A stretch of 64,000 bases of DNA, taken from contig OZ244999.1 of NCBI GenBank assembly GCA_965223265.1, positions 4,224,001-4,288,000 of the forward strand, in the 5' to 3' direction. The DNA comes from Planctomycetota bacterium. GTDB lineage: Bacteria; Planctomycetota; UBA8108; SXIK01. A program made the translations under genes and the position numbers. Below the pieces are notes generated by a model. It did no database searches. It was given only the letters and a program-made list of their open reading frames with translations, and was not told the origin of the DNA. Every line of letters starts with the position of its first letter. Positions within the stretch are counted from its first letter, which is position 1. Below, one piece after another: positions 1 through 64,000 of this stretch.

Positions 1-137
1 ATGACGCGCGCGCCGAGAGACGTTGACGCTGACTGGGAGAGTCTTTGGGCGTCATTGACGTTTGAAACCCGATAACCACCCGTGACTGAGCTGGTGATTG
101 CACTCGCCGCAGACGCAGGCAGAGACGGAGATACGAG

Positions 138-1004
138 ATGGACTCCTCATGCTCAACGCGCACTCGCTCTTCAGCGACAGTCAACAGACTCGCATGGGCG
201 CTCTCGGTTGTACTGATCTCTGGGACTGCGATCGCGGAGGAATCATTGTCCTCCGAGAGCGCCCAGATGCGGCTCTATGACCCAGTGGCCAGTGGTCGTG
301 CCGCGTCGAACTTCCTTCCGTCACTCGCAATCGACTCCAACGCTCGCACAAGGCACCCCGACGAAGGAAGTCGCCCACGTCTCGAGATCGACGTGCCGTG
401 GAGTTTTCCTCACGAATTCCACGACGGGACCTCCATCGGTCTCGGTGCGGCGGAAGTTTCGCTGACATCTCCGGCGTTTAGATGGAAGGCGGCGAATCTG
501 CAGTTGACATCAGTGCCACGAGTTGAATTCGCCAACCCCGAGTTCACGGTCGATCCGGACTTCGTCGGCGACGCGACAGAACTGGGCGCGCCCATGGCGC
601 TCGAGGTCGAGGTCGGATCGCTAACGTTCGGGCAAGAGATGACCCTCGTGACGACCGAAGAGAGCACCGACTGGGCGTCAAGCCTTCAAGTCTCCTGGGA
701 CCCCATCGACTCCTTCGCAGTGGGGTTGGAGACGCAAGCGTTGGCAGGTGGTCGCCGAGAGGTCACAGAGTGGAGTTACGAACTTTCCGTTAGCCTCGCC
801 GTCAGTGCGAACACAGAGCTCCTTTTGGAACTGGAGGGGCGCGTAGATCACCGTTTCAGCGACGAGAGTCACGACGGTTTTCTATCGATGCGGCGGAGGT
901 TGAACACGAAGACGCACTTCTTCGCGACCCTGGGCTATCTCGCGGACGTCGAGGAGGACGAAGGCGCGTTGTTGGGTTACGTGGGATTGAGTTTCGACCT
1001 GTGA
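138..1004 (+). CDS. Secreted, probable outer-membrane beta-barrel protein
   Basis: N-terminal signal peptide (RLAWALSVVLISGTAIA), alternating hydrophobic strands, C-terminal GYVGLSFDL resembling a beta-signal. Confidence 0.55.
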   Translation: MDSSCSTRTRSSATVNRLAWALSVVLISGTAIAEESLSSESAQMRLYDPVASGRAASNFLPSLAIDSNARTRHPDEGSRPRLEIDVPWSFPHEFHDGTSIGLGAAEVSLTSPAFRWKAANLQLTSVPRVEFANPEFTVDPDFVGDATELGAPMALEVEVGSLTFGQEMTLVTTEESTDWASSLQVSWDPIDSFAVGLETQALAGGRREVTEWSYELSVSLAVSANTELLLELEGRVDHRFSDESHDGFLSMRRRLNTKTHFFATLGYLADVEEDEGALLGYVGLSFDL

Positions 1005-1053
1005 GGATGATTCTGCTGAAGTCTCTGTTCAGCGCACACGTTCTCGAGATATC

Positions 1054-1737
1054 ATGACACCTGAAGTTTCAGTTTGTATCCCAAAGCCAAGTCACCCTCC
1101 GTGCGCCGCGTGCGGGAGCTTGCTTCAGGTGGAATTGTCGAAAGAACCGGGCGACGCGCGAGCCGAGACTAGCTACGAGGCGGCGGCTCTCCAACATCTC
1201 ATGGAGCGGGTCGTCAATCGAGATGACCAAGCGCTCGCTGCACTTTACGACGCGACGATCAACTGGATCCTTGCGCTCATCACAAAGATCGTGTCGGACG
1301 CGCATGTCGCGGAAGAAGTCGCTCTCAACGTTTACCATCAGGTCTGGGAGAAAGCTGCGGATTACTCGAAACGGCGGGGCAGTGTGCAGGCATGGCTCGC
1401 GACGATGGCGCGCTCGAGAGCGATCGATCGCGTTCGCGCCGCGGCACCCAAGAACCGTCGTGAGGTTCTTGTCGGTGAGCTGCCGGAGACCGGCAAGGAG
1501 CTGAGCAGCTCGGCGCCATCGATCGAGTCAGGCGTGGGGAAGCACGTCCTCGATGCCCTCGAAAAGCTGCCCGATGATCAGCGTCGTGCAATTCACTTGG
1601 CTTTCTACGGCGGACTCACGCATCACCAGATCGCCGGATCGCTCAAGCAACCCCTTGGCACTGTGAAAACTCAGATTCGATTGGGTATGATGAAACTGCG
1701 GAGGATTCTCAGTCCTTCACTCTTGGAAGAGCTTTAG
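1054..1737 (+). CDS. ECF sigma-70 family RNA polymerase sigma factor
   Basis: Region 2 motifs (DQALAALYD, AEEV...VW, WL.TMARSRAID) and region 4 (LPDDQRRAIHLAFYGGLTHHQIA...PLGTVKTQIRLG); start uncertain. Confidence 0.9.
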   Translation: MTPEVSVCIPKPSHPPCAACGSLLQVELSKEPGDARAETSYEAAALQHLMERVVNRDDQALAALYDATINWILALITKIVSDAHVAEEVALNVYHQVWEKAADYSKRRGSVQAWLATMARSRAIDRVRAAAPKNRREVLVGELPETGKELSSSAPSIESGVGKHVLDALEKLPDDQRRAIHLAFYGGLTHHQIAGSLKQPLGTVKTQIRLGMMKLRRILSPSLLEEL

Positions 1738-1745
1738 GAACTGCG

Positions 1746-2432
1746 ATGACTGTCATGGACGAGACGAGGCAACAACCTTCTGAGCACCCCGAGAGCTGCG
1801 CGCGTTATGTGCGTGAAGCGGCTGAGGAGAGTGCCTCGCTCTACGTGTTGAGGAGCCTCTCCGACGAAGAGACCGTCGAATTTGAACGTCATCTCAAGAG
1901 CGGCTGCACGTTCTGTGAGGGGGAGGTTTCGAAAAACATGGAGGTCATCGGCGAGTTGGCTCGAAGTGAGACGCCGCTGATCGCCCCGATAGGACTGCGG
2001 GAGCGCCTGCTCGAGCGAGTGCGCGAAGAAAAAGAAGAGGCACAAAAAGAACCGGCCGACGAGTCGCTGATCCAGCAAGGTGCCGGACCCGCCACGCGCG
2101 CGGTAGCTGGCGTGTACGTAGTCCGTGGCGGCCAGGGAGACTGGCGTGAAACGGGATGTCCGGGGGTACGCTACAAGACGCTTTCCGTCGATGAGGAGCG
2201 CCGCTACGCAACGATGCTCGTACAAATGGATGCGGGCGCGTCCTACCCTTCGCATCATCACGCGGGTGTCGAAGAGTGCTACGTCCTCGAGGGTGACGTT
2301 CAGCTTGGGGATACGGTGCTGCGTCCGGGCGACTTTCAATACGCCGCGGAAGGCTCGGACCACATCGTACAGTCGACGCGGGAAGGGTGCTTACTCTTGG
2401 TTGTCGCCTCGCAGGACGACGAGGTGCATTGA
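1746..2432 (+). CDS. ChrR-like anti-sigma factor (zinc anti-sigma domain plus cupin)
   Basis: HLKSGCTFC zinc motif, cupin motif YPSHHH.GVEECYVLEG, directly downstream of the ECF sigma gene. Confidence 0.85.
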   Translation: MTVMDETRQQPSEHPESCARYVREAAEESASLYVLRSLSDEETVEFERHLKSGCTFCEGEVSKNMEVIGELARSETPLIAPIGLRERLLERVREEKEEAQKEPADESLIQQGAGPATRAVAGVYVVRGGQGDWRETGCPGVRYKTLSVDEERRYATMLVQMDAGASYPSHHHAGVEECYVLEGDVQLGDTVLRPGDFQYAAEGSDHIVQSTREGCLLLVVASQDDEVH

Positions 2433-2550
2433 CAGCCTGCTTGAGGTCGCCACGTCGACGGCAGCATCGACTCGGGGGCGCGTGCCTGTCGCGCAGAACG
2501 CGTGTCACGCTGCTCCGCGAACGATCGCTCGAAACTTCAGTCTTCGGCGC

Positions 2551-4002
2551 TCACGCCAAGACTTCGTCCACCACCCTCCCGTAAACATCCGTCAGGCGAA
2601 TGTCGCGGCCGCCGTGGCGGTATGTCAGGCGTTCGTGGTCGAGCCCGAGGAGATGCAGAATCGTCGCGTGCAGGTCGTGGATGTGCACTTTGCCCTCGAC
2701 GGTGCGATAGCCGAGCTCGTCGGTGTCGCCATGGACGAAGCCGCCCTTGACGCCACCGCCGGCCAGCAACACTGAGAAGCCGACCTGGCTGTGGCCGCGC
2801 CCGTACGTCTTCGGTGGCTTCTTACCACGCGAGAGATCCTGGTCGAACGGCGTGCGACCGAACTCGCCGGCGCAGACGAGGAGTGTGTCTTCAAAGAGAC
2901 CACGCCGGCGCAGATCCTTGATCAAACCGGCGATCGGCTTGTCATGCGAGGCGCACGATCGAGGTAGGTTGGAGCCGATGCCTTCGTGGTGATCCCACCC
3001 ACCCGTATACACCTGCACGAACCTGACGCCGGCCTCCGAAAGACGCCGCGCCACCAAGAGCGAGCGCCCGAAGATATCCGTGGGTTTCTCGTCAATGCCA
3101 TAGAGCGCGCGCGTCTCAGCGGATTCGCGAGAGATGTCGACGATGCCATCGGTTCGCGCCTGCATCCGGAACGCCAGCTCATACGAATCGATCAGCCCTT
3201 CGACGGCCGGATCGGCGACAGCGCGATCGAGGTGGCGGCGGTTCAGAGACCTCAGCAACTTCTGCTGGCGTGTTTGCTGTTCTTCGCTGAGCCTGTCGCT
3301 CTTCAAGTGGCGGACGGTGTAGTTCGGTTTGCCTTCGAGCTTCGTCCCCTGATGGATTGCCGGCAGAAACGCACTGCCAAAACTGAAAGGATGTCCATCG
3401 ATGGTGACGAACGCTGGGAAGTTGCGATTCTGGGTGCCCAGGCCGTACGACGTCCACGCGCCGAGCGACGGCTGGACGAGAAAAGGCGAGCCGCAAAAGA
3501 GCTGCCGAATGGCCGGCGTATGCGCAGGATTGTCTGCGACCATGCCGTTGAGGATCGTCAGCTGATCGATCTGCGTCGCCAAATGAGGCAGCAAGTCGCT
3601 CAGCCAAATACCCGCCTCACCACGGCGACGGAAGTTCGCTATGGGGCGCAGCAGCTTGGTCGACTCGAACCCTTCGGTTGTGAACTCGTTGTCGTGCGCA
3701 ATGCTTGGCGGTGGCGCCTCACCGTGGTGTTTGGCGAGCTCGGGCTTGTGCTGGAAGAGATCGACCTGCGACGGCCCGCCGGCGAGAAAGATAAAGATGA
3801 CCCTCTGCGCCCGGGCGCGGAAGTGACCCGGCCGCCCCGCCAATGGATCTGCCGCGGGCGTCGCAGCAGCGGCCTCCTCTTGCAGCATCGCGGCGAGCGC
3901 CAACATACCAAAGCCGCACCCCGACGACCTCAGCAGCTCACGACGCGATAGGACCGGCGCGATTTGGCCGCAAGGATATCGTTGACTCTGAAGCTGTGTC
4001 AT
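2551..4002 (-). CDS. DUF1501 (sulfatase-like) Tat-exported protein
   Basis: SRRELL Tat motif, VIFIFLAGGPSQVDLF, GWDHH, GEFGRTP, HIHDLHATILHLLG typical of Planctomycete DUF1501. Confidence 0.9.
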   Translation of the reverse strand: MTQLQSQRYPCGQIAPVLSRRELLRSSGCGFGMLALAAMLQEEAAAATPAADPLAGRPGHFRARAQRVIFIFLAGGPSQVDLFQHKPELAKHHGEAPPPSIAHDNEFTTEGFESTKLLRPIANFRRRGEAGIWLSDLLPHLATQIDQLTILNGMVADNPAHTPAIRQLFCGSPFLVQPSLGAWTSYGLGTQNRNFPAFVTIDGHPFSFGSAFLPAIHQGTKLEGKPNYTVRHLKSDRLSEEQQTRQQKLLRSLNRRHLDRAVADPAVEGLIDSYELAFRMQARTDGIVDISRESAETRALYGIDEKPTDIFGRSLLVARRLSEAGVRFVQVYTGGWDHHEGIGSNLPRSCASHDKPIAGLIKDLRRRGLFEDTLLVCAGEFGRTPFDQDLSRGKKPPKTYGRGHSQVGFSVLLAGGGVKGGFVHGDTDELGYRTVEGKVHIHDLHATILHLLGLDHERLTYRHGGRDIRLTDVYGRVVDEVLA

Positions 4003-4047
4003 CGCGATTCCATCGTCATCGGTCAGCAGTCATCAGTCAGCCATCGT

Positions 4048-6549
4048 TCAATCGTGCAGAAGAAACTCTGTTGAGATGAGAACCGCATGGCACAAGCGTG
4101 TCAATGCAGCCTTCTCCTCATCCGCTTCGTTCGCGCCTTCTGCTGCGGCGCTGGCGGACTCTTTCGCGGTGGCCTGTGACGCGGCCAGGAACTCCAATCC
4201 CTCCTGAATCTCCTCCGCACGCCCGGGTCGACCAAACGCAAACAGGTAGATCCTGTTGATGCGCTCAGCGTCTGACCGCTTCGATTCCGCCAAAAGACGA
4301 TCCGCGAACTCTCTCGCGTGCTTCGACGCAAACGGCGAATTCAGCAGGTAGAGCGACTGTGTGGGTACGATGCTTGACTGGCGAGCACCCACGATATCGT
4401 TTGGAGAAGGAAAGTCGAATTGCCTGAGCGGATCACCCGCATCGAAGCGCAGCGCTGCACGCGACACCGGCAGAAAGACACTCCGCGCCTGCAGCACCTC
4501 CGTGCGCACTCCTTTGGTGTTACTGATCTGGTCGAACTGTGCGACCTCCTGGGTGTTCCATTCCGCAGGCGGTAAGGTCGGACCTGCCGCGATCGCGCTC
4601 AGGCTACCGCTGATCTTTAGGATCGAGTCGCGAATCGACTCGGCGTCGAGGCGCCGCGGCGTGTGCCGCCACAGGAACCGATTGTCCGGATCGATCGACC
4701 AGGCGATATGATTGTGCGCACTCGAGAGTCGATACGTGCGACTGAGAACGATCTCGCGAACCAGGCTCTTAAGTCGCCAACCACCGGCGACGAATCGCTG
4801 CGCGAGTGCATCGAGAAGCTCGGGATGGCTGGGCGCCTCGCCGCGTGCGCCAAAGTTGTCGACCGTTCGCACGATCCCGGTACCGAAGAGGTGATGCCAC
4901 ACGCGGTTGACGAACACCCGCGCGACGACCGGGTTTCGTCGGTCGACGAGTGACCGCGCGAGCTCGAGCCGTCCGCTCGCAGTCCCAGGAATCTCCTCCG
5001 CGGCGCTGAGAAGGCGCGGCATGCCACGGGCGACTTCGGCGCCGAGTTGACGCGCGTTGCCGCGAATCGTGATGCGCGTGTTCGTCGGACGTGCCGGCTC
5101 CATTGCGGCGAGAACGGTGGGCGGGCGCGGCGCATTAGCCTTGACGTGATCTCTCAGGGTTTTCTCAAGCTTCGACACTTCACTCTTGAGCTTGCTCGAG
5201 GCCTCGTCTTGCTCAGCCGAGCTCTCTGCTGAGTCACGTGCAGAATCACGTGCCAAATCACGAGCCGAGTCACGCGCCGCGGCGACCAAACGCTCGAGCT
5301 CGGCGCGTTTGGCCGCGAGTTGAGCTTCGATCTCGGCGGTGCGGGCCTGATGCAGCGCCGTCAGCCTCTCGCGCTCAATTCTTTCGTTCGCCGACTCCGG
5401 AATTGGCTGCCGCAACCAGTCGCTAAAGACGCCGGAGACGCCGCGAAAACCGTTCAACACTTGAACGTTTTGCAAAATCCCGGCGAGAGCGTAGTAGTCT
5501 TCGAGCGCGACAGGGTCGAACTTGTGATCGTGGCAGCGGGCGCAGCCGAAGGAGACGCCGACGAAGACGCGGCCGATCTTGTCGACCTGGTTGTCGACGA
5601 TATCCATCCGCAGCTGGGCCTTGTACTGGTTGACGAGGTTCATGGGTCCGAGTGTCAGGAACTGCGTCGCCACGATCTGCTCGGCGCGCTCAGCGTCACT
5701 CGTGTACGGCAGCAGGTCGCCCGCAATCTGCTCGACGATGAAGTGATCGATGGGGCGATCCTCGTTGAACACCCGGATCACGTAGTCGCGATAACGCCAC
5801 GCGCCGCGGTTCGGGAAGATGCGTTCAGCGTCGAGCGAATCGGCGTACTGGACGAGATCGAGCCAGTGTCGTCCCCAACGCTCGCCAAAACGAGGCGAAG
5901 CGAGGAGGCGGTCGACGATGCGTTCGTAGGCATCCGGAGCCATGTCGCTCAAAAACTCGACGACGTCCGCAGGTTCAGGTGGCAGGCCGGTGAGATCAAA
6001 AAAAAGGCGCCGCAGCAAGGTGGGTTTGTCGGCGGCGGGGTTCTCCTTGAGCGACTTCTCGGCGCGCTTCGCATCGACGAGCTCGTCGATGCGACCGGCG
6101 CGCTCGAGGAGCGGCCGAAACGCCCAAGTCTTCCGCGCCGACGCGATGTCGATCCCGCGCGCCCGCGCGGCCGGTTCATCGTCTCGCGGATCTGGGGCGC
6201 CCATCGCGATCCACGCGTCGAAGTCGTCGATCACGTGCTCGGGCAACTTGTCGTCTGGAGGCATCTTGAGGTCGCCGTGACGAAGCGCGGCCAGCAAGAG
6301 GCTTTCGTCCGGCTTCCCAGGCACGAGAGCCAAGCCTGAGTCACCGCCGCGCCGCACACCTGCCCGCGAGTCGAGTCGCAGCCCACCACGCACGTCCTTA
6401 GCGCTGGCGGAATGACAGCCGTAGCAATGCTCGATGAGGACCGGGCGGATCTTCTTTTCGAAGAAGTCGATGCGCCCATCTTCGACAACACCGGGATCGG
6501 CTTCTGCAGGGGCTCCGAGCAGGCTGAGGGTGACGACGACGGTGATCAC
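4048..6549 (-). CDS. Planctomycete cytochrome c / DUF1549 / DUF1553 protein
   Basis: FFEKKIRPVL..HCYGCH, GERWGRHWLD, CARCHDHKFDP, PSHPELLD motifs; AGGAG RBS before GTG start; paired with DUF1501. Confidence 0.92.
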   Translation of the reverse strand: MITVVVTLSLLGAPAEADPGVVEDGRIDFFEKKIRPVLIEHCYGCHSASAKDVRGGLRLDSRAGVRRGGDSGLALVPGKPDESLLLAALRHGDLKMPPDDKLPEHVIDDFDAWIAMGAPDPRDDEPAARARGIDIASARKTWAFRPLLERAGRIDELVDAKRAEKSLKENPAADKPTLLRRLFFDLTGLPPEPADVVEFLSDMAPDAYERIVDRLLASPRFGERWGRHWLDLVQYADSLDAERIFPNRGAWRYRDYVIRVFNEDRPIDHFIVEQIAGDLLPYTSDAERAEQIVATQFLTLGPMNLVNQYKAQLRMDIVDNQVDKIGRVFVGVSFGCARCHDHKFDPVALEDYYALAGILQNVQVLNGFRGVSGVFSDWLRQPIPESANERIERERLTALHQARTAEIEAQLAAKRAELERLVAAARDSARDLARDSARDSAESSAEQDEASSKLKSEVSKLEKTLRDHVKANAPRPPTVLAAMEPARPTNTRITIRGNARQLGAEVARGMPRLLSAAEEIPGTASGRLELARSLVDRRNPVVARVFVNRVWHHLFGTGIVRTVDNFGARGEAPSHPELLDALAQRFVAGGWRLKSLVREIVLSRTYRLSSAHNHIAWSIDPDNRFLWRHTPRRLDAESIRDSILKISGSLSAIAAGPTLPPAEWNTQEVAQFDQISNTKGVRTEVLQARSVFLPVSRAALRFDAGDPLRQFDFPSPNDIVGARQSSIVPTQSLYLLNSPFASKHAREFADRLLAESKRSDAERINRIYLFAFGRPGRAEEIQEGLEFLAASQATAKESASAAAEGANEADEEKAALTRLCHAVLISTEFLLHD

Positions 6550-6625
6550 GCGACTCTCTCCTTTCTAAGCGCCATTGTCAGCGATTGGAGAGATTGGATC
6601 AACCGGATCGAGATTCGATGTCGGA
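6517..6625 (-). promoter_or_regulatory. Repeated sigma70-like promoter/RBS module, copy 1
   Basis: Minus strand TTGATC (6602-6597), 17 nt spacer, GACAAT (6579-6574), then AAAGGAGAGAG and GTG start; homologous to 7925-8045 and 39549-39690. Confidence 0.6.
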
Positions 6626-6771
6626 ATCTTCAGCTAGCTCGAGCTTGGGAAGTCACATGACATGATTCTGTGGTCGACAGATGAACAGAGATCCACGGAT
6701 CTCCGAGCCGGTCGGATCCGGTCAAGAACCGGAGCTTTCGCGAGAACGGAACCTGAAACTCGTACGTCTTC

Positions 6772-7859
6772 TCAAACAATATTCGGCACAACTTCGCGTG
6801 CGAACAGTTCAAGATTCCGAATCCACTTCTCGCGATCGTCCCAGTCGTGGGCTACAAGCACCAGCGTGCCGAACGGTCCGATTCTCTCACGAAGGGCATT
6901 GATGCCGCGAGTGACTTCGTCAGGGTCGCCGACAATGAATACTTCATCGCAGAAGTAATCCAGATTGCATTCCTCGTCAGGCATGTCGGGCGTCCGCCGC
7001 CACATTTCGAGTCCTGGGCCGCGGCGCGTCAACTCGAGAATGTACTCAATGCATTTTCCCATCGAGTTTGTGCGGGCAAGCCGTTTCGCCTCCTCGGTTG
7101 TGTCGGCCACAAAGATATTGCGCGAAACACACCAATCGTTCAGGTTCGCTTCCCGTCCAGCTGATTCGGCCCCCTCCGTGTACGTCTTCCAGTGGTCGAG
7201 CAAAACGTCCTCGGAAACCATGTGATGGCTGATCGGCAGGAACCCGCGCGCTGCCGCGGCCCGCATACCTACCGAGCCTCGACTAATGGAGGGAAAGTGA
7301 ATCGGGGGATGCGGCCGTTGGAGCGGTTTGTGCAGCCCGCCCAGCCCCACTTCCGCGTCGAGATTTTCCTTCAGCGTCAGGTTCCAAAACTGCCCTTTGA
7401 GTTCATACGGCGCGTCGCTTGTCCAGATCTCCAAGATCATGTTGATGGCTTCGACGACCCGCGGCCCCATGTCTTTGGGATCGACACCGTACATTTCCAT
7501 GTCCGTCGGAATGGCTCCCGGCCCGAAGCAAATGTTCAACCTGCCATGCGATAGGTGATCAAGGAACGCCAGCCTGCTGGCGACGTGGGCCGGGTGATGA
7601 TACTGAAGGCAAACGGGCGCTGGACCCAATCGAATCGACTTCGTGAGGCCCAATGCTTTACCGATAAAAACTTCGGCATGACGATGTTTTCCACCGTCGA
7701 TGAATGGTGCTCGCCGACCCAAAAGTCGCTGAAGCCCAACCTCTCGCAGATCTCGACCAGTTCCAGATCTTCGTCGAAACACTGTGCCATGGGCTTGTTC
7801 GCGTCGTGCACCGGCATCAGGAACATCGCCAGACGCAACGGCTGGCCACTCATGGACAT
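6772..7859 (-). pseudogene. Luciferase-like (LLM class) flavin-dependent monooxygenase with a single-base frameshift near 7674
   Basis: ORF 7536..7913 gives LAMFLMP...GFSDFWVGEHHS...ENIVMP and ORF 6772..7782 continues EVFIGKALGLTKSIRLG; adding one base in ATGCCGAAGTT restores MPEVFIG. May be a sequencing error. Confidence 0.8.
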
Positions 7860-7924
7860 CGACAAGTCCCTTGTTCTTCGGGGTTCACGTCGGTTTACCC
7901 ACTCCGGTGACACTTCTGCCGGGG

Positions 7925-8045
7925 GTCACGACCAGACACCACCGGCCCTCTCCTTGGTTTTCGATTGTCGGCGATCGGAGAGGTCGGATCAACGGGGTCG
8001 ACATTCGAGCTTGGACTCTCTGGTTGAGGAAGCCACGATCTTCCC
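7925..8045 (-). promoter_or_regulatory. Repeated sigma70-like promoter/RBS module, copy 2
   Basis: Minus strand TTGATC (7992-7987), 17 nt spacer, GACAAT (7969-7964), AAGGAGAG; shares the identical stretch GATCGGAGAGGTCGGATCAACGGGGTCGA with copy 3. Confidence 0.6.
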
Positions 8046-8456
8046 GGATTTGTCAATCGTACAAGCGTCGGAGTGACGGCTAGTGGGATTCGTCAGGCTC
8101 GGGAAGCCTCAGAGGGTCCCCTTCGGTGGGCGTAGAGATGTGCTTGTTTCCGCCCAGGCCGTCAACCCACTTGCGCCTGCCCACGTTCCTGGCTTTGCCT
8201 CGGCACCGGTTTGCCTTGACACCGGCGCGTGGCATGGGATGATGCCGCGACGACGAAGAGATTCTGTCGGCTTCTTCACGCGTTCGGCAAGACTTGCCCG
8301 ATCGTTTCAGCACTATTCTTGTTCACGGTTTTTCCTCAGTCATCACGCCGTCAACGCTGACCGCTTCGGCTGTGTGGGACAAAATGGAAAGACCCACGTT
8401 GTCTTCAAATCGCAAACTTTTGTAGAGCTCTTTTCACGGTAATCTCAACCCAGACC

Positions 8457-10403
8457 ATGACCGAAAAAATGACCTCGCAACCGCCACTCTCTGACGCTAT
8501 TGAATCAACCATCGCGACACTCCCTACGCACATGCAGGAGTGGGTCCGACAGGAAGCTGCCCTGTGCAAACCTGACGCCGTCGAGGTCATCACCGGCAAA
8601 GCAGATCAGATCATCAGACTCGAGAACGAACTGGAGGCATCCGGGGCGTACACGCGTCTGGACGAGAGCATCTATGGCAAGCGCACCTTCTTCGCCCGGA
8701 GCGACAAGGGCGACGTCGCCCGCGTCGAGGAACGCACTGTCATCTGCACGGAGGACCCTGTCGACGCCGGCCCGCTGAACTTTTGGGTGGATCCCAAGGA
8801 GATGCACGGCAAACTCGACAAGCTTTTTGACGGGGCCATGAAGGGGCGCACGATGTACGTGGTGCCGTTCGTCACCAACCCCGCGGACAGCCAGTTCGCC
8901 ACCGCCGGCGTGCAGCTGACGGACAGTTCCAACGTCGTCTGCAACCTCTACCGAATGAGCAACCTTCACGACGGTTGGCGCATCCTTGAGAAGCAGACTC
9001 GCTACCCCCGCATCACCCACAGCTACGGGACGCTCAGCCAGGAAGATCGGTGGATCACCCACTTCCCCAAAGAGCTCTATTGCCGCAGCATCAACAGTGA
9101 CTACGGCGGCAACGCGCTCGGCCCTAAGAAGATCTTCGGCCTACGCCTCGTCGGCATTCAGGCGCTGGAGAACGCCCAGAAGAAATCCCAGCCCGATGAG
9201 GACGTCGGCATCGAGGTCGTCGAGCACATGGCTCTGTTCGGCATCGACTACGGTGACCGCCGCATCCACTTCGGCGCCGCCTTCCCCAGTATGTGCGGCA
9301 AGACCAATATCGCCACCGGCGTCGCGGAAGGCCCCATCGCTGCTGCAGGCCACCGCGTCTTCGCGCTCGGCGACGACATCATTGGCGGCGCGACCAAGAA
9401 GGGCGACGGCAGGCTGTACGTCAACAACATCGAGGCGGGCATGTTCGGCGTCACCATGGGCATGAGCGACTTCGCCAACAAGATGCTCATGGAAGCGCTG
9501 CGCAATCCCAAGCCGGAAGTCCAGGACTTCGAAGGTGGCCCCATCTTCACCAACCAGGTCCTCGTCGATAAGAACGGTAGCAAACAGGTCTGGTGGAGCG
9601 AAAGCGGCGAAGACTTCCCGCAAGGCGACGGCATCACCACTTGGAACTGGCTCGGTGAGGAAATCGATGCCTCGGCCGAGCAGAAGGACCAGAAGAACGC
9701 TCGCGTCACGATGCCCATTCGCAACGTGCCGCACCTGGACCCTGACTACAGCAACAACGACGGTGTGGCGCTCGACGTAGCCCTCATCGGCGGGCGATCG
9801 AGCAAGCTGCATCCGCTGATCAGTCGCGCCCGCACCTGGAACGAGGCCGTCTACCACGCGCTGTGCCAGTTCAGCGAACCGACCGCAGCCGCCGTCGGGC
9901 AGAAGCCGCGCTACGACCCGATGGCGAATCGCCCCTTCATCGCCTTCAATATCAGCGACTATGCCGAGAAGTGGCTGGACCTCCCCAAGAAGACGCCAAA
10001 ACCGCCCGCGGTCTACAGTGTCAACTGGTTCCGCCGCGATGACGATGGCAAGTTCATCTGGGATGGCTTCGGCGCAAACTACCGGGTCCTCGACGCCGCC
10101 GTCCGCCAGCTGGAAGGTAAGGACACATGGGAGGAGACTCCTATCGGCCTGGTTCCTAAGCCCGAGCACATCGATATCACCGGTCTCAAGTACACCAAGA
10201 CCACCGAGCAGCTCGCCGAGATCCTCCTCCCCGATCAAGAAGCCCTCAAGCGCGAAGTCGCCAACCGCGAAGGCTGGCTGAACGAGCTCGAGAACGGCTT
10301 GGAGAAGGGCAGCGAGGGCCGCGGTGCGCCGAAGAAGCTTCCCCAGGCCATCTGGGACGAACACGAAGCCTTCAAGAAGCGTGTCAGTGAGTACTGCGAA
10401 TAG
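8457..10403 (+). CDS. pckG: Phosphoenolpyruvate carboxykinase (GTP)
   Basis: DVARVEERT, GRTMYVVPF, GVQLTDS, YGGNALGPKK, EHM, AAFPSMCGKTN, GDDI, VNWFRRDDDGKFIWDGFG motifs; strong codon bias. Confidence 0.92.
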   Translation: MTEKMTSQPPLSDAIESTIATLPTHMQEWVRQEAALCKPDAVEVITGKADQIIRLENELEASGAYTRLDESIYGKRTFFARSDKGDVARVEERTVICTEDPVDAGPLNFWVDPKEMHGKLDKLFDGAMKGRTMYVVPFVTNPADSQFATAGVQLTDSSNVVCNLYRMSNLHDGWRILEKQTRYPRITHSYGTLSQEDRWITHFPKELYCRSINSDYGGNALGPKKIFGLRLVGIQALENAQKKSQPDEDVGIEVVEHMALFGIDYGDRRIHFGAAFPSMCGKTNIATGVAEGPIAAAGHRVFALGDDIIGGATKKGDGRLYVNNIEAGMFGVTMGMSDFANKMLMEALRNPKPEVQDFEGGPIFTNQVLVDKNGSKQVWWSESGEDFPQGDGITTWNWLGEEIDASAEQKDQKNARVTMPIRNVPHLDPDYSNNDGVALDVALIGGRSSKLHPLISRARTWNEAVYHALCQFSEPTAAAVGQKPRYDPMANRPFIAFNISDYAEKWLDLPKKTPKPPAVYSVNWFRRDDDGKFIWDGFGANYRVLDAAVRQLEGKDTWEETPIGLVPKPEHIDITGLKYTKTTEQLAEILLPDQEALKREVANREGWLNELENGLEKGSEGRGAPKKLPQAIWDEHEAFKKRVSEYCE

Positions 10404-10595
10404 ATGAGCTGAAGAGAAGGACGGTTCCCGCGCCTGATGGGCCCGAGTCTGGAGGCGGCCGATGGTGGGCTGTCCTGCTAGTTGGCAGAAAAAGTCCTCC
10501 GGATCTTCTAAGTGACGATTCTGGGATCCTTCGTCAGCGCACTGAGCGTGCCTGCGGAGCAAGCTCTGATGGAATCACAGCGATCACGTACTACT

Positions 10596-10780
10596 CCAGA
10601 AGTCTACCCCTCGATCACAGCTCCGCGTCTCCCGCAAAAAAAAAGGAACCCTCAGAGAGGTATCTTCTTCTCGAAGAAGAGACGTAATACCTTCCCCGAA
10701 CTTCTAACCGGGCGAGATTCGCGGAGTAACAACGTCGGTGTGTTTTCGCGACAGCGGACAGATCGAGGGCTTGTCCGCGA
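10596..10780 (+). repeat. Island non-coding repeat family, copy A (3' segment)
   Basis: Aligns by eye with 15492-15675 and 29933-30095 (CTCCGCGTCTCCCGC, TTCTCGAAG, CCCGAACTT, TGTTTTCG, GAGGGCTTGTCCGCGA). Confidence 0.8.
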
Positions 10781-10987
10781 GTCGGCGGCGTGACAGTTCC
10801 GTGCATGAGAGTACAGATGTCTGACAGACTCGTCGGCTCAGCAACTTACCCAGACTGCTCGCCTCCCTGGGGACCTCAGACAGAACGCATGAACTTGGGA
10901 GCGCGATACGATCGAGCCATGGCCCCAGTCCCGGCCTGACTATAACCTGCATCATGGGGGGAAAGCCCGGTCATGAAGAGCGCCTGA

Positions 10988-13900
10988 TCAGCCGTGGAGC
11001 TTGAAGCAGCACACACTCGGCGAGGTGTCTCCAGTCACGACGACGACCCCGTCCGGTGAAGCCCCGAGTGCTTCGATGCGGCCGTCCAACGTGGTGTGCG
11101 CGATCGCCTTGGCCAAATCCAGATCCCAGACGATGAGTTGACCGTCGTCGGACACGGAGACCATTCGACGTCCGCAAGAGAGGGCGCGCAGAGCGCCGAC
11201 CCGGTCCGTGTGCCCGTGCAGTGTCGCGACGAGCTGGCCGGTCCTCACTTCCCACACGCGTAGCGCATGGTCGGCGTCGATTGGGGGGCTGGTCTCATCG
11301 GCCCCCATGCGCAGGATCGACGCGTCGCCTGCAGAGACCACGCGACGGCCGTCCGCCGCGAAGGCGACGTGCCGGACCCAACATCGATGGCCCTCTAACG
11401 TGTACAGTCGCGCTCCTCGATCCAGGTCCCAGATGATTGCTGTCTCGTCGTCCGAACCCGTCACGGCGCATCGCCCATCAGCCGCCGTCGCCAGCGAGAA
11501 TGACTCCTTGCGATGTCCACGAAGCTCCCACGTCCGCTGGCCCGTCTCCATTTCGAAGACCTCGAGCCGGGACTCGCGATCCGAGGCTTCGGCGCCAGAA
11601 TCTTGGCACGACACAGCGGTCGAGGCCACGATCCGACCATCGCTCGTGAGATCTAGGGCCGTGACGTAGACTTCGACTCTCCACAGCTCCACCCCCGCAT
11701 CGAGGTCCCACACGCGCAGCGTGCCATCGTTCGACGCAGACACGACGCGCCGACCGGACGACGAGACCGCGAGACAATCCACCCGCGCAGAGTGTCCCTC
11801 AAGAGACCAGATCTCTTCACCGGTTCGGAGATCCCATACCTTCAAGCACTCGTCCACCGAGGCGGAGATCAAGCGCTCTCCGTCTGGTGTGATCACGACG
11901 GTAGTGACGCAGCCTTCGTGACCGCGGAGCAGGTGGAGCGAGTCTCCAGACTCGACCTCCCACACGATGACCGTGCCATCCGTCGATGCCGAAGCGACGA
12001 GGGCCTGATCCGGTGAGACTACCACGCTGCGAACGTCCCCCGTGTGACCGACCGCTTCGGGCCCACCTGGCTCTCGTTCGGAAGACGGCTGCTCCCTAAC
12101 CCGCTTGTTCGTGCTCTCTGCCAAGTGCCAGACTTTCAACGAGCGGTCGAGACCCCCGGAGATCGCCCGAGCGCCGTCGGTCGTGACTGCGACCGAGGAC
12201 ACGATCGAAGCGTGACCGAACAGCGTCTGGATCTGGGCACCCGTCTCGACGTCCCATAGCCGCAACGTGTTATCCATCGAGCAGGTGATCACGGTTCGAT
12301 CCTGCGCCACGAACACGGCGTCCCTGACCGGAAAGGTGTGTCCGTCGAAGATCACGCCAGTCTCCTGCTCAAGATCGAATGCGACAACGCGCGTAGCGCC
12401 CACCACTCCGACGGCATACCGTCCGTCCCTCGACAGGGCGAGAGAGCCCAGCTGAACTGAGCCAAGCGGGATCGTGGACACCGCGGTCGAGGTTCCTGGC
12501 TCCCACAAGACGAGCTGGTTGTCGCCGCCCACCGAGGCGACTCGCTCCGCGGCATGGGACGCTGAGACCGCGCGCACTCCACCGGAATGCCCCGGAAGTG
12601 TTCGAATCGCTCTCGACCTCAGATCCCAGACCTGCACGCCGCCATCAGCCAGGCCGGCAATCGCGTACCAGCCATCTGGCGAAATGCCGCTGACGCGAAC
12701 CTCATGTTCTGCACTTCCCAGCCGGTCCAGCTCGATACCCCTAGGGATGTCCCACAGACGAAGCGTGCCGTCTTCGGAGTGCGACACCAGTCGCTCGCCA
12801 TCCGGCAAGACGTGCACGCTCGAGACTGGTCCCTCGTGCCCCGTGAGTACTGCCGTCTGGCGCTTCGCCAAGAGATTCCAGACTCGTATCGTCTTGTCCT
12901 CGGAGCCCGACACGCCCCTCCGACCGTCCGGAGTCACGTCGACCGACAACACCTTTGCCTCGTGTCCCTCCAGGGTCGCCAACGGCTCGCCGCTCTCGAT
13001 ATCCCACAGCCGTACCGTCCGATCTTCGGACCCGGACAAGACAAACTGCCCATCGCGCGTCACACAGACCGTGTTGACGTCCCCGGTATGCCCGGTGAGG
13101 GTGCGTTCGAGATCCGCCGACTCTAGGCTTCCGCGCCAGCGCAGACGAAGTGTTGGGAGTGCCAGCTCTGAAAGTCTGGCCGCGGCCACGGTGGTCACGT
13201 TATAGGCGTTCTGTGTGATCGCGCGATTGTGGATCTGCTGGGCGAAATAGACGGGGTCCTTCTCTGCATCCCATCGCCGCAAATTGTGGGCTTCGCGGTC
13301 GAGTGTGCGGAGAACGGGCTGAAGCCGGACCCTCAACGTCGGCTCGGCCTGCACTACGGCCTTCACGTCCCATGCGAGCGTGTAGACGCCCAGCTTCCCG
13401 CACTTCGACTCTAGGAACGCCATGCTCGTCAAGGCAGCGGCCAGATTCTCCCATTGATTCATCGCGGCGAGATGGGCCGGCAGATGGCGAAGCGCGTAGT
13501 CGGGCAGCCCGTGCGGATCTTTCTCGAACCTGTCCCAGATCCAATCCGCCAGGCACTCGTGACCTTTCTCCGCCGGCGAGTGGTAGCGACCGGCCTTGGC
13601 CTCGTCGAACTCTGAGTCCCACCCGGTGAGCCACTCTGCGAGCGACCCGTGGAAGAAAGCGTAGGTGCCGCGGGCCGGAGGCAGGAAAGCCTCGAGCCGC
13701 TTGAGACATGGCGTCAGTTCATCGTCGAGATGCAGTCCAGTTATCTCTGCGAGCTGCTTTCGGTTGAGTGGCTCGCGTGCCGCCACGATCACAGACAGGA
13801 CGTGGCGGCTCGGCTCGAAATCTACCGTTCCAAACAAGCGGTCGAAGAAAATCAGGTAGAGGCCCTCCATGCGTGGAGGTAGCTCGGCCAGCTGCTGCCA

Positions 13901-15190
13901 GCTGATCTGACCCGCTTCGAGCGCGTCGAGGGCGGTGACCGTAAAGAGGAAGTTGACACCCTGGTGCTCCCCTTCGCTTAGAACTCCGAGCGCAAGGGTC
14001 GCGAGTTCATCAGCGGACTTGTTGCTGGTGACGCAGATCTCGGCGAGCGATGTCTCGCGTAGGCGAGCGAGTGCGTAGCTGTGAACGTCGTCGACGTTGC
14101 GGGGATCCGTGGCCTCGATCTCGGCGTGACCCAGGCCACGCAGCCGGGCGCGGATCGTCGACGTCGGCCGCGCCGTGGCCACGACCCTCAACCACGCGGG
14201 CAGGCGGTCGAGCCGTGATGCGAGCACGTCGAAGATCCCAGGAGACCCCTCGTAGAGCAGCGATTCGTCGAGGGCGTCGATCAGGAGATACGACGTGGCG
14301 TCGACCGGCTTGGGGATGCTATGCAACGGCGCCAGGACGCCATTTTCGAATGCGCTTCCGGGATCCCGGGCGACGTTCTCGTCGTCGAGCACCTCACGCA
14401 ACCGCGGATCCGCAAGCGCCGCTGCATATGCTTCGATGCGACCTGCGAGCATGGCCGCCAAGCTCTGGACTAATCGTCCGGGCTCGAGGCTCTCAGGGAT
14501 GTCCCATTGGCAGCAATGGTACGCCAGAACCTGCTCGTCGGGATTCGTCATGACGAGCTGGGCCACCAGTGCCGACTTGCCGCTGCCGGGACCGCCGGTG
14601 ATGAGGAGCAGCGGCAAGCGCTCGCGATGGCGCCACGCGTCGATCGCATCGAACAACCACTCGCGGCCCGTGAAACGCCGTCGCCTGGAGGCCAGGAACG
14701 GCTCGGAGTCCCGCGGCATCGGCAGGTCGACGAAGGCTCTCTCAGCTGCTTCGCCGCGGGCCGCGGCCTCGATCGCCCCGGTGAGCCTGGTCACCGCGCG
14801 ACTGTATCGTTCGTCGAAGTCCTCCCACTGCGTGAGGTCTACCTGCTGCACTCGATAGACCAGCAGCGGCGGGACACAGGGAATCGTCATCGCCGGAACG
14901 ATCGGAACGTTCTCCCCGCGCGCGAAGGCGATCTCATCGAGGCAGACGCTGTCTGTATCGCTGGTACTTCCCGGCAGGCCTCGACGCCGGACGGCGTGGG
15001 GACTTAGGAGGAGGACGACCACATCGGATGTGCGAATCCCTTGCTCGATCTCGCCATCCCAGCCCCAGCCGACACGGATCTGCTCGAGGTCTTGCCAGAC
15101 CGTGAAGCCAGCAGCGTTCAAATCAGCGTGCAGCCGTTCCGCGAGTGGTTGCGTATCGCCTCGGCCGTAGCTCAGAAAGACCTTCACCAT
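10988..15190 (-). CDS. TIR - NACHT/STAND NTPase - WD40 repeat protein
   Basis: TIR (VFLSYGR...VWQD...CLDEIAFA), Walker A GGPGSGKS, Walker B LLIDALDE, helical domain, more than ten GH...WD repeats. Confidence 0.9.
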   Translation of the reverse strand: MVKVFLSYGRGDTQPLAERLHADLNAAGFTVWQDLEQIRVGWGWDGEIEQGIRTSDVVVLLLSPHAVRRRGLPGSTSDTDSVCLDEIAFARGENVPIVPAMTIPCVPPLLVYRVQQVDLTQWEDFDERYSRAVTRLTGAIEAAARGEAAERAFVDLPMPRDSEPFLASRRRRFTGREWLFDAIDAWRHRERLPLLLITGGPGSGKSALVAQLVMTNPDEQVLAYHCCQWDIPESLEPGRLVQSLAAMLAGRIEAYAAALADPRLREVLDDENVARDPGSAFENGVLAPLHSIPKPVDATSYLLIDALDESLLYEGSPGIFDVLASRLDRLPAWLRVVATARPTSTIRARLRGLGHAEIEATDPRNVDDVHSYALARLRETSLAEICVTSNKSADELATLALGVLSEGEHQGVNFLFTVTALDALEAGQISWQQLAELPPRMEGLYLIFFDRLFGTVDFEPSRHVLSVIVAAREPLNRKQLAEITGLHLDDELTPCLKRLEAFLPPARGTYAFFHGSLAEWLTGWDSEFDEAKAGRYHSPAEKGHECLADWIWDRFEKDPHGLPDYALRHLPAHLAAMNQWENLAAALTSMAFLESKCGKLGVYTLAWDVKAVVQAEPTLRVRLQPVLRTLDREAHNLRRWDAEKDPVYFAQQIHNRAITQNAYNVTTVAAARLSELALPTLRLRWRGSLESADLERTLTGHTGDVNTVCVTRDGQFVLSGSEDRTVRLWDIESGEPLATLEGHEAKVLSVDVTPDGRRGVSGSEDKTIRVWNLLAKRQTAVLTGHEGPVSSVHVLPDGERLVSHSEDGTLRLWDIPRGIELDRLGSAEHEVRVSGISPDGWYAIAGLADGGVQVWDLRSRAIRTLPGHSGGVRAVSASHAAERVASVGGDNQLVLWEPGTSTAVSTIPLGSVQLGSLALSRDGRYAVGVVGATRVVAFDLEQETGVIFDGHTFPVRDAVFVAQDRTVITCSMDNTLRLWDVETGAQIQTLFGHASIVSSVAVTTDGARAISGGLDRSLKVWHLAESTNKRVREQPSSEREPGGPEAVGHTGDVRSVVVSPDQALVASASTDGTVIVWEVESGDSLHLLRGHEGCVTTVVITPDGERLISASVDECLKVWDLRTGEEIWSLEGHSARVDCLAVSSSGRRVVSASNDGTLRVWDLDAGVELWRVEVYVTALDLTSDGRIVASTAVSCQDSGAEASDRESRLEVFEMETGQRTWELRGHRKESFSLATAADGRCAVTGSDDETAIIWDLDRGARLYTLEGHRCWVRHVAFAADGRRVVSAGDASILRMGADETSPPIDADHALRVWEVRTGQLVATLHGHTDRVGALRALSCGRRMVSVSDDGQLIVWDLDLAKAIAHTTLDGRIEALGASPDGVVVVTGDTSPSVCCFKLHG

Positions 15191-15312
15191 CGGTGAGCCT
15201 CTGGCATTCATCCCTGCGTAGGGCCCATTCACCTCGTTGCAGCGCGACGATCGAGAATGAACATTCTACCCGCGAGCGACAGCGCAAGTCCATGAACGCA
15301 TAGACGCCGACG

Positions 15313-15760
15313 AATCACCGATTTCTGATCCGTCTCTGCAGTCTCCGTGAAACACTTGTTTCATCGGAGCGCGCCTCCGACGATTCCCGAGCTCCCAATC
15401 CTCAACCTCGCCCGTTGATCTTCTTCCTGAATCTGAAGATCGTGCATTCGTGAATCGAAGCCGCGGCGGAACGAAAAAGTATCGACTTCATCCAGAAGGT
15501 GATCCCTCGATTCCTAACTCCGCGTCTCCCGCGGAGAAAGGATCCCTCAAGAAGGTATCGACTTCTCGAAGAACGGACGTCATACCTTTCCCGAACTTGT
15601 AAACGCGCGGGATTCGTGGAGTAAGATCCTCGCTGTGTTTTCGTGATAGCGGAGAGATCGAGGGCTTGTCCGCGATCGCAAACACATGTCCTTAAACTTC
15701 GACCAGAGCGACGATCGAGCTTCAGTGTCTCCGGCCGCTCGAGAAACCACCGTCTCTCAT
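15313..15760 (+). repeat. Island non-coding repeat family, copy B (longest)
   Basis: Contains TGAAACACTTGTTTCA (15348-15363), CCCGTTGATC, GAAGATCGTGCATTCGTGAATCGAAGCC, CCAGAAGGTGATCCCTCGAT; colinear with copy E. Confidence 0.85.
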
Positions 15761-15799
15761 TGGAGACCCGATGGCGCACGTGCCTGTCTCAGTGCGGTC

Positions 15800-16540
15800 T
15801 CAGGCATGGATTCCTCGCTCTTCGAGTTGCCTGAGAGCCTCGATTGCTTCCGGACGACGAAGGCCATGCTTCAGCCAGTTTCTTTTCCGGAGATCCGCCT
15901 CACCCCACACGCGAGTCTCTTCGGTAACAAAGCCGCCTTCCCTAGCGTGTGCTCGGGAAACGCAGAGCATTCGCTGGAGCTCGCCTCGGAAGAGTGGGCC
16001 CACAAGCGCAAGAAAGGCTTCCGCCGCTGGTGGCTCGTTTGCGAATCGAAGAACGGTCCGGCGACACCACTCCCAAGAGAGCTGGCGGCCGCTCTTGGCA
16101 GTCTTCTTCAAATAGGCCGACGGCGACCGAATCGGGTTTCTCGTGCCCTTTGCTTCACAGACGATGTAGCGTTCAGTGTTCATGTCCTGTGCAATGATGT
16201 CAGGACCGTGAATGCGGTATGTAAGGTCATTCAGAAAAACCGGACGCATCTGTTCTGTCGTTTGAATCCACTCGAAAGCACCGCAAACTCCCGCGTGCTC
16301 CAATGTTGGACTAAGAACCTCGCCGGTCTTCGTCGTTGGTGTGCGGTGATTGAACGTCCTTGGATAGAGGCCAAGCCAACCTGATGGGCGAGTCGTTGAG
16401 GAGTGTGCGTATGCGACCCGCCACTCAGCCGCGTTGAGCAGTGCGGCGTACAGATACGCGGCAATGGGGTTATCCTCGGTGAGCGGCGCCAGGACAGCTA
16501 ACTGTTCGTCCAACTCCGCTGCTGTGTCCGGAAATCTCAT
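15800..16540 (-). CDS. Restriction-endonuclease-fold (PD-(D/E)xK) nuclease-like protein
   Basis: HGPDIIA...YIVCEAKG...GRQLSWEWC motif series seen in toxin-type nucleases. Confidence 0.6.
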   Translation of the reverse strand: MRFPDTAAELDEQLAVLAPLTEDNPIAAYLYAALLNAAEWRVAYAHSSTTRPSGWLGLYPRTFNHRTPTTKTGEVLSPTLEHAGVCGAFEWIQTTEQMRPVFLNDLTYRIHGPDIIAQDMNTERYIVCEAKGTRNPIRSPSAYLKKTAKSGRQLSWEWCRRTVLRFANEPPAAEAFLALVGPLFRGELQRMLCVSRAHAREGGFVTEETRVWGEADLRKRNWLKHGLRRPEAIEALRQLEERGIHA

Positions 16541-16790
16541 GATTTTGGTGGCTGTACTCTGCGTCCTTGGTTGGATCCGACGAACACGTTGCCCCTGCAC
16601 CTAACCTCAATCCGGCTGGATTCCTTCTACTGACGCATGCCATCGGCGACGATATGCAGGATGAGCGCACGTCTAGGCGCAGCCAACCTAGTCACACACC
16701 TGGTAGCTGCTCGAAGCAGGCTTCTACGTTTTCGCCCGCGAACTGTCGACTCCTCCGGCCAATGGGAGACGCTGGTGCAGGCGGGACAAA

Positions 16791-17040
16791 TCGAGAAACC
16801 GCAAGTAATCGCCGGTTTCTGATCCGAGTCTCCGGCGTCCGTGAAACATGTGTTTCATTTGGAGGCCCCCGGAAGGCCGAAGAAATCTTTGGTACGGGCT
16901 GGACGGCCGAGGTGTCTTTCGTCGCAGAACTCCGCGCACCCCCGCGGACGGGCGCCCCCGGTCTTCAAATCCCCAAACACTGCCGTTGATCTCCCGACTT
17001 CTGATCTGAACTTCAGCGCTTTGCGAAACACGTGTTTTCA
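16791..17040 (+). repeat. Island non-coding repeat family, copy C (5' segment)
   Basis: AGAAACC...GGTTTCT (16794-16820), TGAAACATGTGTTTCA (16842-16857), CTTCAAATCC...CCGTTGATCT, second palindrome variant GAAACACGTGTTTT (17025-17038). Confidence 0.8.
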
Positions 17041-18963
17041 TGGTTGGGGGGCCCGTGACTTCGATTGCAGCTGAGCCCTCTGGCTATCGACAGCAGCTCC
17101 GGATTCGGTCCGACTTCGAAAATAGCTGTCGATGCGCGCGATCGCCGCGAGATTCGAAAGCGTTTCGATCTCTCCATGGATGTCGGATATTTGTTTTCGC
17201 GACTCGTACGTCGACAAGCACCTATTGTGTATTCTCGACCAAAGTTTTTCTATCTCCTCGATGATCGACTGATGGTCGAGATCTCGACCGGGAGAATGCA
17301 GAACAATAAGATTACTTTGGATACGCCCGCCTTTCACACTCTGTGTATCGACGAGCGCTTTCCATCCGAGCCGGTCAAAGAGATCTCGAAGATCTTCGCC
17401 TTGGTACGGCACGGCTATTTTCTCTGGCTCGACCAGAGGGTAGAGCTCCTGAACCACTACAACGCCACCCTCTCCCAAGATCCTTGTCCACGCGAGGATC
17501 ATTTCTGCGAACTCAACCAGTTCGAGCTCATGCACGACATTTGAAACTACAACCACGTCGTATGGACCCTTCACCTGCTCCAGTCGTCGTTCCTCAAGCA
17601 CGCGAGCCGCCGCTCCACCGTCTTTCGCGACCGCTTGAAGCTCCAGCTGGAGTTCAGTATCTACGTCAAAGAACTCCCAGGCACAACCTGCTCTCAGGGG
17701 AGTCGGACGATTCTTCTGAAGTTCGAGAAACGTCCGTCCACGCCCTGCGCCGATGTCTAGGATCTTAGTGTTTCCTTGGTCACGCGAGGGGAGCTGGGCG
17801 GAGAGCACCTTGCCCAATTGTTCGGACTGTTTGTCTTGCGAGGGTCTGTCCGACACCGGGACCGGCTCAGCTGAAAACAAACCGACTAACGCCTCTGTTA
17901 GGCGTTGATTCGCTGCCGCAGTGGTCAGTTCAGCCAAAGCAAGGAGCTGTTGATCACGCGCATGAAAAAGATTGTAAGCAGAGAGAATTCGCGTGTACTC
18001 AGACGACAGGGCATACACTTTACGATTGGGCGCGGGAGCCTGGCCGGTTGGACTCGGGACTCTTTCCTGCCACGGCTGGCTGGGCATGCTTTCGACTTCG
18101 AAGTAGTGAAGAGAGTCGACATACGTAGAGAAGAGCACGTGTGGGTGATGAGACGCGATCAGAGTCTGGGGGACGTGCTCTTTGATGTGCTCCAGAAGAA
18201 TCGTCATGTACTCGGGGTGAAAGTGGTTTTCGATTTCATCGAGAATGAGAATCGGCTTCACGTCGAACTCAAGGATCGCGAGGGCAGCGAACAACGCCTT
18301 TTGGCCAGCACTCCACTTCGCGGCTGGAAAGGTTCTTCGAGGATCGTAACGCAGCACAGGTTCGACTTTGTTCCCCTTGCCAAGTCGAACACCGAGAGAG
18401 CCGCCGACGGCTTTCTGAAAGCGGCGCACGAACACCGCGCGCTGCGACGATGGATAGTCGTATCCCGCCGCCAACGTGGAAATCAACGCTTCGCTCCGAT
18501 ATTGCGCGTCCTTCTCCCAGCGATCGACGTCCAGATCTGAGAATTGATCTTCGAGTAGTGATCGGACGACACCTCGCGTAATGCGCTGAAATGCCGGCTT
18601 GCCGTTCTTTTGATCGCCGCCGTCCTTGGATATATCCAGCTGGTGAAACTGTCCCTTATACTGCGTAATGTCGTCGATATAGATGATCTCCGGCAGCTCG
18701 TCAGGTCCGCTGGCGAGTAGAACCTCGACGTTCTGATCGCTGATATGCTCGCCGGTGTATTTGCCATTTCGCTTCAGCGACCAGGACTTACGAATCGCTG
18801 CGTTAACTCCTTTGATGACGTACGATTTGCCCGTCCCGTTCCTTCCACAGAAGGCGTTTACCCTGTTCCAGTCTCCCTCGCAGGTCGGATAGGAAAGGTC
18901 TATCTTGCCCGATTCGAGACCCTTCGGTGCACCAAGCTTGATAGTCTTTATGAAGTTCGACAT
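17038..18963 (-). CDS. ABC-type (AAA_15/AAA_21-like) ATPase fused to a class I SAM-dependent methyltransferase
   Basis: Walker A GRNGTGKS, signature WSAGQK, Walker B/D-loop LILDEIENHFHP, H-switch ASHHP; C-terminal ILDIGAGRG and YDVVVVSNVVHEL. Confidence 0.8.
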   Translation of the reverse strand: MSNFIKTIKLGAPKGLESGKIDLSYPTCEGDWNRVNAFCGRNGTGKSYVIKGVNAAIRKSWSLKRNGKYTGEHISDQNVEVLLASGPDELPEIIYIDDITQYKGQFHQLDISKDGGDQKNGKPAFQRITRGVVRSLLEDQFSDLDVDRWEKDAQYRSEALISTLAAGYDYPSSQRAVFVRRFQKAVGGSLGVRLGKGNKVEPVLRYDPRRTFPAAKWSAGQKALFAALAILEFDVKPILILDEIENHFHPEYMTILLEHIKEHVPQTLIASHHPHVLFSTYVDSLHYFEVESMPSQPWQERVPSPTGQAPAPNRKVYALSSEYTRILSAYNLFHARDQQLLALAELTTAAANQRLTEALVGLFSAEPVPVSDRPSQDKQSEQLGKVLSAQLPSRDQGNTKILDIGAGRGRTFLELQKNRPTPLRAGCAWEFFDVDTELQLELQAVAKDGGAAARVLEERRLEQVKGPYDVVVVSNVVHELELVEFAEMILAWTRILGEGGVVVVQELYPLVEPEKIAVPYQGEDLRDLFDRLGWKALVDTQSVKGGRIQSNLIVLHSPGRDLDHQSIIEEIEKLWSRIHNRCLSTYESRKQISDIHGEIETLSNLAAIARIDSYFRSRTESGAAVDSQRAQLQSKSRAPQP

Positions 18964-19168
18964 ATTCCCTCCGTCCTCAAAAATCTTGCCGCGAATACCA
19001 GTAGCTCGCAGAAACTGGTCTCGCTCCTCTCTATCGCAGAATGAGCGGGAGCCAGTGGCACCCTGAAGGGGATTCTTACGACGACCTCCTTGGAGTCATT
19101 GTAACGCGTCCGCAAAGAACCGCGTCGCGCCTCGACACCAACGGTCTTCACAGTTGGTGACTGTGCAA

Positions 19169-19250
19169 TCCCGTTGATCTCTCTGCCGAATCTGACGGTC
19201 GTGCATTGTGAATCGAAGCCGTCATCAAAACGAGAAAGTACCTTCGAAGA
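19169..19250 (+). repeat. Island non-coding repeat family, copy D (short middle segment)
   Basis: CCCGTTGATCTCTCTGCCGAATCTGACGGTCGTGCATTGTGAATCGAAGCCG matches the middle of copies B and E. Confidence 0.7.
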
Positions 19251-19487
19251 GGCCGATACGGCTTTTAGCGGGGACGCCGGGCAGGCTGAGGCCGACGAGC
19301 AGCCGGCGCCCTGAACGGTCCAGAAACAGGTAATTCCCTCGCGGTGCATCATGCGATAGGATCAAGTCACTGCGCCGTATCCCGGTCAACCAGCGCCGGA
19401 CGGCCGGGATTTATACTATTTCGGACGCGAGTCGTCGTTTTCCTCTCAGCTCAGCTGAGCGAAGGAAGCGACCGAAGGAGACGCGAT

Positions 19488-19835
19488 ATGGCGACTGTGA
19501 CGATCGGCTTTGCTGACGGATTCTCGCGTGAGGATGTTCTCAACAAACTGACGGCCGACGAAAGCGGCATTCAGATCGACGTTCGGCAGCCACTCGATTC
19601 GGGACTCGAGATCGGGCTCGCCATCGCTGGCGTCGTGTTGAGCGCTGCCCAGTTGGCGGTTGCCCTGTGGGAGCTGAAGTCGAACGCGGTCGCCCGTTGT
19701 TCCGGCGAGAGCGCGAACGCGGCGATTTCGATTCGGGAGACGGGTGGCGAGATGAAGATGCTCTCCGCGACGTCGGTTGAGGAGCTCGAGGCTGAACTGA
19801 AACGGCGCATCGACCGTGACCGCGACGCCGAGTAG
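19488..19835 (+). CDS. Small protein with a central hydrophobic helix (EACC1-like layout)
   Basis: AAGGAG RBS before ATG 19488; hydrophobic segment LEIGLAIAGVVLSAAQLAVALW; 3 nt gap to the next gene. Confidence 0.65.
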   Translation: MATVTIGFADGFSREDVLNKLTADESGIQIDVRQPLDSGLEIGLAIAGVVLSAAQLAVALWELKSNAVARCSGESANAAISIRETGGEMKMLSATSVEELEAELKRRIDRDRDAE

Positions 19836-19838
19836 CCG

Positions 19839-21473
19839 TTGAGCGAGCTTGTCGACTACTACAGCTTGTTCCGCGCGCCGGCGTACAACTCGCATCACCC
19901 GAAACCCGCGGGCGCGAAGAACGTCGTCGGCCAGTTCGACCCGATGAACTGCATCTTGTACCTCGACGGCGACGTTTCAGATGCGCTCGACGCGAGCGAC
20001 GGGAGCCCGGAATTCGAGGTGGAGGATGCCGGGAGCCCCATCCTCCTTCCGTTCTCGACGTTTCTTCACGAAATCATTCACTGGTGGCAACATGTCGGGA
20101 CGACGTCGGGGCTGTTCTACGGATTGAGCATCCCCACGCAGGCGCTGTCGACGGCCAAGTACTTGTCCGAGTTCGGGGCCGAACTTCCCAAACCGCTCAC
20201 CCACAGCGTGACGAGCTCCCTGCCGTCCGAACATCCCGCCTTGCTGTCTGTGCTGCGATGGAGCGAGCTCGAGCTCGGCGCCTCTCTTCTGTTCGACCCG
20301 ATGACGACTTCCTACACGCTTCGGTCCCGGAGACGGTTCTATGAATCGCTCGGCCACGCGCTCCTCTTGACGCACATCAGCACGATGAGCGCGGTCTCAT
20401 CGATTCTGGACCCTGGTCGAAGGGGTCTCCCCGATCCGGATCCGTGGATCGACCTCTACGATCGATTCGTGAAGGATGAACGGCCGTGTTTCACTCCGAG
20501 GGAGATCATCGAGTTCGCCATCGGCCTGCGCGAGCTCGCAGAAGGGCAGGCGCGTGTCTCCGAAATCCAGTATCGCTCCCTCGCCTATGAAACGATGACA
20601 TGGTCGGAGGTCAAGGCGCGTGGGCTGCTCGCGGGTGTCTACGCGACAGCGTTCGAGGAGTTTCTCCGCCTCACGGGATTCGATGAGCCCTCCCACCCGA
20701 TCGACGCGTCGGTCAATCTCTTCCTTCTCTTGTGCGACATCTCATTGAATCCGGCGGAGGGATACGCCGACGACATCGCCGACGACGGAAAGTTCGTTTA
20801 CCGCGTTCATCCTGGCATTCGGTTCCTGAAGCTCTGCGATCTCGCCAAGGGCAACCAAGGACTTCTTGCGCGGCTGAAGACGCTCTCGGCCGAGAGCTAC
20901 GATGTCGTATCCGAAGCCCTTTGCGGAGATGCGGAATGGCCGACTCCGAGAGAAATCGGGCGCCGCGCTCTTTTGCGCCTCGAGCACATGTCGAACTGGC
21001 AGGAGGTTCAAGCGCAACGGGAAGCGGGAGACTACGGCTCTCGGGATGCGCCCATCCGCTTCTACTTCGCCGAGCATCACGCGTTTCTGAAGACGAAGGT
21101 GGAGCTGCCCCATCTCTTCTGCTGGCCGGCGTCCTTCTTGACCTCGAAGGCAGAGAGTGACCCGGCTGAGGCTGAAGCTGTTCAGGAAGTGCTCTCGTGG
21201 CACATGCCACCGTTCCTTGCGAGCTCGCTCGAGTCGGGTGTGGACTCCGTCAACTTGTCGCGGATGGCTCCCGATCGGCGAAGTCAGTTCGTGAGCGACT
21301 ACTTCGCGACCCAGGTGCTGTACGACCTCGTGCGGCAATGGATCAGCAAGCCCGGTCGATTCGAGTTCGCGTACCGCTGGAAGCCCGCGCTTTCGGGCGA
21401 GGAGCAGAGCATCCTGCGCCAGCGCTTCGACACGAGCCTCGGTATCCGTCTGGCGGACATCCGTCCCGCGTGA
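19839..21473 (+). CDS. HEXXH (gluzincin-like) metallopeptidase-domain protein
   Basis: FLHEIIHWWQH and a downstream LAEGQA candidate third ligand; TTG start. Confidence 0.65.
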   Translation: MSELVDYYSLFRAPAYNSHHPKPAGAKNVVGQFDPMNCILYLDGDVSDALDASDGSPEFEVEDAGSPILLPFSTFLHEIIHWWQHVGTTSGLFYGLSIPTQALSTAKYLSEFGAELPKPLTHSVTSSLPSEHPALLSVLRWSELELGASLLFDPMTTSYTLRSRRRFYESLGHALLLTHISTMSAVSSILDPGRRGLPDPDPWIDLYDRFVKDERPCFTPREIIEFAIGLRELAEGQARVSEIQYRSLAYETMTWSEVKARGLLAGVYATAFEEFLRLTGFDEPSHPIDASVNLFLLLCDISLNPAEGYADDIADDGKFVYRVHPGIRFLKLCDLAKGNQGLLARLKTLSAESYDVVSEALCGDAEWPTPREIGRRALLRLEHMSNWQEVQAQREAGDYGSRDAPIRFYFAEHHAFLKTKVELPHLFCWPASFLTSKAESDPAEAEAVQEVLSWHMPPFLASSLESGVDSVNLSRMAPDRRSQFVSDYFATQVLYDLVRQWISKPGRFEFAYRWKPALSGEEQSILRQRFDTSLGIRLADIRPA

Positions 21474-21662
21474 GGCGTTGGCCTACCGAACCTCAAGGGG
21501 GCGGGGTCGGTGGGCGGATGCCGCACGGCGACCTTGAGAAAGTGCAAGCTCCAGCGCACGAGCGAGCCACTCGATGGGCTCCCCGCTCTCGTGCCGCTCT
21601 CTCCAGGGCCGCCATTCCGGCGCTGCTCAGTGCGCGCCCTGGTGCAGCCGATGGTTTGCGGG

Positions 21663-23570
21663 CTACTTGCGACGGTTCCGCTTCCGGGACTCGCGAGCGA
21701 GTTTCCTTCTCCTCTTATCAGCGTCCTTCTTCTTGCTTGTGCCCTTTCTAGTTCCGGCAGAACGCTCTCGATTGCGCGTCGCCTCCGGGTAACGGCTCGA
21801 CACAGAAGGGTCTGAGGATTCCCAAGACCTGGCGAGCCTGTTCCAATCGACAGCCTGCCTGGGTCCAATATTTGACATGATCTGGGTGGGGGCGTGTCGG
21901 GCACGGACCGCAGCAATGGACTCCTCGTCGAGATCGAGAACCGGGAAACTCACCTTGGCATCTGCCAGCGTCATGCTCTTGGTCAGCCATCCTCTGGTTG
22001 TTTCTTGAACTATCTCGTCTAGGAACTGAGGGATGCTCCGGACGATTCTACGGATTCCAGAACCGGCGGGATTCCTGTCTAATGCTCCGCGCAGGAGGGG
22101 GAGATTGGCCGCGATGGTCGTCCCCACTTCGTGCCAGACCTTCCATGATCCGATTCCACCCCTCAACAGGAGCATGTCAATGACTTCGACCCCTTCCACA
22201 GCGCGTTTCAGCACGTTCGAGAGCTCTCGGTCTCGTGCCGTGTCCGAAAGGTCCCGAAAGGCTCGAAGTTGCCGCAGCCCTTCTCGAGTCCGCGACTCCA
22301 TCGCTTGGACCATTCGAGCGCCTTGTGCTGGGATGGCGCCCTTGGCCTGCACGTGCAACGCCGTATTCGTAGTCGGCTCGTAGGCAAGTACGTCCATTTC
22401 GCCACAAGACCAGCGGATGTTCCGCTCTACCGTCAGACCATCTATCTCGCTGAGCAACGAGATCGCTTCGTCGATGAGGGCAGGTTCGAGGTGGGAGGAG
22501 ACCTCGTCGTGAAAGCGGCTCGGGTCGAGTTTGTTCAGTGCGTAGGCAATGTTCCGTGAGGACAACATACGTTGAACCACGTCGGGGTTAAACATCACCG
22601 AGGTCGGTGTCGTCTTCCATATTGGCGGAAAGAATCCGTCGCCGGCGCCACTTGGGATCGTGGATTCTGGGTCCAGCTCGTAGAGACGTAGCATGCTATC
22701 AATAAGGTCGAACTCGAGCCCGGTAAGCGCTTGAATGAGGCCGTGAACAAAGCTCGACTTCAGATGCACTGCGGTCCACTCAAGCATTTCTCCAAACGCG
22801 CTTTGGTCTTGCACAGGGCGGAGAGAGCCCCGTGCCTTCCGCCCAAACCCATCGGCAAGAGCTAAGCAGGAGTCCGCGATCGCAAACCACGCCCTCCGAA
22901 GGGCGTTGAACTGCTCTACGTTTCCACCGATTGCCTCTTGGAAGCCGGCGGCGGTGATGATCGGCGCTTCTACCGCGCACTCTCCGATTTCCTGGTATCT
23001 AATGGCAACCGTCTTCGCGAAAAGGTCCCCTCGCTGCTTGCCTACTTGGAAGTCGATTATCTGGTTCGGGATTGGTGCCGGGCGAATGTAGAACGGTTTC
23101 GCGACCTCCGTCATGACGATGTCTCGTGCTTCAAGGAGGGAGACTTCGTCGTTTGCATGCTTCAGTGCGAACCCCGTCCGTCGACTACCCGATACTGTGT
23201 AGTAGTCGCGATGCACCTCTGGCATGAGCTCGCAAAAGTGACCGTATTGGATCAAAGTCTGAATTTCGAGCAGGAGCGAAGGGTCGTCTGAGAACGGTGA
23301 AAACGCGTCCAACGCGTCCGCGCCGATTTCTTCGCGTGGACATCGGAGCAGGAGATCAACAAGGTAAGAGAGTCGACTGATGAGAGCTTGACCGGCGTCC
23401 TGGCGAGGCAAGGTCCCCTTCTTGTCCAAGCGATCACCGTGGAACAGGCTGTCGACCATGCTGTACAGTCCCGACAAGACTGTTCTCAGTGGAAGGCGGA
23501 GTACCCGGAGATCCCCGACAAGTTCGTCAAGCTCCCGCTCGAAGAGACCGAGTGCTTTAGCTGATTCCAC
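21663..23570 (-). CDS. Large helical protein with a C-terminal PD-(D/E)xK-type nuclease domain
   Basis: GEMDVLAY...HVQAKG...EGLRQL motif; AGGAGG RBS; basic tail KRRRKLARESRKRNRRK. Confidence 0.65.
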   Translation of the reverse strand: MESAKALGLFERELDELVGDLRVLRLPLRTVLSGLYSMVDSLFHGDRLDKKGTLPRQDAGQALISRLSYLVDLLLRCPREEIGADALDAFSPFSDDPSLLLEIQTLIQYGHFCELMPEVHRDYYTVSGSRRTGFALKHANDEVSLLEARDIVMTEVAKPFYIRPAPIPNQIIDFQVGKQRGDLFAKTVAIRYQEIGECAVEAPIITAAGFQEAIGGNVEQFNALRRAWFAIADSCLALADGFGRKARGSLRPVQDQSAFGEMLEWTAVHLKSSFVHGLIQALTGLEFDLIDSMLRLYELDPESTIPSGAGDGFFPPIWKTTPTSVMFNPDVVQRMLSSRNIAYALNKLDPSRFHDEVSSHLEPALIDEAISLLSEIDGLTVERNIRWSCGEMDVLAYEPTTNTALHVQAKGAIPAQGARMVQAMESRTREGLRQLRAFRDLSDTARDRELSNVLKRAVEGVEVIDMLLLRGGIGSWKVWHEVGTTIAANLPLLRGALDRNPAGSGIRRIVRSIPQFLDEIVQETTRGWLTKSMTLADAKVSFPVLDLDEESIAAVRARHAPTQIMSNIGPRQAVDWNRLARSWESSDPSVSSRYPEATRNRERSAGTRKGTSKKKDADKRRRKLARESRKRNRRK

Positions 23571-23828
23571 GGCTCCACCTCCTGGTGGCTATCGCGTGTC
23601 GCGCGGCTCTCATGTCGCTTGCGTCTCCTCCGAATGTGCGCCGCAACCGACCTGAAGAGAGAGGCGCCGTCACGCGGCCTTCTCGTCTCCATTCGCTCTT
23701 GTTCGATCTCCACCCAGAAAGCTGACGCAGTAAAGGGTCCGTGTCGAACCTTCGAACCTCCTCCAAATTGTAGGAGTAGCCAGGAACCACTTCGGCGTGT
23801 CAAACCGACGCTGGCGAAGGCTGTCCGA

Positions 23829-24701
23829 TTAAAGAATGCTCTGTACTCGCTGCACCTCTTGCTTGAGTTCAGAGGAGGTCTGAAACACAGGTTGGTCATC
23901 TCCGCTCAACACCGCGTCGATCAGCGATGCGAGCGGATCCGGTACATCGCTACGCCGCGTCCCGATGGGTACAGGATCGTTGTATGCAACTGCCGCGTCT
24001 GGCGTCATTGTGCTTGGGAATTCCCGTGGAAGTGAGTCGGTGAGAAGGAAGTACAGCACTGCAGCGGCAGCCCACACGTCCACCTCAGGACCAGCATATT
24101 TGTAGTCGCGCAACTGCTTTCGGCAAATAAACGCGTACGTTCCGCCGCAGTCTCCAGTAACGGTCATACCGCTCAGGCCAGCGGCTTCGAACGCCTTCGA
24201 CAGTCCGAAATCAGCAATCTTGGCAGTTCGGGATGTCCCGCTGCCGGAAAACAGTACGTTCGCCGGCTTTAGATCTCGGTGAACGATTCCTTGGTACGTA
24301 GAGACTGTTCCGTCGGCGAGGCGAGTCGTGACTGTCGCGCCCTCGAGGTACTCCAGACCTTCAAGAACGTCTAGAACTACCGACAATGCCTCATCCACGG
24401 ATAGCGGCGCGATCGCGCGGGCGTCGCCTCCGTCGCAGAATTCCATCCAGTAGCAAAGCTCGGAGCTTTCCGTCGAAATACCTTCTATCGCGACTACGTT
24501 CTTGTGCGAAACGTCGGACAGTAGCTGCATCTCGCGAAGAAAAAGTTGCTTGGAGAAATCATTCGTAGTCAAAGTGGGGAGAATACGCTTTAGAGCCAGC
24601 AGTCGACGTGAGCCTAGCTCTCGTATTAGATGTACCTCTCCCATACCGTCCGCCTTGATCGGCTGAACGTACTCGAATCCGTCGGGTATCCAAACGGTCA
24701 T
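23829..24701 (-). CDS. Hanks-type Ser/Thr protein kinase (catalytic domain only)
   Basis: GMGEVHL, LALK, HRDLKPAN, DFG, DVWA motifs; ATGA overlap with the upstream TPR gene. Confidence 0.92.
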   Translation of the reverse strand: MTVWIPDGFEYVQPIKADGMGEVHLIRELGSRRLLALKRILPTLTTNDFSKQLFLREMQLLSDVSHKNVVAIEGISTESSELCYWMEFCDGGDARAIAPLSVDEALSVVLDVLEGLEYLEGATVTTRLADGTVSTYQGIVHRDLKPANVLFSGSGTSRTAKIADFGLSKAFEAAGLSGMTVTGDCGGTYAFICRKQLRDYKYAGPEVDVWAAAAVLYFLLTDSLPREFPSTMTPDAAVAYNDPVPIGTRRSDVPDPLASLIDAVLSGDDQPVFQTSSELKQEVQRVQSIL

Positions 24702-25933
24702 TGACCTTCCCGTCTATCCTCAGTGGCTTTCGCATCGGCTTCTTCTAACCGTTCCAGGAAACGTTCGAGCTTCGGAAAATCGTCCCGTAGGCCGTCAGTT
24801 TTCGCTCGAGCGATCTGATCCCGTGCGGCTTCAACGTCGGCGCGTGCTGCGCTTGGGTCACCCGCAAGAAAGCGGTTAGCCGCTCGAGCGCCAAGCGCGC
24901 CGGCCAGTTTCCCACGCATCAGAGCTCGCCCATCAACGTCGACCAGAAAAGTGAAGACACTGACTGCTCGGTCAAGTGGAAGCATCGCCTTCTCAGTGGC
25001 ACCCAAATCGCGATACGCGCAGCCGGCCCAGTAGTAGGATAGGGCTAACGCGAAGCGATATTCTCGACGGCCCTGTCCGCCAACGAGCCCTTCATACAGT
25101 TTCGACGCAACGAGCGCATGTTTGAGCGCGGCCCTGTAGTCGCCGGTGACGTGCCGTCGTTCTGACTTGCTGCGGTGAGCTTGTGCCAGGAGTGCGCGGA
25201 GGTGCACTTTCGGAGTCGCTCCAACGACCGTCTCCACCGACTCGATTGCTCGGTCGACGAGACGTTCAGCCTTCTCCGTTTTCCGGAGATCGCGCAAGCA
25301 TTGCGCGCGCACCAGCCGGGCATTCGCAACATCTTCGAGTAGGTCGAGCGAATCGGGTAATTCACGAAGTCCGCGCAACGGCACTACGATGGCGTAAAAA
25401 GTTTCCGTCAAAGCGTCCTCGATGCGCTTGACTGCGACCAACGACTGCGCTCTCACAAGATGGGCCTTCGAGCGAGCTCGTCGGTCATCGAGGCTCAGCC
25501 TTCCGACGTTCGGAAGTTCGCGGAGTATCTCCGTACAGACGCTGCTCGATTCTTCGAATCGAGACAGGGCGCGAAGTACGACAGCTTCGTTAATTCCCAT
25601 CTGAATCCCGCGCAGTCGAAGTTTTTCTTCGCTCGCGCCCTCGCTCTCGAAGAGTCGCAGCAGAAACTCTCTGGCGGACCGCAAGTCGCCCAGAGCCTCC
25701 TCGCTTGGGCCAAACCAAACAGTCCGGTAGAGCGCTTGATGCTCGACGGCCCAGGCGTAGAAACGACGGCTTGGGCTACCGGAGTCTCTCCTTTCGGCTT
25801 CGAGCATATCGCGCATCCGAATCGTCGCTGAAAGCGCTGACTCGATCGCCCCGGCGGCTTCAAACGCGAGCGCCATGTTCATTAGTGCCTGTGCGCGTAC
25901 CAGCCGAGCATCGACGTTCGGTATGGGCGGCAT
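24698..25933 (-). CDS. TPR-like repeat protein
   Basis: Repeated Ala/Leu-rich helical pairs (LALSYYWAGCAYRDLG...A); translationally coupled to the kinase; start uncertain. Confidence 0.65.
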   Translation of the reverse strand: MPPIPNVDARLVRAQALMNMALAFEAAGAIESALSATIRMRDMLEAERRDSGSPSRRFYAWAVEHQALYRTVWFGPSEEALGDLRSAREFLLRLFESEGASEEKLRLRGIQMGINEAVVLRALSRFEESSSVCTEILRELPNVGRLSLDDRRARSKAHLVRAQSLVAVKRIEDALTETFYAIVVPLRGLRELPDSLDLLEDVANARLVRAQCLRDLRKTEKAERLVDRAIESVETVVGATPKVHLRALLAQAHRSKSERRHVTGDYRAALKHALVASKLYEGLVGGQGRREYRFALALSYYWAGCAYRDLGATEKAMLPLDRAVSVFTFLVDVDGRALMRGKLAGALGARAANRFLAGDPSAARADVEAARDQIARAKTDGLRDDFPKLERFLERLEEADAKATEDRREGQ

Positions 25934-26612
25934 GGGAGAATTCACGAGTCGGAAATACGCACGCGCGTCTACGAGCGCCCTCGCTCGCCCGGTCACTTTC
26001 TGAGTCCGGGGATTCTGGACCAACGAGCAGTGTTCCGAGCCCAGTCGGGATTCCACGAACTCTACCGGAGAGCCGCATCTCTTGGTCTTGCCGTGGTCTT
26101 GAGCGAGAGACCGAATTCGGTGTCCGCGCGCTCCGGTGTGAGCTTCGCCACGTTCTCAGCTACCTCTGCGAGCCGCGGGACGGCGGCGAAATCGATCTTT
26201 CCCTCGTCAGTCTCCTTCCTTCTCGATCCCCGCCTTCTCCAGGTAGCGGTCGATTTCGCCGCGCCGGGTGGGTCCCCAGGCAGAGAAGCGGATCGTCAGG
26301 CCTCTTCGGTCGGCTTCGTGCTAGAGCTTTCCGAGGAGATGTTCGGGGACCGGCTGGAACGCGTCACGCCGGCCCTGGGTTCCCACCACCCAAGCCTCTG
26401 TCTTTTCTTGCGGACGGTCGGGGGCCGCCCATTGCGGCCGCGTTGCGTCTCCCTCCACTCGAGACTCGAGATAGTCGTTTCTGACCTCGGTGAACTCCTC
26501 AATGACGACGCGCTCGGCGTAACTCCCTACGTATCGGGGGTTTCCTTGACGCTCGCCTTGAAGGCCGAGCGGAGTGCTTGCGGCACGGCGTACGACGTGT
26601 CACCTTGGGACC

Positions 26613-27875
26613 ATGCGAGCACTCCGCCTCCTTCTCTTCTCCGATGAACTCTCCCTCATGGACGCGAACGCGCGGGAGGTGTTGAAGGGGTTCGAGTATC
26701 AGGTCTTCGACGAGACGGACGCGACTCACGCGGGCGCGACACGCCAGCTCGCGCATGGCCTCGAGATCGATATCGCGCCCGTCGACGCGATCGAGGAGAC
26801 TATCAGTCAGCGCAACGCGATTAATCGTGCGTACGATGCGTATGCACTCTATACCTTGCGTGTGTGGCGGCTGGGGACGTCGCTCCTTGAGTACGCCCAG
26901 CGTATCCGAGCGCATACCGGTGTCGCGGAGTCAGGGCTGCGGCTTGCGTGCTTGCCGATTGTCGTCATGAACCCGCTGGATCGGGTGGCTGGCGAAGATC
27001 CTCGCTCGGGCGACTTCGGCGCGCTCATGGGCATGCCGCATGTCTACGCCGCGTACCGCGACGAGGTGTTCGCGGACTGTGTCGCTCGAGCCCTTGCCAG
27101 TTGGCACACCGACCTCTTGGGGCAACTCGAGTACGTCGGCTACGCGATCTCGCTCGACGCCCAAGGGCAGTGGCAGGTGGACGCTGCGTTTCGTCGTAGC
27201 GAGCGCGAAGCAGAGTTCTTCGCCGCGCCGCAGCTCGACGCGCTGCGGCACCAAAGCGTCTTTCGTGTCTCGCGCGACGCGCTTGCGATCGGGCGAGCAC
27301 TCGCCGGCCTCGAGCGTGCCCTACGTGAAGCGGAGGGGCTGCGCCCCAAGCAGCGAGAACCCCGCATGCAGCGCTGTTTCGAGGAGTATCCCGAGCTATT
27401 GACCCAAGGACTCTTCGAAACGCTGTGGGCCGAACCGGAGTTGCCAAACGCAGATCCGCTCCGGCGCGGCATTCGTCCGGATTTCGTCGCCGCCGGCAAC
27501 CCCTCATGGGACCACGTGCTTCCACCGCGCGTGTACGAACTCAAGTCTCCCGCGTTTCGAGTAGCCATCGCCCGTAAGGCGACTCAGGATCTGCACAAGG
27601 CGCTTGAGCAGCTTAGTGACCGATATCGCCAGTACTTTGCGGATCCTCGCAATCGTCCGATCCAGGAAGATCGGCTTGGACGCGCGATTGTTCAGCCCAG
27701 ACTCATGCTCGTGATCGGTCGGGATCGCTGGAAACAAGACTGGCTCGACCTCGACGAGCTACAGGCTGCAAGCGAGCACGACGACGTGAGTATCGTGAGC
27801 TACGACGAGATCGGGGCCGCGGGCGAGCGCCAGCTTGACCTCTTACGTCGTCTGGCGTTCCGGCTCAAGCGCTGA
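26613..27875 (+). CDS. sduA: Shedu (SduA / DUF4263)-like nuclease, paralog 1
   Basis: EPRMQRCFEEYP, RPDFV, VYELKSP, ALEQL, LVIGR, IVSYDE match the DUF4263 motif order. Confidence 0.75.
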   Translation: MRALRLLLFSDELSLMDANAREVLKGFEYQVFDETDATHAGATRQLAHGLEIDIAPVDAIEETISQRNAINRAYDAYALYTLRVWRLGTSLLEYAQRIRAHTGVAESGLRLACLPIVVMNPLDRVAGEDPRSGDFGALMGMPHVYAAYRDEVFADCVARALASWHTDLLGQLEYVGYAISLDAQGQWQVDAAFRRSEREAEFFAAPQLDALRHQSVFRVSRDALAIGRALAGLERALREAEGLRPKQREPRMQRCFEEYPELLTQGLFETLWAEPELPNADPLRRGIRPDFVAAGNPSWDHVLPPRVYELKSPAFRVAIARKATQDLHKALEQLSDRYRQYFADPRNRPIQEDRLGRAIVQPRLMLVIGRDRWKQDWLDLDELQAASEHDDVSIVSYDEIGAAGERQLDLLRRLAFRLKR

Positions 27876-27881
27876 CCCCTA

Positions 27882-29141
27882 TTAGAGATCGCTACCGCGT
27901 CGCAGGATGCGTTGAGCGGCGTAGAAGTCTCTTCTGCCCGCATCGAGGATGTCGTCGTACTGGATGATGCCCACGTCGTTCCAGGGGCTGTTCGCGGTAA
28001 ACTCCTCGATGCGCCGTGCTTCGTCGTCCATCGGTCGGCGCCCGATGATGAGAGCGTATCGAGGATGTTCGAGCACCTGCTGCAAGACGCGCCGCTGTTC
28101 TGGCACCGTCTCGAGGTCTTCAAAGTAGCTCCCGTAGCGCAAGCGCAATTGCTCAAGTGCTCGTACAACAAAGGCTGAGGGCGTGCCGCGCTCGAGGAGG
28201 GAGCGTTCAGACGATTTGATCTCGACGACTTCCCAGCCCTCCGCTCCGGCACTCTCGACAGGCCCAAGCACGAAATCAGGAATGATCGTTCCCTTGAGCG
28301 GATTGGGATGTTTGAGCTGAGGGCGTGACCAATGACGCTCGAAGAGCCCGCGTCGCACTAAGACGGGGTGGGTTTCAAAGCACTGCTGCAACCGATACTC
28401 CTGCTCTGCCGGTTTCAGGTGACGCACATGATTCAGCACGTACTCCAACTGCCGATACGGGGCAAAGCTCTCAAACAGGTCCTGATGGACCAATAGGTAT
28501 CCGGATTGTCGGAGGCTGCGAGGTGTACTCTCGGACGAAAACATGCGACTTGCCCGGCGCCGGGAACGCCGAAGCGCGTGGGCGACCGTAATGGTCCCGT
28601 CGTCATTGAAGACGAGGCTATATCCCACGTAGTCCAGCTCGAGCAACAGCGAGCGCATCCAGTCGGCAAGCGCGTCCTCAAGAACGGTCTTGAACGCATG
28701 GCCCGGTTCGGCGATGTACGTCCACGGAATAGATCCGGCCGTGAACGAGGCTCCCTCGCGCGGTTGGCGATACAGGACCGCGTTCACATCGATCAGGATG
28801 ATCGGCGCGCAGTTCAAGCGCACCCCGCTCGGCGCGCAAACGTCATCGTAGAGCCCGCGCACCGGGCGTAGAACGGTCTTCTTGATCCACCCTTGGGTTT
28901 GCTCGAACGGGCGCAAATACGCTACCACGATCGCGTGGTAGCACACCGAGAGACGGCAGCGCTGAAGAAGATGGTCTGCGAGGCGGTGAAGGTGCGTTGC
29001 GTCGACCGTAAAGCCGTGCGCAGAGAGTTCGGTGGCAATCTCGTGGATCGACTGCACGCCGTCACTTGCGCGGCCGCCACGCAAATGCTTGAACTGCGTA
29101 GGGTCGAGGACAGGGTCGGTTCCGAAGAGTAGTCGATACAT
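27882..29141 (-). CDS. sduA: Shedu (SduA / DUF4263)-like nuclease, paralog 2
   Basis: EYRLQQCFETHP, IPDFV, VVEIKSS, ALEQL, LIIGR, IIQYDD; N-terminal domain homologous to paralog 1. Confidence 0.75.
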   Translation of the reverse strand: MYRLLFGTDPVLDPTQFKHLRGGRASDGVQSIHEIATELSAHGFTVDATHLHRLADHLLQRCRLSVCYHAIVVAYLRPFEQTQGWIKKTVLRPVRGLYDDVCAPSGVRLNCAPIILIDVNAVLYRQPREGASFTAGSIPWTYIAEPGHAFKTVLEDALADWMRSLLLELDYVGYSLVFNDDGTITVAHALRRSRRRASRMFSSESTPRSLRQSGYLLVHQDLFESFAPYRQLEYVLNHVRHLKPAEQEYRLQQCFETHPVLVRRGLFERHWSRPQLKHPNPLKGTIIPDFVLGPVESAGAEGWEVVEIKSSERSLLERGTPSAFVVRALEQLRLRYGSYFEDLETVPEQRRVLQQVLEHPRYALIIGRRPMDDEARRIEEFTANSPWNDVGIIQYDDILDAGRRDFYAAQRILRRGSDL

Positions 29142-29519
29142 CAAATCTCATCGTAGCGCGGTAACGGGGTGTCTCAAGGGAGCCTATCGCATAGGGCACT
29201 TCGTGGTTATGTGCGTGGGGCGGCGCAAGGACGTGCCGACGCGGCAGGCCGAGGGCTCGGCGGGTAGGGCCAACATCAACGCCTGTCGTCTGCGGCAGCT
29301 TTCGCAAGCTGTGACTCGACATGATCGAGGATCTGTCGGACGAGCGTGTTTCGCAGGACGGGGGCAGCGCTCTCCATGCGTCGGCGATGAACCGCGCCTC
29401 ATCTCCTAGTCTTATTCTGGTCTTGTCCGAAAGACCGCTGAGTGACGGCGCCTGTCCGCATTTGAACCGTAGCGCAGGAACGCCGTCAAGCGTAAGCTCT
29501 GTCTTCCGGATGCTTTGTG

Positions 29520-29612
29520 TGTCGCCACCGTCCGGTAACCGGCCGCTCTTGACTAACGTCGTTAGTCCCCAAGTCGGCGCTTGCGGGCGTTCGATTCCCC
29601 CTGCCTCCGCCA
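29520..29612 (+). pseudogene. Degenerate tRNA (possibly Ser) or tRNA 3' attachment-site remnant
   Basis: GTTCGATT-CCCCC-TGCCTCC-G-CCA has exact T-loop, T-stem, acceptor, discriminator and CCA spacing; upstream TCCGGT and TCTTGA resemble decayed D and anticodon arms but no full cloverleaf forms. Confidence 0.45.
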
Positions 29613-29703
29613 ACTAATCCATCAATGAACCGGGAACGACGCCGATGCGGAAAACGGCGTTTCTCCGTTTCAGTCAGCGTTCGAGGTTTCGATCAGTCGT
29701 CTG

Positions 29704-30095
29704 CCACCACCCCTCTCTCCGAACACCTCAGAGATCCAGAAACCGCGGATAATCGGCGGTTTCTGAGCCGAGTCTCCGCCGTCCGTGAAACACGTGTTTC
29801 ATCGTAACGTGCGGGAGTTCCCCGAGACTCGAGCTTCAAATCCTCAACCTGGCCCGTTGATCTTCTCTCCGAATCCGAAGATCGTGCATTCGTGAATCGA
29901 AGCCGCCTTCAACGAAAAGGTATCGACTTCTCCCAGAAGGTGATCCCTCGATCCGTAACTCCGCGTATTTCGCGGAGAAAGCATCGCTCAGAAAGGCATC
30001 GACTTCTCGAAGCATGCGCGTCAAACCTTTCCCGAACTTGTAACCGCGCGAGATTCGCGGTGTAAGAGGTCTGTTGTGTTTTCGCGGCAGCGGAG
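29704..30095 (+). repeat. Island non-coding repeat family, copy E
   Basis: AGAAACCG...CGGTTTCT (29738-29764), perfect 16-bp palindrome TGAAACACGTGTTTCA (29786-29801); colinear with copy B over more than 300 nt. Confidence 0.85.
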
Positions 30096-30339
30096 GTGAG
30101 CTGCTCGCGAACTCCTCGTTGAGGCACGAGGACGGTGGTGGCGACGCGGTATGTGGGTGGTGAACTCCAGCCCCCGTGGCCTGGCGACCACAGGTCAGTG
30201 CTCTTGTACGAGCCCAACACTGATGCCATAATTCTGTGTGGCGACAGCGGAACTATCGCGCCTCGCTGCGTGTCCTAAGCGAAGTCTGCAGCGCAGCTTG
30301 GGATGACGCAGGTAGAGTATAGCAACGCATCTAACCTGG

Positions 30340-31095
30340 GTGGCCAAAAGAGTGGTGGAGCCCCGAAAACTCGCGAATCCGCCGATCGTCGAAGCGCTGG
30401 TGGACTTTCAGGTCACCTTGCCCGATGGATTCGATCCGGAATCGCTGGCTCGTCTGGGGTCGGAGCTCTCCGAGTACCCGAACGCCGAACCAAGACGCCT
30501 CGTCGAGAGTTTCGTCAAGATCCAGAAGCACTCCGCGGAGTCGAGCACACGCCAGGGACTACACGGCTACTGGTTCAGGAGCAGCGACAAGTCTCGCTTG
30601 GTCCAGTGCCGTACTGACGGGTTCACGTTCAACCGTCTGCGACCCTACGACGATTGGGAGACGCTTAGTTCGGAAGCGTTTCGCGCGTGGGATCGCTATG
30701 TGTCCTTCGCACGACCACTCCGGGTAACGCGCGTGGCGTTGCGTTACATCAATCGGTTCAAGCTGAAGATCGAAGTGGGAGGGCCGGGGTTTGACGAGTT
30801 CCTGGAAGCGCCCCCACAAGTGCCGGAGGGGCTCAAGCCGGGAGAGATGAACCGTTATTTTTCTAGGCTGACTCTCGTCGAGCCGGGGTCGGACATCCGG
30901 TCGAACGTTTCTCAAGTCGTCGACCCTCCGACCGGGGGCACGTTGACCGTGACACTCGACATCGACGTGTACAAATCGGGGGAGTTTGGCGTTGCCCGGG
31001 ACGACTTGGCCGGTACGCTGGAAGCTCTGCGGAAGAAAAAGAACGAGATCTTCTTCGGCAGTCTGAAAGAACGAACGTTGGAAATGTTCGGATGA
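30340..31095 (+). CDS. TIGR04255 family protein
   Basis: LANPPIVEALVDFQ, LVQCRTDGFTFNRLRPY..WE, RVALRYINRF, LDIDV, KNEIFFGSL. Confidence 0.8.
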   Translation: MAKRVVEPRKLANPPIVEALVDFQVTLPDGFDPESLARLGSELSEYPNAEPRRLVESFVKIQKHSAESSTRQGLHGYWFRSSDKSRLVQCRTDGFTFNRLRPYDDWETLSSEAFRAWDRYVSFARPLRVTRVALRYINRFKLKIEVGGPGFDEFLEAPPQVPEGLKPGEMNRYFSRLTLVEPGSDIRSNVSQVVDPPTGGTLTVTLDIDVYKSGEFGVARDDLAGTLEALRKKKNEIFFGSLKERTLEMFG

Positions 31096-31586
31096 TCGAG
31101 TTCGCCATCGGACCAGCCCATCACGGAACTACGCCTCCGGCTGCGACCGCAGTCAGTGAGGAATCGCGAGCGGTTGAACATGATCTCGCTGAGTCGTTCG
31201 AAAGCCTCCTGAGAACCTCGACGTACGTCGAGCCGCGCGAACAGGTCTTCCGTGAACTGGAAGGTGTCGCGGAAGAGTGCGGCGTCGGCAACTGGGACGG
31301 TTACGACGCCCAGCCGGTGTCCGTCGGTGCGATTGGATGCGCGTGGAAACTCCTCGACCAACTAGTCGACGACTTTCCGAACCCCGAGGTCTCGGCGGAT
31401 CCGGACGGCGAAGTGTCACTCGATTGGCTCGACGGCGCTGAGCGTGGGCTTTCGATCAGCGTGAACGCGGAGGGGCGGCTTTCCTACGCGGGTTTCTTCG
31501 GCCGGAGCAAGGCGCACGGGGTGGAGTTTCTGCAGGATGAGATTCCTGAAGCGATTATGGAAGTTCTTCGTCGCTTCGCGCGGTGA
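31092..31586 (+). CDS. Conserved hypothetical protein (NWDGYDA motif), second gene of the TIGR04255 operon
   Basis: ATGA overlap with the upstream gene; NWDGYDAQPV...PEVSADPDGEVSLDW. Confidence 0.7.
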   Translation: MIEFAIGPAHHGTTPPAATAVSEESRAVEHDLAESFESLLRTSTYVEPREQVFRELEGVAEECGVGNWDGYDAQPVSVGAIGCAWKLLDQLVDDFPNPEVSADPDGEVSLDWLDGAERGLSISVNAEGRLSYAGFFGRSKAHGVEFLQDEIPEAIMEVLRRFAR

Positions 31587-31998
31587 AGCGCGATGGAATG
31601 AGACCCCGGAACTGACCGCGACCGAGGTCCTGTCGCGATTCCTGACATCCGAAAGCAGCCACTTCAGTCGGACGAAGGGGATCGTCAAGAAGAACGCGTA
31701 CATGCCGGCTCGGGACGGTGAGACTTCGACCTTTCGGACAGAAGGACTGGCAGCGCCTCAGATCTGGGCGATCGGTGATGAGTTTGTCGCGGCGTCTCTC
31801 CGGAAACCGGTTCTTGGTCGTGGAGAGACGACAGTCGCGAACGTCACTGCGGTTGGGCTGAGCGTGAATCCCGACAACGACCCGCCGCGTCATGCGGGCA
31901 TTCGCGGGTGGCCCGAGGAAAAACACGAAAAGATGATGCTTGCCCAAGAACTCGCGAAGGTGGCGACTTTGCGATTGCGCGAGACCGAGGACTCCTGA
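31537..31998 (+). CDS. Conserved hypothetical protein, possible ADP-ribosyltransferase-fold toxin
   Basis: LSRF...AYMP...ETSTFR...PRHAGI pattern (R, S, H strand residues); overlaps the preceding gene. Confidence 0.5.
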   Translation: MRFLKRLWKFFVASRGEARWNETPELTATEVLSRFLTSESSHFSRTKGIVKKNAYMPARDGETSTFRTEGLAAPQIWAIGDEFVAASLRKPVLGRGETTVANVTAVGLSVNPDNDPPRHAGIRGWPEEKHEKMMLAQELAKVATLRLRETEDS

Positions 31999-32259
31999 GC
32001 TCACCTCGGTGAGAGTGTGGCCACTACTTCGTGGGGGCAGAGGTCGTCGTCTGGGGCGAAAAGGTTCGGCGCGGACAACCGGGCGCGCCATTCGCGGAGG
32101 AACAACCTCGTTGTGATCTCGAAAGGGCGGAGCAATCGCGGACTCCGACGCTGTCAACACGCACGGTGCTGTGAGCGCAGGCGAATCAGTTTTTTTATCT
32201 GAGCGGCCATAACACGATGGCTGGTGAGGGTGGCGAGCTCTGGCTATCATCCGCAGACG

Positions 32260-32637
32260 ATGACTTCTATTCCTCCCGAGTACCACGGCTGGTGGCGCAT
32301 CGTCGACACCGAGACCTGGGTGAACGACGGCCTCGACATGCTCGGGCCAGCGCTCCTCTCGCTCACCGGTTCGGACGATCGGCTCCGGATGCACTGCCTC
32401 CTCGCCTATGTCAACGCGAAACCGACCAAGACCGGTGTGTCGTTCAGTTGGAAAGGTGCGTGGGAGTACGACCAAGTGTCAGGGACGGGCAGCGTGAAAC
32501 TCGGTAAGGACGGCAAGCTGAAAGGCAAGATCAGGATCAAGGATGGCGACGAAAGCGCGTTCCTGGCCGAGAGAGCCGAAGAGCCCGACGACCCGATCGA
32601 CGATCCGCCGTCGTACCGAGACAAGTGGCGTCGGTAG
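32260..32637 (+). CDS. Small conserved beta-rich hypothetical protein
   Basis: GWWRIVDTETW...FSWKG...SGTG...GDESAFLAER pattern seen in mobile-element neighbourhoods. Confidence 0.65.
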   Translation: MTSIPPEYHGWWRIVDTETWVNDGLDMLGPALLSLTGSDDRLRMHCLLAYVNAKPTKTGVSFSWKGAWEYDQVSGTGSVKLGKDGKLKGKIRIKDGDESAFLAERAEEPDDPIDDPPSYRDKWRR

Positions 32638-32659
32638 TGGACTTACCTCGGGCATCTCT

Positions 32660-32848
32660 CGATTGAACCTCGGCGTCTCCCGGCCGCCTCGAGAAACCGC
32701 CGATTTCTCGACCAGTCCCGCGTCGGCTTTCCCTCCACGACGAGTCCCACCACCTCTTCGCTCCGGACGCCTGTGAGATCGAGAAACCACGGGTAATCAC
32801 CGGTTTCTGATCCGAGTCTTGGGCGTCCGTGAAACACGTATTTCATCG
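32660..32848 (+). repeat. Island non-coding repeat family, copy F (5' segment)
   Basis: CGAGAAA...TTTCTCG (32690-32710), AGAAACC...GGTTTCT (32782-32808), TGAAACACGTATTTCA (32830-32845). Confidence 0.8.
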
Positions 32849-32971
32849 ACCGCTTGCACGTCGTTACCACATACCTACCGACCAAGCCCTTGGTCAGGTA
32901 TCCTGTTCGTCGACTTGTGCAGGCTGCGTTGCAAAGCTCGATGAAGAGAAGACTGAAAGACGGCCAGGATC

Positions 32972-35440
32972 GTGGAGCAGCGGGATCGCGAGCACATTCT
33001 CAGAGAAATCGCTGAAGAGGAGTCTCGATTGACGAGCCTCGCAGAGGAGAGCGCGAGGATTCGATCGCGCCTCACGGCTCTCAGGGTCGAGCTGGAGTCA
33101 GGCGATTCGGGACCACAGCTTTCTTCTGAGCCTGGACTCTCAGCCTCGGACGCCTCGAAATCTCAGTTGACGCCGACGGAGAAGGTGACGCTCTTCCGAA
33201 GCCTTTTCCGCGGCCGGGACGACGTGTACCCGAAGCTCTGGACGAACGCCAAGACGGGGAGAACGGGATACGCGCCGGCATGTTCGAATGAGTGGGTACG
33301 TGGCGTCTGCGACAAACCACGTGTCAAGTGCGGAGACTGTCCGAACCAGGCATTCATCCCTGTGACCGAGCAGATTCTCCTGGAGCATCTTCAAGGACGG
33401 CATGTAGTCGGTGTCTATCCGATGCTCCAGGACGAGACCTGTTGGTTCCTGGCAGCAGATTTCGATAAGAGTGCTTGGAAGGAAGACGTTCAAGCTTTCG
33501 TCGAGACGTGCCAGGCACACCGTGTGCCGGCCTCCGTGGAACGCTCCAGATCAGGCAATGGAGCACACGTCTGGATCTTCTTCACTCATCCCGTCGCTGC
33601 GAACGTCGCGCGCAAGATGGGCTGCTACCTCATCACCGAGACGATGGCACGGCGTCACGAGCTCAGCATGAAGTCTTACGATCGCCTTTTTCCGAATCAG
33701 GACACGATGCCGCGTGGAGGATTCGGAAACCTCATTGCGCTCCCGTTGCAGCATGAACCGCGAAGGCTCGGCAACACGGTCTTCTTGGACGATCAGCTCG
33801 AGTCCCTTTCGGATCAGTGGGCGTACCTGAACTCCGTTGACCGGATAACACCGACGGCCGTCGAGGAAATCGCTCGGGAGGCCACGCGAAAGGGCCAGGT
33901 GATAGGCGTCAAGTTGGCCGAATCCGGTGAAGAGGAGGACGCAGCCCCCTGGACGCGTAGTCCGTCAGGTCGCTCGCGGATGGTCGAGATCACGGAACCG
34001 ATCCCCGAGACCATCCGTGGGGTTCTTGCGCAGCGTGTCTTTGTGGAGAAGACGGGACTCCCATCCCCACTTCTCAATCAATTGAAACGTCTGGCAGCGT
34101 TTCAGAATCCGGAGTTCTACAAGAAACAGAGCATGCGGCTGTCAACGGCAATGACACCGCGTGTCATCAACTGCGCTGAAGACCTTCCTGTGCATGTCGC
34201 ACTGCCACGGGGATGCGTTCCCGAACTCAAGGACCTGCTCGGCGGTCTCGGCAGCGAGTTGGCCGTCGACGACCAGAGGACGCACGATGCACCGCTGGAA
34301 CTGAACTTTCGTGGACAGTTGACCGCCGTCCAGCAGAAGGCCGCCGAAGCGCTACTTGAGCACGACATCGGTGTCTTCGTTGCGCCGCCAGGAATAGGGA
34401 AGACGGTCCTCGGGACGTATCTCGTAGCGGAACGTGGCTGTAGCACCCTGATTCTGGTTCACCGGCGTCCATTGCTGGACCAGTGGGTCGCGCAGTTGTC
34501 GATGTTTCTCGGCATCGAGCCCAAGGAAATCGGTCGAATCGGCGGAGGTAAGCGAAAGCCAAACGCGCTGCTCGACGTCGCGATGATTCAAAGCGTCGTC
34601 AGAAAGGGAGAAGTAGAGGACCTCGTCGCCGACTACGGCCATGTCATCGTGGACGAGTGTCACCACGTTCCCGCAGTCTCCTTCGAGCGTGTACTCGCCG
34701 AAGTCAAAGCGCGTTACGTCACCGGCCTGACGGCCACTCCGCAGCGCAGAGACGGCCATCACCCGATCTCCAACATGCAGCTGGGTCCGGTTCGATTCTC
34801 TGTAGATCCCAAGAGCCAGGCAGCCCGTCGTCCCTTCGAACACCGCCTGATCACTCGCGAGACCGTCTTCAACGCGTCGTCCCTCCCAACGGACGCGCCC
34901 ATACAGGACCTGTACCGTGCTCTTGCGGGCGACAAGAGCCGTAACAATCTCATCATCGATGACGTGATCTCGGCTCTCGAAGAGGGTCGCTCGCCGATCC
35001 TTCTGACAGAGCGAAAGGATCACCTCGAGTTTCTGGCGGACAAGCTCCGCGCTTTTGCCCGTCACATGATTGTTCTCCAAGGAGGCATGAGTGCGAAGGA
35101 GCGAAAACACGTGGAAGCGCAGCTCGAGGAGATCCCTGACCATGAGGAGCGGCTTCTCCTCGCGACCGGACGCTACATCGGCGAGGGCTTCGACGATGCG
35201 CGGCTTGATACTCTCTTTCTCGCGATGCCGGTGTCGTGGAAGGGAACACTCGTCCAGTACACAGGACGACTTCACCGGCTGCACCCGGACAAAACGGAAG
35301 TGCGAATCTTCGACTACGTCGACCGGGGCGTTCCGATGTTGGAGCGGATGTTCCAGAAGAGACTGCGGGGTTACCGCGCGATCGGCTACACGGCGGATGG
35401 AGGATCCGCAGACGATGAAGAGTTCGAAGGCGAAACGTAG
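32972..35440 (+). CDS. Archaeo-eukaryotic primase-like (TOTE-type) domain fused to an SF2 helicase
   Basis: LFRGRDDVY, FLAADFD, ERSRSGNGAHVWIFF, GNLIALPLQ; helicase motifs APPGIGKT, DECHH, LTAT, EGFD, QYTGRLHR. Confidence 0.88.
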   Translation: MEQRDREHILREIAEEESRLTSLAEESARIRSRLTALRVELESGDSGPQLSSEPGLSASDASKSQLTPTEKVTLFRSLFRGRDDVYPKLWTNAKTGRTGYAPACSNEWVRGVCDKPRVKCGDCPNQAFIPVTEQILLEHLQGRHVVGVYPMLQDETCWFLAADFDKSAWKEDVQAFVETCQAHRVPASVERSRSGNGAHVWIFFTHPVAANVARKMGCYLITETMARRHELSMKSYDRLFPNQDTMPRGGFGNLIALPLQHEPRRLGNTVFLDDQLESLSDQWAYLNSVDRITPTAVEEIAREATRKGQVIGVKLAESGEEEDAAPWTRSPSGRSRMVEITEPIPETIRGVLAQRVFVEKTGLPSPLLNQLKRLAAFQNPEFYKKQSMRLSTAMTPRVINCAEDLPVHVALPRGCVPELKDLLGGLGSELAVDDQRTHDAPLELNFRGQLTAVQQKAAEALLEHDIGVFVAPPGIGKTVLGTYLVAERGCSTLILVHRRPLLDQWVAQLSMFLGIEPKEIGRIGGGKRKPNALLDVAMIQSVVRKGEVEDLVADYGHVIVDECHHVPAVSFERVLAEVKARYVTGLTATPQRRDGHHPISNMQLGPVRFSVDPKSQAARRPFEHRLITRETVFNASSLPTDAPIQDLYRALAGDKSRNNLIIDDVISALEEGRSPILLTERKDHLEFLADKLRAFARHMIVLQGGMSAKERKHVEAQLEEIPDHEERLLLATGRYIGEGFDDARLDTLFLAMPVSWKGTLVQYTGRLHRLHPDKTEVRIFDYVDRGVPMLERMFQKRLRGYRAIGYTADGGSADDEEFEGET

Positions 35441-35526
35441 ACCCAAGAGCGAGCAGCGGCCTAAGAAGCGTTCTACGCGGCTTTCTGAGGCCAAGCTCGA
35501 TGCCTTGGTCAGAGAGGCGGTTGTCG

Positions 35527-35529
<3 letters not shown>
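35415..35529 (+). pseudogene. N-terminal fragment of a CcbP-like (calcium-binding protein family) gene
   Basis: KLDALVREAVVD start motif overlapping the helicase end, cut at the junction with the opposite-strand phosphorylase fragment. Confidence 0.45.
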
Positions 35530-36845
<1,316 letters not shown>

Positions 36846-36851
36846 TTATCC

Positions 36852-36924
36852 GCCCGTTGAAAAAGTCATTCGGCTGAGTGCGGGGCGACCAGTTTTCAGC
36901 TCGAAGCACTTTTGAACGGGCTGT
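36852..36924. mobile_element. Internally deleted MITE copy in the katG-oxyR intergenic region
   Basis: GCCCGTTGAAAAAGTCATTCGGC...CGAAGCACTTTTGAACGGGCTGT, same ends as 47496-47656. Confidence 0.75.
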
Positions 36925-37081
36925 TCAGCTCGACAAACAATGCGGACCGGCCAGTCACGTCTTTTGGAAGTATTGGAGATTTCAAATGATTCCTCCAATG
37001 CATTCTGACACTATGATTAATGCTCTGAATGCATGGGCGGGGCGCCCCCTCAAAACCAGCCAACAATTTGGGAAATCCGCG

Positions 37082-37948
37082 ATGGAATTCGATCAGCTCC
37101 GCTACTTTCTCCGCGTCGCCGAACTGATGAACTTCACCCGAGCGGCGCAGGCACTTGGCCTTTCGCAGCCCGCACTCAGCCGTTCGATTCAGAAGCTGGA
37201 AGAAGAGCTCGGACAGCCAGTGTTTGAACGCAAGACGCGATCCGTCTCTTTGACGGATGCTGGCACGTTGCTGCAAGCCCGAGCCCAGCAAGTACTCGCG
37301 ATCCTTGAAGACACGAAGGCCGAGATCACCGACGACGGACAAAGTGGTCGCGTGCGTATTGGCGCCATCCCAACCATTGCGCCTTACTTCCTTCCGGAAG
37401 TCCTGCGACAGTTCTCTGTGGAGTTTCCGAAAGCGACTCTCACCGTGCAGGAGAATACGACCGACGCTCTGCTCAGAGGCTGCACGCAAGGGGAAATCGA
37501 TCTCGCAATTCTCGCGTTGCCCGTGCCCGCCAAGTACCTCGAAATCGAAGAGTTGTTCGAAGAGGAGCTACTGCTCGTCATTCCGCCTGACCATCCGTTG
37601 GTTGACAAGGCGAAGATTCGGCTGAGCCATGTGGAACCTTATCCCTTTGTCCTGCTCGACGAAGCGCACTGCTTGTCAGAGCACATCGTGTCTTTCTGTC
37701 GCCAGCGTTCCTTCCAGCCCGTGGCGGTCGAGCGAACAAGCCAGCTGGCGATGGTGCAGGAGTTGGTTTCCCTTTCGCACGGAGTCTCAATGATTCCGGC
37801 GATGGCACGAAAACTCGATCAGAGTGACCGGCGAGTGTATCGTTCCTTCACAGGCCGAAAGCCGACTCGCACAGTGGCCGTCGCATGGAATCCTTACCGG
37901 TTTCAGAGCCGCTTAATCGACGCCTTCCGCAAGTGTTTGCGGCGCTGA
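37082..37948 (+). CDS. oxyR: LysR family hydrogen-peroxide sensor OxyR
   Basis: LysR HTH (NFTRAA...[17 protein letters not shown]); [15 protein letters not shown] retains both redox cysteines at OxyR spacing; divergent from katG. Confidence 0.82.
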
Positions 37949-38191
37949 AAGCCGAATGGCGCCGCGGTCGGTTCAACAACACGAAACTCCGATTCGATAC
38001 TCGCTGCTTGAGCACGCCGGGAGATGGTCCTGACCGCTACACGCGGATCATCGTCAAACGCCACGAGCCTGCTGCTAGTGTCCACAGACTTCCCAGCGCA
38101 GAACCCGCGGCATCAAGATGAGACACGCGTTTCAACCGTAGCGATCGAGACAACCCCTGCTCCTCGTCTTGGTTGGTCACGGGAAGCGCTC

Positions 38192-39493
38192 TCACCGCGA
38201 GTGCCGAGGTGCGATCGCCATGGAAGCAGGACCGTGCCCGGTCTTTATGAAGAACGGGTGCCGTTTCAAAACGAATCCGTCAACATCGAAAACGGCGATG
38301 CGATTGGACACGCTCAGCCCCACAAACAGCTTGTCGCCTTCAGGCGTAAACTCGATTCCCTGGGGTGGGCCCTCGAGAGGAGTATGGTAGAGCAGGCGGG
38401 CTGGCTTCGTAGTCAGATCAATGACACCCAGACTGGATGCACCTCCGATTCCAAGCACCGAGTCGTAATCCAAACAGCTAACGACTGCCATTCTCCCGGT
38501 CGGGTGAAACGCCAGACTCTCCAACCCATCTCCCACCTGCGGCACGATCTCAGTGACCATTGGCTTGTCCAACGTAAGATCGATGCTCAGCACTCCATCC
38601 AAAGTACCCTTACCAGGTATTCCCCAACCGTTGAGGGTCAAGGCTCGCTTCCCATCGGGGCTGATACGCGGTGCGAACGGCTTGTCAACTCGAGCTCTCA
38701 CGCCTGGTTTGACTTTGACTTCGCAGACGTAACAGATCTCGTTGCCGAAGTATTTGAAAGCATGAATGCCGTTGGTCACGACCTTCCCCTCGGCATTCCG
38801 ATGAAAGCCGTGTGTGATGATCCAGTCGCCTCTTGGACTCAGCGCGAAGGAGTCGATGTTGACTGGTGAGGAGTGCGACCGCAGCAGCTTTGGTACGCCC
38901 TCATCTACTCCAAACTCCTTGAAGGACTTTGTGCAGCCGACCAAAGCTCTCTTGCCGCCCGGATGCGCAACGGCGTGCCAGACCTCCTCGTCAAGAGCGA
39001 ACCGTCTCACAACCGTCAACTCGGGCGAAGCCAGGTCCAGGACAGTGACTATATTGCTCAGACGGGCCGAAAGACGCTGCTTCTCCAGGTCTTCCTTCGT
39101 CAGGTCGTCGTTCGAAATCGGCTCACCTTCGGGACTATCCAGCCGCGCCTGTACGGCTCCATTGCGATCTCCGTGATTCGTGACGAAGCCGTACCGGCCA
39201 CTTCCGACAATCGCTGTGTAAGGAGCGCCCCAGACGGTGTTCGGTGCGATGCCATACACGGTCAGAACCTCGGGAGGGTGATCGGGTCCAAGGTGAATCA
39301 CTGTTATGGAGTCTTTGACGAGCTGCCGCTTGCCAACTTCCCCTTCTTCGCTCCTCGTGAATACGCTCTCTCCGTCGTTTGCGCTGACCAGAGTGACGGG
39401 GGTCTTGGTCGTGAGGAATGGTGGGTTCTCAGCGTTCAAACCCCTCCCCAGCTCCCACGAGACCAACAAGACGAATGCGAGAACGATTTTCAC
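38192..39493 (-). CDS. Secreted beta-propeller protein (YncE/lactonase-like)
   Basis: Signal peptide after GGAG RBS; repeated SPDG/HPTG/TPEG blade motifs. Confidence 0.7.
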   Translation of the reverse strand: MKIVLAFVLLVSWELGRGLNAENPPFLTTKTPVTLVSANDGESVFTRSEEGEVGKRQLVKDSITVIHLGPDHPPEVLTVYGIAPNTVWGAPYTAIVGSGRYGFVTNHGDRNGAVQARLDSPEGEPISNDDLTKEDLEKQRLSARLSNIVTVLDLASPELTVVRRFALDEEVWHAVAHPGGKRALVGCTKSFKEFGVDEGVPKLLRSHSSPVNIDSFALSPRGDWIITHGFHRNAEGKVVTNGIHAFKYFGNEICYVCEVKVKPGVRARVDKPFAPRISPDGKRALTLNGWGIPGKGTLDGVLSIDLTLDKPMVTEIVPQVGDGLESLAFHPTGRMAVVSCLDYDSVLGIGGASSLGVIDLTTKPARLLYHTPLEGPPQGIEFTPEGDKLFVGLSVSNRIAVFDVDGFVLKRHPFFIKTGHGPASMAIAPRHSR

Positions 39494-39548
39494 AGCGCTC
39501 TCCAGATTCCTATCGTGCGCCACGGACAAGCCAAAGCGAGTTTTGAAA

Positions 39549-39690
39549 CAGCAGGCTCAACGTGACGACCAGAGTGAGCACGCGCCTCTCTCCTTTTCGT
39601 TCGATATTCTCTTCGATCGGAGAGGTCGGATCAACGGGGTCGAGGTTCGAGCTTTGGATCTCCGGTTGAGGAGTCGCGGATCTTTATTCA
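39549..39690 (-). promoter_or_regulatory. Repeated sigma70-like promoter/RBS module, copy 3, with an orphan signal-peptide start
   Basis: Minus strand TTGATC (39634-39629), 17 nt spacer, GAGAAT (39611-39606), AAAAGGAGAGAG, then GTG and codons for LTLVVTLSLL, matching MITVVVTLSLL at 6549. Confidence 0.6.
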
Positions 39691-40072
39691 CCGCAGGGTG
39701 CACAGGGCATCCGGTGCCTGAGCGATGGTCAGTTCCTTAACAGACGCGCCCTGCCCGCTCTTCCATCCTCGTGTCCCTTCGCCCCCATCACTTTTTAGCG
39801 GCCTTGTCCTGCAGTTGAACGTACGCAAGGCCCGCGAGCACATCGACGAGCCGCTGCTTGCCGAACCCTCGCACTTCAACCTGTCGCTCCGGGTCGTCGC
39901 GCAGGTCGGTGCGGAGTTTTCGAAGGGCCTCGTACTTTCGCTTCACGTCTTCGGTGACGAAGTCGCTGTGCGTGATTCTGTGGCATTTCGCGAAGTCATG
40001 GACAACAATGACTTCGCGCTCGATGGACGTGATCGTGCTCAGAAAGTGCGCATGCGTGGAGTCTGGATCGAT

Positions 40073-41020
40073 ATGTTCATGCCGATCTTCAAGCACCGAT
40101 TCTTTAAACGATGTGGTTTCACTTGCGTCGCCTTGGCGATCACCTGCGCCGCGACGACACTGACGGTCACAGCGGTCTCATCGGGAGAGTCAAGATCCAC
40201 TCCGCGAGTCGCGCAGCATTCGCCTCGGTCGGCGGAAAGCGATGACACCGCACCCGTTCGCAAAGGTGTGCTCAAAGTATTGACGTTGAATGTTGCGCAC
40301 GGGAGGAGTGACGGACGCAACCAGGCCCTTCAAAGAACGAAAACGATCCGCTCCAATCTCGACGACGTTGCGAAATTACTCGCGCGCGTCAGACCGGATG
40401 TGGCCGCGCTTCAGGAGGCCGATGGGCCGTCCATCTGGAGCGGCGGCTTCAGTCATGTAGAGTACCTGGCTTCGAATGCTGGATTCGAATTCTCCAGCCA
40501 CGGCCTGCATGTCGATGGCGCGAAGATTTCCTTCGGCACCGCGCTTCTCTCCTGCCGGCTCCTGAAGGACGCCCTGTCGATCACCTTCGAGTCGTCGCCG
40601 CCAACTTTCTCGAAGGGATTCCTTGTCAGCGCCGTCGCGTGGCCGAGCGAGCCCGAGACGCTGGTGGATGTCGTCACCGTCCACCTTGACTTTTCACGCC
40701 GATCGGTGCGTCGGGAGCAAGTCGCGCAGATGGCCTCTGAGCTGAAGCCGAGAAAGCGGCCGTTGATCATTCTGGGCGACTTCAACTGTGACTGGAAGCG
40801 AGAGAATTCAGCCCTGCGCGTTCTGGCGAGGGAACTCAATCTCGTGGCCCACAAACCAGATGCCAACGATCTCATCACGTTCCCGAAGCTACGGACTCGT
40901 CTTGATTGGATCCTGATCTCAGGTGAGTTTCGGTTCATAAAGTACGAGGTGCTGTCGGACGAACCTGTGTCGGACCATTTTGCGGTAGTGGCTGAAATCG
41001 AGCTCAAAGAGAAAGATTGA
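40073..41020 (+). CDS. Endonuclease/exonuclease/phosphatase family protein, exported
   Basis: VLTLNVAHG, DVAALQE, VHLD, ILGDFN, LDWIL, SDH motifs; N-terminal hydrophobic segment; start uncertain. Confidence 0.85.
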   Translation: MFMPIFKHRFFKRCGFTCVALAITCAATTLTVTAVSSGESRSTPRVAQHSPRSAESDDTAPVRKGVLKVLTLNVAHGRSDGRNQALQRTKTIRSNLDDVAKLLARVRPDVAALQEADGPSIWSGGFSHVEYLASNAGFEFSSHGLHVDGAKISFGTALLSCRLLKDALSITFESSPPTFSKGFLVSAVAWPSEPETLVDVVTVHLDFSRRSVRREQVAQMASELKPRKRPLIILGDFNCDWKRENSALRVLARELNLVAHKPDANDLITFPKLRTRLDWILISGEFRFIKYEVLSDEPVSDHFAVVAEIELKEKD

Positions 41021-41087
41021 GTCCGCACCTCCTTCAGTCGCTCAGCTCGCGCGTCGAGCGGACCTTCGCCGAAGTCGGTTGAGCTAG

Positions 41088-41315
41088 CGTAGCGCCTCGC
41101 ACAGCCCGCGTAGTCGACACAATCGACCTCGTCCTCCTCGATGGGATCGACACCGCAGTCCATCGTGCCGGGCAGCGAGATCTCCTCGCTGCCGAGAAAC
41201 AGAACTCCACGCGTGTTTGATCGAAGCGGAGGTATCCACCGCGCCATCGTCGTTCGAGTCGCAGGCGTTGTCGCCACTGGATCACAGTCGCCGAGAAACA
41301 GAGCGCCTAACATTC
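41088..41315 (-). pseudogene. Frameshifted remnant of a Planctomycete dockerin-like C-terminal domain
   Basis: LGALFLG and LFLG...LPG..DCGVDP..DEVDC..Y..C in one frame; DNACDSNDDGAVDTS calcium loop in another frame. Confidence 0.6.
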
Positions 41316-41510
41316 AACGACGTGTCTCGAGCCTAGCGCCTCGGCCCTAGGATGGAGTTCGACTGGCCAACTTGCGAACGGCAGTTTTCGCCGATGAGTT
41401 CTGGGCTGCGTTTCCGGAAGCTCAAGATCTCTCGAAGGGCGTTGCCGTTTGCACACGAAACGCTATGCTGGCGGCTCTCAACAACCGGGTGACAATCGCA
41501 AGGAGACTCA

Positions 41511-43061
41511 ATGATGAGGGCGCCCAATCTGGAGCCACAGGACACTCAAGTCGCAGAGAGCACCGCCTCCTCCCTCGTTTTGCTCGTTGCCGCGCCACTG
41601 ATGGGAGCGGCCGCCGGCGGCATGGGATGGGGCATCCGCGGACAGTACGGACACGAGTGGGGAGCGATGGTGCCTGGAGTTCTGGTGGCCTTCACGCTCG
41701 TGTTCCTATTCTGCCGGCGATCGACCTCTCTCCATGCCGCGCGCGCAGTCGCGCTCGCCGCTGTCGGCTTCTCATTCGGCGGTGTCATGACGTACGGCCA
41801 GACCGTCGGGCTGACACACGACACGCCGCTGGTTGGGAATGACGCCGCCTACCGCTGGGGCATGATCGGACTCTTCATCAAAGGCGCCCTTTGGATTGGC
41901 TTCGGCAGCACGTTTCTTGGCATGGGCCTCGGCGGTAAGACGTATCGCTGGGCAGAGATGCTCAAAGTCGTCATCGCGCTGCTCGTGCTCGTGTTCATCG
42001 GCACCCAACTGCTCAATCGACCACATGTCCCCGACGTCAGCTCGCCGGATCGCGCTCTGCCGTGGATCTACTTCTCCGACCACTGGAAGTGGGAACCCGA
42101 CAACCTTGACATGAAACCGCGCCCCGAGTCTTGGGGTGGACTCCTCGCAGCATTCGTGGCTCTAATCGCTTACGTTCGTTTCATCAAAAAGGACAAGCTC
42201 GCGTTTCGTATGGCCGGTGTCGGCGTGATCGCTGGTGGCTGCGGATTCACGCTCGGCCAGGCACTCCAGGCGAAACATTCTTGGACACCCAATTGGGTTG
42301 TCGGGTTCGATCAGTCGCTGCATGAGTGGCTGCCGGGTGTCTTCCCCGAAAAGTTCTTCAGCCTCATCGGCTACAACTGGTGGAACATGATGGAGACGAC
42401 GTTCGGTCTCGTCATGGGCTTTCTGCTCGGGCTTGGACTTTGGCTCAACCGAAAACGCGTCGCCCGCGGGGACATTGACGAACCTGTCGAGCTCGCGCCG
42501 CAAGTTGAATGGCCCCTCATCGGTCTCCACGCCTGCCTTTTAGCGCTTTGGGGCGCCGTGAGGCTCGACGAGATCGAAGCTTACGAATGGCTCACTGGCT
42601 TCACAGACTTTCCGCTCGCCATGGGTGTGCTTCCCGTGATCTGCATCCTGGGTGGACGCTACTGGCCGTATCTATTCGCACTACCGATGATCGCGATCTC
42701 GATCGCCGGGATTACGCTCAAAGCTCGCTACGATGGCGAGCACGTGGTGACTGACTGGATCATCTGGATCGTCATTCCTTTGGGACTCCTGACGCTCGCG
42801 GCCCTCCACTTGGCCGAACGCGGACTCAGCGGTCAAAGCGGCCGCAGCTTTGCTCGCCGCGGGCTCATCATCACGGCTTTCACTTACTACTCACTCAATT
42901 TCGGCTTCTTCGGTCTGCCGTGGACGGTGCTCCCAGGACGCGGATCCCACACCAACGACTGGATTTTCCTGCGCTGCATGGAGCTGCTGATCTTCGGGGC
43001 GCTCCTCCTCGGCCGAGGCTCGCCGCGAAGTGCGCCGAAAGAAGACAGTCCCGGGCTGTGA
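41511..43061 (+). CDS. Multi-pass membrane protein of unknown function
   Basis: More than ten hydrophobic segments; WGIRGQYGHEWGAM and NWWNMME motifs. Confidence 0.75.
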   Translation: MMRAPNLEPQDTQVAESTASSLVLLVAAPLMGAAAGGMGWGIRGQYGHEWGAMVPGVLVAFTLVFLFCRRSTSLHAARAVALAAVGFSFGGVMTYGQTVGLTHDTPLVGNDAAYRWGMIGLFIKGALWIGFGSTFLGMGLGGKTYRWAEMLKVVIALLVLVFIGTQLLNRPHVPDVSSPDRALPWIYFSDHWKWEPDNLDMKPRPESWGGLLAAFVALIAYVRFIKKDKLAFRMAGVGVIAGGCGFTLGQALQAKHSWTPNWVVGFDQSLHEWLPGVFPEKFFSLIGYNWWNMMETTFGLVMGFLLGLGLWLNRKRVARGDIDEPVELAPQVEWPLIGLHACLLALWGAVRLDEIEAYEWLTGFTDFPLAMGVLPVICILGGRYWPYLFALPMIAISIAGITLKARYDGEHVVTDWIIWIVIPLGLLTLAALHLAERGLSGQSGRSFARRGLIITAFTYYSLNFGFFGLPWTVLPGRGSHTNDWIFLRCMELLIFGALLLGRGSPRSAPKEDSPGL

Positions 43062-43403
43062 CGTCGAGCGCGAGTGAAGGCGCAATCAGGCGCGGCGAAA
43101 TCAGCCGGACGGGCACATGCCCTCGAAGCGTCACGCGAAACATCATCGCTCAGAAGCTCGATCGTTCGATTCGCTGACCGGCTGAAACACTCGACAGTAC
43201 GCGCGTTGTTCAAGGCGTCGCGAACATCAGCACTGGTCTTTGCATTTGGCGGGTCCGTTCAACTCGACACGAGGCTCGCCATCGACCGCTCGACTTGGTA
43301 CGGTCGAGAATGGTCGCCAGTTTGAAGATCACGTGATCGACACGACCTTCGGCGAGCTCGATCGAGCTCGTGGCGCAGCCGTCCGCAGAAGCCATCCGCA
43401 GCT

Positions 43404-44315
43404 GTGTGCCGGCCGCTTCTCTCAACAGTCCAGGGAGCCTCCAACTTGCAATTCTCGCTGTGGCGGATTCTGGGCAACGACCTGCCGCCTCGACACAAGG
43501 TCGGCCAAACGCGAGAGAACCTGCTGTTCATTCTGGAGAATGAGCCGGAGCTCGAACGCTGTACGCGCCACTGGATTGTGAATCGCGTCGTCGACTCGCA
43601 CGAGGAAGAGCAGCTACTCACGACCCTCGACCGCTATTCTCAGCCGCACGTCCACATCCCGTTCTGCCTGGATGAATATCACCGCTGCGAAGAAGTCGAT
43701 CTGGACACCTATCCTCTGGTGAACGAACTCGCATCCATCGCCGATCGACGCCGGCATTCACAATGCCTCTACGTGATGCACCTCAATGCGGCAAGGAACC
43801 TGGCCATCGAAGAAGGTCGCCTGACCGCACACTGGGTTCTGCCGCTAGACGGAAACTGTTGTTTCACCAAAGACGGGTGGGAACGCATCGTCGACGGGTT
43901 AGCCCAACAGGATGACCTGCGGCGCTGCTTCGCCGTGCCGATGTATCGTGTGAAGGGTAACGCAGAGTATCATGGTTTCTCGGTTTCGGGGAGAGAGGCG
44001 AACGAGCCTCAAGTGATCATCGGGCGCGACGCCGAAGCACGCTTTGATCCTTTGTATCGATACGGCCGCGACAGCAAGATCGAGCTTTTGGAGCGATTGG
44101 AATTCGCTGATCGTAAAGGCGCGACCCACGAAATGATCCCGCCCGAAGATGGCCTTGGATATGTGATGCGGCTCTTCTCCGGTGTCCCACAAGGGGAAGG
44201 ACATTGGACGCGCCGTGCCGGGCTACGCGAGCAAGGAATCGACCTGCTTCTCGAGCGGATCGACCGAATGACCGCCGCGGAGGCTCAGGATTTCACTCCC
44301 GAGAAGCGCAGCTGA
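43404..44315 (+). CDS. Glycosyltransferase-like protein (domain also seen N-terminal to some alginate lyases)
   Basis: RILGNDLPPRH, LYVM.LN.ARN, WVLPLDGNCCF, EPQVI, RYGR..KIELL motifs; start uncertain. Confidence 0.55.
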   Translation: MCRPLLSTVQGASNLQFSLWRILGNDLPPRHKVGQTRENLLFILENEPELERCTRHWIVNRVVDSHEEEQLLTTLDRYSQPHVHIPFCLDEYHRCEEVDLDTYPLVNELASIADRRRHSQCLYVMHLNAARNLAIEEGRLTAHWVLPLDGNCCFTKDGWERIVDGLAQQDDLRRCFAVPMYRVKGNAEYHGFSVSGREANEPQVIIGRDAEARFDPLYRYGRDSKIELLERLEFADRKGATHEMIPPEDGLGYVMRLFSGVPQGEGHWTRRAGLREQGIDLLLERIDRMTAAEAQDFTPEKRS

Positions 44316-44318
44316 TCA

Positions 44319-45920
44319 ATGAAGAGCGCATCAACGGGAGAGCATCACCGAGAGGCAAGGCGTTCAACGGCGTCCCGCGATCCACGCCTGAATGTCTTCT
44401 CGCTCGTCACCCCATCGCACGAGACGCTCCTGAACGACTGGTTCCTGCGCACGCTGCCCAGCGACTGTCGGCCGCACCTACACTACGTTGACGCGGCACC
44501 CGTAGACTTCGGCACCCGACATTGGCACCGAGTGGTCATCCACAAGTTCGACGTTCTTGCCGCGGCGTTCGCAGCGCAGCCGGCTGACACAATCTTCGTC
44601 ATGAGCGATGTCGACATTCGCTTCTATCGAACGTTTGCCGACGACGTGCGGCGACGCATGGCTGACCTCGACATCCTGTTTCAGACGAATCGGCCGCACG
44701 ATCCACACCCGTTCAAATACTTGTGCACCGGGTTTGTCGTCATTCGTAACTGCGAGGCGACTCGAGATTTCTTCGAGCGGGCGCGCATCGTCTTGACGCA
44801 GGCAGACGACCCGATGGTCGGTGATCAGGTGTCCTGCATTCGAACGATCGAGGCACGACCCAATGCAATCCGCTTCGGTCTTCTTCCCGAAACATACTGG
44901 GTTCCGCGGCGCACCGGGACGCGGTGGCAACCGGGAGCGCCTCTGACCCCAACGCGAGACATCTTCCTCCACCATGCAAACTACACCATAGGTGTTTCCA
45001 ACAAGTTGGCGCAGCTAGCTGCGGTTGAGGAGTTGTTGGCTAACGGCGCAGAATCGAGCGATGTGAAAGAACGAACATCCGACGCTGCAGAGACGACCAC
45101 CTGTCGCCATCACTCTCGTCATGATCTCGACCCGAGATCGACCTCGGTTTTCGACGTCGCTGCACCGATCACTGCATCACCGCGAATGAGCGACGTCCCG
45201 TACAGATTAGATCTCGCTGGAGCCTGGTTGGATCAGCCGTTCGTCTCGAAAGCGTGCGCTGGCGACGTCATCGTCCTTTCCATCGAGCCGGACGAAACGT
45301 ATCTGCCGAAGAGCGGGCTAGCGACGAGTACGCGAAAGACGGCCAAGGAGCTTTGGGGTCCGCGGCTGCCAGAGTCCGATCCGGAACGAGTGGCTCGGAT
45401 TCTCTTCGCTGCGGAGAACCCGCCGGGAACTCAGGAAGTCTCCGGCTCGCAGGACGCACTGGGGATCGTACTTCCGGGAGTGAGCCGACTGAGCTACGCC
45501 GGAGAGTACTGGCCGCATGGCGTGGAGACGATTGCGGATGAGGTGACGCTCAAGTGGCTCGAAGACTCGCTCTTTCTCATCCATCTCGGCCCTCGGCCAC
45601 CCGGCTTCTCGCCGCTGTGCGAACGTACCATCAACTCACATAAGGTGCAGGCTCTCGCGAACACCGCAAAGCGTTGCTGGTCCGCCATACAAAAACGATC
45701 GACGAAAGAACTCGGCGCTGCCATGACCGACGGAGCCGCAGCTCAAGCCGCGCTGCTTCCTGCGATCGTCACCAAAGACCTTCGACAGACGATGTCGCGC
45801 CTCGCTGTCCACGCACACGGCGTCAAACTCGCCGGCGCCGGGGGAGGAGGATACGCCATCGTCGCCGCGGATGCCCCGCCGCCGGGAGCGATTTCGATCC
45901 GGGCAAGACGCCCCGGTTGA
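44319..45920 (+). CDS. Nucleotide-diphospho-sugar transferase domain fused to a GHMP-kinase-like domain
   Basis: MSDVD (DxD), LCTGF, DQ, HHANY in the N-half; PYRLDLAGAWLD, SGLATS, SGSQD, KLAGAGGGG in the C-half. Confidence 0.75.
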   Translation: MKSASTGEHHREARRSTASRDPRLNVFSLVTPSHETLLNDWFLRTLPSDCRPHLHYVDAAPVDFGTRHWHRVVIHKFDVLAAAFAAQPADTIFVMSDVDIRFYRTFADDVRRRMADLDILFQTNRPHDPHPFKYLCTGFVVIRNCEATRDFFERARIVLTQADDPMVGDQVSCIRTIEARPNAIRFGLLPETYWVPRRTGTRWQPGAPLTPTRDIFLHHANYTIGVSNKLAQLAAVEELLANGAESSDVKERTSDAAETTTCRHHSRHDLDPRSTSVFDVAAPITASPRMSDVPYRLDLAGAWLDQPFVSKACAGDVIVLSIEPDETYLPKSGLATSTRKTAKELWGPRLPESDPERVARILFAAENPPGTQEVSGSQDALGIVLPGVSRLSYAGEYWPHGVETIADEVTLKWLEDSLFLIHLGPRPPGFSPLCERTINSHKVQALANTAKRCWSAIQKRSTKELGAAMTDGAAAQAALLPAIVTKDLRQTMSRLAVHAHGVKLAGAGGGGYAIVAADAPPPGAISIRARRPG

Positions 45921-46048
45921 AGAGCGGTCAGAGGCGGGGTCAGAGACAGAATCAGACCCCAACGATGCAAAAAAAATGACCGCCGCGCCGAAGAGAAAAC
46001 ACAGAGGTCGTAGCGCTGGCTGCGCCCGCAGCCCAAACTTCTGAAGAA

Positions 46049-46209
46049 AAAACGCCGAGCACGCAGAGGCGCTGAGGTCGCAGAGATCAGAGGAGAGAAG
46101 GTAGAACCGTTTCGTCAAATCCAGTCGATCACCAGAATTTCGAGATCAAATCTTCTTCTCGTTCTCTCCGATCTCTGCGGCTCTCTGCGTCTCCGCGTGC
46201 TCCGCGTTT
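46049..46209. repeat. Long imperfect inverted repeat built from CGCAGAG/CTCTGCG units
   Basis: AACGCCGAGCACGCAGAGGCGCTGAGGTCGCAGAGATC pairs with GATCTCTGCGGCTCTCTGCGTCTCCGCGTGCTCCGCGTT; lies between convergent genes. Confidence 0.7.
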
Positions 46210-46525
46210 CTCTTGCCTTGCGCGCGGATAAAGTGGCACCGAGTCCGTCTCTGTTTAGCTTGGGGTCGCGCACCGGCAAACCTCACCAAACGTGAAGTCC
46301 GCCGCGACGCCTCAGAACCACCGATCGAAACCATAGGAACAACGTTTCCGAGTCTTTCGGCGCGAGATTTATGCGACTGTAGGGTCAGAGTCGGAACCCG
46401 ACGCGGATACACGCTCACGCAATCGCAATCGCTCACGAACCTAGACACAAAACACCCGCTCGACGGCCGCACTCGATTCGTCGCCTGCAGCGTTTCTGAT
46501 TCCCAACGCCGGGAACGCTCACCCC

Positions 46526-47401
46526 TCACGCAGAGCCCCAGCGGCTCGGACCGATCCCGCGCGCCTCCCGCGCCATGTTGTCCGGCCGGTTCGGCAAATC
46601 GAATTCGACGTCGCGGGTGTTCAAGCTACCGAAGAACTTGCGCACTTTCGCTGGCAGGCCCGCGACCTTTTCAGGATCGCGTTCCTCGACCTCGCCGATC
46701 GGCCCGGCCCACGCCGGACGGTAGGCGATCGCCAGCATGCGGCGCGGACCGTGGCTGTGGTTGGGGAAGTTACCGTGAAACACTTTCTGATTGATCACCA
46801 CCGCCGAACCCGCTGTGCAGGTGACCATGAGCTCCTCGTCGTGCGACAAGTAACGCTTGTACGGGTTGGCGTCGCTGTGAAGTGACAGATGCGAGCGCGG
46901 AATGACCTTGAACGGCGAGCACTCCGGCGTCAGGTCGTCTAGGTAGTAGAGAACCCGCACGAGACACGGGGAGCTCGACTCCAGACCGAAGATGGCTGAG
47001 CCGTAGGGCTGCGCGTCGGTGTGCACGGCGATACCAGGGTGGCCGGGCTCCGAGAGGGCATAGCCGCACGACGTGCAGATGATCTCATCGCCGAAGAGAT
47101 GCGCCAGAAAATCGATCATCGCCGGCAGAGCGATCACGTCGATCGCGCCGGGCGAGTCGGTCAGCTCGACCGCTGAGTGACCACGCTGGTGCTCACTGTA
47201 GTCAACGGCAGTCGTGGGCAGACGCGCGAGCTCGGTGCGGATCTTCTCGAGCTGCTCGGCCGACAACAGATCAGGGAGCACGACATAGCCATCGAGCTCC
47301 ACAGAGCGCACTCGCTCGGCGCGTGTCAGACTCGCCCAGTTAGTGTCGGGTCGGAGCGCCCGGTCGAGACTTTCGCGGGAATTGGTGAACGAAGTGTCCA
47401 T
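46526..47401 (-). CDS. Phytanoyl-CoA dioxygenase (PhyH) family Fe/2OG dioxygenase
   Basis: DGYVVL, HTD iron motif, VIPRSH, GSAVV...FHG, terminal RR. Confidence 0.85.
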   Translation of the reverse strand: MDTSFTNSRESLDRALRPDTNWASLTRAERVRSVELDGYVVLPDLLSAEQLEKIRTELARLPTTAVDYSEHQRGHSAVELTDSPGAIDVIALPAMIDFLAHLFGDEIICTSCGYALSEPGHPGIAVHTDAQPYGSAIFGLESSSPCLVRVLYYLDDLTPECSPFKVIPRSHLSLHSDANPYKRYLSHDEELMVTCTAGSAVVINQKVFHGNFPNHSHGPRRMLAIAYRPAWAGPIGEVEERDPEKVAGLPAKVRKFFGSLNTRDVEFDLPNRPDNMAREARGIGPSRWGSA

Positions 47402-47420
47402 GGCTCTTCTTCCTACCGGT

Positions 47421-47487
47421 AGTCATTCGGCCGAAACTGGCCTCTGCGCGCCCAGTTTTCGACTCGAAGCACTTTTTCAACAGGCTA
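47421..47487. mobile_element. Truncated MITE copy
   Basis: AGTCATTCGGCCGAAACTGGCCTCT...CGAAGCACTTTTTCAACAGGCT; left end missing. Confidence 0.75.
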
Positions 47488-47495
47488 TTCAGTTA

Positions 47496-47656
47496 ACAGC
47501 CCGTTGAAAAAGTCATTCGGCCGAGAAACTGGCCTCTTCACGCCCAGATCGACCGCGGCGAGCCTCGAAAATCTCGGAGATTACCTACGTTCGCCGCGGC
47601 CGATCTGGACGCGAAGCGACCAGTTTTCGACTCGAAGCACTTTTTCAACAGGCTGT
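47496..47656. mobile_element. About 160-bp MITE with IS-like terminal inverted repeats
   Basis: ACAGCCCGTTGAAAAAGT...ACTTTTTCAACAGGCTGT flanked by TTA/TAA; the whole element is an imperfect palindrome; no ORF. Confidence 0.85.
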
Positions 47657-48390
47657 TAAGCATCCTGCAGCAAGCTGATCGTGACATACACATACCCCGA
47701 CCAGCTCTCTCTTTTGACACTCACTCGCTCACACTCGTCTCCGGTGAGCACTTCGCAGCGCTGGGAGAGCTCACTTCTCGGCACTTTCATGAAGGCGTCA
47801 TACGCGTCGCTTCGCGTGAAGCGGAGATAGTACCTGCCTTCCAGAGGCCATTCTGGGTAGGCGAGGAAGCCGACGATCTCACCGTCGAGCAGCAGCCAGT
47901 GCCCACCCGGCGTGATTTCGATCTCTCGCTCCAGTGGGAGAAAACCCATGATTTGCGCCTCGATTTCGCTTCCAAGCTGCGGCAGTGGCGCGTGCGACGA
48001 CGCGAGCGCCTTGCTTGGGTTTTTGTTTCGCTTGACTGGCATCGCGACAGCGTAGAGAGCCGCCGGGAAACCGTAACCGATGTCGACATACGCAACCGAG
48101 GGCGTCGCGTGCACCACGGTGCCCTTGACGACTTCGCCTGGCCTGAGCCGCGCCTCGGTCTGCGTCCACTCGTCTTCCCTCTCGCGCGCGTGATACGTAC
48201 CGAAGACCGGCTGGAGTACCGCCCACTTGCGTCGCCGCTGCCATTCCTCGAAGAGCACGAACGGAGCGCCGACGAGGACCCCGCCGACCAAGCATCCAAG
48301 GAGGGCACCGAGAAGCCCGCCCGTGAGCCAGCCCACCATGATGCCGCCCACCGCGCCGGCAGCTCCAAAGATATCTCTCAAGCCGACCAT
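47656..48390 (-). CDS. Membrane-anchored protein with an S1-like OB domain
   Basis: Gly-rich N-terminal hydrophobic helices; LRPGEVVKGTVV...AYVDIG...LGSEIEAQI S1-like pattern. Confidence 0.55.
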   Translation of the reverse strand: MVGLRDIFGAAGAVGGIMVGWLTGGLLGALLGCLVGGVLVGAPFVLFEEWQRRRKWAVLQPVFGTYHAREREDEWTQTEARLRPGEVVKGTVVHATPSVAYVDIGYGFPAALYAVAMPVKRNKNPSKALASSHAPLPQLGSEIEAQIMGFLPLEREIEITPGGHWLLLDGEIVGFLAYPEWPLEGRYYLRFTRSDAYDAFMKVPRSELSQRCEVLTGDECERVSVKRESWSGYVYVTISLLQDA

Positions 48391-48700
48391 GGCAAGTCAC
48401 CTGCGAAAGTCATCTGCGAAAGTGACCGGGTAGCCCAGCTCTTCGCGGCGCGCCGTAAGCGCTTTCGTGCTATCGGCAACCTTCAGCGTCAACTGGAGAC
48501 AACTTGTGCGCCATCAATGCTCGGTAGCAGACACGCCCCGGAGATCACTTGCGGCAGCAACGGCACCCCGGAACATCCCGAGCGTCGGGTAACTCTACGG
48601 ACCACCGAACAGTCGACGAGGCGCAAAGGTACAGACACTAACTTGTTACTAGCACGACCTCGGCAACACAAAGAAGCGACTTTTGGTCGAAGTAGCCCTA

Positions 48701-48862
48701 ACAGCCCGTTGAAAAAGTCATTCGGCCGAAGAAACTGGCCTCTTCACGCCCAGCTCGACCGCGTCAATACTCGAAAATCCCGAAGATTGCCTCCGTTTGC
48801 CGCAGCCGATCTGGACGCGAAGAGACCAGTTTTCGGCTCGAAGCACTTTTTCAACAGGCCGC
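48701..48862. mobile_element. About 160-bp MITE, second full copy
   Basis: ACAGCCCGTTGAAAAAGTCATTCGGCCG...CGAAGCACTTTTTCAACAGGCCGC, colinear with 47496-47656. Confidence 0.85.
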
Positions 48863-49049
48863 TAAGACGGCAACCCGGACCACGTGCTTGGGTCGCAGGC
48901 GTGTGTTGCGATGGAGGGTAGCGTGTGTACCCCGACCTGCCAGTGAGGGATGGTGGGGGACGGTCAAATGCTGAATTTGTGAGCGACCGCGACGATCGCA
49001 AGGTCGCGAAACGATGCTCCATCACATAGCGCTAGGCGGACGCGACCAA

Positions 49050-50633
49050 TCAGCGAATCAACGCCGACCGTTTCTCCCGAATGTACTCAGCCGAACGCAG
49101 CGCGAGCGCTGCCAGTGTGGCCGTGGGATTGACCGCCGCCCCGGTCGGAAACAGGCTCGAGCCTGCGACGAATAGGTTCTCGACTTCATGTGCTTGCCCG
49201 TAAGAGTTGGTCACTGAGCTCTCGGGATCATTTCCCATCAGCGTGCCGCCCATCTCGTGAATAGCGATGCGGTCGCCCGCCCATACTTCTGTCGTGTTCG
49301 CGGCCTTGAAGATATCGAGTCCTTCTTCTTTCGCAAGCTCGAGGCGCACCGCGTTCTCGTCCGGTATGTTGTTGACGACTTTAGCAGCCGGTAGTCCGAA
49401 ACGGTCGCGACGATCGGATGCCAACTCGACTCGATTCTCAAATGTCGATGTCTCTTCACAGAGCGCCGTCATGTTACCGAAATGTCGGGTCGTACGGCGT
49501 AGAAAGTCGTCGAGCGCTGCGCCATAGAGATCGACACGACTGCCCGCAATGCCAAGCAAGTCGTTCGGCTTCACGGCCTGTCCACCAAGCCACTGGCGGC
49601 TGCCAAAAGCGCTCGCCGCCGGTACCTTATTGTCGTATCCGACCTGCGAGAGAAAGTTCGCCCCGGAAACACCGCGATGGGGAGCCGTCTCCTCCTCAAA
49701 CAGCCCAGAGATCACAACCGCAGGATGTGTCGTGTAGTGATGCCCCAACATTCCAGCGCCGTTGGCGAGACCACCGGGGTGTGCGCCGCTGCGAGAAAGT
49801 AAGAGAAGGCGCACCGTCGGAATCGCAGCCGCGGCAACAATCACGAGGCCGGCAGGCTGCGTGTGGAGCTCTCCGTCTGCGTCTCGGTACTCGACGCCCG
49901 TCGCGCGGCTGCCAGAAGCATCCGTCGTCACCTTGACGACGTACGCGTTGTGCTGGAGCCTGGCGCCGGCCCTTTGTGCCCTCGGCCACTGGAGCACAAG
50001 CGGATTCGCGAGTGCCCCGATGGGACAACCCGCATCGCACCAACCGTCGAGAATGCACCCGCGTCGGCCGTCGAAGCCGCGACTGTTGATGGCGATCGAG
50101 TTGGGCGCAGTGGCAATGCCCAACGCATCGAACCCCTTCGTGATGGCACGCGTTTGCGCGAGCTCTGGCAACGGCCGCATCGGATACGGATCGGCTGGCG
50201 GCGACCATGGCTCTTGAGAAACATCTCCGGAGACACCGAAATCGATCTGCGCGCGATCGTAGTAGGACCGCAGGTCGCTGTAATCGATCGGCCAGTCGAG
50301 CCCTCTGCCGTAGAGCGTCTGCTCTTTGAAGTCGTTTTCGTGAAAACGATACCAGTTGCCGTACCAATGGAACCCCGCACCGCCAGTTCCCCATCCCATG
50401 CCGAAATTGAATGCAGACAGCAGATCGCCTTCACCGACGATAGGCGGACCAGCCCACTTGTGGCGCCGCGACCAGATCTGCGAGCTCACCATTTCCTGAG
50501 TGGTCCTTTGTCGACCGCCTTCAAGCGTTAGCACCTCGAAGCCGGACTTAGCTAGCTCCAACGCCATCATGCTGCCGGCGATTCCCGATCCGACGATGAC
50601 GACCTCGACTGGTTCGTGTCTTTGGGTGTTCAT
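49050..50633 (-). CDS. GMC family flavoprotein oxidoreductase (gluconate 2-dehydrogenase-like large subunit)
   Basis: IVGSGIAG FAD motif, WPIDY.DL..YY, C.LDG.C..GC.IG, HEMGG..MG, NPTAT. Confidence 0.9.
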   Translation of the reverse strand: MNTQRHEPVEVVIVGSGIAGSMMALELAKSGFEVLTLEGGRQRTTQEMVSSQIWSRRHKWAGPPIVGEGDLLSAFNFGMGWGTGGAGFHWYGNWYRFHENDFKEQTLYGRGLDWPIDYSDLRSYYDRAQIDFGVSGDVSQEPWSPPADPYPMRPLPELAQTRAITKGFDALGIATAPNSIAINSRGFDGRRGCILDGWCDAGCPIGALANPLVLQWPRAQRAGARLQHNAYVVKVTTDASGSRATGVEYRDADGELHTQPAGLVIVAAAAIPTVRLLLLSRSGAHPGGLANGAGMLGHHYTTHPAVVISGLFEEETAPHRGVSGANFLSQVGYDNKVPAASAFGSRQWLGGQAVKPNDLLGIAGSRVDLYGAALDDFLRRTTRHFGNMTALCEETSTFENRVELASDRRDRFGLPAAKVVNNIPDENAVRLELAKEEGLDIFKAANTTEVWAGDRIAIHEMGGTLMGNDPESSVTNSYGQAHEVENLFVAGSSLFPTGAAVNPTATLAALALRSAEYIREKRSALIR

Positions 50634-50652
50634 CCTTTTCTCCCAGCGGCGG

Positions 50653-51207
50653 CTACCAGGGTGTCGTCGGTCGAATGTGCGGCAAATACGGAACGTTCAG
50701 TTTGCGAAAACCTTCAAGCGTTCCATAGACGACGTCCACGGCATCACTTCTGGAGATGAAATAGAAGAACGGTGGAATAGGATCCTTCCAAACGGTGGTC
50801 GAAAACGTCGCCGCTGCATCAACAACCGCTTTCCTCTGGGTATCGTTTAAGTCGAGGAAGGATCTCGAGAAGCGCTCCATGCTCTCGTCTTCTACTCCTG
50901 CAATGCCGCCGAGATAAAAATCACCAAGCGGTGGGTTGCTCAGATACTTCAACATCAGGAGCGTGTCGTGGAACGACTGGCTCAAATGCTTGTCGAGAAA
51001 CTTTGCCACGCCCGCTTCCGCCGCACCGACAGCAAGCGTGTCGCACCATGCTGAGTAGACGTCTGCCTGGTGTGGTGTGAGCACTTTCAAAGGACCGTGT
51101 GCGGTGTCCTCAGCAGCAAGCTTCTTCAGCGGGCTGACGTATTCGATCCCACTGAAGGCGAAAGCACCCGCACCAACTGTGGTGAGGAAGTCGCGCCTCG
51201 TCGTCAT
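50653..51207 (-). CDS. Gluconate 2-dehydrogenase subunit 3-like Tat-exported partner
   Basis: GGAGG RBS, TRRDFL Tat motif, GAAEAGV..FLD, F.DL...QR; adjacent to the GMC gene. Confidence 0.8.
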   Translation of the reverse strand: MTTRRDFLTTVGAGAFAFSGIEYVSPLKKLAAEDTAHGPLKVLTPHQADVYSAWCDTLAVGAAEAGVAKFLDKHLSQSFHDTLLMLKYLSNPPLGDFYLGGIAGVEDESMERFSRSFLDLNDTQRKAVVDAAATFSTTVWKDPIPPFFYFISRSDAVDVVYGTLEGFRKLNVPYLPHIRPTTPW

Positions 51208-51353
51208 CTTGCCTCCTACGTTTGTCTCCTGTGCGCTGGCGGCTTGAGCGGCCGCCCCGTCTCCAAATCCTATAGTACTCACGTTCGCCGCCTCGTTGAA
51301 AAGAATCCGTTCTTTAGCCCTTGGCTAGCTGCGATGAACGTCTTGCTGTAGTC

Positions 51354-52694
51354 CTAGCTGTCGGTGACGGATTCCAAAAGCGAGCCCGGTTCGTCTCGCG
51401 CTGCCGCATCATGCGGCGCTGAGAGCGTCTTCAAGAACGCGATGATGTCCCGAACATCTCGGTCACTCAGATGCAAACGCGGGATCTCGTGGCGGTGTTG
51501 CGATTTGTCGGGCGGGGATCGGTAATGCTCGAGCACGCGCTCCAGCGTCGCGAAACGTCCATCGTGCATGTACGGCGCGGTGTGCACGAGGTTGCGTAGA
51601 CTGGGCGTCAAGAACGCGCCGCGCGTCAGAGACTGCACTTCGACGCGATGTAGCGTGTCGAGGTGCTGACAATCGCTCTCAGGTGTCGACCATGGGCTAC
51701 GGCAGTTGAATTCATCGTTGAGAAGTGTGTCCCGGGCGCCGAATCGCCCGCTGTCGACGTCACCGTCACTCCCGAGTCCAGTGCCAACATTGTGAAATGA
51801 ATCTGTCGTGAACCGCGGCCCCAGATGGCAGCTAACGCATCCCGCATCGCCGCTGACAAACCGCCGCAGGCCGCGCTGCTCCTGCTCGTCCAGAAGTTCG
51901 CTTGCTCGGTCTTGCTCCCCTGAGAGGAGAGCTCGCACAAAACGATCGAACCGCGTCACCGGCAGCTCGAGCGTCGCCTCAAAGGCGGCGATCGATTTGC
52001 CGACGTTGACGAAGATCTGAGTGATCGACCGCTGTTGCGCGACCGTGAGCGCATCCCAGGCTTCACGCTCGCGCTGCTCGCCAAGAGGCGAGGCGCGGCG
52101 CGGCCAACTCGTCCAGCCCCCGGCCTCCGGTGTCCCGAAGATCCTCTCGTACTCGTGTCGCAGTTTCGCGTCTGACAGAATCAACCGTGCGACGCCCGAC
52201 CGTGTGCCGTTCATCTCCTTTGGACTTTCAATCGGCTCCAAGGCCTGCGCCCAAAGGCTATCCTTGCGACCGTCCCAGTAGAGCCACTTGCGATGCCGAA
52301 TCCCGACAAGGCTCGGCGAGTTGCGCGTCAGCGCCACTCGTCCCTGCCCAGTGGCTCGACCGTCCTGGAAAAAGCGATCCGGCTCGTGGCAGCTCTGACA
52401 CGACATCTTGCCGTCGCCACTCAGTCTAGCGTCACTGAACAGACGCTTTCCCAACGCTGCGGCTCGACGATCCCCGGCCAACGGGTTTCTTCTGTCCGCA
52501 GCAAAGCGCGGCAGGCTGTCGATGGAGAGCGACTTCAGCAGTCGAAGCTCGGAAGGCGTCCAGGCAGGAGACGCAGATGGAGCAACAGCCTCGCCCGATT
52601 GAGACCGCAGGCCCGGTGCTGACAGAGCCACGAGAAGCATCCATCGGCACCGAGCCTGCGTCGTGAAGGGCTTATTGGTCGTAGACGCGAACAT
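51354..52694 (-). CDS. Di-heme cytochrome c peroxidase / MauG-like protein
   Basis: LGKRLFSD.RLS, CQSCH, WDGRKDSL..QA, CVSCH, TPSLRN...TAPYMHDG; start uncertain. Confidence 0.85.
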   Translation of the reverse strand: MFASTTNKPFTTQARCRWMLLVALSAPGLRSQSGEAVAPSASPAWTPSELRLLKSLSIDSLPRFAADRRNPLAGDRRAAALGKRLFSDARLSGDGKMSCQSCHEPDRFFQDGRATGQGRVALTRNSPSLVGIRHRKWLYWDGRKDSLWAQALEPIESPKEMNGTRSGVARLILSDAKLRHEYERIFGTPEAGGWTSWPRRASPLGEQREREAWDALTVAQQRSITQIFVNVGKSIAAFEATLELPVTRFDRFVRALLSGEQDRASELLDEQEQRGLRRFVSGDAGCVSCHLGPRFTTDSFHNVGTGLGSDGDVDSGRFGARDTLLNDEFNCRSPWSTPESDCQHLDTLHRVEVQSLTRGAFLTPSLRNLVHTAPYMHDGRFATLERVLEHYRSPPDKSQHRHEIPRLHLSDRDVRDIIAFLKTLSAPHDAAARDEPGSLLESVTDS

Positions 52695-55600
52695 TTGTGA
52701 AGCGGCTGTTGTTGCCGGATCCGCTATCGTTGTCGTTGACGAAGACAAGGAACATCGCCGACCCAGTGTAGTACTGCCCCACCGGAATGACGAACCGCTG
52801 CACGCCGCCGGCGTAAGAATCAAAGTCCCGGATGCCCCAGCCTTGGGTCCCATGAACTTTGAAAATACGACTCGAGCTAAGCGAGTTGTCTTCGTCGAGC
52901 CCGATGCCGTGGATTTCTCCTTCGGCAGTACTGACAAAGTCAAACTCGACGACCGTATTCGCTGTGACTGCAAACGTTGTCGTCGAACGGCGCCACGTGT
53001 TGTCGGTCAAGAGAAGCGTAGCTCCGTCGTCTTCAACTTGAACGTTCGCCGCAGCGTCCTGGTTTGAGTAAGACGTTGTTTGTAGCTGCGTGAAATCGAT
53101 GCAGTCGGTGCACTCACCACCCGGAGGACCTTCTCCTTCGAAGACGCGCACATTACGGAATCGGCTCGTGTTGCCGCTACCGGCGTCAAAGTCGTTGACG
53201 AAGACGAGTCGCATATTCGTCCCCGTGTAGTAGAGCCCAACAGGGATGCTGTAGGTCACGAACTCACCGGTCCCGGGGTAGTTGTCAAAGGCTGAAATAC
53301 CGAGGTTCTGAGTACCATACACTCGGAACATGCGGCTCGAAGTCAGGGTATTGTCCTCGTCGAAGCCAACGCCGTGGACTTCTCCTTGAGACGTGCTGGC
53401 GAACTCAAACTCGATAATGGTGTTCGGCGTCACCGTGTAGCTCTCGAGCGTGCGGCGCCAGGTGTTGTCCGTGAGGAAAAGCGTGGCGCCGTCGTCCTCG
53501 ACCGCTACGTTCGCCGCAATGTCTTGATTCGCGTACGATTCGGTCGCGGAGACTGAAAAGTCGATGCAATCGGGACACGCAGACGGCTCGAGGGTGTCGC
53601 CCGCTTCGAGCTCAGTGAGGAACGTAGCGACGTCGGTGATTTCCCCGGCGGTGAGCGACAAACCGGAGTGCGCCGCGATCGCCTCTTCGATGGTTGCTGC
53701 CGATCCGTCATGGAGATACGGACCGGTGATCCACAGACCCAACAGAGTCTGCGTGTCGATCCCGGGCAGCACCCCGCCAGAGCGCCCGCCGCTCGCTGCG
53801 GTGAGCGTCCCGATGTCGTGGAGCACCAAGGTTTCCGAGTCCGTGAAGTTCGGACCGCTGTGGCACGAGTCGCAGCCACTGTCGATGGCGAGCGTACGAC
53901 CCGCGAGGGCACCCGCACTCAGCGACGCACCGCGGTTTGGATTCGTCGGCACATCGGTGAGAGACTCGAGGTATGCGGCAAGCGCATCGAGGTCGGAGCT
54001 CAACCCAGCCTTCGGAGGACCGAGAAGATCGGAGGTCGCCGCGAAGTCCGGGTCGCTCATAAGACCAGAGCCACCGGCGAATCCACGAATCTGGTTTTCG
54101 AAGTCCTGAATCTCATCGAAGTTGGCACTCCAGTGGATCAGACCGTGCCCAGCTCCTTTTCCCTGTAGGGAAATCGTGTTGCGCACGCCTTCGCCGAACT
54201 GGGTGAAATCCCAGACGCGACCGTCCGTATCGCCTTCGTTGTGGCACGACGCACAGCTCAGGTAGTTGTCCGTTGCCAAACGATCGTCTGCGGCATCGTA
54301 GAAGAACTGCTTGCCCGCGAGCACCGATGCAGAGAGCGTTTCCGTCGCGACGGTCGTCGTGACAACGATTTCCGCGACTTGCGGCAGTCCGGCATCAATC
54401 ACCGTACCAAGATCGTAGAGGCCGACGGATCGGTCCATAAAGTTATGCACGGCGAGCGTCCGCCCGTCGGCCGACAAGGCGAGCCCCTGTGGCGCGCGTC
54501 CGACGTCGATCCGCATGAGCTGCGTGTTGCCGTTGGTGTCGATGATCGCCACCTCGCGGCTGGTCTCAAGTGCAATCAGGAGATACTCTCCATCGAGGGT
54601 CATGACCGCACCGGTTGCCAGGCTGGAGTTGTCGTGATCGATCCGGCTCGTGGTCGCTTCGATGCCCGTGACAAGGTCAACGATCGATGTCGTCGCGCGC
54701 ACCGCCTGATCGAAAGTGAGGTCGCCGGGCACACCGCCTCTGAGGCCGCCGGCGAGGATGTTGTCCTGCTTGCTCGGGACGAAGAGTGTCGCGCCGTCGG
54801 TCGAAACCACCGGCGCCCCCAGGTAATTGGGTACGCCAGGTCCCTGAATCTCGGAGACCGGACGATTCACGTGTGACAGTACGAAGGTGTCGACGAGCGT
54901 GAGCGCCGCCGGATCGACAACGAGCACCTCACCGCCGCCAGTTGTTGTATCAACGACCGCGGTAGACTCGCCTGGAAGCGGCGGCGTGATGAAGCGGGAC
55001 ACGTAGATCGCGTCGCCGTTTGCGCTCATCGCCAAGTGGCGCGGCCGCACGCCGAGGTTCAAGGAAGCGACCACCACATCAGTCGTCGCGTCGATTTTGT
55101 AGAGTTCGCCGGTCGCCTCAAGGACGACGAACAGGTCAGAGCTACTCGGTGCGAAGACCATACCGTGAGGCTGCGACCCGGCGGGCAGCGCGAGCGTGCG
55201 GTCAACTCCGTTGGTGGTCGTGTCGACGACGCTCAACGTTGCGTCCTTCTTGTTTGCGACCCACACCTCGTCGGCGAGGGGTGCCTTCGCCAGCGACCAC
55301 GGTGCGCCGCCAACGGCGATCTCGGCCAACTTGACGCCAGCCAAATCCAGCGCTGAGACCGTGTTGTTGTCGGGGTTCACATTCCAAACGGTCTCGGTCA
55401 CTCCGTCGTTGGCGACGATGATCGTTGACGAGCTACGTGCCCGGAACTCACCGTTCGTCGCGTCGTCCGGAAAAAGATCGGAATTGTCGCCAATGCCATC
55501 GCCGTCGGTATCGGTCGTCTCGTTCGGATCGTTCGGAAACACGTCCGCGTTGTCCCCGACGCCGTCACCATCGCTGTCGGCAGATTCGTTCGGGTCATTC

Positions 55601-58600
55601 GGGAAGGCGTCGCCGTTGTCGCCCACGCCGTCACCATCAGAATCAACGGTTTCGTTTGGATCGTTCGGAAATGCGTCGCCGTTGTCGCCGACTCCATCGC
55701 CGTCGGTGTCCGTTGTTTCGTTCGGGTCGTTCGGGAATGCGTCCTGTGAATCAGGCACGCCGTCACCGTCAGTGTCCGGCCCTGGGTCGAACGGGCCGAC
55801 ACGGACGTTGCGGAATCGACTGTTGTTGCCGCTACCAGCGTCGAAGTCGTTCACGAGTACGAGCCGCATCGAAGCGCCGGTATAGTACTGACCGACAGGA
55901 ATCACGTAGGAAACGAAATCGTTCCCGGAGTAGTTGTCAAAATCCCTGATCCCCCAGCCCTGCGTACCGTGCACCTTGAAAATACGGCTGGAGCTGAGGC
56001 TATTGTCCTCGTCGAGGCCAATGCCGTGGATCTCACCTTCCGACGTGCTCGAGAATTCGAACTCGATCACCGTGTCCGGTTCGACGACAAAAGTCTGGTT
56101 CGTAATGCGCCACGTATTGCCCTGCAAGAAGAGCGTGGTGCCGTCGTCTTCAACCGTGACGTTCGCGGCGGCGTCTTGATTCGAGTACGAGCTGGTCGTC
56201 GTGACGGAAAAGTCGATGCAGGTCGTACAGCCACAAGGATCGACATTGTCTCCGATGCCGTCGCCGTCGCAGTCCGCGGTCTCGTTGGGGTCGTTCGGGA
56301 ACGCGTCGGAGTTGTCGCCAACACCATCGCCGTCCGAGTCCACCGTCTCGTTCGGGTCATTGGGGAAGGCATCGGCATTGTCGCCGACACCGTCGCCATC
56401 CGAATCCGCGGTCTCGTTCGGATCGTTGGGGAAGGCGTCGCCGTTGTCGCCCACGCCGTCACCATCAGAATCAACGGTTTCGTTTGGATCGTTCGGAAAT
56501 GCGTCCGCGGAGTCGACGACGCCGTCACCGTCGGAGTCGAGCTCCGCGGTGCACTCAAACGGCGCTGTGGCACCGACCATTGCCGGATCGTCGCCCGCAG
56601 CACCGGAATCGGCTCCGAGCGAGCCATGGTTACTGCTACCACTGAGATCGGCAACAAATTGGCCAGCGCCATCCAAGCGCCAGTAAGCGATCAATCCCGC
56701 GGAATCATGCTCCACGGTGCGATCATAGTTGTCAGCGATCTCCACCGCACTGCGGGCCACGCTCCAGAGCCGCACCTCGTCGAGATCACCACCCAGGAAG
56801 CCTGCATTGCCTCGTCCCAGCGCCTGCGGCAAGAAGACACCGCTCCAGGTTCCGGTGGCGTCCTCGATGCCATTCAGATAGAGCGTCAGATCACTTCCTG
56901 ACCGGGTGATTGCGAGGTGATGCCAAGTGTTCGCGCCGACGACGGTGTTAGCGATGATCACATCCCCGGGCGCGTACAAGCGCGCTTGGCCGAGGTGGTA
57001 GTTGATGTCCTGTCCGCTGCCTTCTTGGCCCAGGATTCCATCCGCGCTGCTGACGGTGCCAGAGAGCCTCACCCAAGCCTCGACGGTGAAATCTCCTGCG
57101 AAGGAAAGATCAGGGATGTTGACCCAGTCATTCGTGCCATCGAACGCAGCATTCGATCCGCATGCGACCACCGGTGGCTGCGAGTCGATCGTCACCTGGA
57201 TCGTGTGACCAACGGAGGGCACACCTTGATCATCGACGGCAAAGAGCCAGTAGTAGCCCGGCAGTAGCACGTTGGGGTTGGAGTTCATCGTCAGCGTATG
57301 GTCGCCGCCGCCCTGCGAGGTAAACCCTACCGGCACGAAGCGCTGGTCCGTGTTCGTCGCATGCGTCGTTCCCGAGAGGCGGACCATGCTGAAACTTGAG
57401 ATGGTGCCGCCGCTCGTCTGAGCGCCGAAGTTTGCTCCGGCGGAGGTCTGCGCTGCGGCGCTCACAATGCTGGGGCGCGCTGCCGGCGAACCGTCCGGAT
57501 TGAAGAGGTACGGCGGGGAGAAGATCTGTCCATCTTGATGGTTCACGGCGCAGCCCCCGCACGCACCACCACCAGCCGAAAGAACGCGTCCGTCCTTGAG
57601 AAGGAGTGCGATCGAGTGGTAGGTGCGCGGGATGTCCATGCTGCCGAGGGTCGTCCACTGCTGGGTGGTCCGGTTCCACGATTCGGCGGCGAACACGGAC
57701 CCGTTGTCGCTGAAGATCTCGCCCGATGTGTTACCGCCAATCACCAGGACGTCACCGGTCGGGAGCGTCACCGAGTTGTGAAACGCGCGAGCGAAATTCA
57801 TCCCTGTGATCGAGGTGATCTGTGGGCTCGGACCGCTCAAGTCGACGTCATAAACCGCGTTCGTCGTCGGCGGATTGACCGTGCGGTCGGTGCCGCCGAC
57901 GAGCAAGAGCTTACCGACGTCGTAGACCACAGCGTTCGACCACATACGGGTGCGATCGCCGACCGGTTGACCGAGCGATTGGGTACTGCCGGCACCTGCG
58001 GCGTCGAAGATGTGAAACGTCTGCGTCGGTCCACCATGGAACACGCGGCCGTCTGGCATCACCGACATTTTGCTCCACCACTGCATGTCGGACGCCGCAT
58101 TGACAGCAGCCTCGCCGTTGTTGGCGTTCTGCTCGTTGAGCAGATCCTGCATGTCGGCGCCCGGAGTGTGAGTCCAACTGTTGAGAATCGGCGTGAATCG
58201 CTCGGATGTATTCCCGCCCGCGTTGGCAAAAGTGGAAAACACTTCATTCGTCGGCAGCGTCAAATTGGTGCCATACCAACGGTTGAAGTTCATGTTCGAG
58301 CGCGAGCTCCATGTCAGATTGAATGGGTTGAACGCGCTCGTTCTTGTGTCGTTCGGATTGCCGCCCGATGCCACGATGGTGCCGTCTTCGAGTAGCGAAA
58401 TGCCGGCGCAAAACATGTCGTGGAAATCGTTATCCACGGGCACGAAGCTACTGTTCGTCGGGTCGAACACCGAGGCGTGAGTGAATTCTCGGTTCGAAGG
58501 AAAGGACGTCAGCTCGGTTGAGGACCATGTCAGGATTCTGCCATCCGGCAGTGTCGCAGCCGAGATCGCGATCTCCGGCCACGCGATCACCGGCCCCCAG

Positions 58601-59112
58601 CTTCCATCGTCAGCAGCGTTCGGGGGACCATCGAGGACGTTACTGGCCGGAATCGGCGACAATCCACCGCCGGGGGGTGCGTAGACGACGTCGAGCACTT
58701 CGCCACCAGTGCGCTCGAAGAACGTCACCACCATCGAGTGCACGCCGGTGGTTAAAAAGATCGTGCCTTCTTGTGACTGCGGCGCGTGCAGGCCGTCGTT
58801 GTCCACCACCAGCTGACCATTGATCCACAGCCGCGAACCATCGTCCGACGTCGTGCCGAAGCGGTAGTTACCGTCGGCCTGGATAGTGATGTCCCCCGTG
58901 AACCGAAACCCGAAGAGGTCGTCCTGGTTGCGCGGAGTGAGAGAAATCGTGTCGACCGTGCCGGTCTCCAGTGCCGTGAGCTGGTCGAAGTCAGGAAGAA
59001 CCGACCAGGTGCCCTCGTAGTACTCGTAGTTCCAAGCGCCTTGGGCTGAGGTCGCGAGAAAAGCAGTGACGAACAGGGACACGATCCAGGTCAATCCACG
59101 GTGGAAGAACAC
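52672..59112 (-). CDS. Giant secreted PA14 - galactose oxidase (AA5, DUF1929) - LamG - TSP3 repeat - beta-propeller - di-heme cytochrome c protein
   Basis: AGGAG RBS before GTG 59112 and signal peptide; PA14 SDDGSRLWING; copper/radical residues HDMFCAG, RWY, RTYHS, TTHATNTDQR; DSDGDGVGDN.DAFPNDPNE repeats; CASCH and CDSCH hemes. Confidence 0.88.
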   Translation of the reverse strand: MFFHRGLTWIVSLFVTAFLATSAQGAWNYEYYEGTWSVLPDFDQLTALETGTVDTISLTPRNQDDLFGFRFTGDITIQADGNYRFGTTSDDGSRLWINGQLVVDNDGLHAPQSQEGTIFLTTGVHSMVVTFFERTGGEVLDVVYAPPGGGLSPIPASNVLDGPPNAADDGSWGPVIAWPEIAISAATLPDGRILTWSSTELTSFPSNREFTHASVFDPTNSSFVPVDNDFHDMFCAGISLLEDGTIVASGGNPNDTRTSAFNPFNLTWSSRSNMNFNRWYGTNLTLPTNEVFSTFANAGGNTSERFTPILNSWTHTPGADMQDLLNEQNANNGEAAVNAASDMQWWSKMSVMPDGRVFHGGPTQTFHIFDAAGAGSTQSLGQPVGDRTRMWSNAVVYDVGKLLLVGGTDRTVNPPTTNAVYDVDLSGPSPQITSITGMNFARAFHNSVTLPTGDVLVIGGNTSGEIFSDNGSVFAAESWNRTTQQWTTLGSMDIPRTYHSIALLLKDGRVLSAGGGACGGCAVNHQDGQIFSPPYLFNPDGSPAARPSIVSAAAQTSAGANFGAQTSGGTISSFSMVRLSGTTHATNTDQRFVPVGFTSQGGGDHTLTMNSNPNVLLPGYYWLFAVDDQGVPSVGHTIQVTIDSQPPVVACGSNAAFDGTNDWVNIPDLSFAGDFTVEAWVRLSGTVSSADGILGQEGSGQDINYHLGQARLYAPGDVIIANTVVGANTWHHLAITRSGSDLTLYLNGIEDATGTWSGVFLPQALGRGNAGFLGGDLDEVRLWSVARSAVEIADNYDRTVEHDSAGLIAYWRLDGAGQFVADLSGSSNHGSLGADSGAAGDDPAMVGATAPFECTAELDSDGDGVVDSADAFPNDPNETVDSDGDGVGDNGDAFPNDPNETADSDGDGVGDNADAFPNDPNETVDSDGDGVGDNSDAFPNDPNETADCDGDGIGDNVDPCGCTTCIDFSVTTTSSYSNQDAAANVTVEDDGTTLFLQGNTWRITNQTFVVEPDTVIEFEFSSTSEGEIHGIGLDEDNSLSSSRIFKVHGTQGWGIRDFDNYSGNDFVSYVIPVGQYYTGASMRLVLVNDFDAGSGNNSRFRNVRVGPFDPGPDTDGDGVPDSQDAFPNDPNETTDTDGDGVGDNGDAFPNDPNETVDSDGDGVGDNGDAFPNDPNESADSDGDGVGDNADVFPNDPNETTDTDGDGIGDNSDLFPDDATNGEFRARSSSTIIVANDGVTETVWNVNPDNNTVSALDLAGVKLAEIAVGGAPWSLAKAPLADEVWVANKKDATLSVVDTTTNGVDRTLALPAGSQPHGMVFAPSSSDLFVVLEATGELYKIDATTDVVVASLNLGVRPRHLAMSANGDAIYVSRFITPPLPGESTAVVDTTTGGGEVLVVDPAALTLVDTFVLSHVNRPVSEIQGPGVPNYLGAPVVSTDGATLFVPSKQDNILAGGLRGGVPGDLTFDQAVRATTSIVDLVTGIEATTSRIDHDNSSLATGAVMTLDGEYLLIALETSREVAIIDTNGNTQLMRIDVGRAPQGLALSADGRTLAVHNFMDRSVGLYDLGTVIDAGLPQVAEIVVTTTVATETLSASVLAGKQFFYDAADDRLATDNYLSCASCHNEGDTDGRVWDFTQFGEGVRNTISLQGKGAGHGLIHWSANFDEIQDFENQIRGFAGGSGLMSDPDFAATSDLLGPPKAGLSSDLDALAAYLESLTDVPTNPNRGASLSAGALAGRTLAIDSGCDSCHSGPNFTDSETLVLHDIGTLTAASGGRSGGVLPGIDTQTLLGLWITGPYLHDGSAATIEEAIAAHSGLSLTAGEITDVATFLTELEAGDTLEPSACPDCIDFSVSATESYANQDIAANVAVEDDGATLFLTDNTWRRTLESYTVTPNTIIEFEFASTSQGEVHGVGFDEDNTLTSSRMFRVYGTQNLGISAFDNYPGTGEFVTYSIPVGLYYTGTNMRLVFVNDFDAGSGNTSRFRNVRVFEGEGPPGGECTDCIDFTQLQTTSYSNQDAAANVQVEDDGATLLLTDNTWRRSTTTFAVTANTVVEFDFVSTAEGEIHGIGLDEDNSLSSSRIFKVHGTQGWGIRDFDSYAGGVQRFVIPVGQYYTGSAMFLVFVNDNDSGSGNNSRFTNVRVYDQ

Positions 59113-59283
59113 GAAGTAACTCCTTGTCGGTTGACGGCCCGGTTGAATCGCTCGGCTTCTCAGACCGAGGGAGGTCTTCAACTGGCTGTTAGGTAAGTCT
59201 TCGTTCGTTCTCAACTCATGGCGCAAAAACGAGAACAAACTCCGGCTGTTGGTGCTAGTTTCTGTACAACACTTGTCAAGTTG

Positions 59284-61002
59284 TCATGAGCTCGTGAGGG
59301 TACCGAGAAATGCTATCAGCTGCCGCTTTTCGTCGTCGGAAAGCGTCAGGTCGGTGAGCTCGTGGAGGCGGTCTTCAGGGGGATGGAGGTAATGGTCGAC
59401 GACGGACTCTAGGTCGCTGAATCGGCCATCGTGCATGTAGGGACCGGTGGCCGCGACGTTGCGGAGGGAGGGCACCTTGAAGGCGCCGCGGAGGTGGGAG
59501 TCGTGTCCGGCTTCAAGGAACTTGAGGGCTCGACACTCCTCCTTTAAGCAATCACTGTGCCTACCAGCGCAATTAAAGGGATCAATCAGCGCCGCCTGCA
59601 CGCCGATCTGACGGCCAAAGTCGAGATGAGGCGCCTGAAACCGCCCCGTTCCTATGTTGTGAAAGTCCGTGTTCGTGAAAAGGGGGCCGTTATGGCAGCG
59701 AAGGCAGTGGGTTCTGCTCTCGTCAACGAAGAGCTTGAGCCCGGCCATCTCGTCGGCATCGAGAATGCCTTCGGCAGCGGCCTCTCCGTCTCGGACAAGT
59801 GTCCTTACGTAGCGATCGAATTTGGCTGGTGCAGGCTTCAACCCAGCCTCGTAGGCGGCGATCGTCTTGCCGAGGTTGGCGAAGACGCGATCGACCTGCT
59901 CTCGCGCCCGCGCCGGCATGGCGTGCCAAGAGGTCCTCGCGGCCTCTTCGGCGAAGGGCCCTGCTCGCGCAGGGAAGAATCGACTGATCGAAAAGTTCGG
60001 GCGCCTTCCGAAGATCTCTTCATAGAGAGGCCCGTATTCGGGATGCCGAAGGACGTAGCGAACGATCTCGACGCGCGTACTGCCCATCTCATCGAGACTC
60101 TCCATGGGAGTCAGAGCCTGTGCCCAAAGGCTGTCGCGGCGACCATCCCAGTAGAACCATGATCCGTAGGCCACACCGAGAAGACCGGGCGCGTGTCGCG
60201 ACGTCTGAGCAAGCCCTTGCGACAAAGCACGGCCATCGCTGAAAAACTTCTCCGGCACGTGGCAGGTGGCGCAGGAGATCTGCCCGTTGGAGCTCAGGAG
60301 CGGATCGAAGAAGAGCCTTCGACCGAGCTCCGCCGCGCGTGGATCTCGTGAAACGCGGTTTGAAGGGTCTGCGGGAACGGGCGGCAACGCGTCAAGGGAG
60401 AGGGACCGCAGCCGCTGTTTCTGGACATCGTGCCAGCCGTCGACGGCGCTCGCACCATCCCGCACATCGACGTTGAACACCACGGTTTCACTCCAGGCAG
60501 TTTGTCGACGGCGCTCCTCGGGTCCTCCGTCGCCATCGCCGGCAGGTGGCAGTGCGTCGAGGCGAAAGACAAACTGCCACCAACCCGTCATGCTGAACTT
60601 GACACCTTCCAGAAGGAAGTCACCACGACCCAGGTAACGCGTCACAGCGGGTTTCGATGGAAAACCATGGCCATGATCTGGCATACCGCCGCTCACCGCG
60701 AGTTGCTGAGGGATCGCGGGGCTGCCGTCTGCAAATTCGACGTGTACGATCCAGTCGTGAAGTTCACGCAGAGGAATCGGCAGTTCTGCAGAGCGCATCG
60801 AAACACGGTAGCGACCTGAGGGAGTCAACTTCTCTGAAGAATAGTCGATCTCTTCACGTGCGCGTGTGTCGTTGGGGGTCGCGAGACCGTCGGCGGCGGA
60901 CGCGCGAATATCTTTCGGTGCGCATCCGATGCTGACGCTCAAGACCGAGAGAAGACACAACATCGCACTGGCGCTGCGAAGAACGGAGCGCTTCGTGCTC
61001 AC
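59284..61002 (-). CDS. YtkA/FixH-like domain fused to a di-heme cytochrome c peroxidase/MauG-like domain, probable lipoprotein
   Basis: SVSIGC lipobox-like, GGMPDHGHG...KFSMTGWW YtkA-like, CATCH and CLRCH, VPSLRNVA.TGPYMHDG; start uncertain (ORF open to 61224). Confidence 0.82.
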   Translation of the reverse strand: MSTKRSVLRSASAMLCLLSVLSVSIGCAPKDIRASAADGLATPNDTRAREEIDYSSEKLTPSGRYRVSMRSAELPIPLRELHDWIVHVEFADGSPAIPQQLAVSGGMPDHGHGFPSKPAVTRYLGRGDFLLEGVKFSMTGWWQFVFRLDALPPAGDGDGGPEERRRQTAWSETVVFNVDVRDGASAVDGWHDVQKQRLRSLSLDALPPVPADPSNRVSRDPRAAELGRRLFFDPLLSSNGQISCATCHVPEKFFSDGRALSQGLAQTSRHAPGLLGVAYGSWFYWDGRRDSLWAQALTPMESLDEMGSTRVEIVRYVLRHPEYGPLYEEIFGRRPNFSISRFFPARAGPFAEEAARTSWHAMPARAREQVDRVFANLGKTIAAYEAGLKPAPAKFDRYVRTLVRDGEAAAEGILDADEMAGLKLFVDESRTHCLRCHNGPLFTNTDFHNIGTGRFQAPHLDFGRQIGVQAALIDPFNCAGRHSDCLKEECRALKFLEAGHDSHLRGAFKVPSLRNVAATGPYMHDGRFSDLESVVDHYLHPPEDRLHELTDLTLSDDEKRQLIAFLGTLTSS

Positions 61003-61301
61003 CTTCGGAACGGCGCACGGAGTGTGCCTGCGACTATAGACCGCCGCAGACTCGTTCTTTAAAGTAGCAGGCACACTCCGTGTGCCGTCCGGAAGTGTCC
61101 GTGAGTCACGATGGCTCGTTTCAAAATACTCACGGCCTCTCCGTGCGGCGTCCGCTCTTCCTTTCTCCTCACCATGGCACACAGTGTGTGCCTGCCATTC
61201 TCTCGGACCGGAGTTTTTGATCACGCACGAACTCTCGAAGGGAAAAAGTGCGAAAGGTTAAATCCTGGTGAACTCGCTCGACGCGGCTTTGGCGCGAAAC
61301 G

Positions 61302-61673
61302 GTAGAGTCGAGAGGTGGCGCAGTGGTTTAGGCCAAGGACTTTCCGTTTCCGGCTCTTTCGTCTGCCGGTGCCAAATAGCCTCAGACCGTGCCCTGTTTC
61401 CACCTCCCGCTCATCAAACCGGACGTGCGGTTTTCCCGCATCCGGCTTTCGGACAAGGTTGGGTCGGCTCCTGCATTGACTCTTTCGAGGCCTGCTCGGC
61501 GTTCACTCACGTTACGGCCTGCGTGCTCGCTGGGTCGCCCAGCGACCCTTTTCCTGAAGTACTTCGACGTAGGTCGTTACCTCCCTCCGTCGCTCCGGGT
61601 GCTACCGGCTGGAGCGACCAGTTGCCGGGTGGGATTCTCACCCACTGAGGATTCGTGCCTTTTCACGGCGTAC
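61302..61673 (-). mobile_element. ORF-less, internally deleted group II intron
   Basis: Minus strand 5' end GTACGCCG, domain V GAAAGCCGGATGCGGGAAAACCGCACGTCCGGTTTGATGAGCGG, 3' end CGCCACCTCTCGACTCTAC; only about 370 nt, no RT. Confidence 0.85.
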
Positions 61674-61831
61674 GCTAAACTCGAGGTAGAGTAAGGCGCA
61701 TCACAAATTCCAAGCAGCCGCCAAACACGGCGTCGATTGTATGCGCTCCTAAGTCCCCCGAGCAATGGGCGGCGGTGCGGGACGTGCGCTTTTCCTCGCG
61801 AGCCACAGCAACTCTGGTCGATGAAGGACCA

Positions 61832-63994
61832 TCACTTCGACGCTGCGACGCCTTGCCTTGCAAGCCCGACTCGGTACGTCTCGTCGCTGTCGGCCATCGA
61901 GTAGTACATCCACAGCCCGTCCTCACGTCGGACGGTGTAGCACGCGAAACACGCGTATGCATCGAGGCTCCCCGGAGAACCGCTTGTGAGCGTCGGCGAC
62001 GTATCCTTCTGCCAGTGGGTTCCATCGCGGCTCGTCGCGTAGATCAGAGCGTTGTGGTGCGCACTGCTCCCCCTCTCGCCTGCCGCCCAAGCGCTGTACC
62101 ACATGTGATAGACTTCTCCCTCGAGCCGCACGTGCACGTTGTACACGTACCCCTCGTCGAAATTCCCGACGACGCTGGGTGAGAGCACAGGACGGCCACC
62201 GCTTTCCCGTCGCCAGCGGACTCCATCGCGACTGGTGGCATGCCCGACGCGAAACGTCTTCTGCGGACCGACGCCGTTGTACCACATGTGAAGCGTCCCG
62301 GAGCGGTCGCGCACGACGGCGGGATGGAGGACCTCGCGGTCATCGAATGCACCTTCCGCACCTGGAAGAAGCACCGGCTTGGCACCGTTTTCGCGCTGCC
62401 AGCGAACGCCGTCGTCGCTTGTCGCATAGCCGATCGTGTAGCGGCTTTCGTCATCTCCTGCGGTGTACCACATGTGGAATTTACCGCCGTAGTGAACTAC
62501 CGCCGGATGATCGACCTTCGTGGAGTCGAAACTTCCTGGCAATCCGTGCGCGAACACCGGTGTGCCGCCCTGGTGCTTCACCCATTCGAGGCCGTCGCGG
62601 CTCGTCGCCAGTCCAATCGAACCGGTGAAGCAATCCGCTGCGCGGCCGTTGTACCACATCCACCACCCATCGCCGACCTTGAGGACAGACGGGTACTTGG
62701 CCTGGCAGGCATCGAAACTCCCATCGCCGCCAACGTCGAGGAGAACTCGGTGCGTCTTGCGGAAGGCGAACCCGTTCTTTGGCTCTGGCGCTGTCGGCGA
62801 TTGTCGATCGAACTGCAGCCGGTAGGAATCCAGGATCGGAGTCGCGCCGGGATCCGCTGTCGAAAGCACGAACTCGAGGCGCACCGACTGCGCCATGTTC
62901 AGAGTCGATCCGCTGGAGACGTTTCTCAAGAGAACTGATCCTTCAGCGCTGAGAACATTCGCCTCAGCGGCGGTCCCCGGAGGCGTCCGTTTTTCATAGA
63001 CGAGCGAAGTGAATCGGCATCCAGGAGGCAGACTCAGTGCTTCGGTGACGAATCGTCCCGAGCGGCGATAGCCGGCGGCAGCGCGCTGAAGGATGAGGTT
63101 GTCCGTCAGGTTCGTGACCCCATCCTTCGTGCCGCGGTAGATGAAATACGAGTCCTCGTAAGCCCACGGAAGCACGTTGAGACGCTGATAGGAACGCCGA
63201 CGCTGAAAGTGTTCGGTCGCAGGGCCAAACCCGCGCGTCTCGATAACGTCCATCCCCCCGCTTCCCGAAACCACCAATTCCAGAAACGGGTCGTCGTCGA
63301 TGTTCGCGTAAAAAACTTCCCCCCAATACCGCTCACCACCCACGTCGATTTGGTCGATCACATTGCCGTCCGCCGTCAATGCGAAGACGATGCCGGGTGC
63401 TTGCTCGGAAAAACCTCCGTTCGTCAAAGCAAGGATCTCCAGCTGTGAGTCGCCATCAACGTCGCCCAGAACCGGAGCCAGGTAGGCATGAGCTGAGTCG
63501 TCTAGCTCCGGACGCAGGTCCTTCTGCCATAGAAGTTTCCCCTTCGCATCCAAACAGTAGACGACGCCGCCAAACGTCATGCCGACGATCTCGACTTCAC
63601 GATCGCCGTCGAGGTCCGCCACGTTCGGCGAGTCCTCACCCGCGAGTCCCGGCACTTTCCACAGAACCTCGCCGTCGGTCTCGAACGCGTACACCGCATC
63701 GTGCGCATCGTCGCCGCCGTAGTTGTCCACGGACTTGACCACCTCAACCGAGCCGTCGCCGTCGATGTCCGCGAGCACCGCGTCGGCGCTGGAGGCGTTG
63801 TCATTGGTGGCGTAGGACCAGATGTCCTTCAGGGAAATCGGGTCGAAGCGGACAAGATCCCCTTTCGTAGAGTGGTCGTCACCCGAGCCGGCGAACAAGT
63901 CCCAACGCCCGTCGAGATCGACGTCCATCGCCGTCGTGTGGCAGCCACACTGGACCCAATCGAGGCGCCTCTCGAGCACCGTTAGGCTAGCCAT
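61832..63994 (-). CDS. FG-GAP/VCBS-repeat protein with a C-terminal five-bladed beta-propeller glycoside-hydrolase-like domain (5' end outside the window)
   Basis: DxDGDG..E repeats; repeated PSVL/PAVV...MWY.G...IG.ATS.DG..W blades. Confidence 0.8.
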   Translation of the reverse strand: MASLTVLERRLDWVQCGCHTTAMDVDLDGRWDLFAGSGDDHSTKGDLVRFDPISLKDIWSYATNDNASSADAVLADIDGDGSVEVVKSVDNYGGDDAHDAVYAFETDGEVLWKVPGLAGEDSPNVADLDGDREVEIVGMTFGGVVYCLDAKGKLLWQKDLRPELDDSAHAYLAPVLGDVDGDSQLEILALTNGGFSEQAPGIVFALTADGNVIDQIDVGGERYWGEVFYANIDDDPFLELVVSGSGGMDVIETRGFGPATEHFQRRRSYQRLNVLPWAYEDSYFIYRGTKDGVTNLTDNLILQRAAAGYRRSGRFVTEALSLPPGCRFTSLVYEKRTPPGTAAEANVLSAEGSVLLRNVSSGSTLNMAQSVRLEFVLSTADPGATPILDSYRLQFDRQSPTAPEPKNGFAFRKTHRVLLDVGGDGSFDACQAKYPSVLKVGDGWWMWYNGRAADCFTGSIGLATSRDGLEWVKHQGGTPVFAHGLPGSFDSTKVDHPAVVHYGGKFHMWYTAGDDESRYTIGYATSDDGVRWQRENGAKPVLLPGAEGAFDDREVLHPAVVRDRSGTLHMWYNGVGPQKTFRVGHATSRDGVRWRRESGGRPVLSPSVVGNFDEGYVYNVHVRLEGEVYHMWYSAWAAGERGSSAHHNALIYATSRDGTHWQKDTSPTLTSGSPGSLDAYACFACYTVRREDGLWMYYSMADSDETYRVGLARQGVAASK

Positions 63995-64000
63995 GTCAAG

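Follow-up and report, generated by a model that had tools for sequence, protein, structure and literature searches.

What does a protein do that joins an ABC-type ATPase to a putative methyltransferase in one chain, and could such a protein be an immune system in itself? The gene that raises this question lies on the minus strand at nt 17038–18963 of the 64,000 nt window analysed here (all coordinates are positions within this window, and residue numbers refer to the 641 aa protein). It has an ATG start and a stop codon at 17038–17040, and the start codon call is supported by homologues that begin with the same N-terminal peptide. The GC content of the gene is 0.544, compared with 0.601 for the whole window. 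An AlphaFold model of the whole protein has a mean pLDDT of 89.4, and four regions are described in turn below.

The N-terminal region (approximately residues 1–300; nt 18064–18963, minus strand) is, by its sequence, an ABC/SMC-type ATPase head of the AAA_21 superfamily. The motifs, located by regular expression, are in canonical order: Walker A GRNGTGKS (residues 40–47), the ABC signature WSAGQ (217–221), Walker B ILILDE (238–243) and the H-loop SHH (271–273, with the element extending to about residue 275). Pfam AAA_21 is matched at 46.2 bits (8.3e-12), above the gathering threshold of 27, and SMC_N and AAA_15 are also matched. A complete set of ABC motifs followed by a class I SAM domain had been proposed, and this stands for the motifs listed, for the fusion and for its conservation in the family, but not for the Q-loop, as a 52-sequence alignment has no invariant glutamine between Walker A and the signature. 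The proposal that the ATPase is of the type used by defence sensors agrees with matches made by this half alone. PADLOC hits to defence ATPases are confined to it (AriA at 2.2e-14; more weakly PtuA, AbiLi, HEC-01A and NsnB), and by Foldseek the whole-protein model resembles SMC3, SMC heads and retron PtuA. The AAA_21/SMC-like group includes the ATPases of PARIS, Septu/retron, AbiL, Gabija and OLD, as judged by PADLOC and, for retron PtuA, by Foldseek. Annotation as CcmA or RecF was rejected, with scores far below the cut-offs.

A linker (approximately residues 301–375; nt 17839–18063, minus strand) has invariant columns and, in the model, a long helix (335–363). Its family motif is LF(D/H)xxDxQLL, within which F333 and D337 are invariant in the alignment. 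The linker leads into a predicted class I (Rossmann-fold) SAM-dependent methyltransferase domain (approximately residues 376–560; nt 17284–17838, minus strand), which carries DxQ (377–379), motif I LDIGAGRGR (402–410), an acidic residue (D433), NVVHE (475–479) and ELYPLVEPEKIAVPY (506–520). A family-specific motif, ELYPLLxPEKxAVPY, follows strand 5 in the alignment, and across the core family N475, H478, E506, P509 and E514 vary little or not at all. The Pfam models Methyltransf_23, Methyltransf_12 and Methyltransf_25 all score under their cut-offs (24.2 against 27, 23.5 against 30 and 20.1 against 27), while a profile of 25 sequences compared with the PDB matches solved class I methyltransferases (best E 2.3e-7). 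The AlphaFold model of the C-terminal domain (mean pLDDT 89.3, pTM 0.86) was aligned by VIA-align with many SAM methyltransferases, giving Z values of 15–18 and rmsd of 2.7–3.3 Å over 165–186 residues. A Foldseek search with this domain, suggested earlier as a check, gave matches that include the SAM methyltransferases NTMT1, ChlM and TleD. The GxGxG motif, the acidic residue after strand 2 (D433) and the matches to the seven-stranded Rossmann-like fold place the domain in class I, and binding of SAM is predicted.

What such an enzyme might methylate is indicated partly by what it lacks. The original prediction had noted that the (D/N)PPY motif was missing, and a regular expression search for [DNS]PP[YFWH] and for any PP dipeptide found neither anywhere in the protein; the equivalent position is occupied by NVVHE. 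Without the catalytic (D/N/S)PP(Y/F/W) motif that follows strand 4 in the DNA amino-methyltransferases (N6-adenine, N4-cytosine), the domain falls outside that class. The folds nearest to it are those of methyltransferases for small molecules and protein N-termini, among them TehB, NTMT1 and many natural-product enzymes, and no DNA methyltransferase appears among the fold matches listed or among the sequence-profile matches. These observations bear on a reading in which an SMC- or DndD-like ATPase scans DNA while the methyltransferase sets an unusual mark. In eight long forms of the family, a DUF429 domain, which we take to have an RNase H-like nuclease fold, precedes the ATPase (P0036, P0048, P0054 at 5.5e-8, P0059, P0064, P0079, L011 at 7.6e-5 and L039 at 6.4e-3), and these could add restriction, making a single-chain module resembling restriction–modification. 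Among the best Foldseek matches of the whole-protein model are the DNA-acting SMC3 and SMC heads, and DNA-scanning ABC ATPases that serve modification exist, for example DndD (available text of PMC10853773). However, the DUF429 matches are weak and no target-recognition domain was detected in the protein, and with the motif and DNA methyltransferase matches both missing we consider a DNA-directed role improbable.

The C-terminus (approximately residues 561–641; nt 17041–17283, minus strand) forms a pair of long helices in the model (564–588 and 595–635), in which W575 and Y586 are near-invariant across the alignment. The fold search, whose rows span residues 1–195 of the domain model, gave no structural match to this pair. 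A homodimer prediction with two copies of the C-terminal domain scored 0.38 against a mark of 0.42.

A phmmer search of 1.84 billion representatives gave 257 matches at E ≤ 1e-3, of which 91 reach E ≤ 1e-30; these 91 are cluster representatives, mostly 600–650 aa long and with the same fusion. At 50% identity, the family comprises about 90 clusters, and its sister clusters, of which there are at least five, are larger. The architecture is less unusual than had been implied, since AAA_21 is combined with Methyltransf_23 in at least five clusters of the ESM Atlas, each of 81–169 members. Motifs were counted among P0001–P0113, using only the sequences that cover each site (P numbers denote family protein representatives and L numbers family loci). 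Walker A is intact in 86/86, the DE of Walker B is present in 99/100 and the histidine of the H-loop in 102/102; in the second half, GxGxG is kept in 94/102 and N475/H478 in 101/101. By this conservation, ATPase and methyltransferase both look active and under selection. No PADLOC model covers the fused protein, and no description of an AAA_21–methyltransferase fusion was found in the literature searched, where AAA_21 did not occur together with Methyltransf_23 or Methyltransf_12 and the methylase passages of PMC10853773 and PMC8195603 had no bearing on such a protein; the ABC ATPase classification of Krishnan et al. 2020 (NAR) may include such proteins. Source records give no product name for nine of ten family members, and the tenth was automatically named EcfA2.

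The family is rare, mobile and patchy. The 14 genomic loci with a full-length gene are spread over Bacteroidota, Gamma- and Betaproteobacteria, Acidobacteriota, Bacillota and FCPU426, and two further copies are on plasmids. Culturable hosts include Pseudoalteromonas, Paucibacter, Mucilaginibacter and Allorhizobium. The gene is absent from all 40 relatives searched, which is weak evidence because these relatives are distant: the flanking PEPCK gene and that of a 433 aa protein were likewise not found in four related genomes (PEPCK at E ≤ 1e-50).

Relatives with other C-terminal domains show that outputs have been swapped or added on the same ATPase chassis. The protein of L016 has the ATPase and linker in common with the window protein (39% identity over residues 1–349, E 5e-30), keeps the family linker motif and ends in a DAC (diadenylate cyclase) domain; its gene is followed by that of a Cap15 2TM effector (PF18153, 1.2e-33; PADLOC, 3e-74). 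This DAC–Cap15 link comes from one lineage, as L016, L051 and L109 are the same sequence. In another genome, the same DAC module is found behind a CHAT protease and beside a SLATT effector. A further protein, P0107, adds a metallophosphoesterase, and the long forms belong to this series through their N-terminal DUF429 domain. Signalling by DAC enzymes encoded in defence islands was recently demonstrated in a preprint whose available text makes no mention of ATPase–DAC fusions and does not contain the words ATPase, ABC or fusion (bioRxiv 10.64898/2026.08.10.743927). The sister protein of L016, with its DAC and Cap15-type 2TM neighbour, resembles the DAC-based defence signalling of DS-2/Panoptoo, whereas the window protein has neither a DAC domain nor a 2TM effector neighbour.

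One member of this series, P0007, joins three parts: an ABC ATPase, a methyltransferase whose motif I is degraded (LDFESGRGG), and a DAC. Its methyltransferase-like domain has persisted while a new output was appended, and in such triple fusions the domain lies between the ATPase and the added outputs. Both features would suit a sensor that binds SAM, or a ligand derived from it, and might for instance detect SAM-degrading enzymes of phages, with the ATPase or an unlinked partner responding. We regard this as highly improbable, since GxGxG is seldom lost, the invariant or near-invariant residues N475, H478, E506, P509 and E514 lie beyond the SAM pocket, as expected for catalysis, and there is no conserved partner that could be the effector.

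The last point follows from a comparison of genomic contexts. In an all-against-all BLASTP of the ORFs surrounding 32 loci, no neighbouring gene was conserved; the exceptions were pairs of near-identical lineages, integrases in four loci and coupling proteins in three. The gene therefore stands alone, as the single-gene label given to it had implied. Defence-type genes occur in 11/29 contexts. In the window, they encode a TIR-WD40 protein (at a distance of 1.8 kb), a PD-T4-6-like kinase (4.9 kb) and a TOTE primase-helicase (14 kb). Elsewhere, they include SIR2, DarT, HNH and an ABC-three-component system (Allorhizobium plasmid), DarT-Macro and a BilD-like E1 (L039), TIR/PDC-S66, PDC-S26 and REase-ARP (L056), an Olokun-like protein (L054) and nSTAND1 (L046). 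On the other hand, nine of the 29 contexts have neither defence nor mobile-element genes (L002, L005, L006, L010, L011, L013, L029, L037 and L052), so that the neighbourhood check proposed earlier gives a defence signal that is suggestive, not overwhelming.

Genes of mobile elements (integrase, transposase, relaxase, T4SS or Tn7) are present in 14/29 contexts, where the family gene is part of an integrative, conjugative or transposable element or lies next to one. At L038 and L050, it has a DUF3363 relaxase-type gene on one side and the T4SS coupling protein on the other, at L003 it lies within Tn7-like TnsB/TniQ genes, and at L008 it adjoins DUF932. Together with the two plasmid copies, these positions would fit cargo that serves the element itself, an ATP-gated methyltransferase altering a host or element factor in the interest of establishment, maintenance, competition between elements or counter-defence. 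Location cannot separate this from a defence role, because defence systems are typical cargo at such sites too. The ATPase group is nevertheless the one used by defence sensors, the DAC–Cap15 sister architecture is of a defence type, and no phage-borne copy was found in the viral contigs of IMG/VR (84 pattern matches, none confirmed) or in GenBank phages; service to the element is accordingly rated as fairly unlikely.

Transport or metabolic operons, named at the outset as a setting that would speak against defence, are not conserved in the family, although transport or metabolic genes are neighbours in individual cases. At L004, 132 bp separate the gene from an ABC exporter gene ahead of it, and the genes of L005/L006 are among those for glutathione synthetase, a deaminase and a GNAT protein. 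These contexts, with L011, may hint at a stress-regulated or resistance-type enzyme that modifies rRNA, tRNA, a translation factor or a toxic small molecule independently of any invader, by a logic like that of Erm/Cfr or TehB. The nearest folds are of the appropriate kind, and a pocket conserved across phyla fits a universal substrate. Such a role seems unlikely in view of the extremely patchy distribution and of neighbourhoods in which no biosynthetic or resistance gene is conserved. Identity with the ABC-F ribosome-protection proteins was rejected: the likeness is a generic signature match (NF000355 scores 20.4 bits where the cut-off is 380), and the protein has one ABC nucleotide-binding domain where two in tandem are needed.

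Does the protein then belong to a known defence system? PARIS is the closest by ATPase, as AriA is likewise a soluble AAA_21-type ABC ATPase and its model is the best PADLOC match, although this says little on subfamily, because the length of that model (304 positions) is that of the generic Pfam AAA_21 profile. The ATPase of PARIS is described as a trigger-sensing scaffold that controls the effector (PMC11464382, available text). There, the effector is a separate TOPRIM nuclease, AriB, whereas here the candidate effector is a fused methyltransferase; PADLOC and Pfam found no AriB (DUF4435) or TOPRIM match in 12 neighbouring ORFs, and membership was rejected. Similarities to Septu and retron PtuA consist of weak model matches (1e-8 and weaker) and Foldseek matches to PtuA of retron Ec78/Ec83 and of retron I-A complexes. 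These systems differ in their output domain, and the window protein has no HNH partner, retron reverse transcriptase or non-coding RNA; with no PtuB or HNH match among the window neighbours, Septu was also rejected.

OLD, Gabija GajA and the anticodon nucleases PrrC and RloC are single polypeptides that carry an ABC ATPase and an effector. The window protein fits this plan, with an ATPase head in one chain with the enzyme that it would regulate, and more distant ABC–methyltransferase relatives match the GajA and Old models. The effectors of those systems are TOPRIM or anticodon nucleases, whereas Pfam finds no nuclease domain in the 641 aa form. Its C-terminal half is a predicted methyltransferase and no TOPRIM family is matched in Pfam at E ≤ 0.01, so membership of GajA/OLD was rejected. 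MADS was considered because of weak PADLOC matches of the ATPase half to mad3 (1.9e-10) and of the methyltransferase half to mad2 (1.4e-6), and because the kinase 4.9 kb away matches mad6 (2.1e-37). In the available text of its preprint, MADS is an eight-gene operon (mad1-8) with an N6 DNA methyltransferase, MAD2, and MAD6-8 are mandatory in the detection model (bioRxiv 10.1101/2023.03.30.534895). It was rejected, as there is no mad7 or mad8 match among the neighbours, the kinase reaches 73.9 bits where the NCBIfam MAD6 model has a cut-off of 460, and the DNA-methylase motif is absent. The mad3 model also matches an ordinary ABC exporter at 5e-30.

The reading we prefer, and to which we give an even chance, is that of a self-contained, horizontally mobile conflict or defence protein, most likely directed against phages or plasmids, in which the ATPase gates a methyltransferase that does not act on DNA. 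The N-terminal head would be both sensor and switch for an invader cue, which it would answer by binding and hydrolysing ATP; as in other ABC ATPases, two heads would probably engage each other in doing so. The conserved linker helix would transmit this control to the methyltransferase, which would modify RNA, a protein or a small metabolite, and the methylation would halt invader replication or host growth. The architecture, the intact catalytic motifs of both halves, the absence of a conserved partner, the patchy and mobile distribution and the swapping of outputs are observed; the defence role, the direction of control (from ATPase to methyltransferase) and the class of substrate are inferred. 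Against this, the nearest folds are biosynthetic small-molecule methyltransferases, which on the models would equally fit detoxification or metabolism, and the retention of the methyltransferase pocket across phyla could indicate a housekeeping substrate. The contexts free of mobile or defence genes, the exporter and metabolic neighbours, and the lack of phage copies in the two collections searched also count against it. We know of no validated defence system that employs a non-DNA methyltransferase as effector, and the prior for such an effector is low for that reason.

A bolder form of the preferred reading, which we find possible but doubtful, is that this would be the first immune sensor with a non-DNA methylation output, acting within one polypeptide on a phage protein or on a universal target (tRNA, rRNA, a translation factor or a component of the nucleotide pool), while the same chassis drives cyclic-dinucleotide signalling in its sisters. 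As far as we are aware, known ABC-ATPase defence systems end in nucleases. If the preferred reading is true, a methyltransferase output on RNA, protein or metabolite would be a new effector chemistry in bacterial immunity, and the gene a compact, ATP-switched methylation tool. The output series (methyltransferase; degraded methyltransferase with DAC; DAC with Cap15) shows immune sensors exchanging effectors. The family is otherwise unstudied and may be a new one-gene immune system; were it not a defence system, it would still be an ATP-gated methyltransferase, so far uncharacterised, that conjugative elements have spread. As the family is small and present in culturable hosts, point mutants in the two active sites would put the hypothesis to a direct test.

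A promoter scan gave three promoter-like sites where 2.3 were expected from shuffled sequences, and a terminator scan six sites where 8.2 were expected, neither being above expectation; no tRNA gene is found within the window. Two ORFs of 105 and 134 aa overlap the ends of the gene, match no family and look spurious. The 266 aa ORF downstream is probably real, with one homologue at 50% identity, but nothing like it adjoins the other family members among the loci compared.

The gene at window nt 17038..18963 (minus strand) stands alone, as a single ORF of 641 codons with an ATG start, and its product joins an ABC ATPase to a methyltransferase domain. Regex searches of the 641 aa protein located Walker A (GRNGTGKS, residues 40–47), the ABC signature (WSAGQ, 217–221), Walker B (ILILDE, 238–243) and the H-loop (SHH, 271–273), followed by SAM motif I (LDIGAGRG, 402–409) and NVVHE (475–479). 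The complete ABC motif set of the original prediction is borne out by these first four elements, but a conserved Q-loop glutamine was not located in a 52-sequence alignment. The N-terminal half matches Pfam AAA_21 (46.2 bits, cut-off 27), and SMC_N and AAA_15 more weakly, while Methyltransf_23, _12 and _25 match residues 381–507, each below its own cut-off. A 25-sequence profile of the C-terminal domain matched class I methyltransferases of known structure (best E 2.3e-7), AlphaFold modelled the protein with a pLDDT of 89.4 (89.3 for the C-terminal domain alone, pTM 0.86), and VIA-align superposed the domain model on dozens of SAM methyltransferases (Z 15–18). Taken with motif I, these profile matches, model confidence and structural alignments secure the predicted assignment to class I, as originally proposed. 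The last 80 residues are modelled as two long helices, which had no structural match in the fold search.

The whole-protein model resembles the heads of SMC3 and SMC proteins, as well as PtuA ATPases from retron/Septu complexes (Foldseek). The methyltransferase domain is nearest to small-molecule and protein N-terminal methyltransferases among the matches listed by Foldseek and VIA-align. Those listed include, in Foldseek, the SAM methyltransferases NTMT1/NRMT2, ChlM, BezA and TleD, and in VIA-align MfnG, TmtA, RdmB, SgvM, MtfA and CurJ. Such likeness does not name a substrate, and a stress or resistance methyltransferase, a reading that sits easily with small-molecule relatives, is an unlikely alternative. 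A (D/N/S)PP(Y/F/W/H) motif is absent from the protein by regex, as had been noted for (D/N)PPY, and the lack of (D/N/S)PP(Y/F/W) excludes a DNA amino-methyltransferase. Consistent with this, no DNA methyltransferase is found among the approximately 90 Foldseek and VIA-align matches listed for the domain.

A word-based search found only two relatives, and an exhaustive phmmer search of 1.84 billion representatives raised the number to 257 (E ≤ 1e-3), of which 91 reach E ≤ 1e-30, most of these 91 being 600–650 aa long and matching end to end. The invariant columns of the 52-sequence alignment coincide precisely with the catalytic positions: G40, N42, G45, K46, W217, S218, G220, D242, E243, H272, P274 and H275 in the ATPase, and G405, N475 and H478 in the methyltransferase. 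The same alignment shows the family-specific motifs DEIENHxHP, THHPH, LFDxxDxQLL, PDxQT and ELYPLLxPEKxAVPY. With each site scored only in those homologues of P0001–P0113 that span it, Walker A is intact in 86/86, Walker B in 99/100, the H-loop His is present in 102/102, GxGxG in 94/102, and N475/H478 are kept in 101/101. Near-universal retention of motifs in both halves shows that each is under purifying selection as an enzyme, and makes it very improbable that the methyltransferase fold serves as a sensor of SAM. The more distant P0114–P0151 have the two-domain plan in common and retain DQ, DGGGR and NHEE. The ESM Atlas holds at least five clusters, of 81–169 members, with AAA_21 plus Methyltransf_23. 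The AAA_21-methyltransferase fusion is an old, fairly broad architecture, and the subfamily of the window's gene is a rare branch of it.

By analogy, the fusion would work in the manner of PARIS, Septu/retron and Gabija/OLD, defence systems built on ABC ATPases. Pfam and PADLOC searches of the protein and its neighbouring ORFs found no TOPRIM domain as in Gabija/OLD, no AriB as in PARIS and no HNH partner as in Septu, so that membership of these systems was rejected; the protein also did not qualify as a member of MADS or as an ABC-F protein. PADLOC matches are limited to the ATPase half (AriA 2.2e-14; PtuA, AbiLi, HEC-01A and NsnB weaker), and no PADLOC model spans the whole fusion, either in the window's protein or in nine other family members. 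PrrC and RloC are single-chain ATPase-effector fusions, which the ABC-methyltransferase fusion resembles. No published description of it was found in the literature searched, although the main ABC ATPase classification paper might mention it. It is a well-defined, conserved and unstudied candidate with a putative new effector chemistry. We infer a defence role, and consider the chances about even that the ABC head acts as sensor and switch, with ATP-dependent engagement relayed by a conserved helix of the linker (approximately residues 301–375) to license the methyltransferase, which would modify a target other than DNA, shared by widely differing hosts or invaders.

The strongest indirect argument for an immune role, by analogy, is that outputs are swapped in sister proteins; immune sensors typically exchange effectors while keeping one NTPase chassis. 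In Mastigocoleus, a 949 aa protein (L016:7944-10793, plus strand) carries a C-terminal diadenylate cyclase (DAC) domain (1.3e-8), and has its ATPase and linker motif in common with the window's fusion (39% identity over residues 1–349, E 5e-30). The next gene (L016:11171-11809, plus strand) encodes Cap15, a cyclic-dinucleotide-activated 2TM effector (Pfam 1.2e-33, PADLOC 3e-74), and a Uma2/PDC-S03 nuclease gene precedes the ABC-DAC gene. The locus has the appearance of a defence system that signals through DAC under the control of an ATPase, although this neighbourhood represents one lineage (L016, L051 and L109 are identical in sequence). P0096, P0098 and P0106 are also ABC-DAC proteins. P0007 (980 aa) is a triple fusion of ABC, methyltransferase-like and DAC domains, with a decayed SAM motif I (LDFESGRGG) and NCLHS, and may represent a step between forms with methyltransferase output and those with cyclase output. 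A second cyanobacterial genome carries the same DAC module behind a different sensor, CHAT rather than ABC, in an 804 aa CHAT protease-DAC fusion (L111:2290-4704, minus strand; CHAT 1.6e-17, DAC 2.1e-12), with a Uma2 gene upstream and a SLATT_4 2TM effector gene (L111:1693-2229, minus strand) after it. A 2026 preprint shows that DAC proteins of defence islands make cyclic dinucleotides controlling Cap15-like effectors (10.64898/2026.08.10.743927); ATPase fusions are not mentioned there, the words ATPase, ABC, fused and fusion being absent from the text.

Long forms of 939–991 aa (L011:6897-9872, L039:5864-8833, P0036, P0048, P0054, P0059, P0064 and P0079) are extended by about 350 aa at the N-terminus, ahead of the ATPase. 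Six of the eight extensions match DUF429 weakly (best P0054, 5.5e-8; L011, 7.6e-5), those of P0064 and P0079 giving no match at E ≤ 1e-3. Alternatively, the family could be a DNA-scanning modification module, with DUF429 as the nuclease of the long forms, for which the SMC-like head would be suited; we think this improbable for a methyltransferase with no DNA-type motif. The methyltransferase motifs of the long forms are intact, and P0107 has an appended metallophosphoesterase.

Twenty-nine contexts were compared: the window, 14 full-length loci from species-representative genomes, two plasmids, and 12 metagenome loci picked from 80 returned for their usable flanks (L005/L006, L033/L037 and L034/L056 are near-duplicate pairs). 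All-against-all BLASTP of surrounding ORFs from 32 loci revealed no conserved neighbour gene, the sole recurring neighbours being integrases (four loci) and T4SS coupling proteins (three loci). In 14 of the 29, mobile-element genes are found no more than about 5 kb away, including Tn7-like TnsB and TniQ (L003), integrases (L007, L015, L040, L044, L054), conjugation genes (L012, L015, L028, L038, L050), DUF932 (L008), a PDDEXK_2 transposase (L014) and a replication-relaxation protein (L047); in L027 the gene is on a plasmid. Mobile-element cargo with a non-immune role would fit these surroundings and is unlikely. Defence-type genes are nearby in 11/29. The clearest cases are nucleotidyltransferase, HNH, SIR2, DarT and ABC-three-component genes on an Allorhizobium plasmid, DarT-Macro and a BilD-like E1 (L039), TIR/PDC-S66, PDC-S26 and REase-ARP (L056), an Olokun-like protein (L054), nSTAND1 (L046), and Vsr, a restriction-enzyme-like ATPase and a control protein (L009). 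The expected defence neighbourhood is seen in part; 9/29 contexts have genes of neither class. Transport or metabolic surroundings, which would speak against defence, occur in L004 (downstream of an ABC exporter gene) and in L005/L006 (amid metabolic genes), but no such neighbour is conserved overall. The gene was not found in any of 40 genomes belonging to the same family, order or class, all distant relatives, and IMG/VR viral contigs and GenBank phage records yielded no copy.

Just upstream of the family gene on a Pseudohalocynthiibacter plasmid (L028, 4552-8816), the annotation lists genes for an 8-oxoguanine DNA glycosylase, a PfkB kinase, a 7-cyano-7-deazaguanine synthase and a VUT queuosine-salvage protein, which could form a deazaguanine-related modification or defence cluster. 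A distant ABC-methyltransferase relative (L083:2718-4562, plus strand) has a second ATPase gene (AAA_15/AAA_21/DUF2813; L083:621-2300, plus strand) directly upstream, and the pair may be a two-ATPase module.

The window's own locus is among the clearest defence-type contexts, the gene (GC 0.544, against 0.601 for the window) sitting amid numerous conflict-type genes; Pfam families such as PSCyt1, PSCyt2, PSD1 and DUF1501 suggest a planctomycete. On the same strand, 438 bp downstream, is a 266 aa ORF (15800-16600, minus strand) with a D...CEAKG stretch reminiscent of PD-(D/E)xK nucleases; it has no family match, a single homologue (50% identical) among 5.8 billion proteins and no counterpart beside other family members. 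A 1414 aa protein encoded 1.8 kb away (10988..15232, minus strand) has the look of an immune protein of the STAND/NLR type, with an N-terminal TIR-like region (PADLOC SAVED_TIR 9.5e-11, Thoeris ThcB4 7.3e-9) followed by roughly 12 WD40 repeats. A PD-T4-6-like Ser/Thr kinase (23829..24701, minus strand; 4.3e-45) is preceded, with a 4-base overlap, by a 452 aa TPR protein gene (24698-26056, minus strand), and the two may form a module. Further along is an 822 aa TOTE-type primase-helicase (32972..35440, plus strand), in which a ResIII/DEAD helicase domain accompanies an archaeo-eukaryotic primase domain of the TOTE conflict-system kind (1.5e-100). Between the conflict-type genes are two convergent genes for conserved hypothetical proteins, one of 544 aa (19839-21473, plus strand) with an HExxH motif (HEIIH) and Atlas look-alikes in unnamed clusters, the other of 635 aa (21663-23570, minus strand), which weakly matches a YraN-like nuclease and has 86 relatives; a source names one of these a Holliday junction resolvase-like endonuclease.
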